From assembly GCA_963666315.2 (NCBI GenBank), contig CAXXHG010000043.1, forward strand, positions 128,001-192,000: 64,000 nucleotides of DNA, in the 5' to 3' direction. Within the stretch, counting starts at the first letter, position 1; each line of letters begins with the position of its first letter. The position numbers were made by a program, and so were the translations under genes. Below are positions 1 to 64,000 of the stretch, piece by piece. The notes below the pieces were generated by a model. It worked only from the letters and a program-made list of their open reading frames with translations. It did no database searches and was not told where the DNA came from. The DNA comes from Candidatus Binatia bacterium (GTDB lineage: Bacteria; Desulfobacterota; Binatia; Bin18).

Positions 1-131
1 CCACTCGTCGAAGTTTTCGCATATTTGCCTCCTTGTCCAAAGCGAACTGCCGCCTCAGCGTCCGGTACGTAATCCGCACGTCGCTCTTCAGTAAGGCACG
101 GGTTTGCCTGATAACCTCAAAGAAAATCCAT
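1..131 (-). pseudogene. N-terminal stub (copy A) of cyclase-AAA-TPR family gene, frameshifted, runs off the window edge
   Basis: Reverse strand from ATG at 131 reads MDF/(frameshift)FEVIRQTRALLKSDVRITYRTLRRQFALDKEA, matching the N-termini at 3210 and 57091. Confidence 0.75.
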
Positions 132-153
132 ATCCGTCTGCCAGTCGCGATGG

Positions 154-183
154 ATTGTACAAGAGTGAAGCAACCGGGGATAG
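154..183 (-). promoter_or_regulatory. Putative promoter of cyclase copy A (CTATCC-N18-TACAAT)
   Basis: Same hexamers and spacing as upstream of copies at 3210 and 57091; -10-like box 22 nt from ATG. Confidence 0.55.
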
Positions 184-284
184 AATCGTCCCTAGCGCGT
201 CTTTACTCCGGGGCCCGATCCGGCATAAGTTGACACAGACCGGTTCCCGCTCCCGCTATGCTCACCCCAAAGGAGATAACAATC

Positions 285-575
285 ATGCCACTGTATTTAG
301 ATGAAATCTATCTCAACGCCAGCAGCCCCGAAGCCGCGAAAAAAAGCGTCGGTCTCATCCAACAAGTCCTCAAGGACGGGTTTCCGCCCGGAGTGACCCT
401 CAAGGCTGGGCCATGGGGATCGAATGAAGAGGCCAAAGTGGTGCTCATCCTCGATATCCAGGACCACTCGTTGACCTTTGACGGCTTTGCCAAAGCGGTC
501 AGTGCCGGTCTTATTACGAAACGGCGTCTGACACCTTTGGTAGAATGGAGCGCTGTGGAGAAAGCCATGAGTTGA
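285..575 (+). CDS. Small hypothetical protein, DUF3303-like
   Basis: AGGAG RBS then ATG at 285; FPPGVTLKAGPW...VVLILD...LTPLVEW resembles DUF3303 proteins. Confidence 0.6.
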   Translation: MPLYLDEIYLNASSPEAAKKSVGLIQQVLKDGFPPGVTLKAGPWGSNEEAKVVLILDIQDHSLTFDGFAKAVSAGLITKRRLTPLVEWSAVEKAMS

Positions 576-722
576 TATCCGCACGCTACCGACTGCGTCA
601 CATCCCAACTGGCGGTGAGCCGGAACCGACTGAAGGGTAGGGGACCCGTCTCAAGCACGCGGAGCTCTCGTCTCGCACTATAACTGCTCCGATATTCCCA
701 CAGACATTTCCGCAAGCACCCG

Positions 723-811
723 AAGCGCAAATTCCCGCTTGAGCACTCGGTACGTTATCCGGCCCGTCGCTGCAGGGCGCGAGATTGTTCGTTAATGTCG
801 GTGAAATTCAC
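723..811 (-). pseudogene. N-terminal stub (copy B) of cyclase-AAA-TPR family gene
   Basis: GAGGGGAG RBS-like sequence, GTG at 811: VNFTDINEQSRALQ/(frameshift)GRITYRVLKREFAL. Confidence 0.7.
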
Positions 812-931
812 CCGCTCGTCTCCCCTCATAGACCAACTCCACCGATAAGAGCAGGCAAGCAGGCGGCGGACAATGTGTGTCGGAGCAGGGCTGTCCTTGC
901 CCTACGCCTCCATGCGAAAGCAGGCCGGCTC

Positions 932-2277
932 CTACTCTGGAGCAGGCTGATCCTGCACAGGAAGCGGAGCAAGTTCCGCAGTATCGAGCACCACAGGCTT
1001 GCTGGCATCAATCCGGAGCCACACCAGCGCGCCCACAAGAGTAAGGAACACCATCACATAAATGGCGACCTCCCAGCCAAACCGATTCGCCAAGATCGGG
1101 GTGAGGGTCGGTGCGAGTACCCCACCCAAGATAGTCATGATGTTGGCGAACCCATAGGTCACCCCAGTGTACGGGCCACCAATATCTATGATCGTGGCAA
1201 ACGCGGACGCAGCGGACATATATAAAAAGCCATCCCCCAAAGACAGTAATACGATGGCCACATACGGGTCCGCCGCAGTTGCCCCAATGCCGGCACACAC
1301 CGCGCTCAGGACCAGGCCGACAATCGCCCCGGCGCGGCGGCCGTGCTTGCGCCCATATCGCCGGACCAGTGCGTCAGACCAGATCCCGCCTAAGGGACCG
1401 AGCAGCGCCACGGCTATGAAGGGGCCGGTGGCAAACATGCCCCCCCGAGTTCGCTGAATCCGCGCTCATTCACCAGGTATAGATAGAACCAGGCTTGATA
1501 CAGAAAGACTCCATAGCCCATGCAGAAGCCCGCGCTCCCGAGCAACCACACATTGGTATTGGTCAGCAAACGACGCCAGGGGATAATCGCGTCGGCGGCA
1601 CTCGTCAGGCGAGGATTATCGCCACGAATGTGCTGCAATTCCTGTGGGCTAATCTGAGGGTGTGTCTCAGGCTCATCAGTCACGTAGGTGTACCACCGAA
1701 TGGCGAGCCCGATCCCGATGAACGCAAACATGTAAAACGACACGCGCCAGCCGTACTGCACCATGAGGAAGGCTACGATAGGCGGCGTGATTGCATAGCC
1801 GATACCCATACCACTCAGGACGAGCCCGCCAGACGAGGCCCGCTCATCCGGGGCCATCCAACAGGCCAGCAGCCGGGTTGACCCGGGATAACATGCCCCT
1901 TCGGCCAAGCCAATGAAAAAGCGCACGACGAGAAAGGCCGCAAACGGTCCCAATAGCGAGAGGCCCGGCACCTGCGGGGCAACGGCGGTGAGCGCGGTAA
2001 ACACGGACCACCACACGAGTGCGGCACCCAGCAGCTTGCGCGGCCCCAGCACATCGGCCAACACGCCCCCGGGCAGATGAAAGGCCGCATAGCCCAAGAG
2101 GTAGACTGAGTAGAGGACGCCGATCTGCACCTCGGTCGGTCCATACTCTGGCATGATTTGCTTGGCGGCCACCGAGAAGTTCACCGCGTCCATACTGCGC
2201 ACCACGCTGATCAGCACCAGCAGCCAGACGAGCCTCCAGCGGATCGAAGACACGCCGGTCATGGGTGGTGCCCCCAA
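932..2277 (-). pseudogene. MFS transporter (anion:cation symporter-like), frameshifted
   Basis: ORFs 1414-2277 and 932-1438 form the two parts of one MFS (GVLADVLGPRK, GIWSDALVRRYG); break at a G7 run (C at 1440-1446 on +). Confidence 0.85.
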
Positions 2278-2329
2278 CTGCCGTCCTTCTCCACGGCCAG
2301 CTCACGGGCGTCGGGGAGCGCTGCTCGGC

Positions 2330-2444
2330 GCGTATCGCAGCCCTGATCATTCCTGGCGCATGCACGCGGAAGAGTCCTATACCTGATACGACCGGATTCT
2401 CGGAGGAGCGGGCGCGCTGCTTTAACGACTTCGGAGAATCTCAC
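2330..2444 (-). pseudogene. N-terminal stub (copy D) of cyclase-AAA-TPR family gene
   Basis: VRFSEVVKAARPLLRESGRIRYRTL...; GTG start overlaps the stop of copy C (GTGA at 2441-2444); lower boundary approximate. Confidence 0.7.
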
Positions 2445-3210
2445 ACAGCCTCCGACAGTTCGTCCAGAACCGCCTTGGCGTCTTTCAAATCTGCCGTGTC
2501 AAAGCCTTCAGTGAACCAGTTGAAGACCGGAGCGAGAAGGTCACAGGCTTCAGCCGTTTTTTCCTGCCGCTGCCACAGGCAAGCGAGGCTCGTGGCGGCA
2601 CGGAGCTCTAGGGACTTGGCTTGTTGATTTTGAGCAATTTCGATGGCCTGTTGAAAACATTCTTCTGCTTCCTCTTCGATCCGTGACCTGTCGCTTTCTA
2701 CTTGCGACTTTTTAAGCGTCAGCTCCCCTTTGAGCCGATACAACTCCGCCTCATAGAAACGCGCCGGTTCGATGGTGGCGCGAGCGTCTTCGGGATCGAG
2801 TCCTTCGATCAGCGCCGTCGAGCCCTTGAGGTCAGCAAACAGGGCGGTTATCGTTTTGCGCTCGCGTCACTCGCCCCTCGGGATTCCATAGCTTGCTGTT
2901 CGGCCCGGATACGCGCGGCTAGGCGTTGGGGCGTGTAGCTGGCTAGGGTCTGGGGAATAGGGGTTGGGGGTCGGACTCGGGATGCAGCTTCTCCGTTTCC
3001 CCGATTCTCGGTTTCGTTTCCCTCTCCTATCCAGACAAGAATCTTATCGTCTTCGTCCGAGGCCACTCGCTCGGAATCAACCAACTCGACCTTGATGTCC
3101 TCAAGATATTCATAATCCAGATCAAACTGACGTTTCAAAGCTCTATGAGAAATCCGGCCTTTACTCCGCAACAGCGCACGCGCTTGGTCGAGGACATCGA
3201 TAAACGTCAT
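2441..3210 (-). pseudogene. Cyclase-AAA-TPR gene (copy C) with frameshift and large internal deletion
   Basis: N-module MTFIDVLDQARALL..., frameshift near 2864, then TITALFADLKGSTALIEGLDPEDARATIEPA fused in frame to the C-terminal RFYEAELYRLKGEL...WFTEGFDTADLKDAKAVLDEL. Confidence 0.9.
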
Positions 3211-3232
3211 GTTCTCCCCACTTGGAGAGGCG

Positions 3233-3262
3233 ATTATAGGAGAGAAAAGCCGGGCAGGATAG
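3233..3262 (-). promoter_or_regulatory. Putative promoter of cyclase copy C (CTATCC-N18-TATAAT)
   Basis: Consensus TATAAT 22 nt upstream of ATG 3210; upstream hexamer identical to copy A. Confidence 0.6.
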
Positions 3263-3282
3263 CTTTATGCCTTCGGGCCGGT

Positions 3283-4260
3283 CTACGGTACCAAAACAAC
3301 CTTACCGTAGGCTTTGCCCTCTCCACTCACTGCCCGGTGAGCTTGGGCCGCTTCAGCGAGCGAGAATTCTTGCCCAATGACGGGCTGGAGGGTGCCATTG
3401 GCGAGCCCAGCCACAAGCGAGGCGTGGATGCGGACAAGGTCTTGTGGCGTCGCGTTGCGTAAAGTCATGCCGATAATCGATGCGTCACGCATCATGGCCG
3501 CACGTGGGTTAATCTTAACTGTACCTTGGTTCTTCTCCCCCCGATTGCCAATCACGATAACACGTCCCCGCATTGCAAGCAGATCAATATCTTTGCCAAG
3601 ATTGACGTTCGCCAGCATCTCTAAAATAACATCCACTCCGTGCTCGCCGGCCAGCGTCTTGGCCTCTTCTAAATAGGACGGCGCGCTGTGGTCAAGGACG
3701 TGCTGCGCACCCTGTTCAGCTACCAACTGACGCCCGCGTTCGGTACTCGCCGATCCAATTACCGTCATGCCAGCCGCCCGAGCAAGCTGGACACCGGCAA
3801 TGCCAACTCCACCGCTCGCCCCATGTACAAAAAGCGTTTCACCAGGCGCAGCATGTCCGCAGTGGAAGAGCGCTTGGTAGGCGGTCGCATAAGGGACAAA
3901 AATCGCGGCCCCTTGGGCAAACGCTGCAGACTCAGCTAGCGAGTGGACCTGATTTTCCGTACACAGAGCCTGTTCCGCATACGATCCGCTGAGTGACCCA
4001 GCGATATAGACACGATCTCCTACAGTAACACGGCTCACACCTTCGCCCACAGCCTCGATCACACCGGCTCCATCTGAGCCAGGGGTGTATGGCGTAGGCG
4101 GCTTGGGATAAATGCCGGAGCGAATATACGTCTCAACTGGATTGACTCCAGCCGCATGCATGCGTACGACGACCTGGCTAGGTCCGGGGGTGAGATCCGC
4201 GACCTCGTCTAGTTGCATCACCTCTGGATCACCAAACTCATGGACACGAATGGCTTTCAT
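3283..4260 (-). CDS. NADPH:quinone reductase (zeta-crystallin-like MDR)
   Basis: AAGVNPVE, YTPGSDGAG, HGASGGVG, GKVVL motifs. Confidence 0.92.
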   Translation of the reverse strand: MKAIRVHEFGDPEVMQLDEVADLTPGPSQVVVRMHAAGVNPVETYIRSGIYPKPPTPYTPGSDGAGVIEAVGEGVSRVTVGDRVYIAGSLSGSYAEQALCTENQVHSLAESAAFAQGAAIFVPYATAYQALFHCGHAAPGETLFVHGASGGVGIAGVQLARAAGMTVIGSASTERGRQLVAEQGAQHVLDHSAPSYLEEAKTLAGEHGVDVILEMLANVNLGKDIDLLAMRGRVIVIGNRGEKNQGTVKINPRAAMMRDASIIGMTLRNATPQDLVRIHASLVAGLANGTLQPVIGQEFSLAEAAQAHRAVSGEGKAYGKVVLVP

Positions 4261-4281
4261 GGCTGTTCCTCGTCGTTCTGG

Positions 4282-5724
4282 CTACGATGCTGATTGCGCC
4301 TCGCCCGCATCTCTTGTCTCAAGCGCGGTCAACATTTCTTTGATCGTTGTCATTTTTTTACGCGGCTTGCCGATCTTTTTGCCTGTCTCGACTTCAATCT
4401 GATCAAGGTATTGCCAATCAGGAAAGGATACGGACCGCACGCCCTTCCGCGTGAGAAGAGCGAGGATAGCCTGCTCGTCGGCCGGTACAGCTTGGACGTC
4501 GGGCGGGGCCTGTCCGCTCCGAAAGTCCTCCAACATGAGCTGGACCGTCTCCACTGCATCGGCTTTATTTGTCCCTATTACGCCGGAAGGGCCACGCTTA
4601 ATCCAGCCAGTAACATACAGCCGCTCAATCGGCGCCTTGGTTTCTGGATCAATGACCCGCCCCGTATCATTCGGAATAATTCCGCCGCGTTCATCAAACG
4701 GAACATCTTTGAGGGGATGGCCTTTATAACCAATAGACCGAAAAACCATTTGGATGTTGGGTAACTCTTCGTATTCGCCAGTGCCACGCGCACGCAGCGT
4801 TCCCGCATCATCCTTCATCAAACGGTTCTTTTCGAGCTTCATTCCCTCGACGTGGTCGGTCCCATACAGTTCAACTGGAGAGACAAAAAAGCGGGCACGA
4901 ATCTTCCTCTGCGCAGAGCCCTCACCCTTAGGGATTTGGGCAATCAGAATATCCATATTGCGCTGATGGACCGGCTCTGTGGCCTGTTCCATAAATTCTT
5001 TATTCGCCTCGTCAAGTTCGAGATCTTTCGGCTCGACAACCAAGTCAGTAATAGGCATCTCGGAAAGTTCTCGAATTTCGGGATTGGTAAACGCCGCCTG
5101 GGCAGGACCGCGCCGCCCGAGCAGATAAATTTCTTTGACTGCACTTTTCTTGAGCGCCTCAAGCGCATAGTCTGCAATGTCTGTTATTGACAGCTCCTCA
5201 ATGGAACGCGCCAGGATACGTGTGACGTCCATGGCCACATTGCCATTGCCAACCACCGCCACACGCTCGACGTTGCTGAGGTCGAACTGGAGGTCACGAT
5301 AGTCCGGGTGTCCGTTGTACCAGCCGACAAAGATGGTTGCCGGATCACTGCCGGGCAGGTCTTCGCCTGGAATACCGAGCTGGCGATCAGATTCGGCTCC
5401 CGTTGCAAAAAGAACCTGGTGATAGTGCGCTAAGACATCGGCCAGCAGCAGATCCTCGCCAAAGGTCACATTGCCAAAAAACCGAAAGCCAGGCCGGTTT
5501 GCGATTTTCTCGTATTGTAGAATGACGGCTTTGATCTTTTGATGATCCGGTGCAACCCCACCGCGCACGAGCCCATACGGGGTGGGCAGCCGGTCAAACA
5601 AGTCCACGGTAATGGTGATATCTTTTTGCCGCAGCAATTCGCCTACGGCGTAGAATCCTGCCGGTCCGGAGCCAAAGACGGCCACGCGGAGCGGGTTAGT
5701 AGCGCTTCCAATCTGTTCTGCCAT
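4282..5724 (-). CDS. Ferredoxin-NADP+ reductase, adrenodoxin reductase/FprA type
   Basis: GSGPAGFYA, GLVRGGVAPDH, FVGWYNGHP, GNGNVAMD, GWIKRGPSGVIG; likely start MAEQIG at 5724. Confidence 0.92.
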   Translation of the reverse strand: MAEQIGSATNPLRVAVFGSGPAGFYAVGELLRQKDITITVDLFDRLPTPYGLVRGGVAPDHQKIKAVILQYEKIANRPGFRFFGNVTFGEDLLLADVLAHYHQVLFATGAESDRQLGIPGEDLPGSDPATIFVGWYNGHPDYRDLQFDLSNVERVAVVGNGNVAMDVTRILARSIEELSITDIADYALEALKKSAVKEIYLLGRRGPAQAAFTNPEIRELSEMPITDLVVEPKDLELDEANKEFMEQATEPVHQRNMDILIAQIPKGEGSAQRKIRARFFVSPVELYGTDHVEGMKLEKNRLMKDDAGTLRARGTGEYEELPNIQMVFRSIGYKGHPLKDVPFDERGGIIPNDTGRVIDPETKAPIERLYVTGWIKRGPSGVIGTNKADAVETVQLMLEDFRSGQAPPDVQAVPADEQAILALLTRKGVRSVSFPDWQYLDQIEVETGKKIGKPRKKMTTIKEMLTALETRDAGEAQSAS

Positions 5725-5919
5725 GTAGCCCCTTTTCCCAGAAGACCTGTGAGCTTTCTCGTGAGCATGCTCTTCTTGCGGAATTTGTACGCTATACATA
5801 GATCGATTTCAGTCGTCAACGTCAACTGGGAGAATAGGAAAGATTCCTTGCTTTAAGAACTAGAGAATGGCAAGTCATGAAGTGCCGTATAGTGAACGCG
5901 TGGAAAAGGAGAGTAGTCT

Positions 5920-6945
5920 ATGAGTGAGAACGGGAACCCCAAAATTCGCTTTGGCATGTGGTACGACTTTCGCAACCCGCCAGCCTGGAAACGTCCATAT
6001 GACCAACTCTATAACGAAATTATCGATCAGATCGTGTGGGGGGAAGAGAACGGCTTTGATAATATTTGGCTGTCTGAGCACCATTTTATTGAAGACGGCT
6101 ATTCGCCTGCGCTGATGCCGATTGCAGCCGCAATCGCCTCTCGGACTAAGAAAATCCACATTGGTACTAGCGTTATGCTCATGCCTTTCCATAATCCGGT
6201 TCGGCTTGCTGAAGATGCCGCGACCGTGGACGTGATCTCAAGTGGACGGTTCGAGTTGGGCGTCGGCGTTGGGTACAAGGTTGAAGAATTCGAGAGCTTT
6301 GGTGTGTCGAGCAAGGAGCGCGGAGCACGCACGAATGAGGGCCTCGAAATCATCCGTCGCCTATGGGAGGGCGAAACGCTCACGTTTGAAGGCAAATATT
6401 ATACGGTGACCAAGGCCAAGCTAACCCCAGAGCCAATTCAGCAACCACGGCCACCCATTTGGGTAGGAGGCTTTACTCCGCCAGCCCTCAGGCGGGCGGC
6501 GAAATATGGTGATGGCTATATCGGCGTCGGACCGCTCAAAGAAGCATATGAGCGCTATGTCACTGCGCTTGAAAAGATCGGCAAACCAACAACGGATATT
6601 CGCCTCGCCGGTGGCTATTTTTGGCTGATTCCGTCTGAAGATCCCGAAAAGACTTGGAACGAAGCAGCCGAACACGTGCGTTACCAGATCAACGCCTACG
6701 CGAAGTGGTCGGAGATGGCCGGCATGCCACTGTTTCCCCATATGCCGGATCTGACAGCGTTACGGGAATCTGGTATGTTCCAAGTGGTCGACGTGGACAC
6801 CTGTATTCAGATGATCCGCGACTATGCTTTAGAGACTCCATTAACGCATTATTATTCTTGGACACTTCCTCCAGGACTACCGGCAAGCTGGATTCAGCCG
6901 CACTTGGAGCTCTTTGCGAGTAAGGTTATTCCAGCGTTTCGGTAA
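5920..6945 (+). CDS. LLM-class flavin-dependent oxidoreductase
   Basis: WLSEHHF, RLAEDAATVDVISSGR, PPIWVGG luciferase-like motifs. Confidence 0.92.
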   Translation: MSENGNPKIRFGMWYDFRNPPAWKRPYDQLYNEIIDQIVWGEENGFDNIWLSEHHFIEDGYSPALMPIAAAIASRTKKIHIGTSVMLMPFHNPVRLAEDAATVDVISSGRFELGVGVGYKVEEFESFGVSSKERGARTNEGLEIIRRLWEGETLTFEGKYYTVTKAKLTPEPIQQPRPPIWVGGFTPPALRRAAKYGDGYIGVGPLKEAYERYVTALEKIGKPTTDIRLAGGYFWLIPSEDPEKTWNEAAEHVRYQINAYAKWSEMAGMPLFPHMPDLTALRESGMFQVVDVDTCIQMIRDYALETPLTHYYSWTLPPGLPASWIQPHLELFASKVIPAFR

Positions 6946-6978
6946 TTTGATCATGATCTGGGTAGACAGGAAACAGAT

Positions 6979-7848
6979 ATGGACTTGCAGACACCCGGCG
7001 TTTTTACCTTTCTCGATGGCCTCAGCGGTGCGCAGACGGGCCAGTTTGCCCGCAAAGTCGAACAACTCGGCTATAGCGCTCTGTGGTTTCCCGAAGTCCT
7101 TGGGCGCGAGCCCTTTTCATTTGCGTCCTATCTGTTAGGCCAAACGGAACGGCTAGTAATTGCCACTGGCATTGTCGTGCCGTATGCCTACGAACCCATC
7201 GTTATTGCCAATGCCACACGCACGCTGGCAGAACTCTTTGGTGACCGTTTTCTTCTTGGTCTGGGTGTGAGCAATGCGCAGGCCAATGCCAGACGCGGCA
7301 TCCCATACGGCAAGCCGCTCAGTTTTACGCGTGAGTATCTCGCCAAGATGAAAGCGGCCCCATATAATGCTCCGTCTTCGCAAAACGATCCGCCCGTCGT
7401 ACTGGCCGGCATGATGCCGAAGATGCTTGAGCTTGCAGCAACACAGACCAACGGAACACATACCTATTTCAGTGTAGTTGAACAGATTGCAGCGACCCGC
7501 AAGGCCCTCGGACCTGAGCCATGGCTGTGTGCTGAGATCGGCGTGATGCTGGAATCAGACGCAGACAAGGCCCGCTCGGCCGCGCGCAGTTATATGCGGA
7601 TTTATCTCCAAGTTGACCATTATGTGCAGCGGCTCAAAGAAGTGGGCTTTGCGGCTGCTGACTTTGCTAATGGAGGCAGTGATCGGCTTGTGGATGCGGT
7701 CATTGCCTGGGGAGATGTGGCCAAGATTCGAGAGTCTATTGCGGCGTATTATGAGGCCGGTGCGTCACACGTATGCCTCATGCCACTAAGTTCTGGAGGT
7801 GGCATGAACCCGGACGAGCGAGCAATCGAAGTGCTGGCACCAAATTGA
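6979..7848 (+). CDS. LLM-class putative F420-dependent oxidoreductase (TIGR03620-like)
   Basis: ALWFPEVLGREPF, GDRFLLGLGVS, GGSDRLVDAVIAWG. Confidence 0.85.
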   Translation: MDLQTPGVFTFLDGLSGAQTGQFARKVEQLGYSALWFPEVLGREPFSFASYLLGQTERLVIATGIVVPYAYEPIVIANATRTLAELFGDRFLLGLGVSNAQANARRGIPYGKPLSFTREYLAKMKAAPYNAPSSQNDPPVVLAGMMPKMLELAATQTNGTHTYFSVVEQIAATRKALGPEPWLCAEIGVMLESDADKARSAARSYMRIYLQVDHYVQRLKEVGFAAADFANGGSDRLVDAVIAWGDVAKIRESIAAYYEAGASHVCLMPLSSGGGMNPDERAIEVLAPN

Positions 7849-8294
7849 TCAGGTTGATTTGTTGGTTGCTTAGTTCTTAACTCAACCCACTCGCTGTCGT
7901 GAAACCACGTCACTGCTTCATCTTCTGAATGAAAGAAGCGCGTTCTAAAAGTCCGTGGCTGGTCCGGATTGGCGCCAGCATCCTGAGCAGGAGAAAGCTG
8001 CGCATTCGGTCCGATGATATACCCCATCTTTTGAATGCCGACGGCATTATAGCGCGGGATAATTGCGCTATCTCGCCGCTGACCGATTTCTTCCGAGAGT
8101 GCAGGTTTAAAGCGCTGGACATCCACGAGCAAACAACGGGCGCTGTGTTGCTCAGCATGGCTAGCAAATCGGCTGAGAGCGTCTTTAAAATCAGCGTCCG
8201 TCATGTGCGCAGTCTTCTCAGTCCAGTCTATTTTCACGCTGGATACAGCTTCATCGTAGGAAATCTTCCACAGGTAATTTTGGTGCAGCTGCAT
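7749..8294 (-). CDS. STAS/SEC14-like hypothetical protein; C-terminus overlaps the convergent gene
   Basis: AAGGAGGA RBS before ATG at 8294; LLVDVQRF...IIPRYNAVGIQKMGYI...RFFHSEDEAVTWF pattern. Confidence 0.6.
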   Translation of the reverse strand: MQLHQNYLWKISYDEAVSSVKIDWTEKTAHMTDADFKDALSRFASHAEQHSARCLLVDVQRFKPALSEEIGQRRDSAIIPRYNAVGIQKMGYIIGPNAQLSPAQDAGANPDQPRTFRTRFFHSEDEAVTWFHDSEWVELRTKQPTNQPDQFGASTSIARSSGFMPPPELSGMRHTCDAPAS

Positions 8295-8388
8295 GAGGTC
8301 GTCCTCCTTTCTACATCGGAACACAGATCCCAGAGAGAAATCGGTAGTTGAGATGACTGGGCAGGCCTGGGAGCCTCCGCTTAGCCCT

Positions 8389-8702
8389 CTATCGACGAAG
8401 CGACGAAGCAAGCCGCGACAGCTTAGTAACGGTCAGACCATTCTCACTCCGCTCCTTGGTGCCCGCACTGAAAGGGCCAAAAAGCGGCAGGGCCTGCAGT
8501 CGGGAGCCAACCTCGCCGTTGGCCATCTGAATATGAAGCACGAAAGAAGCCCCATCTTCGGCTTTGTAAACGGAGTATTCGACCTCAGGATCATTCAAGG
8601 CCGGAATCGATCCGACCCATTCGCAGATAGCAGACTCCCGTTCCGCGACTTTATCCCCTTGATCGTGTATCGGACCAAAACAGTTGATGCTGGATTTTGC
8701 AT
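8389..8702 (-). pseudogene. Small ABM-like/hypothetical protein, frameshifted
   Basis: AAAGGAG RBS, ATG at 8702 MQNPASTVLVRYTIKG; after a shift in a G run it continues DKVAERESAI...NDPEVEYSVYKAEDGASFVLH. Confidence 0.55.
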
Positions 8703-8898
8703 AGAAGTCTCCTTTCTTTGTTTATGTTTGTATCAATCGTTGCCTCCTCCCTACTTGATAATACGAATATGGATAGAGAAAGGATACGTCTTTAGAAAAA
8801 TTTTCTTCTTCCCCTTCGACGTAGCCCTCGCTCGCCTTCTCAAATTCTCCGTTTGGTAGTATGTCTCTTCTTCATCAAGTGCAAAAAGGAGGGGCCTC

Positions 8899-9774
8899 AT
8901 GAAATTAGGGATTTTTGGTATCAATATGGGACCGTGCAGTACGCCGGAGGCTTCGGCGCGGGTGGCGCAGACGGCGGAAGCGGCGGGGTTTGAATCAGTC
9001 TGGGCAGGCGAGCACGTTGTGCTACCGGACCCGCAAGAGCCGCCTTCACCTCTGCCGCCGACCTACCCGATGCTCGACCCAAATATCGCTTTTGCCTTTT
9101 TGGCTGGTCAGACAAAAACCATTCGGATGGGAACCGGCATTATTATTCTTCCCCAGCGCAATCCGCTTGTACTGGCCAAAGAAATGGCCAGCCTCGACGT
9201 ACTGTCAGGCGGACGGCTCATCTTTGGCGTGGGCATTGGCTATCTCAAGCCGGAATTTGGTGCTTTGGGTATACCGTTTGCTCAAAAAGGGCCGCGTACG
9301 CTCGATTACGTCGAGGCCATGCGCGCCATTTGGAGCCAGGACGATCCAGCGCATCAGGGCCAGTTTGTGTCCTTTAGTGGCATAAAGGCCTTTCCCAAGC
9401 CCGTTCAGCAGTCAGGTCCGCCGGTTGTCTTCGGCGGTATGACGCCTCAGGCATTCCAGCGCTCTGTCACGCATGGGAACGGTTGGTACGGATTTGCGCT
9501 TGATGCGGACGGAACCAGGAAATGCCTCGACGGCCTCAAGGCCGCACAAGAGGAAAACAAACGGCCGAGCGAACTCGGCAAGTTGGAAATCAGTGTGACT
9601 CCGCTAGGGCGGGTAGATCTCGATATGGCCAGACGTTTCGCCGACCTTGGCGTGGATCGTTTGGTTTCGCTCTTTCCGCCCAAAGGGAAAGAACTCTTCT
9701 CGCTCAACTCCTCAGAGACAGAAATTACCGATTACATCAAAGAGGTGGGAGAAACGGTGGTCGGCAAGGTGTGA
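8899..9774 (+). CDS. LLM-class putative F420-dependent oxidoreductase (Rv2161c/TIGR03619-like)
   Basis: GFESVWAGEHVVLP, PQRNPLVLAKEMASLDVLSGGRL. Confidence 0.9.
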   Translation: MKLGIFGINMGPCSTPEASARVAQTAEAAGFESVWAGEHVVLPDPQEPPSPLPPTYPMLDPNIAFAFLAGQTKTIRMGTGIIILPQRNPLVLAKEMASLDVLSGGRLIFGVGIGYLKPEFGALGIPFAQKGPRTLDYVEAMRAIWSQDDPAHQGQFVSFSGIKAFPKPVQQSGPPVVFGGMTPQAFQRSVTHGNGWYGFALDADGTRKCLDGLKAAQEENKRPSELGKLEISVTPLGRVDLDMARRFADLGVDRLVSLFPPKGKELFSLNSSETEITDYIKEVGETVVGKV

Positions 9775-9796
9775 TTAGGTAAAAATGATTACGCCT

Positions 9797-10603
9797 CTAT
9801 GATGATGACTGCGCCCGGCCACGCTGTTGCACGCCCTCACGCCGGGCGGCGATGTCGTCCGGTGTAACTCCGCGGACCTGTTCACGCCAGACGGTCGCTT
9901 CAATTTGCAGGCCGTCATGCAAGGTTTGCGCATAGCCTGTGTTAATCACCCGCTTCATACTGCGCAGCATCTCGGGCACGCAGGACAACATGTCTTTTGC
10001 CAGCGCTCGACACGTCGGGACAAGCTCGTCGGGGGGAACCACACGATTCACCAACCCCCAGGATTCTGCCCGTTCTGCCGACAAAAAATTTCCAGTCAAC
10101 GAGAGTTCACGCGCGCGGTAGATGCCAATCACACGCGAGAGTTTCTGACTCAGCCCCCAGCCGGGCATCACACCCAGCCGAGCATGTGTGTCAGCAAAAC
10201 GCGCTTCGCTGGAAGCAATCAATACATCACACGCCAAGGCCAACTCGAATCCTCCGGTGATGGCAAAACCATTGATTGCACCAATGATCGGTCGGTCAAA
10301 CGCCTGCATAGTTTGCACGATATCCATACTACCTTGACTACCCGGACTACCCTGGGTCGGTTCTGACTCGCGCAGCGGGTCACTCGTGCGGCTGAGTTCC
10401 TTGAGATCCATACCAGCGCAAAACGCTCGGCCCGCTCCAGTCAGAATCACCACGTGGGTGCCCGTTTCCTTTTGCAGCATCTCAAATGCCTTCACAATTG
10501 CGAGGCGCAATTCACGCGATAAGGCATTCATGGCCTTGGGACGGTTCAAAGTCAGGGTAGCAATACCATCGGCTTTTTCAATCATTAAGACTGGTTCTGA
10601 CAT
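9797..10603 (-). CDS. Enoyl-CoA hydratase/isomerase family protein
   Basis: LNRPKAMNALS, AFCAGMDL, GGFELALACD, FADTHAR. Confidence 0.92.
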   Translation of the reverse strand: MSEPVLMIEKADGIATLTLNRPKAMNALSRELRLAIVKAFEMLQKETGTHVVILTGAGRAFCAGMDLKELSRTSDPLRESEPTQGSPGSQGSMDIVQTMQAFDRPIIGAINGFAITGGFELALACDVLIASSEARFADTHARLGVMPGWGLSQKLSRVIGIYRARELSLTGNFLSAERAESWGLVNRVVPPDELVPTCRALAKDMLSCVPEMLRSMKRVINTGYAQTLHDGLQIEATVWREQVRGVTPDDIAARREGVQQRGRAQSSS

Positions 10604-10749
10604 GGGAACTCCTCCCTCAGTTCAACAAAACGTTCCGGCGTTCTGGCCACTATGCCTTGAGCGAGACAGATCGCCAAGCGGCTTTTTTTAAGATCGCCTC
10701 AAAGATCGCTTCGAAAATCGATCTGAAAGCCGATGCCAAGGCCGCTTCA

Positions 10750-10778
10750 TTGACGCTAGCCACGTTCGTATCTACACT
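10750..10778 (+). promoter_or_regulatory. Putative sigma70 promoter TTGACG-N17-TACACT
   Basis: Near-consensus boxes with a 17-nt spacer upstream of the MFS gene. Confidence 0.55.
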
Positions 10779-10883
10779 CCTCTTCTTCTAAGCAGATGAG
10801 CAGATAAGGAGGATCGATATAGAAACCCACATGAAATTTATCTTCACTAAGGCAGACACCGCACATCGAGGCTAGGCGGGTTT

Positions 10884-12128
10884 TTGGAACAACAGAAACC
10901 CTATTCGCCTGTATCGGCCTTTTCCTATCCCAACTTTCAGCGCTATTGGGCCGCCCGGTTATGCGTCACGCTAGCCATTCAAATGCAGGCCGTGGCCATA
11001 GGCTGGCAGGTCTATAACCTCACCCGCAATCCGCTTGATTTGGGCCTTGTTGGACTTGCGCAATTCTTACCTTCGCTTGGTTTAGCGCTCATCACTGGCC
11101 ATGTGGCCGACCGTTATGACCGGCGGCGTGTATTGGCCGTGTGCATTGTCGTTGAGGTGATCTGCGCGCTGCTCTTCCTCGGCTTCACTGTACAGGGTGG
11201 CACAAATACGTTGTTTCTCTTTGGCGTGCTCGTTCTGTTTGGAACAGCACGCGCGTTCGAATTCCCGGCTTCGGTGTCCCTCATGCCCAATTTGGTGCCC
11301 CAACGTCTTTTCACCAATGCTGCGGCGTGGAGTTCGTCTGCGTGGCAATCGGCAACTATTGCGGGCCCAGCAATCGGCGGCTTGCTGTACGCGGTCGGGC
11401 CGGAGGTTGTGTACGGCTGCTGTGCATTGATGTTCAGCGTTTCCATCCTCCTGGTCAGTATTATTCATATTGGGCCACGAACGGTCGAACAGAAAGCTCA
11501 GACGTGGAAGTCACTTGTCGCCGGGATTTCTTTTATCCGGAGTCAGCCGGTTGTACTAGGCGCGGTGTCTCTCGATCTGTTTGCTGTGCTATTAGGCGGG
11601 GCAACGGCACTGCTGCCCATCTATGCACGCGATATTTTGCACGTTGGCCCCTGGGGACTTGGCATCCTACGTAGCGCACCGGCGCTTGGCGCGCTGGTGA
11701 CTGCCGTCATCATGGCCCGCCGACCTATTCAGCATCATGCAGGCGTTATTTTGCTCGGAACGGTGGGGATATTTGGGTTGTCCATCGTAGGCTTTGGGCT
11801 GTCGCGGAACTTATGGTTGTCCCTTGTCATGCTCATCATACTCGGCGCGTCGGATATGGTCAGCGTAGTGATTCGCCGGGTCTTGGTTTTAGTCAAGACT
11901 CCAGACCAGATGCGGGGTCGGGTGAGTGCGGTGGAGTCGGTTTTTATTGGCGGATCAAACGAACTCGGGGAATTTGAGTCCGGCGTAACCGCAGCGTGGT
12001 TCGGCGTTGTACCGGCGGTGATCCTGGGTGGTCTCGGAACACTCGCGATAGTTGGATTGTGGGCACGCATTTTCCCGCAATTGCGGCAGGTTGATTCTTT
12101 GGAGGAAGAGGCAACAGGAGACCCATAG
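10884..12128 (+). CDS. MFS transporter (EntS-like)
   Basis: Multiple hydrophobic TM segments; GHVADRYDRRR, LDLFAVLLGGATALLP, RGRVSAV, GGSNELGEFESG. Confidence 0.9.
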   Translation: MEQQKPYSPVSAFSYPNFQRYWAARLCVTLAIQMQAVAIGWQVYNLTRNPLDLGLVGLAQFLPSLGLALITGHVADRYDRRRVLAVCIVVEVICALLFLGFTVQGGTNTLFLFGVLVLFGTARAFEFPASVSLMPNLVPQRLFTNAAAWSSSAWQSATIAGPAIGGLLYAVGPEVVYGCCALMFSVSILLVSIIHIGPRTVEQKAQTWKSLVAGISFIRSQPVVLGAVSLDLFAVLLGGATALLPIYARDILHVGPWGLGILRSAPALGALVTAVIMARRPIQHHAGVILLGTVGIFGLSIVGFGLSRNLWLSLVMLIILGASDMVSVVIRRVLVLVKTPDQMRGRVSAVESVFIGGSNELGEFESGVTAAWFGVVPAVILGGLGTLAIVGLWARIFPQLRQVDSLEEEATGDP

Positions 12129-12190
12129 ATGTTGATTTCCCATAGGGACTATGTTTCCCATAACATCCTGACCGAAGCAATGGAGGGGAT

Positions 12191-13207
12191 ATGAAACTCG
12201 ATAGCCTGATGACTGCTCGCTCGCTCGACGAAGCCATCGCCATAGCGCGGAACGCAGAAGACATGGGCTTTGACAGCGTGTGGAGTATGGAGAACCAGCA
12301 CGATCCCTTCCTGTCTCTCGCAGTCGCGGCGACTTCAACCACCAAGCTCAAACTCGGAACGGCGATTGCCCTGGCTTTCCCGCGCAGCCCCATGTCTTTT
12401 GCCTATACGGCTTGGGACCTCCAACGCGCCTCAAACGGGCGCTTCATCCTCGGACTCGGCACCCAAGTCAAAGGCCATAACCAACGCCGCTATAGCGTAA
12501 AGTGGGAATCTCCTGGTCCGAAGTTACGGGAAATTGTTCTCGCTCTACGCGCCATTTGGGACTGCTGGCAGAACGGGACCAAGCTGGATTTTCAGGGCCA
12601 ATTTTTTAGCCATACACTCATGACTCCAGCTTTTTCACCAAGCAAGATCAAACATCCACATATTCCAATTTATATCGCCGGTGTGAATCCATATATGTGC
12701 CGTCTGGCCGGCGAGTTGTGTGACGGCTTTCATGCCCACCCCTTTCACTCAGCGAAATTTCTACGCGAACGCGTACTTCCCCAGATAGAAGAAGGCGCCC
12801 AAAGGGCCGGCCGGAGCCGTAAAGACGTGGTGGTCTCAACCTCATCCTTTGTGATTATGGGTGACAGCCAAAAAGAGAGAGATGAGATGCGTGAGAAGGT
12901 GCGCATGCAGATTGCCTTTTATGCTTCGACACGGACGTATAAGCCCGTCCTCGATGTGCATGGCTGGGGCGACGTCTGCCAGAGCCTGAACGAGAAAGCG
13001 TCCAAAGGCGAGTGGGCAGCCATGGCCAAAGATGTCACGGACGAGATGCTTGAGGAGTATGCGATAACCGGCTCACCGGACGAGGTATCCGCCATGCTCA
13101 AGGCCAAATATGACGGGTTGCTGGATCGAGTAGCATTCTACCATCCAGATCGACCAGGAGTGAATGATGCGCGTTGGCGCAAAATTGTCGAAGCATTTTA
13201 CACGTAA
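12191..13207 (+). CDS. LLM-class putative F420-dependent oxidoreductase (TIGR03617-like)
   Basis: HDPFLSLA, ALAFPRSP, GLGTQVKGH, HTLMTPAF, QIAFYASTRTY. Confidence 0.9.
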   Translation: MKLDSLMTARSLDEAIAIARNAEDMGFDSVWSMENQHDPFLSLAVAATSTTKLKLGTAIALAFPRSPMSFAYTAWDLQRASNGRFILGLGTQVKGHNQRRYSVKWESPGPKLREIVLALRAIWDCWQNGTKLDFQGQFFSHTLMTPAFSPSKIKHPHIPIYIAGVNPYMCRLAGELCDGFHAHPFHSAKFLRERVLPQIEEGAQRAGRSRKDVVVSTSSFVIMGDSQKERDEMREKVRMQIAFYASTRTYKPVLDVHGWGDVCQSLNEKASKGEWAAMAKDVTDEMLEEYAITGSPDEVSAMLKAKYDGLLDRVAFYHPDRPGVNDARWRKIVEAFYT

Positions 13208-13236
13208 ACGGCAAATCCAATAACAGGAGGGATACT

Positions 13237-13768
13237 ATGGCAATCTCACTAGGCGATATCAGCATCCCGCGTGTGGTCGAAATGGAAGGTCCGCTGATGG
13301 AACCACAGATGCTCTTGCCAGACGCGACGGCGGAAGGGATGACTAGGCATAAACACTGGCTGGCTCCACAGTTTGTGGCTGAGAATGGCAAGCTCAGCAT
13401 AAGTATTCAGACCTAAGTGGTAAAAACGCGCCATCACACCGTTCTGGTTGACGGCGACCACGCCATTGACGATGAGATGCATCTGTCACCCTCAGCCCGG
13501 CCACACCCCCGGTCACGTGTGCCTGCACCTGCAATGTGGCGGGAAAAAAGCTATGATGCCCGGCGACATGATGCACTATCCGGTCCAGTGCTCTGAGCCA
13601 CAGTGGAGCAGCGGTTTTTGTGTTGATCCGGTACAGTCGGCGGCAACGCGGCGCAGCTTCCTTGAGGCCTATTCTGATCAGGAAGTGATCGTCTTAGCCG
13701 CTCACTTTTTGGCACCCGACGGCGGGCGCATTGTGCCGAACGGAGATACCTGGAAGTTGCAAGTGTAG
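13237..13768 (+). pseudogene. MBL-fold metallo-hydrolase remnant
   Basis: In-frame TAA at 13414, internal deletion joining TVLVD to GDHAIDD (HxHxDH motif absent), retains PGHTPGH and AAHF. Confidence 0.85.
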
Positions 13769-13832
13769 TGAGCCGTAATCAGGTAGAATCGTTCGTTTCA
13801 AAGCTCATCGGTCTGAGAAAAGGAGGCCCCAC

Positions 13833-14843
13833 ATGCGTGCATGGCAAATCAGTCAAGAGTTTGGCATTGACAACCTGAAACTGACCGACCAGCCTGACCC
13901 GGAACCCGGATACGGTCAGATTGCCATCCGGGTTCAGGCCACCTCGCTTAATTACCGCGACCTCATGACAGTCAAATATGGCGGCATGCGAGGTCTCAAA
14001 CAGCCGCTTATTCCATTGTCCGATGGGGCTGGTGAAGTTGTTGCGATTGGTCAAGACGTCACTCGTCTCAAACCGGGTGATAGGGTAGCCGGCATTTTCT
14101 TTCAAAACTGGCTGGCAGGTGGATCGGATGCATCCCATGCTGCCTCGGCGTTGGGTGGTGCGCTGGATGGCATGCTCGCCGAGCAGGTGGTGCTGCATGA
14201 AAACGGCGTGGTCGCGATTCCAGATTATATGACCTATGAAGACGCGGCCTCCTTGCCTTGTGCGGCAGTCACCGCATGGCAGAGCATGGTCACCCTGGGC
14301 AATATGAAGGCCGGGCAAACTATTTTGATTCTTGGGACTGGTGGGGTTTCTATCTTTGCCCTTCAGTTTGCCAAAGCCGCCGGTGTCCGCGCCATCATTA
14401 CGTCGAGCAGTGATGAAAAGCTCGAACGTGCTAAAGATCTCGGCGCATCGGAGGTAATCAACTATAGGACTACGCCGCAGTGGGGCAAAAAAGTTTTAGA
14501 ACTTACAGACGGCATCGGCGTTGATCAGGTTGTCGAAGTGGGTGGAGCCGGCACTCTGGCCCAATCTATGGAAGCTACACGTGTAGGCGGCATGATCGGC
14601 TTGATCGGAATCTTGGCCGGGACTGATGGGGAAGTGAACCCTGTCCCGGTACTGATGAAGAGCCTTCGTCTGCAGGGTGTGTATGTCGGCTCGCGTGAGA
14701 TGTTTGAGGATATGAATGCAGCTATGACGGTAAATCAGATCAAGCCCGTGATTGATAAGGTCTATCCCTTTGAAGAAGCTCGCCAAGCGCTCACGCTTAT
14801 GGAAGGCGCGTCGCACTTTGGCAAGATTGTGATCACGGGGTAA
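13833..14843 (+). CDS. NAD(P)-dependent MDR-family oxidoreductase (zinc-type ADH-like)
   Basis: SLNYRDL, IPLSDGAGEV, LPCAAVTAW, GTGGVS, HFGKIVI. Confidence 0.92.
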   Translation: MRAWQISQEFGIDNLKLTDQPDPEPGYGQIAIRVQATSLNYRDLMTVKYGGMRGLKQPLIPLSDGAGEVVAIGQDVTRLKPGDRVAGIFFQNWLAGGSDASHAASALGGALDGMLAEQVVLHENGVVAIPDYMTYEDAASLPCAAVTAWQSMVTLGNMKAGQTILILGTGGVSIFALQFAKAAGVRAIITSSSDEKLERAKDLGASEVINYRTTPQWGKKVLELTDGIGVDQVVEVGGAGTLAQSMEATRVGGMIGLIGILAGTDGEVNPVPVLMKSLRLQGVYVGSREMFEDMNAAMTVNQIKPVIDKVYPFEEARQALTLMEGASHFGKIVITG

Positions 14844-14857
14844 AAGCCGATACAGTG

Positions 14858-14886
14858 CTAGGGGTGACCGGGCGGTCGCTGTATAC
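14858..14886 (+). repeat. Degenerate REP-like palindrome
   Basis: cTAGGGGTGACCgggcGGTCGCtgTATAC between convergent genes. Confidence 0.4.
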
Positions 14887-14900
14887 AGCATACCGTGCCG

Positions 14901-15473
14901 CTACAATTCAGAAACCTCCTCATACCGAAAACAATCCGTCGTATGATCATTCACCATCCCGGTAGCCTGTATAAACGCGTAACAGATTGTCGATCCCACA
15001 AAAGAGAAGCCGCGCTTTTTGAGGGCCTTACTCATCGCATCAGACTCAGACGTGTGAGCGGGTATGCCCTTCAGTGACCGCCGTGCATTTTTCCGAGGAC
15101 TCCCATCGAAAAATTGCCAAATGTACACATCAAAGCTGCCAAACTCCTTTTGTATGCTCAGAAAGGCTTTGGCATTCTTGATTGTTGACTCGACCTTGAG
15201 GCGATTTCGGACAATGCCAGGGCCGGCGAGTAGTTTCGCGGCCTTGCGCGGCGTGTAGCACGCCACGCGAGTCGGATCGAAATTGTCGAAGACTTTTCGA
15301 TAGTGAACGCGTTTCCTGAGGACGGTATCCCAGCTTAGGCCAGCTTGTGCACCTTCGAGAATCAGAAATTCGAACAGCGTTCGTTCGTCATGGACAGGCA
15401 CTCCCCACTCTTCATCATGATACTGGATGGCGAGTTCATTCTTTGCCCACGTGCAGCGTTTGATAGATTCCAT
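14901..15473 (-). CDS. tag: DNA-3-methyladenine glycosylase I
   Basis: RCTWA, YHDEEWGVP, LEGAQAGLSW, VNDHTTDCF. Confidence 0.95.
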   Translation of the reverse strand: MESIKRCTWAKNELAIQYHDEEWGVPVHDERTLFEFLILEGAQAGLSWDTVLRKRVHYRKVFDNFDPTRVACYTPRKAAKLLAGPGIVRNRLKVESTIKNAKAFLSIQKEFGSFDVYIWQFFDGSPRKNARRSLKGIPAHTSESDAMSKALKKRGFSFVGSTICYAFIQATGMVNDHTTDCFRYEEVSEL

Positions 15474-15621
15474 CTAGTCTTCCTCTGCGCCTTCCGCGCT
15501 AGGATACCTATTCCTTTCCCCTTCTTATGCCAGCACCAGCTTGAGTGCTATAATCAGTCGCAGCACAGGTGCCGGAGGAGTCCCCTCTGTTTAGCGAACG
15601 TGCTAAAATTAGCGGGCGCGG

Positions 15622-16856
15622 ATGCAATATGAAACCCTTGTCCAAGAAGACCGCGTTCGTGCCTCACTCTATACCAATTCGCAAATACTCTAGGTCGAAC
15701 TCGAAAAGATCCTCTATAAGGTCTGGGTCTTTGTTGGACGCGAGAGTGAGATTTCGTATTTCGCAGATTTTTTTATCTGGACCATTGGCTGCCAACCGGT
15801 CATTGCGAGCCGGGGCAAAGATAAGAATATTTCAATTTTTCTCGATCGCTGTGCTCACCGAGGCACGGCAGTCTGCACTGTTGAACGCCGCAATGCGAGG
15901 TATTTCGTGTATCCGTACCATAGCTGGATGTATGATTTGAACCACGCGCTGACCAGCGTACCGAATCCCTGTACGTATGGACAAGACTTCAAGCAAAAAG
16001 ATCATGGACTCCCGCGTTCGGCTCGGTGCGAAAGCTATCCTGGGGTTATTTTTGTCAGCTTGAGCCGAAATGGTTCGTCGTTAGACGTGCATTTAAGGAG
16101 TGCTAGAAAACTGATCGACCGCTCATGTGATTTATCACCCGGAGGTTAAATTGAGCTCAGTGCCGGCTAGCTCAAGGATCGGTATCATTCTAACTGGGAG
16201 ATGACACAGGAGAACAACACGGACGACCATCATCTCGGCATTACCTATGGGGCCTTTTTCAAAGTCGCTGGTACACGATATGCCCGTTTTGTGGGGGAAG
16301 AGTATAGTATAAAAGTTGTACTGCGTAATTGGGATAGTGGACACAGCGAGATTGAGTTGGCGCACGGGTACCAACGCCCGTCTGATCGGTGTGGTAGGGG
16401 TTCAGAAACAAAGTTTGCCGCGTACTTGTCTGCTGTGGAAAAAAGCCACGGTAAGGCAAGCACCCAGCAACGGATTTTTTGACGGACCATCCAGCACATT
16501 GATTTTCGCCAATTTATTTTTAGGCGAAATAAACATTCTCTTTTTTAGAGCAAGTAGTGTGAATGAAGCCGTGCAGTGGCATACTTCTATATTTCTCAAA
16601 GGTGTTTCAAAAGCGGAACCTGGACATGTTGCGCCACAGCGAAGTCGTCAGGCGTCTTTTATCTTGCCGAAGACGAACGATTGCCGGTCGAAATAAGATG
16701 GGGTTCTAGGCCTGAAAACGAGGCTCGCGGGATTTACGCCGTGGAATGTATCGGGAAGGACTCGTCAGCAAAGGCAGCCGGGTGCCGTACTTTACCGACG
16801 AGACGACTAATCCTGGCTTTTGGCGGCACTACAGACATCTGACGATGCAAGCATAA
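15622..16856 (+). pseudogene. Rieske ring-hydroxylating dioxygenase alpha subunit, heavily decayed
   Basis: MQYETLVQEDRVRASLYT...*...VWVFVGRESEI, RCAHRG...(C>Y)PYHSW, ENNTDDHH, WRHYRHL; many stops and frameshifts. Confidence 0.85.
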
Positions 16857-16859
16857 ATC

Positions 16860-17367
16860 GAAGAGAGTCGTCGACAGGACGTCCGACACCGAATATCGCA
16901 CGATCGAAGCCTTTATCCACAAAGAAGCCCGGCTGGCAAACGAGTCACACCAAGACAAATGGGATGCTCTGTAGGACGATGACGCCTTCCATTGGGTGCC
17001 CGCCTCATCGATCGACAACGTCAATCCCGAACGCAAGATTTTACACATTTATGACAACCGGCCTCGCATTGTGATACGGATGAGGCTGCTCCAAAGCGGA
17101 CTTCACCATAGTCAAGCGCCAGGGTTTCCGATGCGGCGCCTGATCTGGAACATTAAAGTCGAGAAAGCTAACGTCGGCGACTGTATCCCGGACTCTAACT
17201 TTTCGTTACTCGAACTCTCCATACAAGCCCAACAGGAAACACATCTCTGGGCCGGTCGAATTATTTACAAACTACGTCAAGTCGATGAAAATCTCAAAAT
17301 GTTTTGGAAACAGGCACTTCTCGGCGACGCAGCTGAAGCACCGCAAAACTTGACGTTTCTGGTTTAA
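16860..17367 (+). pseudogene. Ring-hydroxylating dioxygenase beta subunit, decayed
   Basis: IEAFIHKEARLANE...AL*DDDAFHWVP, HIYDNR, QNLTFLV; start approximate. Confidence 0.8.
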
Positions 17368-17408
17368 AGAGGTCGGAGCTTACGCTACGCGTACGATTAT
17401 CCGCCCCC

Positions 17409-19781
17409 TCACGGCAATGGCCCATCTTTCAAAAACCCTCGAATCACATTCTCGGTTAGGCGGGACACATTATTGTCGTAGTTATTGTGTGACAGACTGC
17501 CGCACCATGCCATTGAGCTAGCAGAGAACACAGCCCCGTCGTTTGGGGTTTTGAAATATACCATGTCAGCGCGGATATAGGGATTTTGATCGCCGGTACC
17601 GCCTGCCGCGAAATACCCACGGGCGTTGAAGGTCGATTCTTCTGAGACTGTAACAAAGATGTCATTATGCCCCTCGGAATGAGCGAGGAGCAATGCGTTA
17701 TGCGGAGTGCCAAGTTCTAGGTCGTAACGGTCCAGCTCAAGCCCGGCGGCGCCGCCACCGACTAGGCCGAAATTACCAATCGGCTCATCCTCGCCTATGC
17801 CTTCGAACATCCAAGAACATTCAGGGCGAAAACTGTCCGGCGCGCGACGGTAGTAGCTCGAGGCGGTCAGCCCAAACGACGTGAAGCTTACCCCGGTCAG
17901 CTTGCTCATATTTCGGCCCCTTACCCGCCACAGACCGCCGTGTTTTCCGTCAAAGGCATTACAGTATTCACCTGGATTCATCGTCCAGGCTCGCGTACCG
18001 TTATCTCCTTTGCGGACCTCTATAATACCGGGATTATCGGGATGAAAGACTGTACACCAGTAAAAGCCATTGGCTGCCAGATAGAGCCAGCGGCCGCCTT
18101 GCTCCTGGTAGGCCTCATAGGCATCCAGCATCTCTTCCGAGCAGTACTCAGGATGATGACAGGTTAGCACCACACGGTACTGCTTGAGCAGCTCAACCCC
18201 TTCGAGCTGGAGATCTTCATCAGTATGGATGTCAAAATCAAATTCCATAGTTTCGAGCCAGTCGGTGAGATGCAAGTCTGCATTGAGCTGCCACACGGAG
18301 GGGGAGAGGACATGAGAATATTTGGGCCGCATGTTCAAAATAGGCCGCAGTCGTGACGAGAAGTGCACACCCCAACCGTCGCTATGAACGGTGTAGGTGC
18401 CATACCCATAGCCGTCTTTTTCTTGCAGTAGGAGATCGCCTGGCTGCATAAGTGGAACGCGGCCGGTAAGCAATTGAGCGACCTGCGAATCCGCACTCAG
18501 GTTTTCATTGGCATACGCCATATAACTCGCAGTGGGAATAATCACCGCGATCTTAGCTGTTGGTTTTCCAGTTGGGGGTCGGACGAAGAAGGGAATATAG
18601 TCCTCACTGCCAGCAGTAACCCGACCTCCCAAACACAGACGAGCGGCATAAACCCCGCTTTTCATTGTTTCGGGAATGGTCAGTTCGAAATCCACGTCCC
18701 AGCGAGCATCGTCGACCGCATCATCATGAAAGTGAATCGCACTGTACTCTTGGGGCGCGGCAGCAAAGCTCATATAGTCGGAAGTCCAGTTGTGGCCGGG
18801 CATGCCCCGCGCCGGCAGGTTGATACAGTGACCGTGTAGGCGATGCAACGAGTCGTCTAGCACCTGAGTCGAGGCAGCATTGGGCACAATATTCGCCGCA
18901 AAGTCCCAGGACGCTACGACAGCGGGTCGTAGATCCGTAGGTAACGGCCGTGGTCCTCGCAGGACGCTTTCGATTTCAGCACGCTCGAGTACACGATTGG
19001 CAATAGCCGGACGCTCGATGCGACCGTTGAATTTTGCTCCGTGCTCAGGAATCTCAACCGGCGATAGTATGTGTTTGAAATGGCCGCCGCATATGTAGCG
19101 GCCAGAGTGAGCTTGTATTGTTGCTGCGGCAATGAGAATGGGGCAGTCATTCGTAGCTGGTACTTGGGGTGAGCCTCGTAGGTCCACTTCAGTCGAGGTT
19201 TCTTCAATCGGGTGCACCAACCGCATCCCGTGGCCGCTATTGGTACTCGTCACAATCGGCTGTTGAAAGAGTCTCACCTTTCCGGTCGTGGCGTTAAAGT
19301 TAGCAGCCGCGAGATACCATACCTTGCGGAACATCGGTTTGCCCGAAGAAAAGCGCTCGACCGCGCCCGTCCCCCGGCCAATCCACAATGCCAGCTTGCC
19401 TTGCTCATCAATAAACAACCCATACCCAGTTTCATCTGGCTCGGACCATTTTGTCACAATACCTTGGATCCCCTTTGGCATTGTGGGGAAGATAAGCGCC
19501 ATGAGGGTGAAGCTACTCAGGTCAAACTGCGCATCGTGTGGAACACAAATATATGACCCAGCATGGACAGCTTGGTGACGGCCGGGATATTCACCAGTCA
19601 CCATGGTCTCAATCTCTTCTTCTTTATAGCCGGGTCCGTCTGGATTAGTATCCCCATGGATGAGCCGAATGATGTCGGCCTGGTATGATTCACTCCGTTC
19701 AGAGTGGACATAAAACCGGATCGTCTGTCCGGGTTGAACAGAAATACGGTCACTATAACCAGTGACACCAAGCGTTGTCAT
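17409..19781 (-). CDS. dmfA2: N,N-dimethylformamidase large subunit family protein
   Basis: GYSDRISV, RLIHGDTNPDGPG, AIHFHDD, SYMAYANE, TYTVHSDG, LRPILNMRP, HPEY, GLELDR, YDNNVSR. Confidence 0.9.
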   Translation of the reverse strand: MTTLGVTGYSDRISVQPGQTIRFYVHSERSESYQADIIRLIHGDTNPDGPGYKEEEIETMVTGEYPGRHQAVHAGSYICVPHDAQFDLSSFTLMALIFPTMPKGIQGIVTKWSEPDETGYGLFIDEQGKLALWIGRGTGAVERFSSGKPMFRKVWYLAAANFNATTGKVRLFQQPIVTSTNSGHGMRLVHPIEETSTEVDLRGSPQVPATNDCPILIAAATIQAHSGRYICGGHFKHILSPVEIPEHGAKFNGRIERPAIANRVLERAEIESVLRGPRPLPTDLRPAVVASWDFAANIVPNAASTQVLDDSLHRLHGHCINLPARGMPGHNWTSDYMSFAAAPQEYSAIHFHDDAVDDARWDVDFELTIPETMKSGVYAARLCLGGRVTAGSEDYIPFFVRPPTGKPTAKIAVIIPTASYMAYANENLSADSQVAQLLTGRVPLMQPGDLLLQEKDGYGYGTYTVHSDGWGVHFSSRLRPILNMRPKYSHVLSPSVWQLNADLHLTDWLETMEFDFDIHTDEDLQLEGVELLKQYRVVLTCHHPEYCSEEMLDAYEAYQEQGGRWLYLAANGFYWCTVFHPDNPGIIEVRKGDNGTRAWTMNPGEYCNAFDGKHGGLWRVRGRNMSKLTGVSFTSFGLTASSYYRRAPDSFRPECSWMFEGIGEDEPIGNFGLVGGGAAGLELDRYDLELGTPHNALLLAHSEGHNDIFVTVSEESTFNARGYFAAGGTGDQNPYIRADMVYFKTPNDGAVFSASSMAWCGSLSHNNYDNNVSRLTENVIRGFLKDGPLP

Positions 19782-19861
19782 ACATCTCTCCTATTTTTTC
19801 TCACCCGACGGAAAACGCTGTCTTGCCGGCGAAAATAGATGCCTAGATCTGAGGGAAGTTC

Positions 19862-20284
19862 CTAGTCTTTGATCCCGTACGCTTCAAGCAATGCGTCTAG
19901 ACGTTTGAGGAAAATAGCGTGCTCTGCTTCTTCGCGAGTTGGATATGCTTCGTCCGTAATCGCAACAGATTGGCCACGTACGCCGGGAAGGACACCGATA
20001 CGATATTCCTCCCAGGGCTTAGTCTCGACAATGATGTGTTTGCCTTGTTGCGGCACGACGCGCAAGCGGTCTAGCAGACGAGCAAGCTCAGGACTGTCTA
20101 TGGGAGCAGGCTTGCCGGGCTGAGCGGCTTCGTAAATCGGTCGGGCGCGATGTTCGGCGATCAACACCGCACGGTGTTCGCGATCATTGAGGGCCGGGAG
20201 AAGATACATGCGGGTATTATAGTCATCCACTGCGCGGTAGGCGTAATCCTCTTGAAGGGCAGTCTTTTCCGGCTTGTTCTCCAT
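19862..20284 (-). CDS. dmfA1: N,N-dimethylformamidase small subunit family protein
   Basis: IAEHRARP...SPELARLL...GKH...YRIG...EEAEHAIFLKR; directly upstream of the large subunit. Confidence 0.8.
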   Translation of the reverse strand: MENKPEKTALQEDYAYRAVDDYNTRMYLLPALNDREHRAVLIAEHRARPIYEAAQPGKPAPIDSPELARLLDRLRVVPQQGKHIIVETKPWEEYRIGVLPGVRGQSVAITDEAYPTREEAEHAIFLKRLDALLEAYGIKD

Positions 20285-20406
20285 CCATCCTCCCTGCGTC
20301 CCTTTTCAACTTAAGAGATCAGTATGCTACACTGCGCTGCCGCATTGATAAAGTAAGCATTTTTGGCAGGTACTGACCTATACTGTTCATGCTTAAAGGA
20401 GTCTTA

Positions 20407-20982
20407 ATGTCAGACGCACCCATTAGCCGCTACCCAGTGACCAAGCTCGAAGATTTACCTGACGACGTTCGTACTCGCATCACCGAGGTACAGGCAAAGG
20501 CCGGGTTTATTCCCAACGTCTTTCTTGCCCTAGCCCATCGGCCTGCTGAGTTTCGCGCTTTTTTTGACTATCACGACGCGCTCATGCTCAAAGACAGTGG
20601 CCTATCAAAAGCGGATCGTGAAATGATAGTCGTGGCAACCAGCGCAGCGAACGATTGTCATTACTGTGTGATTGCCCATGGGGCCATTCTGCGTATTTAC
20701 GCCAAGAATCCACTGATTGCCGACCAAGTTGCGGTGAATTATCGCAAAGCCGATATCACACCACGACAACGCGCAATGTTAGACTTCGCGCTCAAGATCA
20801 CCCTCCATGCTCAGGAGATTGAAGAAGCAGACCATGGCCGACTCCGGGAGCACGGTTTTAGCGACGAAGATATCTGGGATATCGGCGCGATTAGCGCGTT
20901 CTTTGCCCTCTCCAATCGGATGGCACATCTCACCGATATGCGGCCGAACGATGAGTTTTATACCATGGGCCGGGGACGCTAG
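20407..20982 (+). CDS. Peroxidase-related enzyme (AhpD/CMD family)
   Basis: GFIPNVF, REMIVVATSAANDCHYCVIAHGA, MRPNDEFY. Confidence 0.93.
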   Translation: MSDAPISRYPVTKLEDLPDDVRTRITEVQAKAGFIPNVFLALAHRPAEFRAFFDYHDALMLKDSGLSKADREMIVVATSAANDCHYCVIAHGAILRIYAKNPLIADQVAVNYRKADITPRQRAMLDFALKITLHAQEIEEADHGRLREHGFSDEDIWDIGAISAFFALSNRMAHLTDMRPNDEFYTMGRGR

Positions 20983-20988
20983 GGCCAG

Positions 20989-21864
20989 CTATACTGCCGG
21001 TACTTGGGCTTTCACGTCAGCCAAAAAATCGAGCACGGCTTTGCTGAAGATGTCATTCTTATCTCCTGCAACCATATGCCCGGCGTCAGACACATCAACA
21101 TATTTGGCATGCGGAACAGCATCAAGAAATTCCTGCGTGGTTTCATCGCTAATGACGTCACTCAGCTTGCCACGGATAAGCAGAGTCGGGACGCGCAACG
21201 CACGGGCTGCCTTCAGCATCCGCTCGGGATCCCGTCTCAAGCGGGCAGGGTTCAGCATGTTCGGGTCCCAATGCCAGCGGTAGCGGCCATCCTCTCCTTT
21301 GCGCAGGTTTTTTTCCAGCCCGCTCAAATCCTTGGGGCGGGGACGGTGTGGAATGTATTCGGCAATCGTGTCCGCGACTTCTTCGAGGCTAGCAAAGCCG
21401 TCAGGCCGGGCCGTCATAAAGGCGCGTATGCGATCGACGCCCTTCTGTTCAACCCGCGGCGTAATATCCACCAAGACAACACCGGCGCTGATCGGCTCAG
21501 GAGACTCACCCTCAGTGAGTAAGGACGTCATGCCGCCGAGCGAGGCACCGACGAGTACCGGTCGTTGGTCGAAATGGCTCAATATCGTGTGTAGATCGGC
21601 AACATATTTATCGATATGGTAATCCCCATCCGGGGCCCAGTTACTCTCTCCGTACCCACGTAGATCGAGGGACACCGCATACCAGCCCTGCTCGGCCAGA
21701 GTCTGTGCGGTGTTACCCCAGGCATGCCGGGTTTGTCCGCCGCCGTGCAGGAGCAGGGCCGGCACATTCGTTTTGTCTCCCCAGGCGTCTCCAACAATAG
21801 AGAGTCCCTCTTCGACGTCATACGTAACTCGTTGTGCTGAAAAGATGGCTGGCTGTGCTGTCAT
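20989..21864 (-). CDS. Alpha/beta hydrolase
   Basis: HGGGQTRHAW, GASLGG, WHWDP, AGHMVAGD. Confidence 0.92.
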   Translation of the reverse strand: MTAQPAIFSAQRVTYDVEEGLSIVGDAWGDKTNVPALLLHGGGQTRHAWGNTAQTLAEQGWYAVSLDLRGYGESNWAPDGDYHIDKYVADLHTILSHFDQRPVLVGASLGGMTSLLTEGESPEPISAGVVLVDITPRVEQKGVDRIRAFMTARPDGFASLEEVADTIAEYIPHRPRPKDLSGLEKNLRKGEDGRYRWHWDPNMLNPARLRRDPERMLKAARALRVPTLLIRGKLSDVISDETTQEFLDAVPHAKYVDVSDAGHMVAGDKNDIFSKAVLDFLADVKAQVPAV

Positions 21865-21994
21865 ACGTTTACTCCTGAATGCGTTCGCTATTGGTAACGC
21901 TTCATTGTCACACGGATCTTGCGCTTACGTCTTCTCCGTCTCTTACTGAGCTATCAGCTTTCCGGTATCCGCAGGCTCGTATGAGAGTCCCACG

Positions 21995-22025
21995 TCACGA
22001 TGAAACCAATCACGATGAAACCAAT
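21995..22025 (+). repeat. Perfect 15-bp tandem duplication
   Basis: TCACGATGAAACCAA x2. Confidence 0.9.
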
Positions 22026-22174
22026 AAAGAGGGGAATGCGACGAAAGGTATGAACCGAGAAACAGGGGAGAGCTTACCATCCCGTCAGAACCGAGACAAG
22101 GCGACTACCTCAGACTGGAACAGGCCAAGACTATGCATATTATGGAAGAAACGAGAAACTGACCCACCCTGAGT

Positions 22175-24036
22175 CTAACTGCTCTGGGATGTCTCTCGAT
22201 GACACGGCAACCAGATACGAAAAGTCGTCCCGTGTCCCACTTCGCTTTCGACTGTGACTGTCCCGCCAAGAAGGGTCACAAATCGTTTCACGATGTTGAG
22301 ACCCAGACCCGATCCTTTGAGGAGGCCGTTTGCCGAGTTATCGACTTGTTGAAAGGGTTCAAAGATGCGGGCCAGTTCGTCTGACGGAATCCCGATCCCA
22401 GTTTTGACCACGCTGATTTCGATGCCACCTTGCTGAGAGCGTACGACGACGCTCACACTCCCGTTTTGGGTAAATTTGACTGCATTTCCAATCAGACTTT
22501 TGACTATGACTTTGAGTTTGCGCAGATCCGTCTGCATGGGGGGCAGGTTTGAGTCTACGCTCCAGACAAACGAGAGCGAAGATTGATCTTGCAGCCCCTG
22601 AGTTTCAGCTTGGATCTCTGAGATAAGCGTACGAATTTCGACGGCCTGACAGTGCACGGGTAGCTGACCTGCTTCAAGGCGATTCAGATCGAGTAACGCC
22701 GTAATAAGATCGAGCAAATCTGTCGCACTTTTCCGAATGCGCTGCAGCCCCGTCCGCTGCTCAGCGTCTAGATTGCCGTTCTCGTCATCTTCCAGCAGGT
22801 CGCTATAACCAAGAATTACCGTAAGCGGAGTGCGAAGTTCATGCGACATGGTGGACAGAAATTCCGGCTTTGCGCGGGCGGCTTCTTCCGCCGCCTCCTT
22901 CGCATGCAGGAGTTCTCGTTCTGCCTTTTGCGCTCTGTCACGTCCCGATAGATGCCCTGAAAACCAGTCTGTCGTCCGCTGCTGTCACGGATAAACCGCG
23001 TGCGCCCTTCCGTCGTTAAAACGCTGCCATCTTGACACACCCATTCGACTTCGAAAATCGACGGGACCTTCTCCCCCGTCAGTATCCGTTGATGGTCGGC
23101 TTCCGCCTCCCGAGCAGCCTCGGGTGTCAGCCAGGTGCGATAATGCGTGCCACACATCTCTTCACGCGACCGGCCCAACATCAATTCGAGACTCCGGTTC
23201 ACGGTGAGTACTGTTCCGTCTAAGGCAAAGGTAGCGATACCGTCGCTGGTATTTTCAAATAGCTCCCGATAGCGCATCTCCGATTCATGCACGGCGTCCT
23301 CAGCCCGTTTTCTCTCGGTGAGATCAACCCCATAGGCACGCACGAGCCGCATTTCCGGCAAGGGGGAAAAAGACGAGGCATAACACCAGCGTCCATTATC
23401 GACATCAACCCCCTGCACGGTGAGCTGCGTCTGCAGACACTCCTGAATAAGAGACATGAGATTAGCCGGAAGAATGGTGGGAAACGCAGTGTCTGAGAAT
23501 CCCACCTGTACGAGGAGATCCCTCATCGCGGGATTAGCGTAGACCATATTGGCATAGCTATCGAATTCGACGATGGGTCCGGGGCTCTCTTCCGGAATAG
23601 AAATGAGCCGCTGCCGCTCCCGCTCAAGTTCAAGCTGACGGCTGACATCTCGAAAAGAGATCAGCACTCCGCTGACCGACTCTTCGAGCAGCGGGATGCA
23701 TTCGCATTCAACAGGCTGTCGTCGTCCTCCCTGCACCTGAAGGAAGGTGAGTGTCGGGCGGACGGACCGTCCAGTTTGGAGTACGTAGTTGACTGGGCAG
23801 CCGACTTGGCTGCATGCATCTACTTCCTGGCTGGCGGCGTCTGCTTCAATATGGCACTGGGTACGCCGAAAAGACTGTCCATGACAATCGTCCCCCCGCT
23901 GTCCAATCAACTTTTCCCCTGCAGGGTTGATAAAGAGGATCTGCCCGTTGGTATCAACGCAACACACGCCAAACGGAATCGCACGGACAAGCGCCTGGAG
24001 ATAGTCCGAACGCATGTCCGGTGCATCCGTCCTCAA
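22175..24036 (-). pseudogene. Multi-PAS sensor histidine kinase, frameshifted
   Basis: PAS repeats (INPAGE, DVTERK) then a shift near 22925 into AKEAAEEAARAKPEFLSTMSHELRTPL; G1 box degenerate (KTGIG). Confidence 0.85.
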
Positions 24037-24087
24037 GGTGTGTCAAAACAAGGAGTCTGGAAGGCCATGCAGCTAGTACCCTTCGGC

Positions 24088-25446
24088 TTAGCTGCCAACG
24101 ATGTCCATATTCTCGGTAGTCGGGTTGAGGACATTCCGAACCGTCCGCGGCTCATCCCCACTTTCATCCACAAGGTCAATAATCACTACCTCAGAAAGGG
24201 ACTGTCGGGCTCGATCAGTGACGAGTTTGACTGTAGGTTTGAGCGCATCTGTTGGGTTCGTAGCGATCACCACCCCACGCTCTCCGGTATTCAGCTCAAC
24301 AAGCGCACCAACCGGATACAGACCCAGAAAACGGATCAGCAGGCTGACCTGTATGGCGTCAAAGGCACCACACAACCCCATCTGGTAGAGTTCCCGTAGA
24401 GCCTGCGTTGACAACGGCGGAGGAAACTCACCATTCCCCTGCAGCATGGCATCATAGGTATCTGTCATGCCCACAATCTGGCTGAGCGTCGAGATCGTCT
24501 CGCCCTGGAGCCCGTAGGGATACCCGGATCCATCAGGTCGTTCATGATGCTCAATGACCACTCGACATACGTCTTCAGACACGCCGGAGCTGCGTAGCAT
24601 AACCGCTCCAAGTTCGGGATGTTTCTGCATCAACTTGCGTTCTTGGGGCGTGTACAGACCGCTTTTGCGTCAAATATTACGTGGCAAACGAATTTGTCCC
24701 ACATCATGCAGATAAGCACCTGTGGCCAAAGTTTGGAGGAGCTCGGAGACCAACTCTTGCCCCTTGCCCATAACGAGGGACAAGACGCACACATTCACCG
24801 TATGGGTAAACAACTCCGCATCGAACTGGCGAATCTGGACGAGAAATAACGACGCTTCCGGGCAACGCCACACACTGTCCATCAAGCCGTGTACCGCCGC
24901 CTTGATGCGGGCATCATTAATGCGGGCTCCGGTCCCCACCCCGTCAAAAACACTTTGCGCCGTTTTGAGGGCTTCTTTCCGAACGTTCTGCGCGTTTGCA
25001 AGTTCATTGTTGAGAGCGTTCAAAGCCGCCGGCCCTCTGCATTTGGTTGGCGCGGGTTCGGCATCCTCTTCAACTGCCATGGGCTTTTGCTCAGCCGCCT
25101 CAACCCTGACCGGTCGAGCCAGGTCCACACTAGGAGCTTCTTCGGAGACAACGCCAGGTTCTTGCAGAGATTCTTGCAGAGCCCTTGCCACTGGAAGAAC
25201 CGGCGGTGTAGACACAGCTTCGCTTGCACAGTCCTTGCCCGGTTCAGGAGCAATCGCGACCTGGCGGATGCCGGCCTGGCGTAATATATCGATATCATCT
25301 TCCCCGCAAATCCAACGCTTGTGGAAGAGAAATGGTGTCTTGAACCATGACTGATCTACTCCGACAAGGAACATGCCGGCGGTCAGCTGATCGATGTGAA
25401 TCTGCTTACGCATAACTTCCCCCGTTTGCCTCTCGCTCAGGAACAC
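24088..25446 (-). pseudogene. HD-GYP c-di-GMP phosphodiesterase with nonsense codon
   Basis: LHDVG, in-frame TGA at 24670-24672, then HHERPDGSGYPYG; both ORFs in the same frame. Confidence 0.85.
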
Positions 25447-25583
25447 GCAGAGAGACCCCTGCTCCCTATAGTCAGTAATCGCAGGAAAGTGCGGTTTGTT
25501 TATTTTTTATTGTATTGTCTGAAACTTGCGGGAACTTGCCTTCCTTCAGGAAGATTCGTACACAACAGGCAGAGGAGGAAAAC

Positions 25584-27062
25584 ATGATTGCAGATGAGAG
25601 AGGCCAAATAAGCGACAGAGACGAGATATGCTGGATGTCGGCAATAGATCTGGCGAGAGCGATTCGGCGAAAACAGGTGTCCCCAGTTGAAGTGACACGA
25701 GCCGTGCTCAATCGTATTGAGCGGCTTAACTCACAGCTCAATGCCTTTGTCACACTCACCCCACACGCTGCTATGCGAGAGGCACGGAGAGCAGAGCAGG
25801 TCCTCATGCAGCGGTCCGCCTCGATTGGCCCACTACACGGTGTTCCCTTCTCAACGAAGGATTTGGTCACGACCAAGGGCATTCGGACAACGTTTGGGTC
25901 GCCGCTCTTCGCGGACAATATTCCGACCGAAGATGCGCCCATGGTGGCTCGCCTACGGGCAGCAGGGGCGATTCAGCTTGGGAAAACGAATACGCCGACT
26001 TTCGGCTGGCTCGGAGTGACGCACAATCTCCTATTTGGCTCCACCCGGAATCCGTGGAATCCGGATCGTACCCCGGGCGGCTCAAGCGGCGGTGCCGGGG
26101 CTGCGGTTGCAGCCGGGATGGGGCCGCTGGCCATAGGCACGGACGGCGGAGGCTCTATCCGTATCCCTGCTTCCTTCAGCGGTGTGTACGGCATCAAACC
26201 CTCTTTTGGCCGAATTCCCGTCTACCCACCGAGTGGAGCCTGGAGCCTGTCTCACGTTGGGCCGATGACGCGCACCGTGGCAGACGCGGCACTCATGCTC
26301 AACGTCAGTGCCGGACCGGACGGGCGAGACCAATATTCGCTGCCGGCCGAAAAAACCAATTATGTCAAAGCGCTCAAGGTATCGCTCAAAGACTGGCGCG
26401 TAGCGTGGTGTGCCGACCTAGGCTTTACCAAGGCTATAGATCCTGAGATCAAAGCCATCTGCGCCACAGCAGCCCGACGCTTTCGGGAGTTCGGCTGTCG
26501 AGTTGAAACGGTCAAGCCCAACTGGCCAAATCCGCAAAAGGCATGGGAAGGGATTTTTTGTGGTGGGATTGCAGCCCGGTTAGCCCCGGCTCTCAAAACA
26601 CGCCGGTCGGTTATTGATCCGGGCCTGATCACACTGATTGAAAAGACCCAAAAGTGGAAACAACAGCACTACATCAACGCATGGTTGGAGCGGCTGGACT
26701 GGAATGCTGCTGTTCAGCGCTTGTTTGAGAAGTATACGCTGCTCATTACTCCAACCCTACCCTGCCGTCCGTTTGCGGTCGGGCTCGATAATCCCAGGTC
26801 GATCAACGGCACACGGCTTGCCCCGTATGAGTGGCTGACGTTTACGTTTCCGTTTAATATGACAGGCAATCCAGCGGCTTCTATTCCGTGTGGTTTTACC
26901 ACCGACGGGCTGCCGGTTGGACTCCAGATTGTCGGCCGTCGTTTTGACGATGTGAGTGTGCTGCAAGCCTCAGCAGCTTTTGAGCAGGCGGCTCCGTGGG
27001 CGGATAACAGGCCGTCGGTGGGTACTGTCAAGTTACCAGGGCAGAGCGCAAAACTCACGTAG
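25584..27062 (+). CDS. Amidase signature family protein; last residues encoded by the IS6 end
   Basis: GAGGAGG RBS; STKDL, PGGSSGG, GTDGGGSIRIP. Confidence 0.92.
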   Translation: MIADERGQISDRDEICWMSAIDLARAIRRKQVSPVEVTRAVLNRIERLNSQLNAFVTLTPHAAMREARRAEQVLMQRSASIGPLHGVPFSTKDLVTTKGIRTTFGSPLFADNIPTEDAPMVARLRAAGAIQLGKTNTPTFGWLGVTHNLLFGSTRNPWNPDRTPGGSSGGAGAAVAAGMGPLAIGTDGGGSIRIPASFSGVYGIKPSFGRIPVYPPSGAWSLSHVGPMTRTVADAALMLNVSAGPDGRDQYSLPAEKTNYVKALKVSLKDWRVAWCADLGFTKAIDPEIKAICATAARRFREFGCRVETVKPNWPNPQKAWEGIFCGGIAARLAPALKTRRSVIDPGLITLIEKTQKWKQQHYINAWLERLDWNAAVQRLFEKYTLLITPTLPCRPFAVGLDNPRSINGTRLAPYEWLTFTFPFNMTGNPAASIPCGFTTDGLPVGLQIVGRRFDDVSVLQASAAFEQAAPWADNRPSVGTVKLPGQSAKLT

Positions 27063-27858
27063 TGTGAGGTGGGATGAGGGTCGCCCTTACGCGGCCTCCA
27101 GACACGTTGTCACGTCGCGCCACGTCGCGAAAGCTCGATCCCGACACAGCCGATAATGGACCGCCCGCATCAGGTGGCGTCCAAGCCGAAAGAGATTATT
27201 GAGAGGTCCGTGGACGGAGAGAAACCGTTGGACGTGGCGTGGAGATTTAAATCGGCGCATCTGTCGTTCCCGCTGCCGGGTGGGTTGGTGTGAGACTTCG
27301 GCGCGGTTGTTGACGTACGGCCTTGTGCAGTGAGTCACCGACGGCATAATATCTCGGTGGGCTGCCCCATAGCTGCGCAGCTGGTCGGTGACCAACTGAT
27401 TTGGTACGTACTGTAACCCCCTCAACAACTTGCGGAAGAAGCGCTTGGCTGCCCCGGTATTCCGGCGTTTTTGCACGAGAATATCTAACACCTGCCCATC
27501 TTGATCCACGGCTCGCCACAAGTAGTACCGCGCTCCGCCTATCGTGATAAACATCTCATCGAGATACCGTGTATCGCCTGGTTGACCCGTCGATGGCGCA
27601 GCTTCTTGGCGAACGCCTGCCGAAACTTGAGACACCATAGGCGTACGGCCTCGTAGCTGACGATGACGCCACGCTCAGCCAACATCTCCTCGACATCCCG
27701 GAAACTCAGACTGAAGCGTGATACAGCCAGACCGCATGGCTGATGATCTCTGGGGGAAAGCGATGCTTTCGATACAGACTTATGGTACGAGAACTCATGC
27801 TCCAGTTACGGCATACGAAGCCGCCTTCTGGCAAGTCCCTCGATAACTTGACAGTACC
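27021..27858 (-). mobile_element. IS6 family insertion sequence
   Basis: Perfect 15-bp terminal inverted repeats GGTACTGTCAAGTTA (27021-27035) and TAACTTGACAGTACC (27844-27858). Confidence 0.92.
27087..27798 (-). pseudogene. IS6 transposase, frameshifted
   Basis: YRKHRFPPEIISHAVWLY... shift near 27590 ...YLDEMF, YLWRAVDQDG, VTDQLRSY, NNRAEVSH. Confidence 0.9.
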
Positions 27859-28925
27859 GCCGGACGTATTCGATCGTCTACCCTGTTGCTACGAAGCAAA
27901 AATGGGAGGTCATTGGCACCAGTAAGCGAGCTGCAGAGAAAGCGCTTGCGGCCAGGCTTGCAGAACTTAATCTCGGCCCCTACCGAGACCTCAAGAAGAC
28001 CACGTTTTCAGACTTCGCTCATAAGTGGCTCACGACATACGCAGAAGTCAAAGTGAAGCCGGGTACGCTAGATCATTATCAGCGCCTCGTTCGCGTTCAC
28101 CTCACCCCGTACTTTGGCGACGCCCTGCTCCAGGACATTACACCAGACCAAGTGCAAGGCTTCGTCTCCAAGAAGGTGGCTGAGGGGAAACTCACACCGA
28201 AGACCATCAACAATAGTCTCGTCCCCTCAAGACTATGTTCAAACATGCAGTGCGCTGGGGCTATTTGCGTGAGAGTCCGGCTCTCTACGTGGAGAAGCCT
28301 CGCGCGGACCGGAAGGAAATGGATTTTCTCGTACCAGAAGAAATCCGAAGCCTATTAGAGCATGTCCGCCCCCAGTTCCACGCGCTCTTCCTTAGTGCGG
28401 TGTTGACTGGCATGCGTCGAGGGGAGCTGCTGGGCCTGCAATGGGGCGATATCGACTGGAACGGAGATCAGATTTATATTCGCCGCTCATTGTACTTTGA
28501 AGCGCACAGAAAGGGAAAAGAAAAACGATGGCGTTTCATCACACCCAAGTCGAAGAACTCAATCCGGGCAATCAATATGAGTCCGACCCTCGCCCTGGCA
28601 CTGAAGAAGTACAGACTTGCGCATGCAGCCGGGTCATTTGACCTCGTTTTTTCCCACGTGGATGGCCGTCCACGAGAGCCTGGCAATCTTGTAAAGCGCG
28701 AATACCTCCCGGCCCTCAGGCGTGCAGGCTTGCGACGGATCACCTTTCACTCGTTACGCCACAGCTTCACCGCCCTGTTGATAGCGCAAGGCGAAAACAT
28801 CAAATACATCCAGAGCCAGCTTGGGCATGCCTCAGTCCAGACCACACTAGACCGCTACGGGCACCTCCTGCCGGCGACGCATAAAGACGCAGCGAAACGT
28901 CTCGATGCGACGCTCTTTGGAAATT

Positions 28926-28947
28926 CCGTTAGCAAACCGTTAGCAAA
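28926..28947 (+). repeat. 11-bp tandem repeat, candidate integrase arm-type sites
   Basis: CCGTTAGCAAA x2, about 70 bp from the tRNA 3' end. Confidence 0.6.
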
Positions 28948-28978
28948 TGACTCGGTAGTTGGCGTGACTCATAAAGGC

Positions 28979-29013
28979 GAAAGCCCCGAAGTTATTGAAC
29001 TTACGGGGCTTTC
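28979..29013 (-). terminator. Hairpin immediately downstream of the tRNA
   Basis: GAAAGCCCCG...CGGGGCTTTC 10-bp perfect stem. Confidence 0.6.
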
Positions 29014-29016
29014 ATA

Positions 29017-29092
29017 GGTTGCGGGGCTAGGATTTGAACCTAGGGCCTCGAGGTTATGAGCCTCGCGAGCTACCGGACTGCTCCACCCCGCG
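29017..29092 (-). tRNA. Initiator tRNA-Met (CAT)
   Basis: CGCGGGGTGGAGCAGTCCGGTAGCTCGCGAGGCTCATAACCTCGAGGCCCTAGGTTCAAATCCTAGCCCCGCAACC; C1:A72 mismatch, CAT anticodon. Confidence 0.95.
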
Positions 29093-29179
29093 CAGGACGA
29101 AAAACGCAGCTTACGCTGCGCCTAGTAGATGTACCCACCTCGGGTCATGAAGTCAAGGCCAGACGGGCAGTTAAGGGCA

Positions 29180-29935
29180 TTACGACCGGGATTGAACGGG
29201 ATTTTCAACCAGACGCTTGAGCAGTTGGATCTCGTGCGGTGTAAGAGACCGGTAGCCACCAACCGGTACGTCTAAACTGAGCGGCCCGTATTGGACCCGC
29301 ACTAGTTTTTCTACCCGATAGCCTAAGGCTTCACACATCCGCCGTACCTCGCGGTTGCGTCCTTCACGTAAGACCATTTCCAGCCAAGTTTTTTTTGCCG
29401 AGGTGCGCAGAATGCGTACTTCGGCAGGTGCGGACAGCGTTCCGTCATCCATGCGCGCACCATGGCGCAAGATGCTCAGGGCCTTTCTCGCTACGACCCC
29501 GCCGAGCTTAGCTTGGTACGTCCGAGGCACCTGAAAGCGCGGATGCAGCAGGCGTTCGGTCAACGCACCATCATTGGTCAGCAGCAGGAGTCCGGACGAA
29601 TCGTAGTCCAGCCGCCCAACCGGAAACACACGTTCTCGAACATCAGTCAGAAGGTCACGGACTGTCGGTCGGCCTTCCGGATCTTTCAGCGTACTGACAA
29701 CGCTGGGCGGTTTGTGGAGGAGAAAATACTGCCAGCCGGCGGGTAACTCAACCAGTTGACCGTCAACTTCAATTTGGTCCTGTCGCGGGTCCGCCGTTGT
29801 CCCCAGCCGCGTGACCGTTTGTCCATTCACGCGCACCCGACCCGCCTGGATCAGCTTCTCCGCTGCTCGCCGCGAGCTGATCCCGGCTTGACTCAAAATC
29901 TTCTGCAGCCGTTGGGTCTGGGATGTCTTCTGCAT
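29180..29935 (-). CDS. rluB: rRNA pseudouridine synthase (RluB/RsuA family)
   Basis: RLQKIL...SRRAAE S4 domain, VGRLDYDSSG, EGRNREVRRM; follows scpAB. Confidence 0.9.
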   Translation of the reverse strand: MQKTSQTQRLQKILSQAGISSRRAAEKLIQAGRVRVNGQTVTRLGTTADPRQDQIEVDGQLVELPAGWQYFLLHKPPSVVSTLKDPEGRPTVRDLLTDVRERVFPVGRLDYDSSGLLLLTNDGALTERLLHPRFQVPRTYQAKLGGVVARKALSILRHGARMDDGTLSAPAEVRILRTSAKKTWLEMVLREGRNREVRRMCEALGYRVEKLVRVQYGPLSLDVPVGGYRSLTPHEIQLLKRLVENPVQSRS

Positions 29936-30464
29936 ATGGGTTGATTGTCGGTTCATGAATCTCCGGCAGAGGGGGCAAGCTTCCAATATTGTCTAAGCTG
30001 AAAATTTCGAGAAAGTGCTGACTGGTGCCGTACAGCCACGGCCGGCCGGGAACATCCTTTCGTCCCGAAACGCCAATGAGCTTTCTGGTCAGCAGCGAAT
30101 TGAGCACGCCGTCCACATCCACTCCGCGGATGGCCTCAATATCTATCTTCGTCAAAGGTTGATTATAGGCAATAATGGCCAAGGTTTCGAGCGCGGCGCG
30201 GCTGAGCTTCACCGGTTTATCTCGTCCGAGTGCTTTCACATAGTCGGCATGATCGGAAACGGTGCGGAACTGATAGCCTCCCGCCACCTCCATCAGTCGG
30301 ATGCCCCGGTATGGCGCGGCATACTCGGCGCGCAGTGCGGCTAAGGCTGCCTTGACCTCGGCCTTGGTCACACCGATCACTTCGACCATGCGGCGCAGCG
30401 GCAGTGGCACTCCGGCTGCGAATAACAGACTCTCAGCGATAGCCTTGATGGTATCTATACTCAT
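29769..30464 (-). CDS. scpB: SMC-Scp complex subunit ScpB
   Basis: ESLLFA, EVAGGYQFRT, LSRAALETLAIIAY, IRGVD, GRPWLYGT. Confidence 0.93.
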   Translation of the reverse strand: MSIDTIKAIAESLLFAAGVPLPLRRMVEVIGVTKAEVKAALAALRAEYAAPYRGIRLMEVAGGYQFRTVSDHADYVKALGRDKPVKLSRAALETLAIIAYNQPLTKIDIEAIRGVDVDGVLNSLLTRKLIGVSGRKDVPGRPWLYGTSQHFLEIFSLDNIGSLPPLPEIHEPTINPYAEDIPDPTAAEDFESSRDQLAASSGEADPGGSGAREWTNGHAAGDNGGPATGPN

Positions 30465-31255
30465 AGATGTTCGAGCGCCTCAGGTAAGGGTTCGTCTGGA
30501 CTGACGGCCAGAGAGGTCACAATGGGACCAAACATCTCGTCTTGCCCGACACGAATGATCTGGTTTCGGACAAGCTCTAAGACGGCTAGAAAGATGACAA
30601 GGACTTGGCGCCGACAGGTGCCTGGGGAAAAGAGGTCGTGGAAAAAGACTTCTCTTTTTTCTCGGAGTGTATCGAATACGGCACACAGCTGGTCACGCAA
30701 GGAGATATGTTCGAAAATGATTTGCTGCGCTTCTTCAGAATCCGTGCGCTTGATCACCTCCTGGAGGGCGTCGAGCAGATCGCCAAGAGACAGATCATAC
30801 ACCACGTCCTCTTCACCCTCTTGTCCGTCGGACAGGGGCGGACGGGCGAAAACGTCACGGTCAAGTAGATCGCGACTGATGAGGACCTGAGCGGCTTCTT
30901 TAAAGCGCTGGTATTCTAAAAGTTGTCTGGCGAGTTCGGCCTGCGGGTCTTCGCCGTCCTCTTCTTCGAGGGTTTCCTCAATCGGCAACAGCAGCCGCGA
31001 TTTGAGGTGCAGCAGGGTTGCCGCCATAACGAGATACTCGCCCGCGATATCAAGATCAAGTTGTTTGAGTAGATCAAGATACGCCAGGTACTGGTCGGTG
31101 ATAACGGCGATCGGAATGTCGGGCAGCTCCACCTCGTTCTTCTTGACAAGGTGGAGCAGCAGATCGAGCGGACCTTCAAAAACGTCGAGTTTTACGCGAT
31201 AGAACATGGAAAGGGCTTTGTGCTCGTCGCCGTTCGCCATTACCCATGCGGCCAA
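30461..31255 (-). CDS. scpA: Segregation/condensation protein A
   Basis: FEGPLDLLLHL, MAATLLHLKSR, FLAVLEL; start may be further downstream. Confidence 0.93.
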   Translation of the reverse strand: MAAWVMANGDEHKALSMFYRVKLDVFEGPLDLLLHLVKKNEVELPDIPIAVITDQYLAYLDLLKQLDLDIAGEYLVMAATLLHLKSRLLLPIEETLEEEDGEDPQAELARQLLEYQRFKEAAQVLISRDLLDRDVFARPPLSDGQEGEEDVVYDLSLGDLLDALQEVIKRTDSEEAQQIIFEHISLRDQLCAVFDTLREKREVFFHDLFSPGTCRRQVLVIFLAVLELVRNQIIRVGQDEMFGPIVTSLAVSPDEPLPEALEHL

Positions 31256-31327
31256 AGACAGTGCGTCTACACTCTGCAGTCAACCTGGCAGCCGACCTGC
31301 AAAAAGCAGACTTCTGCTTTCGCCGCC

Positions 31328-32377
31328 CTACACACCAACAACTTCCCGCACCTCCGCCATGGTCTGACGGGCGATTTCATGAGCCTGACGTTTCCCTTCC
31401 CGGAGCACGTCGCGCACGTCGTCGCGGTGATTTTTCCAGTACGTCCGTTTTTCGCTGAATTGAGCCAAATCGTCAAGGACATGCTTGATCATAATCTTCT
31501 TGCACTCGAGGCAACCGATGTCGGCCGTCTTGCAGCCATTGGTCACAAATTCGATCTCTTCCTGGGTGCAGTACAGCCGGTGCAGATTAAAAGTCGGGCA
31601 GTCTGCCGGATCACCCGGATCGCGCCGCCTCGCCCGGCGCGGGTCGGTTATCATCCGCGACAGCTTGGCATCGATCTCCTCGGGCGGATCGGACAGGACG
31701 ACAGCATTGCCGTAGCTCTTGCTCATCTTCCGCCCATCAAGCCCGGGAATCTTGGGAATCTCGGTTAAGAGCGCCTGCGGTTCAGGGAAGACGTCCTTCT
31801 TATAGATCAGATTAAAACGCCGGGCGATTTCGCGCGTCAGTTCGATATGCGGTACCTGATCAACGCCAACGGGAACGTGCTGGGCCTTATACATCAAAAT
31901 GTCCGCAGCCTGCAAAACGGGGTAGCCAAGCAGGCCGTAAGGAATCGTCGTGACCGCCGTGTCATCATCAGAGTCGATAAACCCCAGTTCGCGCGCTTGC
32001 TCTTTCACCGTCGGATTCCGAATCAGCCACGGCGTTGGGGTCACCATCGAGAACAGCAGGTGCAGTTCCGCATGTTCTTTCACATCAGACTGGCGGAAGA
32101 TCACTGATTGTTTCGGATCGAGTCCGATACTCAGCCAGTCGATCACCATCTCCTCGGTATTGTCACGAATACTTTCGGCATCCGTATTCCCTGTGGTGAG
32201 AGCATGCCAGTCGGCTACAAAAAAGAAACAACGATACTCACTTTGCAGCTGAACCCAGTTGGTGAGCGTGCCATGCAGATGTCCTAAGTGGAGTTTCCCG
32301 GTTGGACGGAATCCGCTCACAACCGTTTGCCGTACGGGTGATGGAGACGTGTGTGTTGCAGTCGTGTTTTCAGCCAT
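31328..32377 (-). CDS. trpS: Tryptophan-tRNA ligase
   Basis: SGFRPTGKLHLGH, YPVLQAADI, KMSKS. Confidence 0.96.
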   Translation of the reverse strand: MAENTTATHTSPSPVRQTVVSGFRPTGKLHLGHLHGTLTNWVQLQSEYRCFFFVADWHALTTGNTDAESIRDNTEEMVIDWLSIGLDPKQSVIFRQSDVKEHAELHLLFSMVTPTPWLIRNPTVKEQARELGFIDSDDDTAVTTIPYGLLGYPVLQAADILMYKAQHVPVGVDQVPHIELTREIARRFNLIYKKDVFPEPQALLTEIPKIPGLDGRKMSKSYGNAVVLSDPPEEIDAKLSRMITDPRRARRRDPGDPADCPTFNLHRLYCTQEEIEFVTNGCKTADIGCLECKKIMIKHVLDDLAQFSEKRTYWKNHRDDVRDVLREGKRQAHEIARQTMAEVREVVGV

Positions 32378-32390
32378 ATATCTCAGGATC

Positions 32391-33029
32391 TCACAATAAC
32401 GCGTTGAGCAAGAGGGAGGTCATCGGACGTAAAATGTTACCCATAATTCCGGTCATCAAGAGCAGCATGACAATCAGCATGCCGTAGGGCTCAAGCCGCG
32501 CCAGCGCCATGGCAGGCTGGCGGGGGAGCAAGCCGGTCGCCACCCGACCTCCGTCGAGAGGCGGCAACGGAAAAAGATTAAAAACGGCAAGCACAACGTT
32601 GATCATGACACTTGCCAATAAACTTCTCGCTACGAGCCCGTCGTCTATGAGTTGCAATGCGAACAGGAATTTAAGCACAAAGGCAGACAGGCCGGCTAGG
32701 ATCAAGTTCATGGCCGGACCGGCAGCCGCAACATAGACCATATCACGACGGGGGTGACGTAGATTCCCGAAATTCACGGGAACGGGCTTGGCGTAGCCAA
32801 AGAGAAACGGGGAACCCGAGACGATGAGCATGACTGGCAATAAGATCGTCCCAAACAGATCGACATGGGCAAGAGGATTCAGAGTCAGCCGGCCCATTCG
32901 AGCAGCAGTCGAATCGCCGAGAAGATACGCGCTATAACCATGCGCCAATTCGTGCAGGACAACGGCCGTAAGGACCGGCAGCGCCCAGATGGATAGCTGC
33001 TGTAGCATGTTTGAGAAATCCATTACCAT
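32391..33029 (-). CDS. Site-2 protease (M50) family
   Basis: HELAH, AAAGP, FNLFPLPPLDGG. Confidence 0.92.
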   Translation of the reverse strand: MVMDFSNMLQQLSIWALPVLTAVVLHELAHGYSAYLLGDSTAARMGRLTLNPLAHVDLFGTILLPVMLIVSGSPFLFGYAKPVPVNFGNLRHPRRDMVYVAAAGPAMNLILAGLSAFVLKFLFALQLIDDGLVARSLLASVMINVVLAVFNLFPLPPLDGGRVATGLLPRQPAMALARLEPYGMLIVMLLLMTGIMGNILRPMTSLLLNALL

Positions 33030-33081
33030 CAGTCTATAGAGTCGATTTCTTGGACACAAGGCGTGAGGCGTTGAAAAGGCC

Positions 33082-34380
33082 CTACGAGTACGACACGCCA
33101 TTCAACGCGTAATCGAAAAGGTCGAAATTTCTGAGCCGTGTTGTTTCCGCCCGTTTTCGGTAGTCGTCTGAAACAGGTTCAGACAGTATAAAAGGCACGG
33201 ACTGCTCGGCACGACCTCCGTGGGAACGTAGAGGAGCATCCCCTAATCCAGACAGGTCGTGGTCTCGTTCGGCCGCGCCAATGGCCGTCTGTTGATCTCC
33301 AAGGACAACTAAGTCGGCCTCGCGATCGAGCGGCAGGAGGAATTTCTCGCAAGCCGTCTGCTTGTCGTATACCGCTTCAATGCCAGGAATGGACCGGATC
33401 AGAGTGCTGACTGCAGCCTGATCCATCTGATCCATGCCAGGACAGTATACGCGGACGAAAGAACCCAAAGCGCCGTGGTGGACGACGTACGGATCGGTAA
33501 TAGGGCAGATCACCCGGGTTTTGCCCGTACTGAAATGGCCATCCAGGATGTCTTGCAAAAAAACAATCTGTGGTTTTGCGTTCATACCGTGATCCGCCGT
33601 AAGTGCAACCACAGCTCCAAGATCGACAAACCGTCCACACAGCCGGTCGAGCGCTTGATAAAACGCATTGGCTGCGGCACTGCCGGGTGCATGTTTATGC
33701 TGCACATAGTCGCTCAGAGACAGATACATCAGATCGGGCTGGTGTTGTTCGAGCAATGCCAGACCCGCTTCTAATACAAAGAGCGACAGCTCAGCAGAAT
33801 AGACCTCCGGTTGTGGCAGACCAATCTGATCGCACACATTCTCAATACCATGTTGTTCATACGTACAGCCCGCAGCTTTCTCTGCGGAGAAGCACATACC
33901 TGGGCGGAGTCCATGCCCGAGCAGACGGCAGAGTTTATCTTTGGCTGTGATGACAACAACCTTCGCCCCAGCCTGTGAGAAACGCGCCAGCAGCGTGTCC
34001 GACCGCAGTTGGGTCGGATCGGTCATCAGCACCGCTTGTCCGTTTTTTGGATCCAGGAAATAGTTGCCGGCAATACCGTGCACGGCAGGCGGACTGCCGG
34101 TGACGATCGAGAGGTTATTGGGATTCGTGAACGTTGGCATTGCCGCATCCGCCCAGGCTCCAAAGCCACTTTGCAGAAAACGCTGGATATGCGGCAAAAT
34201 CCCCTCGGCAAGTCCCTGCCGGATATAAGCCGGATCACAGCCGTCAATACAGATGGCGACAAGTGGGCGCTGCGGGAAGTCGTAGGTGTGCTGGTTGAGA
34301 CGAATAGAGTTGACTCGGTTGCTCCTTTTTTGCGGCATACGTAAGCTCCAGCTGCCCGCGTCCTCTTCATTATTTCTCAT
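33082..34380 (-). CDS. phnA: Phosphonoacetate hydrolase
   Basis: ICIDGC, PTFTNPNN, DYVQHK, TADHGM, CPITDPYVVHHG, LRSHGG; start uncertain. Confidence 0.92.
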   Translation of the reverse strand: MRNNEEDAGSWSLRMPQKRSNRVNSIRLNQHTYDFPQRPLVAICIDGCDPAYIRQGLAEGILPHIQRFLQSGFGAWADAAMPTFTNPNNLSIVTGSPPAVHGIAGNYFLDPKNGQAVLMTDPTQLRSDTLLARFSQAGAKVVVITAKDKLCRLLGHGLRPGMCFSAEKAAGCTYEQHGIENVCDQIGLPQPEVYSAELSLFVLEAGLALLEQHQPDLMYLSLSDYVQHKHAPGSAAANAFYQALDRLCGRFVDLGAVVALTADHGMNAKPQIVFLQDILDGHFSTGKTRVICPITDPYVVHHGALGSFVRVYCPGMDQMDQAAVSTLIRSIPGIEAVYDKQTACEKFLLPLDREADLVVLGDQQTAIGAAERDHDLSGLGDAPLRSHGGRAEQSVPFILSEPVSDDYRKRAETTRLRNFDLFDYALNGVSYS

Positions 34381-34660
34381 TTTGACTTCTCATTTTGCTC
34401 ACATCTCTGTTCATGCATCAATCGTCCTCATCAATTGTCCTCCTCCGTGCCCCTACCTCGTCGTCTCTCCTGTTTTGGGCGGAACAGGTCTGTACTGTTT
34501 CAACCGAACAGGCTGGTTGCAGAGGCCCCACGGAGTCTTTAAGATACGTGGCCTTAGCGCAATTTTGTTCGCGCTACGCACAGGCGCTGGTAAAGAACTC
34601 TGTAAGACAACCTTTTTGACTTCGAGATATGGTCATAAGTAATCTTTAAGGCAGGAGATT

Positions 34661-35914
34661 ATGCAAAACGGGCAACGCCGTGTCGTGATTACTGGGCTGG
34701 GGGCTGTGACTCCGCTTGGAACCGGGGTAGAGAAAAACTGGAAAGCGCTGCTTGAGGGACGCTCTGGGGTGGGTCTCCTGACTCGGTTTGATGTATCAGA
34801 CTTTCCATCTCGAATCGCTGGCGAGGTCACCGATTTCTGTCCGACCGATTTTATCGCGAAGAAAGAAGTCAAAAAAATGGATCCCTTCATCCAGTATAGT
34901 GTTGCAGCCGCCCAAATGGCGATGGATGAAGCCAAGACTCCTATCACGCCGGAAAACGAAGATTTGGTCGGCTGCATTGTCGGCGTCGGGATCGGTGGGT
35001 TGACGAGTATTGAGGAGTATCATTTGCACTTTCTTGAGACCCGACTCAAGAAAGTTTCTCCGTTCTTTATCCCCAAGCTGTTGAGCAACCTGGCCCCAGG
35101 TCAAATCTCGATCCGCTATGGAGCGAAGGGTATTAATTATGCGCCCACGAGTGCCTGCTCTTCGGGTGCCCACGCTATTGGTGAAGCTTTTCGGGCCATT
35201 CGGGTTGGCGATCAAGACGCTGTCATCGCCGGCGGAGCGGAAGCAGCCATAACCTCTCTGGGGCTGGGCGGCTTTATTGCCATGCGGGCGGTCTCGACCC
35301 GGAACGACGAGCCCGAGAAAGCCAGCCGACCCTTTGACAAAAATCGTGACGGCTTCGTCATGGCTGAAGGCGCCGGCATAGTCGTATTGGAAGAGCTGGA
35401 ATTCGCCAAGAGTCATAGTGCGAAAATCTATTGCGAGGTAATAGGCTACGGCGCCAACGCAGATGCGCATCATATCACCGCGCCTGCACCCGGAGGAGAA
35501 GGTGCGGTGCGGTGCATGAAATTGGCGCTGCGGAGCGCTGGGATCGAACCGACTGAGATCGATTACATCAACGCGCACGGAACTTCAACGCCATACAACG
35601 ATGCAACGGAAACCCTGGCGATTAAACGTGTCTTTGGCGAACATGCCACAAAGCTTGCGGTGAGTTCGACGAAATCTATGACCGGCCACCTGCTGGGCGC
35701 TGCCGGTGGAGTCGAAGCCGTGTACTCCGCGTTAACCCTGCACCATCAGATCATGCCGCCTACTATTAATTATGAAGAACTGGACCCGGATTGTGATCTG
35801 GACTATGTCCCGAACACGGCCCGCTCTGCACCCATACGCGCAGTGTTATCTAATTCGTTCGGCTTTGGTGGAACCAATGCCTGCCTGGTCTTCCGAAAAT
35901 GGGCAGAAGACTAA
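34661..35914 (+). CDS. fabF: Beta-ketoacyl-ACP synthase II
   Basis: [27 protein letters not shown]. Confidence 0.96.
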
Positions 35915-36020
35915 AACGAAACATTGAACCGAGGAAGACGAGAACATGTACTCGGCCACACAATCATGTCTCTCCTTTGACTTGATCTCGCCGGGCGAGA
36001 AGAACAACAAGAGGTAGTGC

Positions 36021-36995
36021 ATGGGCGCACGTATTATCGGCACGGGTTCCGCCGTCCCCTCAACCTGTCTGACAAACGACGATCTCGCCGAACGGGTTGA
36101 CACGAATGATAAATGGATCGTCACACGCACCGGGATAGAGGAACGGCGCATCATGCAGCAGGATGAAGAATTGCTTGATCTCATTCATGCTGCGAGTGAA
36201 ATCGCTCTGAAGGCTGCGGGGGTATCGGCCCAAGACCTGGATGCCATTGTGGTCGCAACAGTCTCCGGAGAGTATGCCTTTCCCTCCACGGCCTGCTTGC
36301 TGCAAACGCGCCTTGGGGTAGATAATATCCCGGCCTTTGATGTTGCGGCCGCATGTGCCGGATTTGTGTATGGGTTGTCAGTTGTCCATAGCTATCTCAA
36401 AAGCGGCGATTACAACCGTATTCTTTTAGTTGGGGCTGATGCGCTCAGCACTATGGTCAACTGGCAAGATCGTACGACCTGTGTCCTGTTCGGGGATGGA
36501 GCCGGTGCGGTTGTTTTAGAAAACCAATCCGGAGATCGCGGCCTGTTGAGCACTATTGTAGAGTCGAGTGGTTCGTTGTGGAAACTGCTCCACGTTCGGA
36601 CCGGGCAGCGGCAAACGTTTGACCAAAAAGGGGAACAGGATTCGGACTGGGGCATCCAAATGAAAGGGCCGGAGTTGTTCAAAGTTGCGGTGCGAGCGCT
36701 GTCCGACGTCACCAAAAAAGCCTTGGAAAAATGTGGCCTCGCACCGCAGGACATCCAGCTCATGGTCCCGCATCAGGCCAATCTCCGCATTATCCAAGCT
36801 GTGGCAGACCGACTGGGTTCCGGCATGGATAAAGTCTACTGCAATGTCCAGCGGTTTGGTAACACCTCGGCCGCCTCCATTCCCATTGCTCTCGATGAGG
36901 CAGTTCGGGCAGGCAAGGTGCTCGACAACGACATTGTTGTCCTCAATGGCTGCGGAGGGGGTCTGACCTGGGGGGCATCTGTCGTCCGGTGGTAA
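36021..36995 (+). CDS. fabH: Beta-ketoacyl-ACP synthase III
   Basis: AACAGF, FGDGAGA, PHQAN, GNTSAAS. Confidence 0.95.
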   Translation: MGARIIGTGSAVPSTCLTNDDLAERVDTNDKWIVTRTGIEERRIMQQDEELLDLIHAASEIALKAAGVSAQDLDAIVVATVSGEYAFPSTACLLQTRLGVDNIPAFDVAAACAGFVYGLSVVHSYLKSGDYNRILLVGADALSTMVNWQDRTTCVLFGDGAGAVVLENQSGDRGLLSTIVESSGSLWKLLHVRTGQRQTFDQKGEQDSDWGIQMKGPELFKVAVRALSDVTKKALEKCGLAPQDIQLMVPHQANLRIIQAVADRLGSGMDKVYCNVQRFGNTSAASIPIALDEAVRAGKVLDNDIVVLNGCGGGLTWGASVVRW

Positions 36996-36999
36996 CACC

Positions 37000-38001
37000 G
37001 TGCCGACTGGATACTCCCAAGAACAGACCAACCTGCACCATCTGCACACCCTCGCCCAGAAGCGTTTGCACTTCTTTATTGGGAAAGGCGGCGTTGGCAA
37101 AACAACAGTCGCTGCAGCTTTTGCCTTGGCCAGCGCGGCAAGGGGCAAAAAAACGCTCCTGATAGAATTCGATGCGCATACGCCGGCAGCACGGCTCCTT
37201 GGTCTGCCTTCCCAGTCTCGCTCTTTAGGTAAGCCCCGACCTTTCTCTTCTAGCCTGTCAGTTATGGCGACAACGGGGCAAGCTGCGCTTGAGGAATATC
37301 TCAGTCGGATTTTGCCGTTTGCACCGCTTCGCACGCTCATGCTGCAAAGCCAGCTGTATCAATACTTTGTCCTTGCTGCGCCCGGACTCAAAGAGCTTAT
37401 GGCGATGGGCAAGGTATGGCACGAGGCCCAGCAACAAGATCGACGTACCGCCTTCCCCCGCTGGGATGCGCTCATCATTGACATGCCGGCTTCCGGCCAT
37501 AGCCTACAATATCTGCGTATGCCGCAGGCGGCTGCTGACACCTTCGACACTGGAGAGGTACGTCGTAAAGCAGCGCAGGTGGTCCAGCTCTTTCGCGACC
37601 CTGAGCAAAGCGCCATTCATATAGTCAGCCTCCCGGAAGAGCTGCCCGTCGAAGAAACAGTTGAGATTGTCGAGCAGATTGAGAACAAGCTCCGCTTTCC
37701 GCTCGGTGCGCTCTTTATCAATCAATGTCGCACTACTCCGTGTGATTGCGCGACTCTTGAGCGGTTATACCCTGCGCGTGACGCCACGGCGGCTGATCGT
37801 TCTCTGGTGGATCATATGCTCGCGGTGGCCGAGTATGAGGCACGTCTCACCCAGGCCCAGACTGCCTACATGAACCAACTCGCCCTGTTAGCACCTCCCG
37901 CCATTGCCACCATTGCGCTCCCGTGCTGCTTTGCCGAAAGTCTCGGGCTGCCGGAAGTACAGGAATTATCTCACTGTATACAATCTGCCTTACACCCTTG
38001 A
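37000..38001 (+). CDS. ArsA/Get3-like ATPase, first of a pair
   Basis: GKGGVGKTT, APGLKEL, DMPASGH, PEELPVEET. Confidence 0.85.
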   Translation: MPTGYSQEQTNLHHLHTLAQKRLHFFIGKGGVGKTTVAAAFALASAARGKKTLLIEFDAHTPAARLLGLPSQSRSLGKPRPFSSSLSVMATTGQAALEEYLSRILPFAPLRTLMLQSQLYQYFVLAAPGLKELMAMGKVWHEAQQQDRRTAFPRWDALIIDMPASGHSLQYLRMPQAAADTFDTGEVRRKAAQVVQLFRDPEQSAIHIVSLPEELPVEETVEIVEQIENKLRFPLGALFINQCRTTPCDCATLERLYPARDATAADRSLVDHMLAVAEYEARLTQAQTAYMNQLALLAPPAIATIALPCCFAESLGLPEVQELSHCIQSALHP

Positions 38002-38050
38002 GACATAAATCGAGCAGCGTGAATCAAAAGAGGGACGTTCAGCCAAGACC

Positions 38051-39193
38051 ATGACAGACCTCACCCATCTTCTGACAACCCGACGCATTGTCGTCTGTCT
38101 GGGCAGTGGGGGTGTGGGGAAAACAACCCTGTCAGCCAGCCTTGGACTCTGGGGGGCGCTGAACGGCCGTCGTACAGCGATTCTCACGATTGATCCTGCC
38201 CAACGACTTGCGGACTGCCTCGGTTTACACGATTTTTCCACACCCAGTGTCACCCTCAACCACACCGCATTTCTTTCTCAGAATCTCAAGCCGTCCGCAC
38301 CACTGACTATCGTCCGCGTTGACCAACAACAGGCCTGGGATGCATTGGTGGACCAATATGTCCCCACCCCTGAGGGGCGGTTCCGGATTCGTACAAATCG
38401 CTTTTACCTGGGGCTGTCACAAACATTCGCCGGCTCAAATGACTACATCGCTCTCGACCAACTTGCGCGACTTATAGCCACCAACACATACGATCTCATC
38501 GTCGTCGACACTCCGCCGGCAAAACACGCTATAGACTTCCTCCGTACCCCGCATCAACTCCAACGTCTTCTCCAGCATTCGCTTAGTCAGCGATTTCTGC
38601 ATCCGGCCGTAAAGAGAGGCTGGGCAACGTTTTCTTCGGCAAATCGGCTTGGAACGGCTCTGCTGGCAAGACTAGAGCATACCACAGGGCTCTCCACGTT
38701 AGGAGATATTGCTGCGTTCTTCTCAATCATGGCACCCATGATTGAGGACCTGAGCATTCGGCTGACCCAGGTGAGCGGTATCTTGAGCAGTAAAGAGACG
38801 GCATTCTTGCTCGTGACAACGCTCAACACCGCCTCGATGGCAGAAACACAAAAAATTTCCGCAGATTTGAACGCGCTGGGAGTGGTACCCCAGGCCGTTG
38901 TCGTCAATCGTGTCACGAGCGCTCGAGAGACGGCTACAGAAAGCGCCATATCCCGCGCTCGCATTGAACACAGCAGCAAAACGCTACGAGGCGCACGACT
39001 CAACAAACAGCAGCGGCAATGGCTGGTTGAGAATTTTGTCGGGTATCAAAAGCGCAGGTGTGAAGAAATTCGGAATCTCGAAGCACTGCAGGCGCAATTC
39101 CACTCCCCGACACCGCTGCTTACCATACCCCTGTGGCCCTCCGGTCCAGTGGATCTTGGCAGCCTGGCACGGCTCCACCAGTATTTATTCTAG
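38051..39193 (+). CDS. ArsA/Get3-like ATPase, second of a pair
   Basis: GSGGVGKTT, TIDPAQRLA, DLIVVDTPP, VVNR. Confidence 0.88.
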   Translation: MTDLTHLLTTRRIVVCLGSGGVGKTTLSASLGLWGALNGRRTAILTIDPAQRLADCLGLHDFSTPSVTLNHTAFLSQNLKPSAPLTIVRVDQQQAWDALVDQYVPTPEGRFRIRTNRFYLGLSQTFAGSNDYIALDQLARLIATNTYDLIVVDTPPAKHAIDFLRTPHQLQRLLQHSLSQRFLHPAVKRGWATFSSANRLGTALLARLEHTTGLSTLGDIAAFFSIMAPMIEDLSIRLTQVSGILSSKETAFLLVTTLNTASMAETQKISADLNALGVVPQAVVVNRVTSARETATESAISRARIEHSSKTLRGARLNKQQRQWLVENFVGYQKRRCEEIRNLEALQAQFHSPTPLLTIPLWPSGPVDLGSLARLHQYLF

Positions 39194-39233
39194 AGGAGAT
39201 TTGAAAAATCTGTGACTGGATGGAGAACTGATA

Positions 39234-39449
39234 TTACCACTTGTGTGTTTTGTCTGTCTCTTTTTTTGTAGGATGCGACAAGCCAACGCTGATTTGCCCT
39301 TTGTCAATACGCAAACAAAAGCCACACTCAGGATTATGGCAGACCCAAAGCTTGAAAGGAATATCGTTTCCCTGCGGACCATAATCAGACAGGGGAATAA
39401 GGACGCCCTTATTACAGCGTCGGCACATCGGCCACTTGGTGTGTAGCAT
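39234..39449 (-). CDS. Small zinc-ribbon-like hypothetical protein
   Basis: CRRC...LIPLSDYG...WVCHNPEC. Confidence 0.7.
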   Translation of the reverse strand: MLHTKWPMCRRCNKGVLIPLSDYGPQGNDIPFKLWVCHNPECGFCLRIDKGQISVGLSHPTKKETDKTHKW

Positions 39450-39503
39450 GAGTCTGCTCTTCAACCGGACTTTCTCATATGAACACAGATTCTAGCCCGT
39501 CTC

Positions 39504-39926
39504 CTAGATCTTTTGAGACGACTGAGAATGATGCGTTCCCGGGTCAGTCATTGCGGGTGCCCCACCTTGGTTTGGGTCAAGGAAAGCCAGGACTCGTTCC
39601 CCAGATGCTTTATCCATCCAACGCCGGAGCCGTTGCTCAAGAACCAAACGCAGCTGGTGATCACGTTTTATATGGGCAACCATCTCCTCTGCGCTCCGCC
39701 CGGTTAATGAAGGGGATTGCTGTTTCCCTTTTCGCGCTCCGTCCTGAGCACGAGATTTTACAAGCAGAGGTTGATACACTCTACTGTGCTTTCGATAAGC
39801 TCGCCAGACAGACGTAGATCGGTCACGTACGAGACGTAACGTCTGTTTTTCATTTTCCCAGTATTGCTGCTGACGAGTACTCCCGTAATACAGCGTTTCT
39901 TGCGCAGAAGAAGCCCGATAACCCAT
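39504..39926 (-). CDS. Hypothetical protein
   Basis: 140-aa ORF co-oriented with its neighbours; no recognisable motif. Confidence 0.3.
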   Translation of the reverse strand: MGYRASSAQETLYYGSTRQQQYWENEKQTLRLVRDRSTSVWRAYRKHSRVYQPLLVKSRAQDGARKGKQQSPSLTGRSAEEMVAHIKRDHQLRLVLEQRLRRWMDKASGERVLAFLDPNQGGAPAMTDPGTHHSQSSQKI

Positions 39927-40035
39927 AACGTGACCCAGCAGACACTTTGCTGACCCTCTACCCGTAGTATAAAGGGAAAGACCCGTTAAAGGAAAGGGAA
40001 GTGCGATTTTCCTGAAAAAAGAGCGGAAGAGGCGA

Positions 40036-40431
40036 TTAGGCCGTTTCGAGCCGGAGGTCCATGGCCTGGGTTGAGTAGGGTTCAGGCAGCCCGCGACGTG
40101 GGGCTTTGACCCAGAGCCCTTCTAAATTATAAAACTCTCGCACTGTTTCGTAGAAAATGTGTACCACCACATCCCCATAATCCATGAGTATCCACTGACC
40201 GTGTGAGACCCCCTCAAGGGCGAGGGGCCGGATGCCCTCCTGCCGCAAGGCGTCCTCAATCGCACGGCTAATCGTCTGCACCTGGATGTCTGAGCGTCCG
40301 GTGCAGATCACAAAATAGGACGCCATGGAAGTCAGCGCTTCAACGTCAAGGACGACAAGGTCATAGGCCTTTTTGTCCAGAGCCGCCTGGGCGCAGCTCA
40401 GAGCTTTTTGCCAACCGTCGTCCGCTTTCAA
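40036..40431 (-). CDS. rsfS: Ribosome silencing factor
   Basis: LDKKA, YFVICTG, WILMDYGDVVVHIF, YNLEGLW. Confidence 0.95.
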   Translation of the reverse strand: MKADDGWQKALSCAQAALDKKAYDLVVLDVEALTSMASYFVICTGRSDIQVQTISRAIEDALRQEGIRPLALEGVSHGQWILMDYGDVVVHIFYETVREFYNLEGLWVKAPRRGLPEPYSTQAMDLRLETA

Positions 40432-41087
40432 CAGATATCCTCTTGTTTTGTGTACAGGCCGTGTTCGGCAATATAGGCAGCCACGGCAGGCGGCACCTGA
40501 CGATGCTTGGGCTGGCCGGCCCGAATATTTTCACGTACCGCAGAGGCCGAAATGTGAAGGCCGTTGATTGTATACAGCGTCAAAGTATGCCCTGAATCGT
40601 GCTGATAGCGGTGTTTGGACGAATCGTACCAAAAGGCAGACCGGAGGGCAACGGGAAGAAGGTCTTCAATTGCGGGTGTCGGAAAACCTGGACGCGACGT
40701 CACAATGAGGTCACATAAGCGGGGAATCTCTCGATACTCTCTCCAAGTGTGCATCTCACAAAAAGCATCCATACCGATAATGAAGGCCATCGAAGTAGAC
40801 TTCAGCCCTGCCCCAAAGATACGAATCGTGTCGACCGAATAGGATGGTCCGGAACGGTCTATTTCGATACGTGATGCCACAAAGGCCGGGTCATCTGCCA
40901 CGGCTAACTCCACCATTTTGTAACGATGTGGAACCGGAGCAATATCGTCGTGTTGTTTATGTGGTGGGGACGCCGAGGGAATAAAATAGATCCGGTCGAG
41001 GGCAAACGCTGAACAGATCTCTTCTGCGCTCCGTAGATGGCCGCAATGAATAGGGTTGAATGTTCCGCCGAACAGCCCCACTTTCAT
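40428..41087 (-). CDS. nadD: Nicotinate-nucleotide adenylyltransferase
   Basis: FGGTFNPIHCGH, PPHK, IIGMDAF, ISASAVR. Confidence 0.95.
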   Translation of the reverse strand: MKVGLFGGTFNPIHCGHLRSAEEICSAFALDRIYFIPSASPPHKQHDDIAPVPHRYKMVELAVADDPAFVASRIEIDRSGPSYSVDTIRIFGAGLKSTSMAFIIGMDAFCEMHTWREYREIPRLCDLIVTSRPGFPTPAIEDLLPVALRSAFWYDSSKHRYQHDSGHTLTLYTINGLHISASAVRENIRAGQPKHRQVPPAVAAYIAEHGLYTKQEDIC

Positions 41088-41108
41088 ACGTCAGCACCGG
41101 CTCCGGTA

Positions 41109-42365
41109 TCATTCTCGAATCTGGCCGTCTCCGTATATGACATATTTGTACGTCGTAAGCTCGCGCAGACCCATTGGACCTCGAGCGTGCAGCCGATTGG
41201 TCGAAATTCCTACCTCGGCCCCAAAGCCGAACTCAAAGCCGTCGGTAAACCGTGTCGAAGCATTCGCATAGACGGTGGCAGAGTCCACTTCGCGTAGAAA
41301 TCGTCGCACACATGAATAGTCTTCACTCACAATGGCATCGGCCAGACCTGAACCATAGGTATTAATGAAGTCCACAGCCTCGTCGAGCGACAAGACAATT
41401 TTGACCGCAAGAATCTTATCCAGATATTCAGTCTGCCAGTCAGTCTCGGTTGCCGCTTTCACCTGAGGCGCTATCTGACGGGTGCGTGCACATCCGCGGA
41501 CTTCGACTCCCTCTTGTTCAAGTTTCGCAATGAACGCCGGGAGAAACTGCGCAGCGATCTGCTCATGCACAAGCAGGTTTTCCATGGCATTACACACCCA
41601 TGGTCGTTGGACCTTTGCATTTAGACAGATCTGATGTGCTTTTTTGAGATCAGCCGTGGCGTCCACATACGTGTGACACAAACCAGAGAAATGTTGAATC
41701 ACAGGAATAGACGATTGCCTGGTCACCGTACGGATCAACTCTTCACCGCCACGCGGAATGATTACGTCAATATAACGGTCTTGCTGGAGCAGGAAAGTAA
41801 CCGACTGCCGATCAGTCGACCGAACCAGTTGGACTGCGCCCTCGGGCAGTCCGGCCGCACTATATGCTTGGGACAGAATATCAACAATGGCGCCATTCGT
41901 CTCAAATGCCTCAGACCCCCCTTTTAAAACAACGGCATTGCCTGCTTTAAGGCACAGACCGGACGCATCGGCCGTCACATTCGGACGTGACTCGTAAATG
42001 ATGCCGACCACACCAAGGGGGACGCGGATTTGCCGGATCTCCAGCCCATTAGGACGATGCCAGGTGGAGATCGTTTCATCCACCGGATCAGGAAGATCGA
42101 CCATAATTTCAAGACCCTTGGCCATGGCATCAATGCGTGCTTCGTTCAGGCTGAGGCGATCCAGCATGGCCGAAGACAGGCCATTTTCTTGGCCCCGTGC
42201 GACGTCTTTGGTATTGGCGCTCAGCAAGGCTCCAGTCTGTTGCCGTAGCAGTTCGGCTGCTCCGAGGAGTGCTTTGTCTTTCGTTTGGGTTGACGTTGTT
42301 GCCAGCGTCCGCGCAGCTTTTTTCGCTGTCTGGGCTAATTCAACCACCATGTTTTCAAGGTCCAT
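41109..42365 (-). CDS. proA: Gamma-glutamyl phosphate reductase
   Basis: IYESRPNVT, VCNAME, NASTRFTDG, LHARGPMG. Confidence 0.96.
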   Translation of the reverse strand: MDLENMVVELAQTAKKAARTLATTSTQTKDKALLGAAELLRQQTGALLSANTKDVARGQENGLSSAMLDRLSLNEARIDAMAKGLEIMVDLPDPVDETISTWHRPNGLEIRQIRVPLGVVGIIYESRPNVTADASGLCLKAGNAVVLKGGSEAFETNGAIVDILSQAYSAAGLPEGAVQLVRSTDRQSVTFLLQQDRYIDVIIPRGGEELIRTVTRQSSIPVIQHFSGLCHTYVDATADLKKAHQICLNAKVQRPWVCNAMENLLVHEQIAAQFLPAFIAKLEQEGVEVRGCARTRQIAPQVKAATETDWQTEYLDKILAVKIVLSLDEAVDFINTYGSGLADAIVSEDYSCVRRFLREVDSATVYANASTRFTDGFEFGFGAEVGISTNRLHARGPMGLRELTTYKYVIYGDGQIRE

Positions 42366-42446
42366 GACGTCTCTCCTTACTCAGAGCACTCAGTTTTCAG
42401 GATTCAGCCTTTTTGCAGGCCGTCTAGCTGAGCGCTGAAAGCTTCT

Positions 42447-43592
42447 TTACAGCAATGCCAGATCGTCACGATGAATGACCTCATCGCTCACCTTATAACC
42501 AAGGGTAGTCTCAATTTGGCTGGTATGGATACCCTTAATCTGCAGGAGCGCCCGTGCGCTATAGTTTACTAATCCGCGCGCAAACTCACTGCCGTGTTCG
42601 TCCAGACATGTGACGCAGTCGCCTTCTTCAAACATTCCCCGCACTTCACGTACGCCTGCCGGCAACAGGCTCCGGCCATCCCGTCGGATTGCAGCAGCAG
42701 CACCTGCGTCAAGACAGAGTGAGCCAGTCGGTTTCAGTATGTACGTAATCCAATGTTTACGACTTGCGATCCGGTCCGAAACCGGCAGGAATAGGGTGCC
42801 GATTTCTTTCTTTGGATCAAAGATCCAAGACAGCACCCCTTCCTGGCGACCGTCGGCAAGAATAGATGGAATTCCGTACTGGGCCGCTTTTTGGGCTGCT
42901 TCAAGTTTTGAGGCCATACCGCCGCGGCCTAGGGGGCCGGCCTCGCCGCATTGGACCATCAACCGTTCATCGATGTGTTCCACACATGCAATGCGCCTCG
43001 CCTGCTCATCCACACGTGGATCTGTTTCGTACAGACCGGCAACATCGCTTAACATAACCAGCAGATCCGCTTCAATCAGAACCGCAACCTGGGCTGATAA
43101 ATTGTCATTATCACCAAACTGGATTTCTTCGACCGCAACCGTGTCATTCTCATTCACGATAGGTAGCACTCCGGCCTCGATTAATGTCAGCATGGTGTGC
43201 TTCGCGTTCAAATAACGCCTGCGATTGGCCAGATCATCATGGGTTAAGAGGATCTGACCAACACGGATGTGTTGCGCGGAAAAGCACTCTTCATACAGCG
43301 CCATCAAGGTGATTTGTCCAACCGCAGCCGCCGCTTGCTTGGCAGGAATGGTCCGCGGACGCTCTTTCATTTTGAGTTCGCCCATCCCAGCGGCAACGGC
43401 TCCTGATGTCACAAGGACAATCTCTGTACCGGCAGCATGTAGGACTGATAGATCTGTGACCAGCTGGGCGATGCGTGCCTTGTGTACACCGCCAACGTCG
43501 GATAGCACACTGCTCCCGATCTTCACCACAATACGACGAATGTTGTCGAGGATACGGGACTTATGCCGGAGTTGGGCATGTTCTTGACTCAT
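42447..43592 (-). CDS. proB: Glutamate 5-kinase
   Basis: VKIGSS, NENDTV, FGDND, GGMASK, PUA domain. Confidence 0.96.
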   Translation of the reverse strand: MSQEHAQLRHKSRILDNIRRIVVKIGSSVLSDVGGVHKARIAQLVTDLSVLHAAGTEIVLVTSGAVAAGMGELKMKERPRTIPAKQAAAAVGQITLMALYEECFSAQHIRVGQILLTHDDLANRRRYLNAKHTMLTLIEAGVLPIVNENDTVAVEEIQFGDNDNLSAQVAVLIEADLLVMLSDVAGLYETDPRVDEQARRIACVEHIDERLMVQCGEAGPLGRGGMASKLEAAQKAAQYGIPSILADGRQEGVLSWIFDPKKEIGTLFLPVSDRIASRKHWITYILKPTGSLCLDAGAAAAIRRDGRSLLPAGVREVRGMFEEGDCVTCLDEHGSEFARGLVNYSARALLQIKGIHTSQIETTLGYKVSDEVIHRDDLALL

Positions 43593-44632
43593 GGCCCTGG
43601 CGCCTCTGATTCTTGTGCGACGTCAGCCTCGCGTCGACACTGTTCCAGCAGACGGACAATTTCCCTCAGCAGTTCCTGCTTCCCCTCCCCAGTCGCAGCA
43701 GAAATGAGATGTAATTTTTTCTCATGCTGCGTAAAAGCCTGCTGAGCCTCAGGGAAACGTTCTCGCGTGATCGTCAAATCCGCCTTGGTCACCACCACAA
43801 GCTGCGGCCGCAGAGCAAGAGCACTATCAAAAGCGTCTAGTTCACGATTGATGACCGTATAGTCTTCATATGGGTTACGTTCTGGGTCAGAGATATCAAT
43901 AAGATGGACCAGGAGAGAAGTCCGTGAAAGATGGCGCAGAAAACGTACTCCAAGCCCATGTCCGGTATGTGCACCTTCAATGAGCCCCGGCACGTCAGCC
44001 ATGACAAAAGACCCTTCATCTGCATAGCGCACAACACCCAGGTTCGGAGTAAGCGTCGTAAAGGGGAAGTCGGCCACACGCGGACGTGCCGCAGAAACAG
44101 CGGATATCAGCGTCGATTTCCCCGCATTGGGAAACCCGACCAAACCAACATCGGCGAGTAACCGCAGTTCAAGTTGGAGTAGCCGCGTCTCTCCAATCAG
44201 ACCCGGCTGGGCAAATCGCGGGGCACGGTTTGTTGAGCTGGCGAAAAAGGCATTCCCTTTTCCGCCTTTTCCACCGTGCGCTACGACAACTTCTTCTCCT
44301 ACGGTTCGCAGATCAGCGAGTATTTCTCCGCTCTCGGCATCACGGGCAATCGTTCCCGGAGGCACCAGAAAAACCGACGCCTGCGCATTTTTCCCATGTT
44401 GGTCCTTCCCACGTCCATGTCCCCCGCGTGCCGCCCGGGCGTGGTGGCGGTGCGCCAGATCAAGCAGAGTATTGCGCTGAGGGTCAACACGCAGGATGAC
44501 ATCTCCGCCGTTGCCACCATTACCACCATTCGGCCCCCCCCAGGGACGAAATTTCTCACGCAGAAAGCTGACGCAGCCCCGCCCGCCATCGCCCGCTTTG
44601 ACCGTCATTGTGACTTCATCGACGAAGTGCAT
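43589..44632 (-). CDS. obgE: GTPase ObgE
   Basis: Gly-rich Obg fold, GFPNAGKST, DVPG, TKAD. Confidence 0.96.
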   Translation of the reverse strand: MHFVDEVTMTVKAGDGGRGCVSFLREKFRPWGGPNGGNGGNGGDVILRVDPQRNTLLDLAHRHHARAARGGHGRGKDQHGKNAQASVFLVPPGTIARDAESGEILADLRTVGEEVVVAHGGKGGKGNAFFASSTNRAPRFAQPGLIGETRLLQLELRLLADVGLVGFPNAGKSTLISAVSAARPRVADFPFTTLTPNLGVVRYADEGSFVMADVPGLIEGAHTGHGLGVRFLRHLSRTSLLVHLIDISDPERNPYEDYTVINRELDAFDSALALRPQLVVVTKADLTITRERFPEAQQAFTQHEKKLHLISAATGEGKQELLREIVRLLEQCRREADVAQESEAPGP

Positions 44633-44691
44633 ATTTGAGATAGCCTGTTAATATTTTTGACTTAATTGGACTGAGACATGCAGTATCCCAA

Positions 44692-44718
44692 AATAAAAAA
44701 AGCCCCGGACGGGGCTCT
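44692..44718 (-). terminator. Rho-independent terminator after rpmA
   Basis: AGCCCC-gtcc-GGGGCT followed by a T run on the minus strand. Confidence 0.75.
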
Positions 44719-44756
44719 TCAGACAAACACGCATTCTCGACTATGCACTCAGCACC

Positions 44757-45011
44757 CTACTGAGGATAAACGCTCACCCGTTTACGAGTCTTGCCCATGC
44801 GCTCATAACAAATGACGCCAGCAATCTTTGCAAATAGGGTATAGTCCCGGCCCATGCCGACATTCGTGCCCGGAAAAATACGCGTACCAAGCTGGCGTAC
44901 AATGATGCTGCCCGCTTTTGCCGCCTGTCCGCCAAAAAGCTTTATCCCACGGCGTTGGCCTGGGCTATCACGGCCATTCCGGGTCGACCCCTGTCCTTTT
45001 TTATGTGCCAT
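44757..45011 (-). CDS. rpmA: 50S ribosomal protein L27
   Basis: [16 protein letters not shown]. Confidence 0.97.
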
Positions 45012-45014
45012 GGA

Positions 45015-45344
45015 TTATCCCTCCAATCCTCCGAGGTTGATCGCCTTGACCTGTACTGCAGTAAAAAGCTGTCGATGGCCACGTTTACGACGATAGGCTT
45101 TGCGGCGTTTCTTTTTAAACACAATGATTTTTCTCTCTTTCCCGTGCTCGACAAGACGAGCAGTCACAGAAGCGCCAGGAACGAGCGGCGTGCCAACCTG
45201 AATGTTTCCATCAGCAGATGTCAGCAGGACATCCGAGAACGTAATATCGCCCCCGACTTCACCGGGGAGCGACTCTACACGCAGGAGTTCTCCTTGCGTG
45301 ACTCGGTATTGTTTTCCACCAGTACGAATAACTGCGTATGACAT
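45015..45344 (-). CDS. rplU: 50S ribosomal protein L21
   Basis: [11 protein letters not shown]...GHRQ. Confidence 0.97.
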
Positions 45345-45376
45345 CCTTCGTTACCTACGCGAGCCCGTTTTGTGTG

Positions 45377-45793
45377 TCAACTCCCGAGCTTGTTTGCATC
45401 GCCGGTGAGAGCCTGTCTGATCGCATCGAGAATGGGCTGTGGACGGTCACGGTGATCAACAAAAACGGCAGTAATAGCCCCACTGACACAGCGTTTTTCT
45501 TCCCGATAAATTTCTCCGGCAAACGTGATCGACGTAGTGCCTATCCGTTCGACCCACACCTTGACAGCAATCTGTTCGTCAACATACAGCGGGGCGTAGA
45601 AAGTTGCCGAAACATTCACCCGAGGCAGACCGGATATTTTTCGGTGATCAGACAAGGGGAAACCGGCTTGTCTCGTGAGTTCCCATTCGGCCGTCTCGAA
45701 ATAGCGGAACGCCGCCGTGTAGTGAATGCGGCCGGAGGCATCGGTATCGACCCAGCGAACACGGAGTTTCTCAGTATGAGAGCGCATAGTCAA
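45377..45793 (-). CDS. Acyl-CoA thioesterase (4HBT/YbgC family)
   Basis: VRWVDTDASGRIHY hotdog motif. Confidence 0.88.
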   Translation of the reverse strand: MTMRSHTEKLRVRWVDTDASGRIHYTAAFRYFETAEWELTRQAGFPLSDHRKISGLPRVNVSATFYAPLYVDEQIAVKVWVERIGTTSITFAGEIYREEKRCVSGAITAVFVDHRDRPQPILDAIRQALTGDANKLGS

Positions 45794-45901
45794 CCAAAAG
45801 TGGTAATAACCGGCCTAGTGCATTACCTCAGGCGGGCTGCAGTATGAAAGGATATCGTAGCATGACATGAGACAAAATGGGACAAAACGGGGAGAGCAGG
45901 G

Positions 45902-47428
45902 TTAGGAGTTACGCATGCGGGCCACCGATGTACGCGCAGCAGCCTGACGGAGGGGGACGGCCGAATACGTTCGGCTGGCCGGCTCGTTGTGTACACTGAG
46001 CGCAGCCAGATATTCTTCTAACTTCTTTGTGATCGCGGCGATCTGTGGATCAAGCGGCTTTGGCGCTCTCTCTTTTTGTCGTGCGACTACCCTTTTTGTA
46101 GGCAGCTTCGCTTTTAACGGATTGATATACTTCCCGTTTTTATGTAACTCAAAATGGAGATGCGGACCAGTCGCCGTCCCGGATGATCCAACCTGGCCGA
46201 TGATCTGGCCTCTTTTCACAATACTCCCGACTTTCACACCCCTCCGAATACGTTGCAAATGTGCATAGGCCGAACTATACGGTCCCGCATGGGCGATCCG
46301 AATAAATCGGCCGTAGGCCCCTTGCCAACCCGCTTTCGTAATAGTCCCATTTGCTACCGCACGTACGGGTGTTCCCGCTGGCGCGGCAAAATCTACGCCA
46401 CGATGCGGACGCTTTTGTTTATAAATAGGGTGAAACCGGGCGTCGGTGAAGACGGATGAAATCCGGGTGTAGCGGACGGGGTAGCGCAAGAACTGTGCCC
46501 CTCTTCCTGTCCACTGAGAGTTGGCGTCTTCTTCGGCTCCAACACAAAACATCGCATATGTCTTGCCTTTATTCACAATTTCAGCAGCCAGGACTTTTCC
46601 ATAGCCAAGAATTTTTCCATCAGCCTGGAGCTCCTCAAAAATGATCTTAAACACCGCTCCGGGCTGAAGCTCGGAAGAAAGATCGAGATCCCAATCCATA
46701 TCTGCTAAATCATCAATAATGCGAGCCGGTACACCCATTCTCGTTGCCGTCTGGTACAGACTGCCCCGGATACGTCCGCCAACCGCTCGCCACACAAGCG
46801 TCGTCGGTACCGTCTCGACCCGCGACTCAATCCGTCCGTTCTCACCCCGCTCAAGAACGAGCAGTGAGCGTTTATTGATATCGTACGAAACGGTCCGAAG
46901 GGTTGGGTTCCCGTGTTGGTCGTAATCGTACGAGAGCGTCATGGCGTGCCGGAGTTGCAAACGCCGGAGTTCGCTCATTTTCCGTGCTGCATCGATCCAT
47001 ACAGCCATCTGTTTGCGCGGGAGTCCCGCTTTTTTCAGAATAGTTGCAAGCGTTTCATTCCGTTTGATGAAATGTACCGTTTGACGCACTTCTGGCGTCG
47101 GAGCAGCAGGCTGGGCAGGCGAGAAGATAACGACACTGACAGACTTCTCCTCCTCACCCCCGGCTTGTACGAGAGCGTCGACTTCTGAATTCCAGATCGG
47201 CTCCTCGACAAGGTCCGCTCTCTTCTGGATCTCACTCAAGCGTCGTTCGAGCTGAGCAATGATTTCATTTTTTGCAAGTGTAGGGTCAAACGCAGAACTT
47301 GCCGCCCGAACAACAAAGCCGAGAAAACACAGCACAAGAATAGGGGCAATAATCAGAACCTGAACTTGGCCGTTCTGGTGCGCTAGAAGCGCGCGTCGCG
47401 TCCCTCGAAAATACCCCATACCACTCAT
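45902..47428 (-). CDS. M23 peptidoglycan DD-metalloendopeptidase (MepM-like)
   Basis: HRGVDFAAP, YAHL, TGPHLHFE; N-terminal TM. Confidence 0.92.
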   Translation of the reverse strand: MSGMGYFRGTRRALLAHQNGQVQVLIIAPILVLCFLGFVVRAASSAFDPTLAKNEIIAQLERRLSEIQKRADLVEEPIWNSEVDALVQAGGEEEKSVSVVIFSPAQPAAPTPEVRQTVHFIKRNETLATILKKAGLPRKQMAVWIDAARKMSELRRLQLRHAMTLSYDYDQHGNPTLRTVSYDINKRSLLVLERGENGRIESRVETVPTTLVWRAVGGRIRGSLYQTATRMGVPARIIDDLADMDWDLDLSSELQPGAVFKIIFEELQADGKILGYGKVLAAEIVNKGKTYAMFCVGAEEDANSQWTGRGAQFLRYPVRYTRISSVFTDARFHPIYKQKRPHRGVDFAAPAGTPVRAVANGTITKAGWQGAYGRFIRIAHAGPYSSAYAHLQRIRRGVKVGSIVKRGQIIGQVGSSGTATGPHLHFELHKNGKYINPLKAKLPTKRVVARQKERAPKPLDPQIAAITKKLEEYLAALSVHNEPASRTYSAVPLRQAAARTSVARMRNS

Positions 47429-47553
47429 GCACCTGATATAATGTTACCAGAAAGTGCCTGTAGAATGCATAAAAGTCAAGCAACCAAGAGTCTGTTTTCG
47501 TTTCACGAACACGACATTGTCCCGACCCCAGACCGATGGTAGGTTGAGCTGTA

Positions 47554-48552
47554 GTGAAAAAGGCCCTGCTTCTTGTTGCCTGTCTTATTACCGGCGTCAG
47601 CGGACTGGCCGCCTATGACGTCTACCAATTTCTCGTCACCCCAGGCCCTTCTTTACCCGAGCCGACTCGCATTGTTATTTCCCCGGGCAGTAGCCTTCAA
47701 AAAACAGCCAACCTCCTGGTTTCTGAAGGTATTCTGGCACATGTTCAACCATTCTGCCTCTGGGCGCAGTTCACTGGTCAAGACAGGCAAATCAAAAGCG
47801 GAGAATATGTCCTCTCGACGCCGCTGACTCCGCGTATATTGCTTGATACGCTGACGCGCGGACAGGTCACGCATCACGTTGTAACCATCACAGAAGGAAT
47901 GACGCTCAAACAGATTGCGAGCAAATTGGAAGCGCAAGGATTCGGTCCGCAGGAAAGCTTTCTTGCCCTGAACACTGACCGGCAGTTTCTGGCTCAGTGG
48001 AACCTGCAATCACACGGTCTGGAAGGCTATCTCTACCCTGATACCTATTTTTTTTCGAGACACACCACACCGGCAGACATACTGGGGCGCATGCTTACCC
48101 GCTTGCACGAAGTCTTTAGTCCAACACTACGCCACAAGGCGAAAGAGCACGGGCTGTCTCCACATCAAACTCTGACCCTGGCCTCTCTGATTGAAAAAGA
48201 GACGGGAGCGGCTTCTGAACGCCCTCTCGTTGCCGCAGTCTTTCACAATCGGTTGCAAAGGGGAATTCCGCTTCAGTGCGATCCGACCGTAATATACGGT
48301 ATTGCCGACTTTGACGGTAATATCACTCGTCGCCATTTACGCACCCCAACCCCGTATAACACCTATCTCTTCACCGGCCTGCCACCTGGCCCTATTGCCA
48401 ATCCCGGGCTGGCATCCATTCAAGCTGTGCTCTCCCCGGCCAAAAAGGACTATCTATATTTTGTTGCCAAAGGGGACGGCACCCACGTCTTTTCATCACG
48501 GCTCGCCGACCACAATCGTGCGGTGCGTCGGTTTCAAAAACGCCGCTCTTAA
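47554..48552 (+). CDS. mltG: Endolytic transglycosylase MltG
   Basis: LEGYLYPDTY, LASLIEKET, LQCDPT, PYNTY, GLPPGPI. Confidence 0.95.
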   Translation: MKKALLLVACLITGVSGLAAYDVYQFLVTPGPSLPEPTRIVISPGSSLQKTANLLVSEGILAHVQPFCLWAQFTGQDRQIKSGEYVLSTPLTPRILLDTLTRGQVTHHVVTITEGMTLKQIASKLEAQGFGPQESFLALNTDRQFLAQWNLQSHGLEGYLYPDTYFFSRHTTPADILGRMLTRLHEVFSPTLRHKAKEHGLSPHQTLTLASLIEKETGAASERPLVAAVFHNRLQRGIPLQCDPTVIYGIADFDGNITRRHLRTPTPYNTYLFTGLPPGPIANPGLASIQAVLSPAKKDYLYFVAKGDGTHVFSSRLADHNRAVRRFQKRRS

Positions 48553-48554
48553 AC

Positions 48555-50070
48555 ATGGATAACCTGGACAAGTTGTCACAACTCATCGCAAGCACACGCT
48601 ACCGCGCGCTCCAACAGCGACGCGTGAATACGCTGGGGTTTTTCCTGCCCTTGGGGGTCGCGCTCTTTTTCCTCGCCGATGTCCTTTTGTACAGCTTTTC
48701 CCTGCCCAGTGTGTTTGCTTTGATTCTGCCGCTGATCGTCCTGTGCTTCATGCTGAACTCCCTCAGGCGTGATAAAAAGACTGTTCGTCAAGAAACAATT
48801 GCCACCCTTCTAGATGAAAAAACGGATGGCAAGGAACGCTTTCTCACGCTGGTGACCCTGCCACCCTCACGTCCCTCAGAATATCCGGATGCCTCAGCCT
48901 CTTTCTTGACTCAACTCCGGAGCGAGGCGGCCCGTAAAGCCGCTTTTTTTCGTGCCCGAGCGCGACCTGCCCTTCCAGCTCGATAGACGCGTTCCCGTAG
49001 CCTTTTTGGGTGCTGTTCTCAGTGGCATTCTCCTTTTCTTTTTACCAATGGGAGATGCAGCCCGGGGAGACGCGGCCTCAGTCCCACATTCAGCCCCTAG
49101 CCCAGAGGCGCTCATACAGAACATTGAGGATATCGCTCGCAATCTTTTGCGTCCGCAGTCTACGCCTGAGGCGCAAAAAACCGGAGCACAGCTGCTTGTG
49201 TTAACTCAAAAACTGAAAGATCCCGCCTTCACCCCACAACAACAAATACGGCTTATCGACGAGGCCCAGAAACGGATGAACCTGCCCGTATCGATACCCC
49301 AGATTCTTCCCATAGATCTCAAACTCTTTGGGAGCGACAGCCCGCAAAGAGACGACCCGGGAAATCAGGGCGACACACCCCAACCGGAGAATCAGCCGCT
49401 TGCCAAGGCGAATGAAAACCTGGAGCAGCTCAAGCAGGCGCTGTCTGCTGATCAAGGAAACGAGCCACAACAGGGCGCCCAAAACCAGGATCAACAAAAC
49501 CAAGAGCAGCAAGATCAATCAGACAAACAAGAGCAGCAAAATAAAAAACCTCAAACAAAAGAATCCGGCGGCGGGATTAAATTCGACCAGCCCCAGCAAA
49601 AGACCGGGCAAAAACAGTCTGAGCAGAACTCTTCGGATCAACAGCAACAATCAACTCAGCAGCCCGACAAGCAACACAGCCCGTCAGGGGTCGATCCTCG
49701 AAAAGCCGGCCAAGAGTCACAGCGCCAGGCCACTCAAAACGCCGGCGCTGGCCAACAACCTCAACAGCCCTATCCATCGGGACAGCAGCCAAAAAACCAG
49801 ATCGGAAAAGCAAGCGGGCAGGGCAAGGGCGAGCGTTTTTACAAAAAAGGCGAGCAGCCGGGTGGATTCCTGACCAAAGATGCCCGGTTTGTCAAAGTCC
49901 GCATTCCAACTGGCCTTGAAGCGGATGCAGGCAGTACGCAGCGAACGGAGAATGCCAGCCAGGCTGTCCCCACCATCCCGTACAGCAATGCACCACTTGC
50001 TGACCGCCTGGAAGAAGAAAACGCACCGCAGCAACCCATTCCACTCGAATATCGAGCCATTCTACAGTAG
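48555..50070 (+). pseudogene. Membrane protein with Q-rich linker, split by a +1 frameshift
   Basis: TM pair, KERFLT, T7 run at 48944-48950 (T6 restores the frame), third TM, Q/N-rich region, C-terminal IPLEYR. Confidence 0.7.
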
Positions 50071-50077
50071 GAGAACC

Positions 50078-51096
50078 ATGCCATCATTGTCATCATTGCC
50101 ATCACCAGAAAGACGCGTTGGAAATTTTCGGCAGCTTTTTACGGCGATCGAAGAAGAAATCGGCCGGGTTATCGTGGGTCAACATGGTGTCGTGCGTAAG
50201 ATCTTGACCGCCTTTTTTGCCGGTGGGCATGTCTTGATTGAAAGCGTCCCCGGCTTGGGCAAGACCTTAATGGCCAAGTCGCTGAGCCAAACGCTTGCAC
50301 TCAGCTCGAAACGGATTCAGTTCACTCCAGACCTCATGCCATCCGATATTGTCGGCACCCAAGTGCTGTCCGAAGGAGCGGACGGTCGGCGCTATTTCGA
50401 ATTCAAACCCGGACCAGTCTTTGCCAATATCCTGTTAGCAGACGAAATTAACCGGGCAACGCCCAAAACACAGTCCGCCCTGCTCGAAGCCATGGAGGAG
50501 CAGCAGGTCTCAGTTTTTGGCGAGACACATATTCTCACCCCACCCTTTCTTGTCCTCGCAACCCAGAACCCGGTTGAGATCGAAGGCACCTACCCCCTCC
50601 CCGAAGCGCAGCTCGACCGCTTTCTGTTGAAGCTCGTCATCCATTCTCCAACCGCAGACGAACTGACAGAGATTCTTGCCCGGACAACAACAGAGGCCCA
50701 GTATACGATCGCTCCAGTTCTTTCTACAGACTCTGCACAATCGGTGGTGGCAGAGATGCAGGACCTCGTCGCGAAGTCCTGCTCGCTCCGCCACTCAGCC
50801 GTTATATTGCCAGGCTGATTGAAGCCGCAACTCCAGCCAATACCAATGCACCTATCCCTGAGGTTGCGCAGTATCTCCGCTATGGACCCAGTCCGCGTGG
50901 GGCTCAGGCACTCGCATTAGGCGCGAAAGTCAACGCGCTGCTCGATGGACGGGTGCATGTGAGTTTTGAGGACATTACGGATGTCGCCCTGACGGCCTTG
51001 CGACATCGCTGTCTGTTAAATTTTCAAGCAGAGGCGGAAAGCATTACCCCCGACCAGATCATTGAATTACTCCTGAAAAAGGTTGCAAAAAAATAA
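50078..51096 (+). pseudogene. MoxR family AAA+ ATPase, frameshifted
   Basis: VPGLGKT, IQFTPDLMPSD, DEINR, EAQLDRF; shift near 50770 then YGPSPRGAQAL...LRHR to TAA at 51094. Confidence 0.88.
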
Positions 51097-51252
51097 TTCG
51101 AAGCCTCATCCCAGCCTCGCTGTCCCAGTATTTTTCTTTTTCTACTGTGGCCCGCCACAGGCACGCCCGTGGCGCGGTTGCTTTCCTTGCCCCTCTTCTG
51201 CTTTTCCGATAGCAGTAGTTCTACTCTACTGAGCAAGGGAGACCACGCCGCT

Positions 51253-51921
51253 ATGGATCTTATCCACGCCGTCTTTGAGCCAGAGGGAGAAGGTCCGCAC
51301 CCGACGATAATTGCGCTGCACGGGTGGGGGGCGAATGCCCTCGACTTGCTTGGCCTTGCGCCACATTTGTGTCGGGGGCAATTTCTGGTTGTGTGTCCAC
51401 AAGGCCCACTCCAGGTTCCGCTCGGCCCGAATATGGTCGGTCATGGCTGGTTTCCGATTACGGCAGGAGGACCGATTGACCTGCAGGCCGTGTTGACTGC
51501 TCGGGAAGCAATTCGAGCATTCGTGGACAGTGCGCTCAAGCGCTATCCGATCGATAGCAAGAAACTCAGTGTGCTCGGCTTCAGCCAAGGCGGCGTCATG
51601 GGCTACAGCTTGGCCCTGGGCGAGCCGGAACGCTTTGCCGGTCTGGCCTGCCTCAGTTCGTGGTTACCCAAAGATATGCTGACAGTATTGCCGGACGTGC
51701 CGGCGACCGAGCAGCTTCCAGTGCTGGTCCAGCATGGCAGTCGAGACGAACTGGTTGATGTAGGACGCGCGCGCCAGTCAGTTGAAACCCTGCGCGATGT
51801 AAAAGCGCCGGTCACGTACCGTGAGTATGACATGGGCCACGAGATCAATGCCCAGAGCTTGACCGGCCTATCGAACTGGCTCCAAGAAAAGGTCTTGTCC
51901 CCGATTACGCTCGCGTCGTGA
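51253..51921 (+). CDS. Phospholipase/carboxylesterase
   Basis: LHGWGAN, GFSQGG, HGSRD, MGHEI. Confidence 0.92.
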   Translation: MDLIHAVFEPEGEGPHPTIIALHGWGANALDLLGLAPHLCRGQFLVVCPQGPLQVPLGPNMVGHGWFPITAGGPIDLQAVLTAREAIRAFVDSALKRYPIDSKKLSVLGFSQGGVMGYSLALGEPERFAGLACLSSWLPKDMLTVLPDVPATEQLPVLVQHGSRDELVDVGRARQSVETLRDVKAPVTYREYDMGHEINAQSLTGLSNWLQEKVLSPITLAS

Positions 51922-51935
51922 AGCATCGTGAAGCT

Positions 51936-51964
51936 GCGCCCGGGTGAGGCAACCGCGCCCCTAC
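51936..51964 (-). repeat. REP-like GTAG palindrome overlapping a stop codon
   Basis: GTAGGGGCGCGGTTGCCTCACCCGGGCGC between convergent genes. Confidence 0.5.
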
Positions 51965-52839
51965 TTCAGGAACTCTTTTGTGACTTTGAGGAACTCATCA
52001 AGCTGGTCGTGATGGACCCAATGTCCGGCTTTTTGGATTGTCGCAATTTTTGGATTTTGGAACGCTTTCGCGCGTTCGTCTTTCTCAAGATCAGCCGCCC
52101 ACGACTCACTCCCCCGAATCAACAAAAGCGGGCAAGTGATCCGCCCCCAAATTTCCTGAGCGTCATCCATATTGAACCGATAGGGCGACCGCGCGCGCGC
52201 ATAGTTATCAAATTTCCAGGTATACGTGCCGTCCTCATTTCGATTGGTTCCATACAGAGTAAGGTGGCGGGCCTGCTCCGGGCTAAGGTGCGGATTAGCG
52301 TCGCGCATGCGCTCCACCGCTTCCTCAAGTGTCTTATAGTGCCGTGGCAGTCGGCCAGCAAATCCACGCATTTCCCTCACCCAGTGTTGCATGCGTTCAT
52401 AGGCATACTTCGGCTGCTCTTGCAACATCTGCGGGGGAGGCCCCCAGCCTTCAATAGACACGGCTTTCGTGACTTTTTCGGGGTAGACGCCTGTGTACTG
52501 AAGGACAATGCCACCACCGAGTGAGTGACCAATCAAGGTGACGGGAAACGAATCGAGCTGAGCCAAGAGCTGAGCAATATCGACCACGTGCTCAATCATC
52601 GAATACTCGCTGCCTCTGGCCCACTCTGAGTCTCCATGCCCGCGCAAATCCGGAGCAACGATGTGGTAGTCGTCGCGCAGCGTCAGGGCCACCCAGTCCC
52701 AATTGCGGCAATGATCCCGTCCACCGTGAATCAGGACCAGCAACGGCTTGTCAGGATTCCCCCAATCAACGTACTGCAGCTTGAGACGCTGCGAGTAAAA
52801 ATAGTGCGACGTAGGGCCGATAATCTGTTGTCTTGCCAT
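51961..52839 (-). CDS. Alpha/beta hydrolase
   Basis: HGGRDHCRNW, DLRGHG, GHSLGG, GHWVHHD. Confidence 0.92.
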   Translation of the reverse strand: MARQQIIGPTSHYFYSQRLKLQYVDWGNPDKPLLVLIHGGRDHCRNWDWVALTLRDDYHIVAPDLRGHGDSEWARGSEYSMIEHVVDIAQLLAQLDSFPVTLIGHSLGGGIVLQYTGVYPEKVTKAVSIEGWGPPPQMLQEQPKYAYERMQHWVREMRGFAGRLPRHYKTLEEAVERMRDANPHLSPEQARHLTLYGTNRNEDGTYTWKFDNYARARSPYRFNMDDAQEIWGRITCPLLLIRGSESWAADLEKDERAKAFQNPKIATIQKAGHWVHHDQLDEFLKVTKEFLK

Positions 52840-52991
52840 GTTGCATCCTCTCCGTGAGGAATTGTATAGACGGACACAATAAGGCGGCAACACCCCGATA
52901 CAGAAAGAGCCGGCGGGAATCTTGTTAGGATAGTTCGTCTAACAACGTTACCGGAGAGGATTACAGGGGGATAGCATCACACGCGAGAGGT

Positions 52992-53408
52992 TCAAAAATG
53001 TGTTGGTGTAATGAGTTGCCCAGTTGGGAAGTATGTTTTCATGCATGCCTCGTCGCGGGTTAAGAGGAACAATTCCGCCACTGCCGCATAAGCACCAATG
53101 AAGAAGTCGTGTGATGGTGAGAGCTTATTTCCAGTACGCCTTCGGTATTGGAGAAAGGCTTTTCCGGCTAAGAAGAGCGCCTCCTTGGGGATAGGGAGGA
53201 ATTGGAACCCGCCGACAGTGAGGGCGTTTTCCGATTCTTCTATACGCTGAAAGCCAACTGAAATTTCGGAATAAATAACAGGGTTGATATACAGCGTGTG
53301 ACTTGCAGCATATTGGTTGAGGGCGGACTCAGACCATTCGGCCCACGCCGCATCATTTTCAAACACGTCCAAGATGACGTTGGAGTCGACCAGCACACCG
53401 CTCATCAA
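52992..53408 (-). CDS. VapC/PIN-domain toxin
   Basis: VLVDSNVILD, YSEIS, DFFIGA, LLTRD, TYFP. Confidence 0.88.
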   Translation of the reverse strand: MMSGVLVDSNVILDVFENDAAWAEWSESALNQYAASHTLYINPVIYSEISVGFQRIEESENALTVGGFQFLPIPKEALFLAGKAFLQYRRRTGNKLSPSHDFFIGAYAAVAELFLLTRDEACMKTYFPTGQLITPTHF

Positions 53409-53638
53409 CTGCCTCGGGTTAAGGCCATAATTTCGTCGGTACTCATTTTAACGGTCGCAATGCCTCTGAGGCGACGAAATCTTTGCGGCGCAGGCGTGGT
53501 TACGTCCTGCTTAACGAGGACAATCCGTCCATCCTCCTCAATAAAATCTACTTCGCTATATGGGGTGATCCCCATCTTCTCCCGGATATGTTGGGGGATA
53601 GTGACTTGCCCTTTTCTTCTGACGCGCATTTTATTCAC
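53405..53638 (-). CDS. AbrB/MazE-type antitoxin
   Basis: KGQVTIPQHIRE...STDEIMALTRG; 4-bp overlap with the toxin. Confidence 0.9.
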   Translation of the reverse strand: MNKMRVRRKGQVTIPQHIREKMGITPYSEVDFIEEDGRIVLVKQDVTTPAPQRFRRLRGIATVKMSTDEIMALTRGS

Positions 53639-53655
53639 CTCTTCAGATAAGGGTG

Positions 53656-53677
53656 TATTACTAGTAATAGTATTACT
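53656..53677. promoter_or_regulatory. Overlapping palindromes, candidate TA operator
   Basis: TATTACTAGTAATA (53656-53669) and AGTAATAGTATTACT (53663-53677). Confidence 0.65.
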
Positions 53678-53711
53678 TCAGAGAAGATCGAGTAAGCTCT
53701 CTTTGGAAAGA

Positions 53712-56700
53712 CTAAGGACCTCTCCTCCGCATCAAGCCCTTATCGAACGCGCGTTTAATCTGGTCAAGAAGGAGCGTCGAGTAACGCCTTTGCCTCTTGT
53801 AAATCTTTGGTATCAAAGCCTTCGGTGAATCAGTTGTAGACGGGAGCGAGGAGGTCGCGGGCTTCTTTCGGCTTCCCCTGCCGTTGCCACAGCCACGCCA
53901 GGCTCGTGGCGGCGCGCAGTTCCCAGGACTTCGCTTCTTGCTGTTTGGCAATATCGATGGCCTTCCGAAAACACCCCTCTGCTTCTTCGCCGTTGAACCT
54001 AGAACCTTGAAGTTTGAAGTTTTCCAGTATCAACTCCCCTTTGAGCCGATACAGCTCCGCTTCATAGAACCGCTCGTCGGTTCGCTCGACAAAAGCCAAC
54101 GCCTCGGCCACCGTTCTGAGCCGGCTCTCAACCTGCCCGTCTTTCCCGTAGGCCTCGGCCAATAAGGCAAGAAACTGCGACCGCCACAACTCTGACCCCG
54201 TGGCCCGCCAGGCATCCAGTCCCCCACGTGTCTGGCTGAGGCCTGCTGCTCCATGCCCTTGGTGGACTAGTGCCCAACCCCGCAGAATAGTTCCCGACGC
54301 CAAGAAGAGCGGAAAGCCCTGCTCGGTCGACAGCGCAACGAGGGCCTCGGCTCGGTCTTGGGCCCTCGTTGCTGCCCTTCAGCGCCTGCTCCGGATAGCC
54401 CAGATGCCACAGGGCTATGGTCGTATTGCAGAGACAGGCTACTCCAGGGTCAAACGACCCTTAGCTGAACGCCAAAGAAAGGTGCTGCGGGGCGTCGTAG
54501 AGTGCACTCCCCTGCTCCAGGCGAGTGCGGCCAGGGGCGAGGTCTCCCTGGTAGAACAAGCTGGACCCCAACGCCAAATGAGCCTCCAGCAGGAGAGCGG
54601 AGTCTTGCTGGCTTTGGGCCAAGCGCAGGAGTTGCTCGGCCAGCTCCTGTGCCGTCTTGTGCTCCGCCCGCGTAAAATAAAACGCAAGTAGCCCATACAG
54701 CGTCGGGAAGGTCTCAGACGTGTCCCCCATCTGCTCACACAGCTCCCGTGCCCGTAGGTACACGTTCCCCGCTTCCGGGACAGCCCAGCTCTTGGTGGCA
54801 ACGAGTGGCACGCCCAAGGCCACCTGCAGCACGAGCTCATGCTGGCTGCGCTCCGGACTGTCCGGCAGGGTCTGGAGCAGCTCGATGGCCGTGATGAAGT
54901 GGCCGACCGCTGCACGGTCTGGTGGCCAGCCAGCCCGAGATACGCGACGGCCTTCTCCGCATTCCCACTGCGACTGTAGTGATGTGCCAGTTCACTGTAG
55001 TGGTCGCCCACACGCGCCTTATTCAGCTCTTCCATCGCCTGGCCTGTCCGCTCATGTAACGCTTTGCGCTGCTCGTGCAGCACCGTGCCATACGCCACGT
55101 CCTGGGTCAGCGCGTGCTTGAAGACGTATTCCACCTCGGGAAACGCCGGCTGTTCATACAGAAACTCTTTGCGTTGGAGGGATACCAAAACCCGGTACAG
55201 GGTGTCTTCGGGCAGGGAGACCACTCCCTGGACCAGCCGCAAGGGAAACGCCCGGCCGATGACCGAAAGTTGCTGGAGCAGGGCTTTCTCATCGGGCGCC
55301 AGCCGGTCAATCCGGGCGGCAAGCACGCCTTGGACCGTCGGTGAAATGTGCAACTCTGGTGGCGTTGCCTCTAGGCGATAGTTTCCCCGCTCGCCGCTGA
55401 GCGCCCCTTCCTCGGCTAAGGTCTGCACCACCTCTTCCATAAAAAACGGCGTACCGTCCGTTTTCTCTAAGATGAGCGCCTTGAGTGGAGTGAGGCTGGC
55501 ATCCGTCCCCGGCAGAAACGACAGCAATTCCTCCGCTTCGTTCTTCCCGAGAGGCGCCAGGCGCAGCTGGGTGTAATACCTCTTCTGGCCCCACTCGTGG
55601 CGATACTCGGGTCGATAATTGACCAACAGCACGAGGGGGCACCGACCACGCTCTCACTCAGCGTATCCAGAAAGCCTTGGGTCTCGGTGACTATCCAGTG
55701 CAGGTCTTCGAAGATGAGAATGAGGGGTTGATTGAGGCTCTCGCGCAGGAAGAGTTTCTTGAGCCCGTCAAACGTCCGCTGACGCCGTATCTGGGCGTCC
55801 ATTTGTTGCAGGGATGAGCTGGGGTCTGCGATACCAAGCAAGGAAAAGAGATACGGCAGGGTCTCTTCGAGACTCCGATCGAGCATCAGGACTTTACCGC
55901 CGACCTTTTCTTTCCGTGTCCGTTCCTCATCGGTCGGGTCAATCTGGAAATAGGTCTTCAGCAGCTCAATGAGGGGCAGATACGGTGACGCCTTCCCATG
56001 CGACACCGCAAACACTTCGAGCACCAGACAGCCGCTTTGGGAGGTAAGTTTGAACTCGTAAAACAGGCAGGATTTCCCCAGCCCCGGCTCGCCTAGTACC
56101 CCCACGATTTGGCCGTGGCCGTCCTTGGCCTGCTCGAACGCCCGTTGCCGCTGGTCCAGCTCGCTGTGACGCCCCACAAAGCGCGTGAGTCCACGCCGGG
56201 CAGAGACCTGCAATCGAGTGCGGAGTGGGCCAGCGCCTAAGACCTCATAGACATTCAGCGGCTCTTCGACGCCTTTGATGTGCGTCTGGCCCAGGTCTTT
56301 GAACTCGAAGTAGCCGTCGGTGAGCTTATGGGTGTACGCCGTGACGAGGATAGAGCCGGGGGCAGCGAGTTGTTCCATCCGGGCGGCCAGGTTCGTGGAG
56401 TGGCCGACGGGGACATAGTCGGTATGCAGGTCGTCTTTGCGAATGGAGCGCACCACCACTTCGCCCGTGTTCAGCCCCACGCGCACCATGAGCGGAGCGC
56501 GTCCCTGCTCCCGGAGCGTATCCGCATACCCCCGCATCTCTTCTTGCATCCGCAGCGCCGCATACAGCGCTCGCTGCGGATGGTCTTCATGCGCGATCGG
56601 CGCCCCGAACAACGCAAAGATGCCGTGACCCAGCGCTTAGGCCACGTAGCCGTCATAGCGATGCACCGCGTCCATCATCAGTTGCAGCGCCGGATCGATA

Positions 56701-57091
56701 ATCGCGCGGGCGTCTTCGGGGTCGAGGCCTTCAATCATGGCCGTGGAGCCTTTGAGGTCGGCAAACAGCGCGGTGATGGTTTTGCGCTCCCACGTGATTC
56801 CATCGCCGCTTGTTCGGCGCGGATGCGCTCGGCTAGGTGCTGCGGCGTGTAGCTGGCAGGGGACTGGGAGGTAGTCTCCGACGCTTCTACCGTCTGCCCT
56901 CCTTCTCCATTCCATATGAGTCCCCGCCCGTCCGCTTCTGAAATCTCTGGATGCGAGAAGAGGAGTTCTTCTTTGAGGTCTTCCAGATATTGGTCATCCA
57001 GGCCGAAACGCCTCTTGATTCCCCGGTAGGAGAGTCGTTTGTCGCGCTCTAGCAGCGTTAAGACCTGTTCCAAGACGTCGTCAAATTCCAT
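53712..57091 (-). pseudogene. Cyclase-AAA-TPR (STAND-like) gene, copy E, multiply disrupted
   Basis: N-module MEFDDVLEQV..., TITALFADLKGS, FGAPIAHEDH, NLAARME, GEPGLGKS, FEDLHW, FKHALTQ, RFYEAELYRLKGEL; several stops and frameshifts. Confidence 0.92.
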
Positions 57092-57112
57092 AAACGCAAC
57101 CTGTTTAAGGAG

Positions 57113-57142
57113 AGTATAGATGAGAGAAGAAAACGAGACTAG
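57113..57142 (-). promoter_or_regulatory. Putative promoter of cyclase copy E (CTAGTC-N18-TATACT)
   Basis: Same architecture as copies A and C; -10-like box 21 nt from ATG. Confidence 0.5.
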
Positions 57143-57237
57143 GTTCGGGAATGCTACCGAGAGCGACAGGATAGTGCTATATCCGGTTGGCAAAGAGAGC
57201 CCTGCTGTCAGGATTGAAAAGCAAAAGGAGAGAACTG

Positions 57238-58020
57238 ATGGAAACACGCTACGGAGATGTTGAAGTAACGCTGGCCGATCATGTCGCAACCGCAGAAATC
57301 CAACGACCGCCGAATAATTTCTTTGATACTGAACTCATTACATCTCTGGCGAACGCGTTTGAAGACCTGGATAAAGAAATGGACTGTCGGGCTATCGTGC
57401 TAGCAGCAGATGGCAAGCATTTCTGTGCAGGCGCCAATTTCCATACGGGTCAGGCAGAGCGGGATTTGCGCGATGTCGGGACCGGCAACCCACTCTACGC
57501 CGAGGCCGTACGGCTGTTTGCCGGCAAGAAGCCGGTTGTTGGTGCGATCCAGGGCGCTGCCATTGGTGGCGGCTTTGGGCTCGCATTAGTGCCAGACTTT
57601 CGCGTGTTATGCTCAGAGACTCGGTTTGCCGCGAATTTCGTCAAACTCGGCTTTCATCCTGGCTTTGGACTAACGACCACACTCCCCCGGCTGATTGGCG
57701 AGCCACGTGCCAACCTCATTTTCCAAACAGGCCGACGTATTGGGGGTGAGGAAGCCTATGCCTGGGGTTTGGGTGAGGTTCTGACTGAAAAGGAAAACGT
57801 GCGGTCTGCAGCCTTAGAGTTGGCCAAGGAAATTGCGGAGAACGCGCCCCTCGCCGTACAGTCCGTACGGGCGACCATGCGGGACGGCATCGCGGCTGCC
57901 GTAAAAGCCGCCACCGATCACGAGTTCAAAGAACAGCACCGCCTCCAGCAGACCGAAGATCATAAAGAAGGCCTCAAAGCTGTGGCGGAACGCCGTCCTG
58001 GGAATTTTGTGGGAAGGTAG
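57238..58020 (+). CDS. Crotonase-fold protein
   Basis: RPPNNFF, HFCAGANF, AIGGGFGLAL, APLAVQS. Confidence 0.9.
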   Translation: METRYGDVEVTLADHVATAEIQRPPNNFFDTELITSLANAFEDLDKEMDCRAIVLAADGKHFCAGANFHTGQAERDLRDVGTGNPLYAEAVRLFAGKKPVVGAIQGAAIGGGFGLALVPDFRVLCSETRFAANFVKLGFHPGFGLTTTLPRLIGEPRANLIFQTGRRIGGEEAYAWGLGEVLTEKENVRSAALELAKEIAENAPLAVQSVRATMRDGIAAAVKAATDHEFKEQHRLQQTEDHKEGLKAVAERRPGNFVGR

Positions 58021-58037
58021 TTTCAGACTAGAGCAGG

Positions 58038-58061
58038 AGAGGGCGCGGCATGCGCCTCTAC
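58038..58061 (-). repeat. REP-like GTAG palindrome
   Basis: GTAGAGGCGCATGCCGCGCCCTCT between convergent genes. Confidence 0.5.
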
Positions 58062-58089
58062 GCACTAACAGAAAACAACACTCAGCTTA

Positions 58090-61000
58090 TCACCATGTAT
58101 CAATACATGGCCGCTTTTTCCCCGTACGGGGTTCCGGCGGCGGCGATGAGCGGAGTGCAGTCATAATCCAGCGTCGTGACTCGGCTGGATCAATCACATC
58201 ATCAATCTCAAAATACGTAGCCGTGCTGAGCGCTTTGCCATTTTCATACATCTTGGCGACGAGCCGTTCGTAGAGTTCTGTGCGTTTAGAAGGGTCCGTT
58301 TCAGCCTCCAATTCTTTACGAAAACCCAGCTTAACCGCCCCTTCTAACCCCATGCCACCAAACTCGCCCGTTGGCCAAGAAACCGCAAAACAAGGCGCCT
58401 TGAAGCTCCCGCCAGCCATCCCTTGGGCCCCTAATCCATACGACTTGCGCAACACAATGGTGAAGAACGGAACAGTCAGGCTCGAACCGGTCACAAACAT
58501 ACGGCAGCAGTGCCGCACCAGGGCGGTCTTTTCTGCCTCAGGACCGACCATATTGCCCGGCGTGTCACACAGCATGAGCAGTGGAATATCAAACGCATCA
58601 CATAACTGCATAAACCGCGTCGCCTTGTCCGCAGCATCGGAATCGATAGCCCCGCCCAGATGTTTAGGATTGTTGGCAATTAGACCGATCGAGCGTCCCT
58701 CGACGCGGATGAAGGCGGTGACCATGCCAATACCGAAGTGTTTGCGAATCTCCAACACTGAGCCGGTGTCGGCTAAGGTCTGTATGACATCGCGAACCTC
58801 ATACACGCGCAGCCGATTCTCCGGCACGATGCTGCGCAGCAAGCGCTGCTCAGAGCATTCCCAGTCCGCTATTGGCCCCTGGAAGTAAGACAGGTATTGC
58901 TTGGCCACCCGTACAGCCTCAGCTTCATCCTTGACCGGAATATCCACCACCCCATTCGGCACCTGCACGGCCATGGGACCAACTTCTTCCGGCCGGAACA
59001 CACCTAGACCGCCCCCCTCGATCATGGCCGGACCGCCCATGCCAATATTCGAACCTTCAGTAGCAATTATCACGTCACAACAGCCCAGGATCACGGCGTT
59101 ACCGGCAAAGCAACGGCCCGAAGTAATGCCGACTAGCGGCACCATGCCGCTGAGCTTACCCCACAAATAAAAAGCAGGCACGTCGAGGCCGGACGGGCTC
59201 GACCAGTCCGTATCGCCAGGACGACCACCGCCGCCTTCAGCAAAGAAGACAACCGGCAGCTGCCACCTTTCGGCCAGCTCGAACATGCGATCTTTTTTGT
59301 AATGATTCTTAAACCCCTGGGTACCGGCGAGGACAGTGTAGTCATACGAAATAACGATACACTGCGCCGCTTTCTCCTCAAACAGGTCACCGTTGACACG
59401 GCCGACTCCGGCGATCATTCCGTCCGCCGGGGTACGTTTAATCAAATCATCGAGCGAGCGCCGCTGCCGTTGGGCAGCAATAATCATAGGCCCATACTCG
59501 ACGAAGGTATCTGCATCGCAGATGTCGTATACATTCTCACGCGCCGTACGTTGGCCGGTCTTACGCCGTCGGGCGACCGCTTCCGGCCGAGCGGCATCAA
59601 GCCCCAACTCGTGGCGTTCGATGACATCCGCAAGATCAGGACGGATGTAGTCGAGGTCGAGCTTCTCTTCTTGTATCGTCTCCGTAAGCTCGACTTCAGT
59701 CTCCTCAATGAAGGCAAGTGGATGTCCTTCGAAGACTGCGTCTCCTTGGTTGACAGTAAGCTGGCGGATAATGCCACTCGTTTCGGCTGAGATCACATGC
59801 TCCATTTTCATGGATTCCATGATCAGGAGCTGCTGGCCTACGTGGACAAGATCGCCCTCACTCACCTCAAGACTGACTATCGTCCCTTGTAAAGGAGCAG
59901 GGATGGCAATTGTGCCGTCAGGACCAACCACATCGACGGCCGGAGTCTGCACGGCCGGGGCGGCAGAGGCTGCCTGACTCGCAGATTTGCCATGATCGAG
60001 CACGGCTAAGGGATCAACTGTGTCTATTTTAACGCCGGCAAGTTTGCCGCCGGCAAGCGCAGGTGCCCCCGCCTGGACGGCTTCTGTATGAAAAAAGAAG
60101 CGTTGGTGCTCACCTGAGTCAACTAGCTCCGCTATATGCTCCTCAACAAAACGAGTGTAGACCTGGTTTTTTGTCACGTCAGTATGCTGCAAAAGGCTTT
60201 GTAAGAATGGAATATTGGTCGCGACGCCTTCGATTTTAAACTCACACAGCGCACGGTATGTTCTGATCACAACGTCGGAAAAATCCGGCGACGATGAATA
60301 CCCAATCAGTTTGGCCAGGAGCGAGTCGAAACTCGGACTGGTGGTATAACCAACATAGCCGAATGAATCTGTTCGCACACCAGGACCCGACGGGACCTCA
60401 AACGTGGACAATGTCCCACTCGATGGTCGGATCGTGCCATCAGCTGCCGTAGTCTCCATATTGATACGGACCTGCATCGCAAACCCACGCGGCTCAGGAA
60501 TACTCGCCTGGGTGAGTCCAAGATCAGCCAGCGAGCTTCCTCCAGCAATCCGTAATTGCGCCTTTACGAGGTCCACACCCGTCACTTCTTCTGTCACGGT
60601 ATGCTCAACTTGCAGCCGCGCATTGGCTTCAATAAATGCAAATGTCGCGTCGTCGCCGTTGGGTGCAGCATCAACGAGAAACTCAAACGTGCCCAGACTA
60701 GCGTACTGCACTTCCTGTGCGAGCCGGACTGCAGCCGTACTCAAGCGCTCTTTGAGATGAGACGAAAGCCCGGGAGACGGAGCGATTTCCACCAACTTCT
60801 GGTTGCGACGTTGAATACTACATTCACGCTCACCCAGATGACTGACCGCGCCAGACCCGTCGCCAATGACCTGCACCTCAATGTGTCGAGCACGGAGGAC
60901 GAGTTGCTCAACATACACGTCACCACTACCGAACGCCGCTTTTGCTTCGGACTGACACCGGGTGTAGGCCGTGTCAATTTCATCGACCGCATGAACAGCG

Positions 61001-61509
61001 CGCATACCACGGCCGCCGCCACCGGCTATGGCCTTGATCATCACCGCCGCATCGGCGCCTAATGACACCAGGAAATCTCTCGCCTCTTCCAGACTCGTCG
61101 AACCCGACGTCCCAGGCAGCACGGGGACTCCGCATTTTTTGGCCAGTAGCCGCGCTTGTCCTTTGTCGCCAAACAGGGCAAGCGTTTCGACTTGTGGTCC
61201 GACAAAAGTGACGCCGGCCTCGGCACACTGCCTGGCAAACTCCGCGTTCTCGCTTAAAAACCCATAGCCTGGATGAATCGCGTCACAGCCGGCTTGCTTA
61301 GCAACGGCAACGATTTGCTCGATATCGAGGTAGGCGGCAACACCACGGCCTTGGAGCGGCCGTGCCTCATCCGCCTTACGGGTATGGAGCGAGTGCACAT
61401 CGTCTTCAGAGAAAATGGTGACCGTGCGCATGCCGAGCTCGGCAGCCGCACGCACAATCCGAATAGCGATTTCACCTCGATTGGCGATCAGAAGACTCAT
61501 CAGACTCAT
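58090..61509 (-). CDS. Single-chain acyl-CoA carboxylase (BC-BCCP-CT, LCC-type)
   Basis: IANRGEIA, HPGYGFLSEN, RLQVEH; biotinyl motif MESMKME; CT motifs DYTVLAGTQG, GGPAMIEGGG, DTPG. Confidence 0.93.
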   Translation of the reverse strand: MSLMSLLIANRGEIAIRIVRAAAELGMRTVTIFSEDDVHSLHTRKADEARPLQGRGVAAYLDIEQIVAVAKQAGCDAIHPGYGFLSENAEFARQCAEAGVTFVGPQVETLALFGDKGQARLLAKKCGVPVLPGTSGSTSLEEARDFLVSLGADAAVMIKAIAGGGGRGMRAVHAVDEIDTAYTRCQSEAKAAFGSGDVYVEQLVLRARHIEVQVIGDGSGAVSHLGERECSIQRRNQKLVEIAPSPGLSSHLKERLSTAAVRLAQEVQYASLGTFEFLVDAAPNGDDATFAFIEANARLQVEHTVTEEVTGVDLVKAQLRIAGGSSLADLGLTQASIPEPRGFAMQVRINMETTAADGTIRPSSGTLSTFEVPSGPGVRTDSFGYVGYTTSPSFDSLLAKLIGYSSSPDFSDVVIRTYRALCEFKIEGVATNIPFLQSLLQHTDVTKNQVYTRFVEEHIAELVDSGEHQRFFFHTEAVQAGAPALAGGKLAGVKIDTVDPLAVLDHGKSASQAASAAPAVQTPAVDVVGPDGTIAIPAPLQGTIVSLEVSEGDLVHVGQQLLIMESMKMEHVISAETSGIIRQLTVNQGDAVFEGHPLAFIEETEVELTETIQEEKLDLDYIRPDLADVIERHELGLDAARPEAVARRRKTGQRTARENVYDICDADTFVEYGPMIIAAQRQRRSLDDLIKRTPADGMIAGVGRVNGDLFEEKAAQCIVISYDYTVLAGTQGFKNHYKKDRMFELAERWQLPVVFFAEGGGGRPGDTDWSSPSGLDVPAFYLWGKLSGMVPLVGITSGRCFAGNAVILGCCDVIIATEGSNIGMGGPAMIEGGGLGVFRPEEVGPMAVQVPNGVVDIPVKDEAEAVRVAKQYLSYFQGPIADWECSEQRLLRSIVPENRLRVYEVRDVIQTLADTGSVLEIRKHFGIGMVTAFIRVEGRSIGLIANNPKHLGGAIDSDAADKATRFMQLCDAFDIPLLMLCDTPGNMVGPEAEKTALVRHCCRMFVTGSSLTVPFFTIVLRKSYGLGAQGMAGGSFKAPCFAVSWPTGEFGGMGLEGAVKLGFRKELEAETDPSKRTELYERLVAKMYENGKALSTATYFEIDDVIDPAESRRWIMTALRSSPPPEPRTGKKRPCIDTW

Positions 61510-61656
61510 GCAACCAACCTACTTTCTCATTGCGCTGCCTTTGCTGATTGTGTCGAAGAGGCGGGTGAGTGCTGCGCTGCCTCACATCCCCACCGTTGCT
61601 AGCCGTTGCCAGCCGTTGGAGGGAGACTCGCTGTTTGGGCGAGCGCATGGAATATC

Positions 61657-61693
61657 AAAACGGCCGGCGCGGAAGGGAGTCCCGCGCCGGCCG
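61657..61693 (-). terminator. Terminator after etfA
   Basis: 12-bp GC stem CGGCCGGCGCGG/CCGCGCCGGCCG followed by TTTT on the minus strand. Confidence 0.7.
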
Positions 61694-61711
61694 CGTTCTT
61701 GACGCTATTCC

Positions 61712-62680
61712 CTACGCCTTTGCCTTTTTCACTGCCTCAGTCAACTCGGGCACGGCCTTAAAGAGATCGGCTACCAGGCCATAGTCAGCCACATTGAAAA
61801 TCGGTGCGTCCGGATCTTTATTGACGGCCACAATGACTTTAGAGTCCTTCATGCCGGCCAAGTGCTGAATGGCACCGGAAATTCCAACCGCAATATACAA
61901 ATCAGGCGCCACCACTTTGCCTGTCTGCCCGACTTGCAGATCGTTCGGCACAAAGCCCGCATCAACTGCTGCGCGGCTGGCGCCCATGGCTGCGCCAAGC
62001 TCATCAACCAGTGGTTCGAGATAGGTCGTGAAGTTCTCGCCCGACTTGAGCCCACGCCCGCCAGACACCACGATACTGGCTTCGGTCAGGTTGGGTCGAT
62101 CAGATTGGGTCTCATTAAAGGACACAAACTGCAGCTTGGTAGCGTCTGCATCCAAGCTGACACTGGTTTGTTCGACAGCAGACCGATCGCCCGGCTGAGC
62201 GGCGTCAAAGGCCGTGCTACGCACGGACACGACTTTTATATCGTCGTCAAGAGCAACCGTCGCCACCGTATTGCCGGCATACATGGGCCGCTGCAGCGTT
62301 CCATCCTCATTGAATTCCACCACATCGCTGGCCATCCCCACGCCCAGCCGTGCGGCCACGCGCGGCAAAAGATCTTTTCCTATCGCAGTAGATGTGGCCA
62401 CGAGCATCGTCACCTGGTTGGCTTGCACCAACTGTTCAAGCACTGCGGCATACGAATCGGCAAGATAATGTTCCAGGGCGGCATCACTCACAGCTAAGAC
62501 CTTAGCCGTTCCGTACCCGGCCGCTTCTTGAGTCGCAGCCTCAATGTCTGAGCCCAGCACGGCAACCAGCACATCGCCACCTAGCTTGCTCGCCGCTTCT
62601 TTACCGGCCTGGATCGTAATCAGTGAGCTTTTCGGCAGGCTGCCTTTCTGAATTTCCGCAAAAACAAGTATATTTCCCAT
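61712..62680 (-). CDS. etfA: Electron transfer flavoprotein alpha subunit
   Basis: [28 protein letters not shown]. Confidence 0.96.
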
Positions 62681-62710
62681 TGTGATGGTCTCCAGATGAC
62701 GCAGATGACA

Positions 62711-63466
62711 TTAGATGACTTTGGCTTCGTCGTGGAGCAGTGTCATCAGCTCTGCCACCGTCTCAACCTTCTTGCCGCCTTCCTTCTTGGTCGGCGGCTC
62801 CAGCATCTGCACCGTGAGGCGCGGCGTGATGTCAACACCAAGGTCGGCTGCGGCAATCTCTTTGATCTCTTTCTTGCGTGCCTTCATGATACCGGGCAGT
62901 GAAGCATAACGAGGTTCATTGAGCCGCAAGTCAGAGGTAATAATGCCGGGTAAGGCAAAACCAACCGTTTCCAGCCCGCCATCCACTTCCCGCGTCACCT
63001 TAACCGATTGCTGATCGTCGGACAGTTCCACCTCAGACGCAAAGGTTGCTTGCGGCCAGCCCAGGAGTGCCGCCAACATTTGTCCGGCCTGATTCGCATC
63101 ATCGTCAATAGCCTGTTTGCCCAGGAGCACGATCTCAGGGCTTTCTTGCTCAACGATTTTTGCCAAGATACGAGCCACACCGAGAGAGTCGAGCTCTTGG
63201 TCGCAGCCAACCGAAATGGCACGGTCCGCGCCCATAGCCAGACCAGTCCTGAGCTGTTCAGATACAGCTTTGACGCCGATACTGACGAGGATGACCTCAC
63301 CCGAGCCCAGCTTTTCTTTAATACGCAGGGCTTCTTCAAGAGCGATCTCATCAAAGGGGTTAATGACATACTTGATGTTGTCCGTCTCAATGCCCGATCC
63401 ATCGGATTTGACACGGATCGTTGTCTCTGGGTCAGGCACCCGTTTGACTGCCACAAGTACTTTCAC
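62711..63466 (-). CDS. etfB: Electron transfer flavoprotein beta subunit
   Basis: VKRVPD, NPFDEIA, GKQAIDDD, NEPRY; GTG start after GGAGG. Confidence 0.96.
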   Translation of the reverse strand: MKVLVAVKRVPDPETTIRVKSDGSGIETDNIKYVINPFDEIALEEALRIKEKLGSGEVILVSIGVKAVSEQLRTGLAMGADRAISVGCDQELDSLGVARILAKIVEQESPEIVLLGKQAIDDDANQAGQMLAALLGWPQATFASEVELSDDQQSVKVTREVDGGLETVGFALPGIITSDLRLNEPRYASLPGIMKARKKEIKEIAAADLGVDITPRLTVQMLEPPTKKEGGKKVETVAELMTLLHDEAKVI

Positions 63467-63653
63467 AAGTGTTTTCCTCCCGTCGTAAGATACGCACACG
63501 CTTTCCGCGTGTATGCCGCTGGGCATGCCATGGCATAGAAAAATATTGCTTTAGTTCAGCGCTTCAGCCTACGGCTGTCAAGCGTGCCTGGCTTGTGTGC
63601 GTCGAACCAATAGGCCCAGGCGGACACAGTAGTCAGACCAAGCACCGAGCGAT

Positions 63654-64000
63654 TTAAGACTCAGGATGGCCAAGACGACTAGAGAGATCTTTGCCGGCTT
63701 GAATGACTAACGGAACCAGCTCTTGCTGGAGTCGTTCCGTCCCGATCCGGTAGGCAGGGCCGCTAACTGCCAAACTGCCAACCACAGAGCGAGTGTAGTC
63801 ACGAATCGGTACCGCTACCGTCCGGACGTCGGCCAGATGCTCACCGTTCTCTATAGCATAGCCCTTCTGGAGGACCTCACTGAGCTGTGATTGGAGCGTC
63901 CCATGATCTGTAATCGTCTGCTCAGTGTGAACATCGAGCAAGTCGGGCAGGGAGCGCTGGGCCTCTTCTCCCGTCTCAAAGGCCAGATGCACCTTGCCTA
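63654..64000 (-). CDS. IclR family regulator, C-terminal part (5' end outside the window)
   Basis: GKVHLAF, GYAIENGE, VAVPIRD, AVSGP. Confidence 0.88.
   Translation of the reverse strand, partial: GKVHLAFETGEEAQRSLPDLLDVHTEQTITDHGTLQSQLSEVLQKGYAIENGEHLADVRTVAVPIRDYTRSVVGSLAVSGPAYRIGTERLQQELVPLVIQAGKDLSSRLGHPES

Follow-up and report, generated by a model that had tools for sequence, protein, structure and literature searches.

The first 3.3 kb of a 64,000-nucleotide stretch of DNA from a Candidatus Binatia bacterium (the window) contains several beginnings of genes of one family with unrelated genes lying between them. This arrangement raises the question of whether the conserved ends of the family genes serve as recombination anchors through which small genes are swapped or captured in a cassette-like manner, as proposed in an initial annotation, or whether the array is what remains of a set of paralogs. 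From the analysis described below, we conclude that positions 1-3262 are probably a decayed tandem paralog cluster, a product of birth-and-death decay and not a gene-capture system.

A profile HMM was derived from 16 full-length outside homologs, none of them from the window, and used to search 2452 six-frame segments of the window. Five N-terminal modules were identified, all on the minus strand, with four located in 1-3210 and one at 57091; no sixth family copy was found in these segments. Thus, the minus-strand starts at 131, 811, 2444 and 3210 and the distant fifth one do belong to a single family, as had been suggested. Complete proteins of this family have about 1150 aa and consist of an N-terminal module (N-module), a class III cyclase, an AAA_16 (STAND-like) NTPase and TPR repeats; the Pfam order Guanylate_cyc (PF00211), AAA_16 (PF13191), TPR is the same in full-length homologs and in the pieces of copy E. 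None of the five copies has an open frame of about 1150 codons in which the cyclase, AAA_16 and TPR parts follow one another. An AlphaFold2 model of the N-module (mean pLDDT 93.3) has the H1-strand-H2-H3-hairpin topology of a winged helix, with helices 3-17, 22-29 and 33-46 and strands 19-21, 50-53 and 57-60, and Foldseek matched it to many winged-helix domains in the PDB (TMq up to 0.81, E-values 0.021 or weaker). We predict with high confidence that the N-module of this widespread family, for which Pfam has no model, is a winged helix. Our literature search returned no paper on the N-module of the family or on cyclase genes in Binatota.

The copies, here called A to E, differ greatly in what is left of them. 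Copy E (53773-57091, minus strand) is full length and dead, with four frameshifts and three in-frame stop codons (56637-56639, 54461-54463 and 53830-53832). Its N-module match covers 56780-57091 (model positions 1-106, E 4.8e-39), and the HMM follows the gene in eight pieces of changing frame over model positions 1-1145, with a gap at 923-951. A tblastn search with the family protein P0016 gave five segments, in frames -1, -3, -2, -1 and -2, and the pieces matched Guanylate_cyc, AAA_16 and TPR_12 in Pfam. The GDG motif of class III cyclases includes a metal-binding Asp that is catalytic; copy E has GHG where eight homologs have GDG, and copy D lacks the region of the motif altogether.

Copy D (2441-3210, minus strand) is a remnant in which the N-module, the linker and the start of the cyclase are joined to the TPR end. 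The N-module matches at 2854-3210 (model positions 1-110, E 3.5e-37), and the HMM pieces together cover positions 1-110, 108-141 and 1052-1147. The 5' piece (3210-2762) is frameshifted by one missing G near 2860-2866; the 3' piece (2761-2453) retains the final 96 codons, from the TPR end, and is followed by a stop at 2441-2443. DNA matches to copy E indicate that the sequence missing at the 2762/2761 junction is the equivalent of E 54074-56686, an in-frame internal deletion of 2613 bp with microhomology of only 2-4 nt. A single frameshift common to D and E was considered and rejected, since D lacks one G, whereas E lacks 13 nt flanked by short direct repeats, almost at the same site.

Copy C (2259-2444, minus strand) is an ORF of 61 codons that contains a diverged N-module stub only (55 codons matched at 2277-2441, model positions 2-56, E 1.4e-6), of which the part up to about position 25 is well conserved. 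At four of the 12 nearly invariant N-module positions, K26, F29, L31 and D32 are replaced by P, C, R and N; the final strand of the winged helix is also missing. The GTG of copy C (2442-2444) overlaps the TGA of copy D (2441-2443) in the sequence GTGA, and its own TGA (2259-2261) overlaps the ATG of the next gene (2260-2262) in the sequence ATGA. The copies were thus originally arranged head to tail, the stop codon of one overlapping the start codon of the next; the initial annotation had reported the GTGA overlap correctly, although the letters it gave to the two copies were swapped or ambiguous.

Copy B (720-811, minus strand, start GTG 809-811) is a frameshifted N-module stub of about 31 codons that has lost one base in a G run after codon 16. 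The HMM match is confined to 723-767 (model positions 17-31, E 0.024) and extends to positions 2-31 (E 3.9e-4) when the stub is read through with an X at the break; the HMM found no family similarity beyond it in any frame. The nearest DNA relative of B within the window is A, with 71% identity over 89 nt. Copy A (1-131, minus strand, ATG 129-131) is a 5' remnant that runs off the window and is frameshifted at codon 3-4 by an extra T in a T run. It matches the HMM at 26-124 (model positions 3-35, E 3.6e-7, or 1.9e-7 with X at the break); beyond position 35 there is no similarity, and the final 25 bases are unlike the family. Any body of the gene would lie beyond the window. Where the N-module DNAs of the copies can be aligned they are 53-71% identical, with longest exact runs of 6-8 nt.

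Between the stubs, the only family-derived sequences detected by the HMM were N-modules, and it found no C-terminal family fragment before stub B or stub A. A gene for a 96-aa protein (285-575, plus strand) lies between A and B on the strand opposite to theirs, and is the sole intact gene in 1-3262. It had been called DUF3303-like, a label that was not confirmed: hmmscan found no Pfam family at E<=1, there was no NCBIfam match, and in an Atlas feature (language-model) search the nearest clusters were Binatota hypothetical proteins (scores 0.98 and 0.96), with a DUF3303 (PF11746) cluster at rank 7 (0.92), which is a lead only. The 96-aa sequence occurs exactly on five public contigs, and its 90% cluster has seven members, one of them on a 7.09-Mb relative. 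The gene that overlaps copy C (932-2262, minus strand) encodes an MFS transporter of the ACS/glucarate type and is frameshifted at a G7 run (1440-1446); both halves match Pfam MFS_1 (E 2.9e-42 and 3.2e-17), and intact homologs have 436-446 aa and are 72-88% identical. An MFS gene is therefore present between the stubs as described earlier, but as a broken one. D, C and the MFS gene share their strand with the upstream ADH and oxidoreductase genes. The vapBC genes reported to follow copy E were found at 52992-53629 (minus strand), as an AbrB/MazE-type antitoxin gene (53405-53629) and a PIN toxin gene (52992-53408) that overlap at 53405-53408. Pfam assigned PIN (E 5.2e-9) and MazE_antitoxin (E 2.5e-10), and in NCBIfam the AbrB domain scored 42.8 bits (above its cut-off of 28.3) and the VapC model 33.6 bits (below its cut-off of 80). 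The order of a PIN toxin gene after a small, overlapping AbrB/MazE-type antitoxin gene makes this a predicted VapBC pair.

When the same region was traced in related assemblies, the same arrangement was found. A 4311-bp contig of another assembly has the exact C ORF, an MFS fragment and an ADH gene; D and ADH are on a 9395-bp contig, and D, ADH and MFS on a 35844-bp contig, co-location in each case being inferred from equal contig sizes. The protein P0037, from another assembly, has the same junction as D without the frameshift and reads through for at least 169 aa, and P0038, from a JGI relative, shows D broken at another place. The likely D ortholog of the 7.09-Mb relative (P0001) runs for at least 748 aa without a deletion, and its first 119 residues share 83% identity with D. 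The JGI MFS protein P0062 reads through the G run and has a different frameshift further on. Decay is thus ongoing and independent between strains, as the lesions of P0037, P0038 and P0062 differ from those of the window. A search among longer proteins for intact genes closely orthologous to stubs A, B and C gave six matches, which were 31-48% identical and none of them from close relatives; copy E had no clear ortholog among 31 family matches (best N-part identity 67%).

The family is large, and truncated, mosaic and internally deleted members are unusually abundant in several genomes. The N-module profile matched 4898 clusters among 1.84 billion representatives. Among N-module hits, the median length was 149.5 aa; the frequency of stubs is not readable from this spread of lengths, because full-length members, with identities above 50%, fall together in few clusters, and contig ends perhaps cut many of the short ORFs. 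The 7.09-Mb relative has at least eight family members, only two of the eight longer than 1100 aa. In general, the family has a conserved core, a variable N-module and repeat end, tandem copies and many members that are truncated or dead. Nine of the best 150 among the 4898 matches had internal jumps. P0187 joins a family N-part to the second half of an MFS transporter, and P0172 (207 aa) and P0193 (219 aa) are in-frame fusions of N- and C-parts with natural starts and ends. These variant proteins are singletons on contigs of 1-12 kb, with the exception of P0193, which has three members in three contigs. The 3' junctions of two independent fusions, D/P0037 and P0172, are only 1-2 codons apart at model position 1051-1052; among roughly ten deletion variants, such a near-coincidence is by our own estimate not significant.

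A family scan of genome contigs, with the 120-aa ORF of D as query, yielded only two loci from 249 candidate stretches, neither of them from the genome of the window or from the 7.09-Mb relative. Both loci, L001 and L002, are from one Candidatus Binatia MAG and contain family fragments only. In L001, an intact gene for a luciferase-like monooxygenase (7670-8686) is located between an N-part (6975-7556, model positions 1-200) and a C-part (8719-8853, model positions 1103-1147), and the N-module of the next copy directly follows the C-part. The family match of a third copy stops at position 36, and L001 and L002 are both cut at position 199-200. A TGATG stop/start overlap joins family copies in this distant MAG locus; together with the GTGA overlap of D and C, it shows that tandem, translationally coupled copies are a habit of the family. 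The claim of an expanded set of head-to-tail cyclase-AAA-TPR paralogs is upheld by these overlaps and by the number of members in the 7.09-Mb relative. Neither locus is syntenic with the window, the sole match being that of the luciferase-like gene (32%). Positions 8962-9061 of L001 also resemble window positions 27758-27858, beside an IS6 remnant, over 100 nt (E 0.001), a similarity that is unproven. Stub ends lie at similar depths in the model, at position 31 in B, 35 or later in A, 36 in the third copy of L001 and about 25 in C.

The explanation that we favor for the region 1-3262 is decay of tandem paralogs, in which the copies would have been worn down by illegitimate deletions at the level of microhomology, by small indels and by substitutions. 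Copy D would have lost its 2.6-kb interior first and acquired its frameshift later; C and B would be 5' stubs, A a broken start and E, 54 kb away, a full-length pseudogene, with the MFS gene also being lost. Nothing in the region would then act as a system, and the pattern is what is left when a large and rapidly evolving family turns over by birth and death in bacterial genomes, which are biased toward deletion. The survival of 5' ends could be explained by deletions that begin inside a copy and run downstream, leaving the start in place, and the first 35 or so codons, which are the most strongly conserved, would presumably stay recognizable longest. Several observations count against this reading. 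The similar depths of the stub ends are not predicted by random deletion, the luciferase-like gene of L001 lies exactly between the N- and C-parts, and L001 and L002 have a common cut; the GTGA and ATGA joins of stub C also look orderly. In addition, homopolymer runs contain three of the four single-base frameshifts of 1-3262 (in A, B and the MFS gene). These three might stem from sequencing errors, and the strain of the window could then have at least an intact MFS gene.

A second possibility is that the remnants are functional, a D-type mini-protein acting as a small regulator or decoy, and stub C acting as an upstream ORF that couples MFS translation to the upstream operon. The in-frame deletion of D and the open fusion in P0037 are as expected for a mini-protein, as are the natural ends of P0172 and P0193, and the GTGA and ATGA joins link D, C and the MFS gene on the strand of the ADH and oxidoreductase genes. 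However, D is frameshifted in the window and broken elsewhere in the JGI relative, C is without the final strand of its fold and has changed at four nearly invariant positions, and the MFS gene that would be served is broken in two strains. The in-frame state of the fusions is a detection bias, as protein databases show only in-frame fusions as single ORFs. We consider a function of the remnants unlikely. Promoter and terminator scans of 1-3400 gave results at or below the level of shuffled sequences.

It is likewise doubtful that the family is unusually prone to rearrangement at preferred places, namely just before the cyclase core (model positions of about 100-110 and about 200) and at the start of the last TPR block (about 1051), by way of a recombination-driven diversification or re-wiring of a bacterial STAND receptor family. 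If this were true, it would give rise to in-frame mini genes with a winged helix and a TPR end, to double winged-helix genes, and to copies in which, as in L001, a different gene takes the place of the interior. The reading draws on fragments of the family in other metagenomes, which are repeatedly truncated, mosaic or placed around another gene. The stubs of the window would then be by-products, and tandem 5' stubs would be the raw material for proteins with two N-modules.

The capture of small genes by way of conserved family ends, which had been the starting proposal, is very unlikely. The luciferase-like gene of L001, the internal jumps, the fusion in P0187 and the near-coincident junctions of D/P0037 and P0172 could all be cited in its favor, but these junctions are by our estimate not significant and the variant proteins, P0193 apart, are singletons on short contigs. 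Nine breakpoints were found to share no motif other than one chance 9-mer. A search of 1-3400 for repeats of at least 14 nt flanking the MFS or the 96-aa gene found none, and the repeats detected in that region (three short direct pairs and one inverted pair) were not at gene borders. The exact runs of 6-8 nt in the N-module DNAs are far below what homologous recombination requires. No recombinase was found next to the array in a Pfam scan of 75 window ORFs. That scan detected a single integrase-family gene, a frameshifted tyrosine integrase about 24 kb away (27852-29017), which adjoins a tRNA gene (29019-29092, the sole Rfam match) and is near an IS6-type transposase remnant (27087-27638); the earlier statement that no integrase is nearby therefore holds for the immediate surroundings but not for the wider region. 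In the window, genes do not lie between an N end and a C end of the family. The arrangement was the same in the related assemblies traced, an outcome that the initial annotation had itself named as refuting, and the MFS 'cargo' is decaying through independent lesions in two strains. Thus, neither the conserved ends as anchors nor the capture of genes finds support at this locus.

Also very unlikely is an artefact in which repetitive paralogs were mis-assembled, homopolymer errors were introduced and the real genes are intact: the contig is from a draft assembly (longest contig 759,374 bp), most of the single-base frameshifts of 1-3262 are in homopolymers, a histidine kinase gene (22175-24036) and an HD-GYP gene (24088-25446) also look split, and many short public family ORFs stop at the onset of the highly conserved cyclase core, like contig breaks at repeats, but the D junction recurs in P0037 and the exact C ORF on a further contig, the three substitution-type stops and the GDG to GHG change of E are beyond indel errors, copies of 53-71% identity are too diverged for assembler collapse, and frameshifts number four in the 3.3 kb of E and four in 1-3262 versus a handful in the other ~57 kb.

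Among known systems, the family most resembles multidomain adenylyl/guanylyl cyclases of the Mycobacterium tuberculosis Rv0386 type, in which a class III cyclase is reportedly combined with an AAA/STAND-type ATPase and TPR or HTH modules. The order Guanylate_cyc, AAA_16, TPR is alike in both, but the family in the window has an N-terminal winged helix and lacks a C-terminal LuxR HTH, and its five copies are all fragments or pseudogenes. P0016 also matches TIGR03903 (TOMM system kinase/cyclase fusion) over model positions 280-1266 of 1267 (E 2.8e-141), the matched part being its cyclase-NTPase-TPR body. However, its score of 472.7 bits is below the cut-off of 705.75, and the kinase part of the model (1-279) is unmatched, with the winged helix in its place. 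The region resembles integron cassette arrays in that repeated elements, here derived from the family, have short unrelated genes between them, mostly on one strand; in contrast to such arrays, the window has no adjacent integrase, attC-like repeat or common junction motif, one of the interleaved genes is on the other strand, and the stubs are too diverged to pair. For annotation, this means that the five ORF fragments are to be treated as remnants of one family and not as separate small genes, and the MFS gene as disrupted.

Birth-and-death evolution of STAND/NLR receptor gene families is reported for fungal NLRs (PMC4986451, PMC13449251). Compared with these families, that of the window is similar in being an expanded set of NTPase and repeat-sensor proteins with tandem arrangement and many dead members, but it shows no sign of an immune role: PADLOC matched its cyclase domains to Pycsar cyclases only, and found no match to a STAND defence model. 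If the truncated and mosaic forms are real and not an effect of assembly or clustering, they would provide a bacterial example of birth-and-death evolution like that of eukaryotic NLRs.

The N-terminal segment of the cyclase-AAA_16-TPR family (the N-module) could be recognized by direct reading in four short stretches on the minus strand of 1-3300 and in a fifth at 57091, each with the residue pattern described in the initial annotation. The 120-aa ORF at 2848-3210, which lies in copy D, was used as a query to collect 31 longer homologs, and 16 full-length sequences among these were used to build a family HMM; window sequences were excluded from the model, so that the test was not circular. 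The search covered the window in six frames (2452 segments). On the minus strand the model detected copy A at 26-124 (model positions 3-35, E 3.6e-7), copy B at 723-767 (17-31, E 0.024), copy C at 2277-2441 (2-56, E 1.4e-6), copy D at 2854-3210, 2762-2863 and 2453-2761 (1-110, 108-141 and 1052-1147; E 3.5e-37 for the N part) and copy E in eight pieces over 53773-57091 (1-1145; E 4.8e-39 for the N part). With an X placed at its frameshift, copy B was covered over model positions 2-31 with an E value of 3.9e-4. No further family matches were found among the six-frame segments of the window. Thus, the five N-modules are confirmed, far beyond chance, by a model derived from outside homologs. In the five copies and in the MFS gene (1-3000 and 54001-57000) the G+C content per kb is 0.56-0.62, higher than in most of the window (about 0.50-0.57).

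Copy A begins with an ATG at 129-131, is shifted in frame at codon 3-4 by an additional T in a run of T residues, and loses its similarity to the family at model position 35; the copy continues off the edge of the window. In copy B, which begins with a GTG at 809-811, one G is missing from the G run that follows codon 16, and no family similarity was found beyond model position 31. The GTG start of copy C (2442-2444) overlaps the TGA of copy D, so the GTGA stop/start overlap between two copies given in the initial annotation does exist. Copy C is colinear with the N-module up to model position 56, lacks four nearly invariant residues (K26, F29, L31 and D32 in alignment A4) as well as the last strand, and ends in a stop codon that overlaps the start codon of the MFS gene (ATGA).

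Copy D comprises the N-module, the linker and 34 residues from the start of the cyclase domain, joined directly to the C-terminal 96 residues of the protein. Comparison with the DNA of copy E shows that the equivalent of 54074-56686 in E is absent, a deletion of 2613 bp, which is a multiple of three; microhomology at the junction amounts to only 2-4 nt. One base is also missing from D just 5' to the conserved GERK motif (2860-2866). Copy E is full length, but its frame changes near 56783-56840, 55635-55638, 54895-54913 and 54360-54372, and stop codons (56637-56639, 54461-54463 and 53830-53832) stand in place of the Q, Y and W of the homologs; its cyclase domain reads GHG where the homologs have GDG. 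Near the GERK motif E lacks 13 nt between short direct repeats (56783-56840). Since the lesions of D and E near this motif differ, the two copies did not receive them from a shared ancestor that was already broken. The 5' junction of P0172 and P0193, two homologous proteins that are fusions of N- and C-terminal parts, also falls in the stretch just 5' to GERK, which may be prone to slippage.

The region is probably a decayed tandem paralog cluster and not a working cassette system. It had been proposed that the conserved ends of the family serve as recombination anchors for the capture of small genes, and the DNA does not bear this out. The N-module DNAs of copies A to E are only 53-71% identical where alignable (the closest pair being A and B, with 71% over 89 nt), and their longest common exact runs are 6-8 nt. 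Stub ends and some breakpoints cluster at similar positions; nine breakpoints (those of A, B, C and D and five of L001 and L002, two family loci of one Candidatus Binatia MAG) were compared for a shared motif, and only a single common 9-mer was found. No repeats were found at gene borders in 1-3400, and a repeat search of the whole window gave only the similarities between D and E. In addition, the HMM detected no C-terminal family fragment ahead of B or A, so within the window the interleaved genes are not bracketed by N- and C-terminal parts.

The nearest recombinase genes are about 24 kb away. They comprise a frameshifted tyrosine integrase in two frames (27852-28358 and 28217-29017), directly beside a minus-strand tRNA gene (29019-29092), and the remnant of an IS6/IS240-type transposase (ORF 27087-27638), the N-terminal part of which apparently lies in other frames to about 27890, as judged by eye. 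The stretch 27087-29092 thus resembles what is left of an integrated element. Two signalling genes in 22175-25446 look split and are either further pseudogenes or the result of assembly indel errors: a PAS-PAS histidine kinase gene (22816-24036 and 22175-22849, with a 34-nt overlap; HisKA match from profile position 9) and a DUF3391/HD-GYP gene (24670-25446 and 24088-24633; HD_5 match from profile position 77).

The MFS gene (932-2262) encodes an ACS/glucarate-type transporter, intact homologs of which have 436-446 aa and are 72-88% identical. In the window it is split at a G7 run (1440-1446). Its homolog on a related JGI contig, P0062, has no break at this run and a different frameshift further on. 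Like the homopolymer frameshifts of A and B, the G7 difference may be a sequencing error; otherwise the MFS gene is being lost in two or more strains independently. The plus-strand gene at 285-575 is intact, and its 96-aa product has counterparts of at least 90% identity in several assemblies, that of the relative with a 7.09-Mb contig being one. The label "DUF3303-like" given to it initially could not be upheld: there was no match in Pfam or NCBIfam, and in the protein atlas Binatota hypothetical proteins were nearest, and a DUF3303 cluster came no higher than rank 7 (score 0.92). The taxa listed in the atlas and the names given to MFS homologs point to Binatia/Binatota as the lineage of the host.

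Genes of the window were found, as exact sequences, on a contig of 759,374 bp. Clusters at 90% identity for D, the neighboring ADH gene and the MFS gene, together with the exact C ORF, link the region to contigs of 9395, 4311, 35844 and 438,936 bp, co-location of these genes being judged from equal contig sizes. P0037, on the 9395-bp contig, has the deletion junction of D and lacks the frameshift; in P0038, on the 35844-bp contig, D is broken at a different place. P0001, on the contig of 7,087,377 bp, is 83% identical to the first 119 residues of D (all other hits are at most 57%) and is undeleted over 748 aa. The deletion in D therefore postdates the split from this relative, and more lesions have arisen since. 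Eight of the 31 hits come from this contig; they are 238, 278, 470, 511, 748, 810, 1148 and 1170 aa long. The family is expanded and mostly broken there too, or the assembly has indel errors.

Some observations on the family in other genomes speak for something more than this. A genome scan returned 2 of 249 candidate stretches, L001 and L002, both with fragments only. L001 begins with a C-terminal fragment beside a piece of an integrase gene; there follow an N-part (model 1-200), a luciferase-like gene that is intact, a second C-terminal fragment (1103-1147) and the N-module of the next copy (1-36), the start of which lies in a TGATG overlap. In L002 an N-part is cut at model position 199. 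These N-parts are paralogs (77% DNA identity) that are both cut at 199-200, after MRGYS (L001 7541-7556, L002 724-736), and are followed by different sequences; P0011, which belongs to the 7.09-Mb genome, is frameshifted at the MRGYS residues. On the minus strand of L001 the phage-type integrase fragment (4891-5340) lies directly against a C-terminal family fragment of 51 codons (5370-5525), and farther to the left there is a truncated UvrA-like gene (422-2089); this part of L001 (4891-5525) resembles a dumping ground for broken genes. The stretch 5920-13207 of the window is rich in luciferase-like monooxygenase genes (5920-6945, 6979-7848, 8899-9774 and 12191-13207). The luciferase-like gene of L001 is of their Pfam family, but shares only 32% identity with the closest of them.

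The N-module profile had 4898 matches (E<=0.001) among 1.84 billion representative proteins. Among the best 150 of these, 44 have two tandem N-modules, in some cases followed by the cyclase (P0107, P0113), and nine have internal jumps, including the D-like fusions P0172 and P0193; in P0187, another of the 150, an N-part is joined to one half of an MFS transporter. These variants lie on contigs of 1-12 kb and, except for P0193 (three members), are singletons, and both clustering and contig ends distort the length spread of the hits. For these reasons the variants count here as a lead, but do not establish a system.

The N-module itself (3025-3210 and 56906-57091 in the window; proteins P0094-P0242) has about 62 residues and no Pfam model. 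The fold predicted by AlphaFold2 is a winged helix (pLDDT 93.3), and winged-helix domains are numerous among its best matches in the PDB, with TMq up to 0.81 and E values of 0.021 or weaker. Similarity of the family to the Pycsar cyclases, as seen with PADLOC, is limited to the cyclase domain. Full-length homologs, in which Guanylate_cyc, AAA_16 and TPR domains are present, match the body of NCBIfam TIGR03903 with a score below the cut-off of that family.
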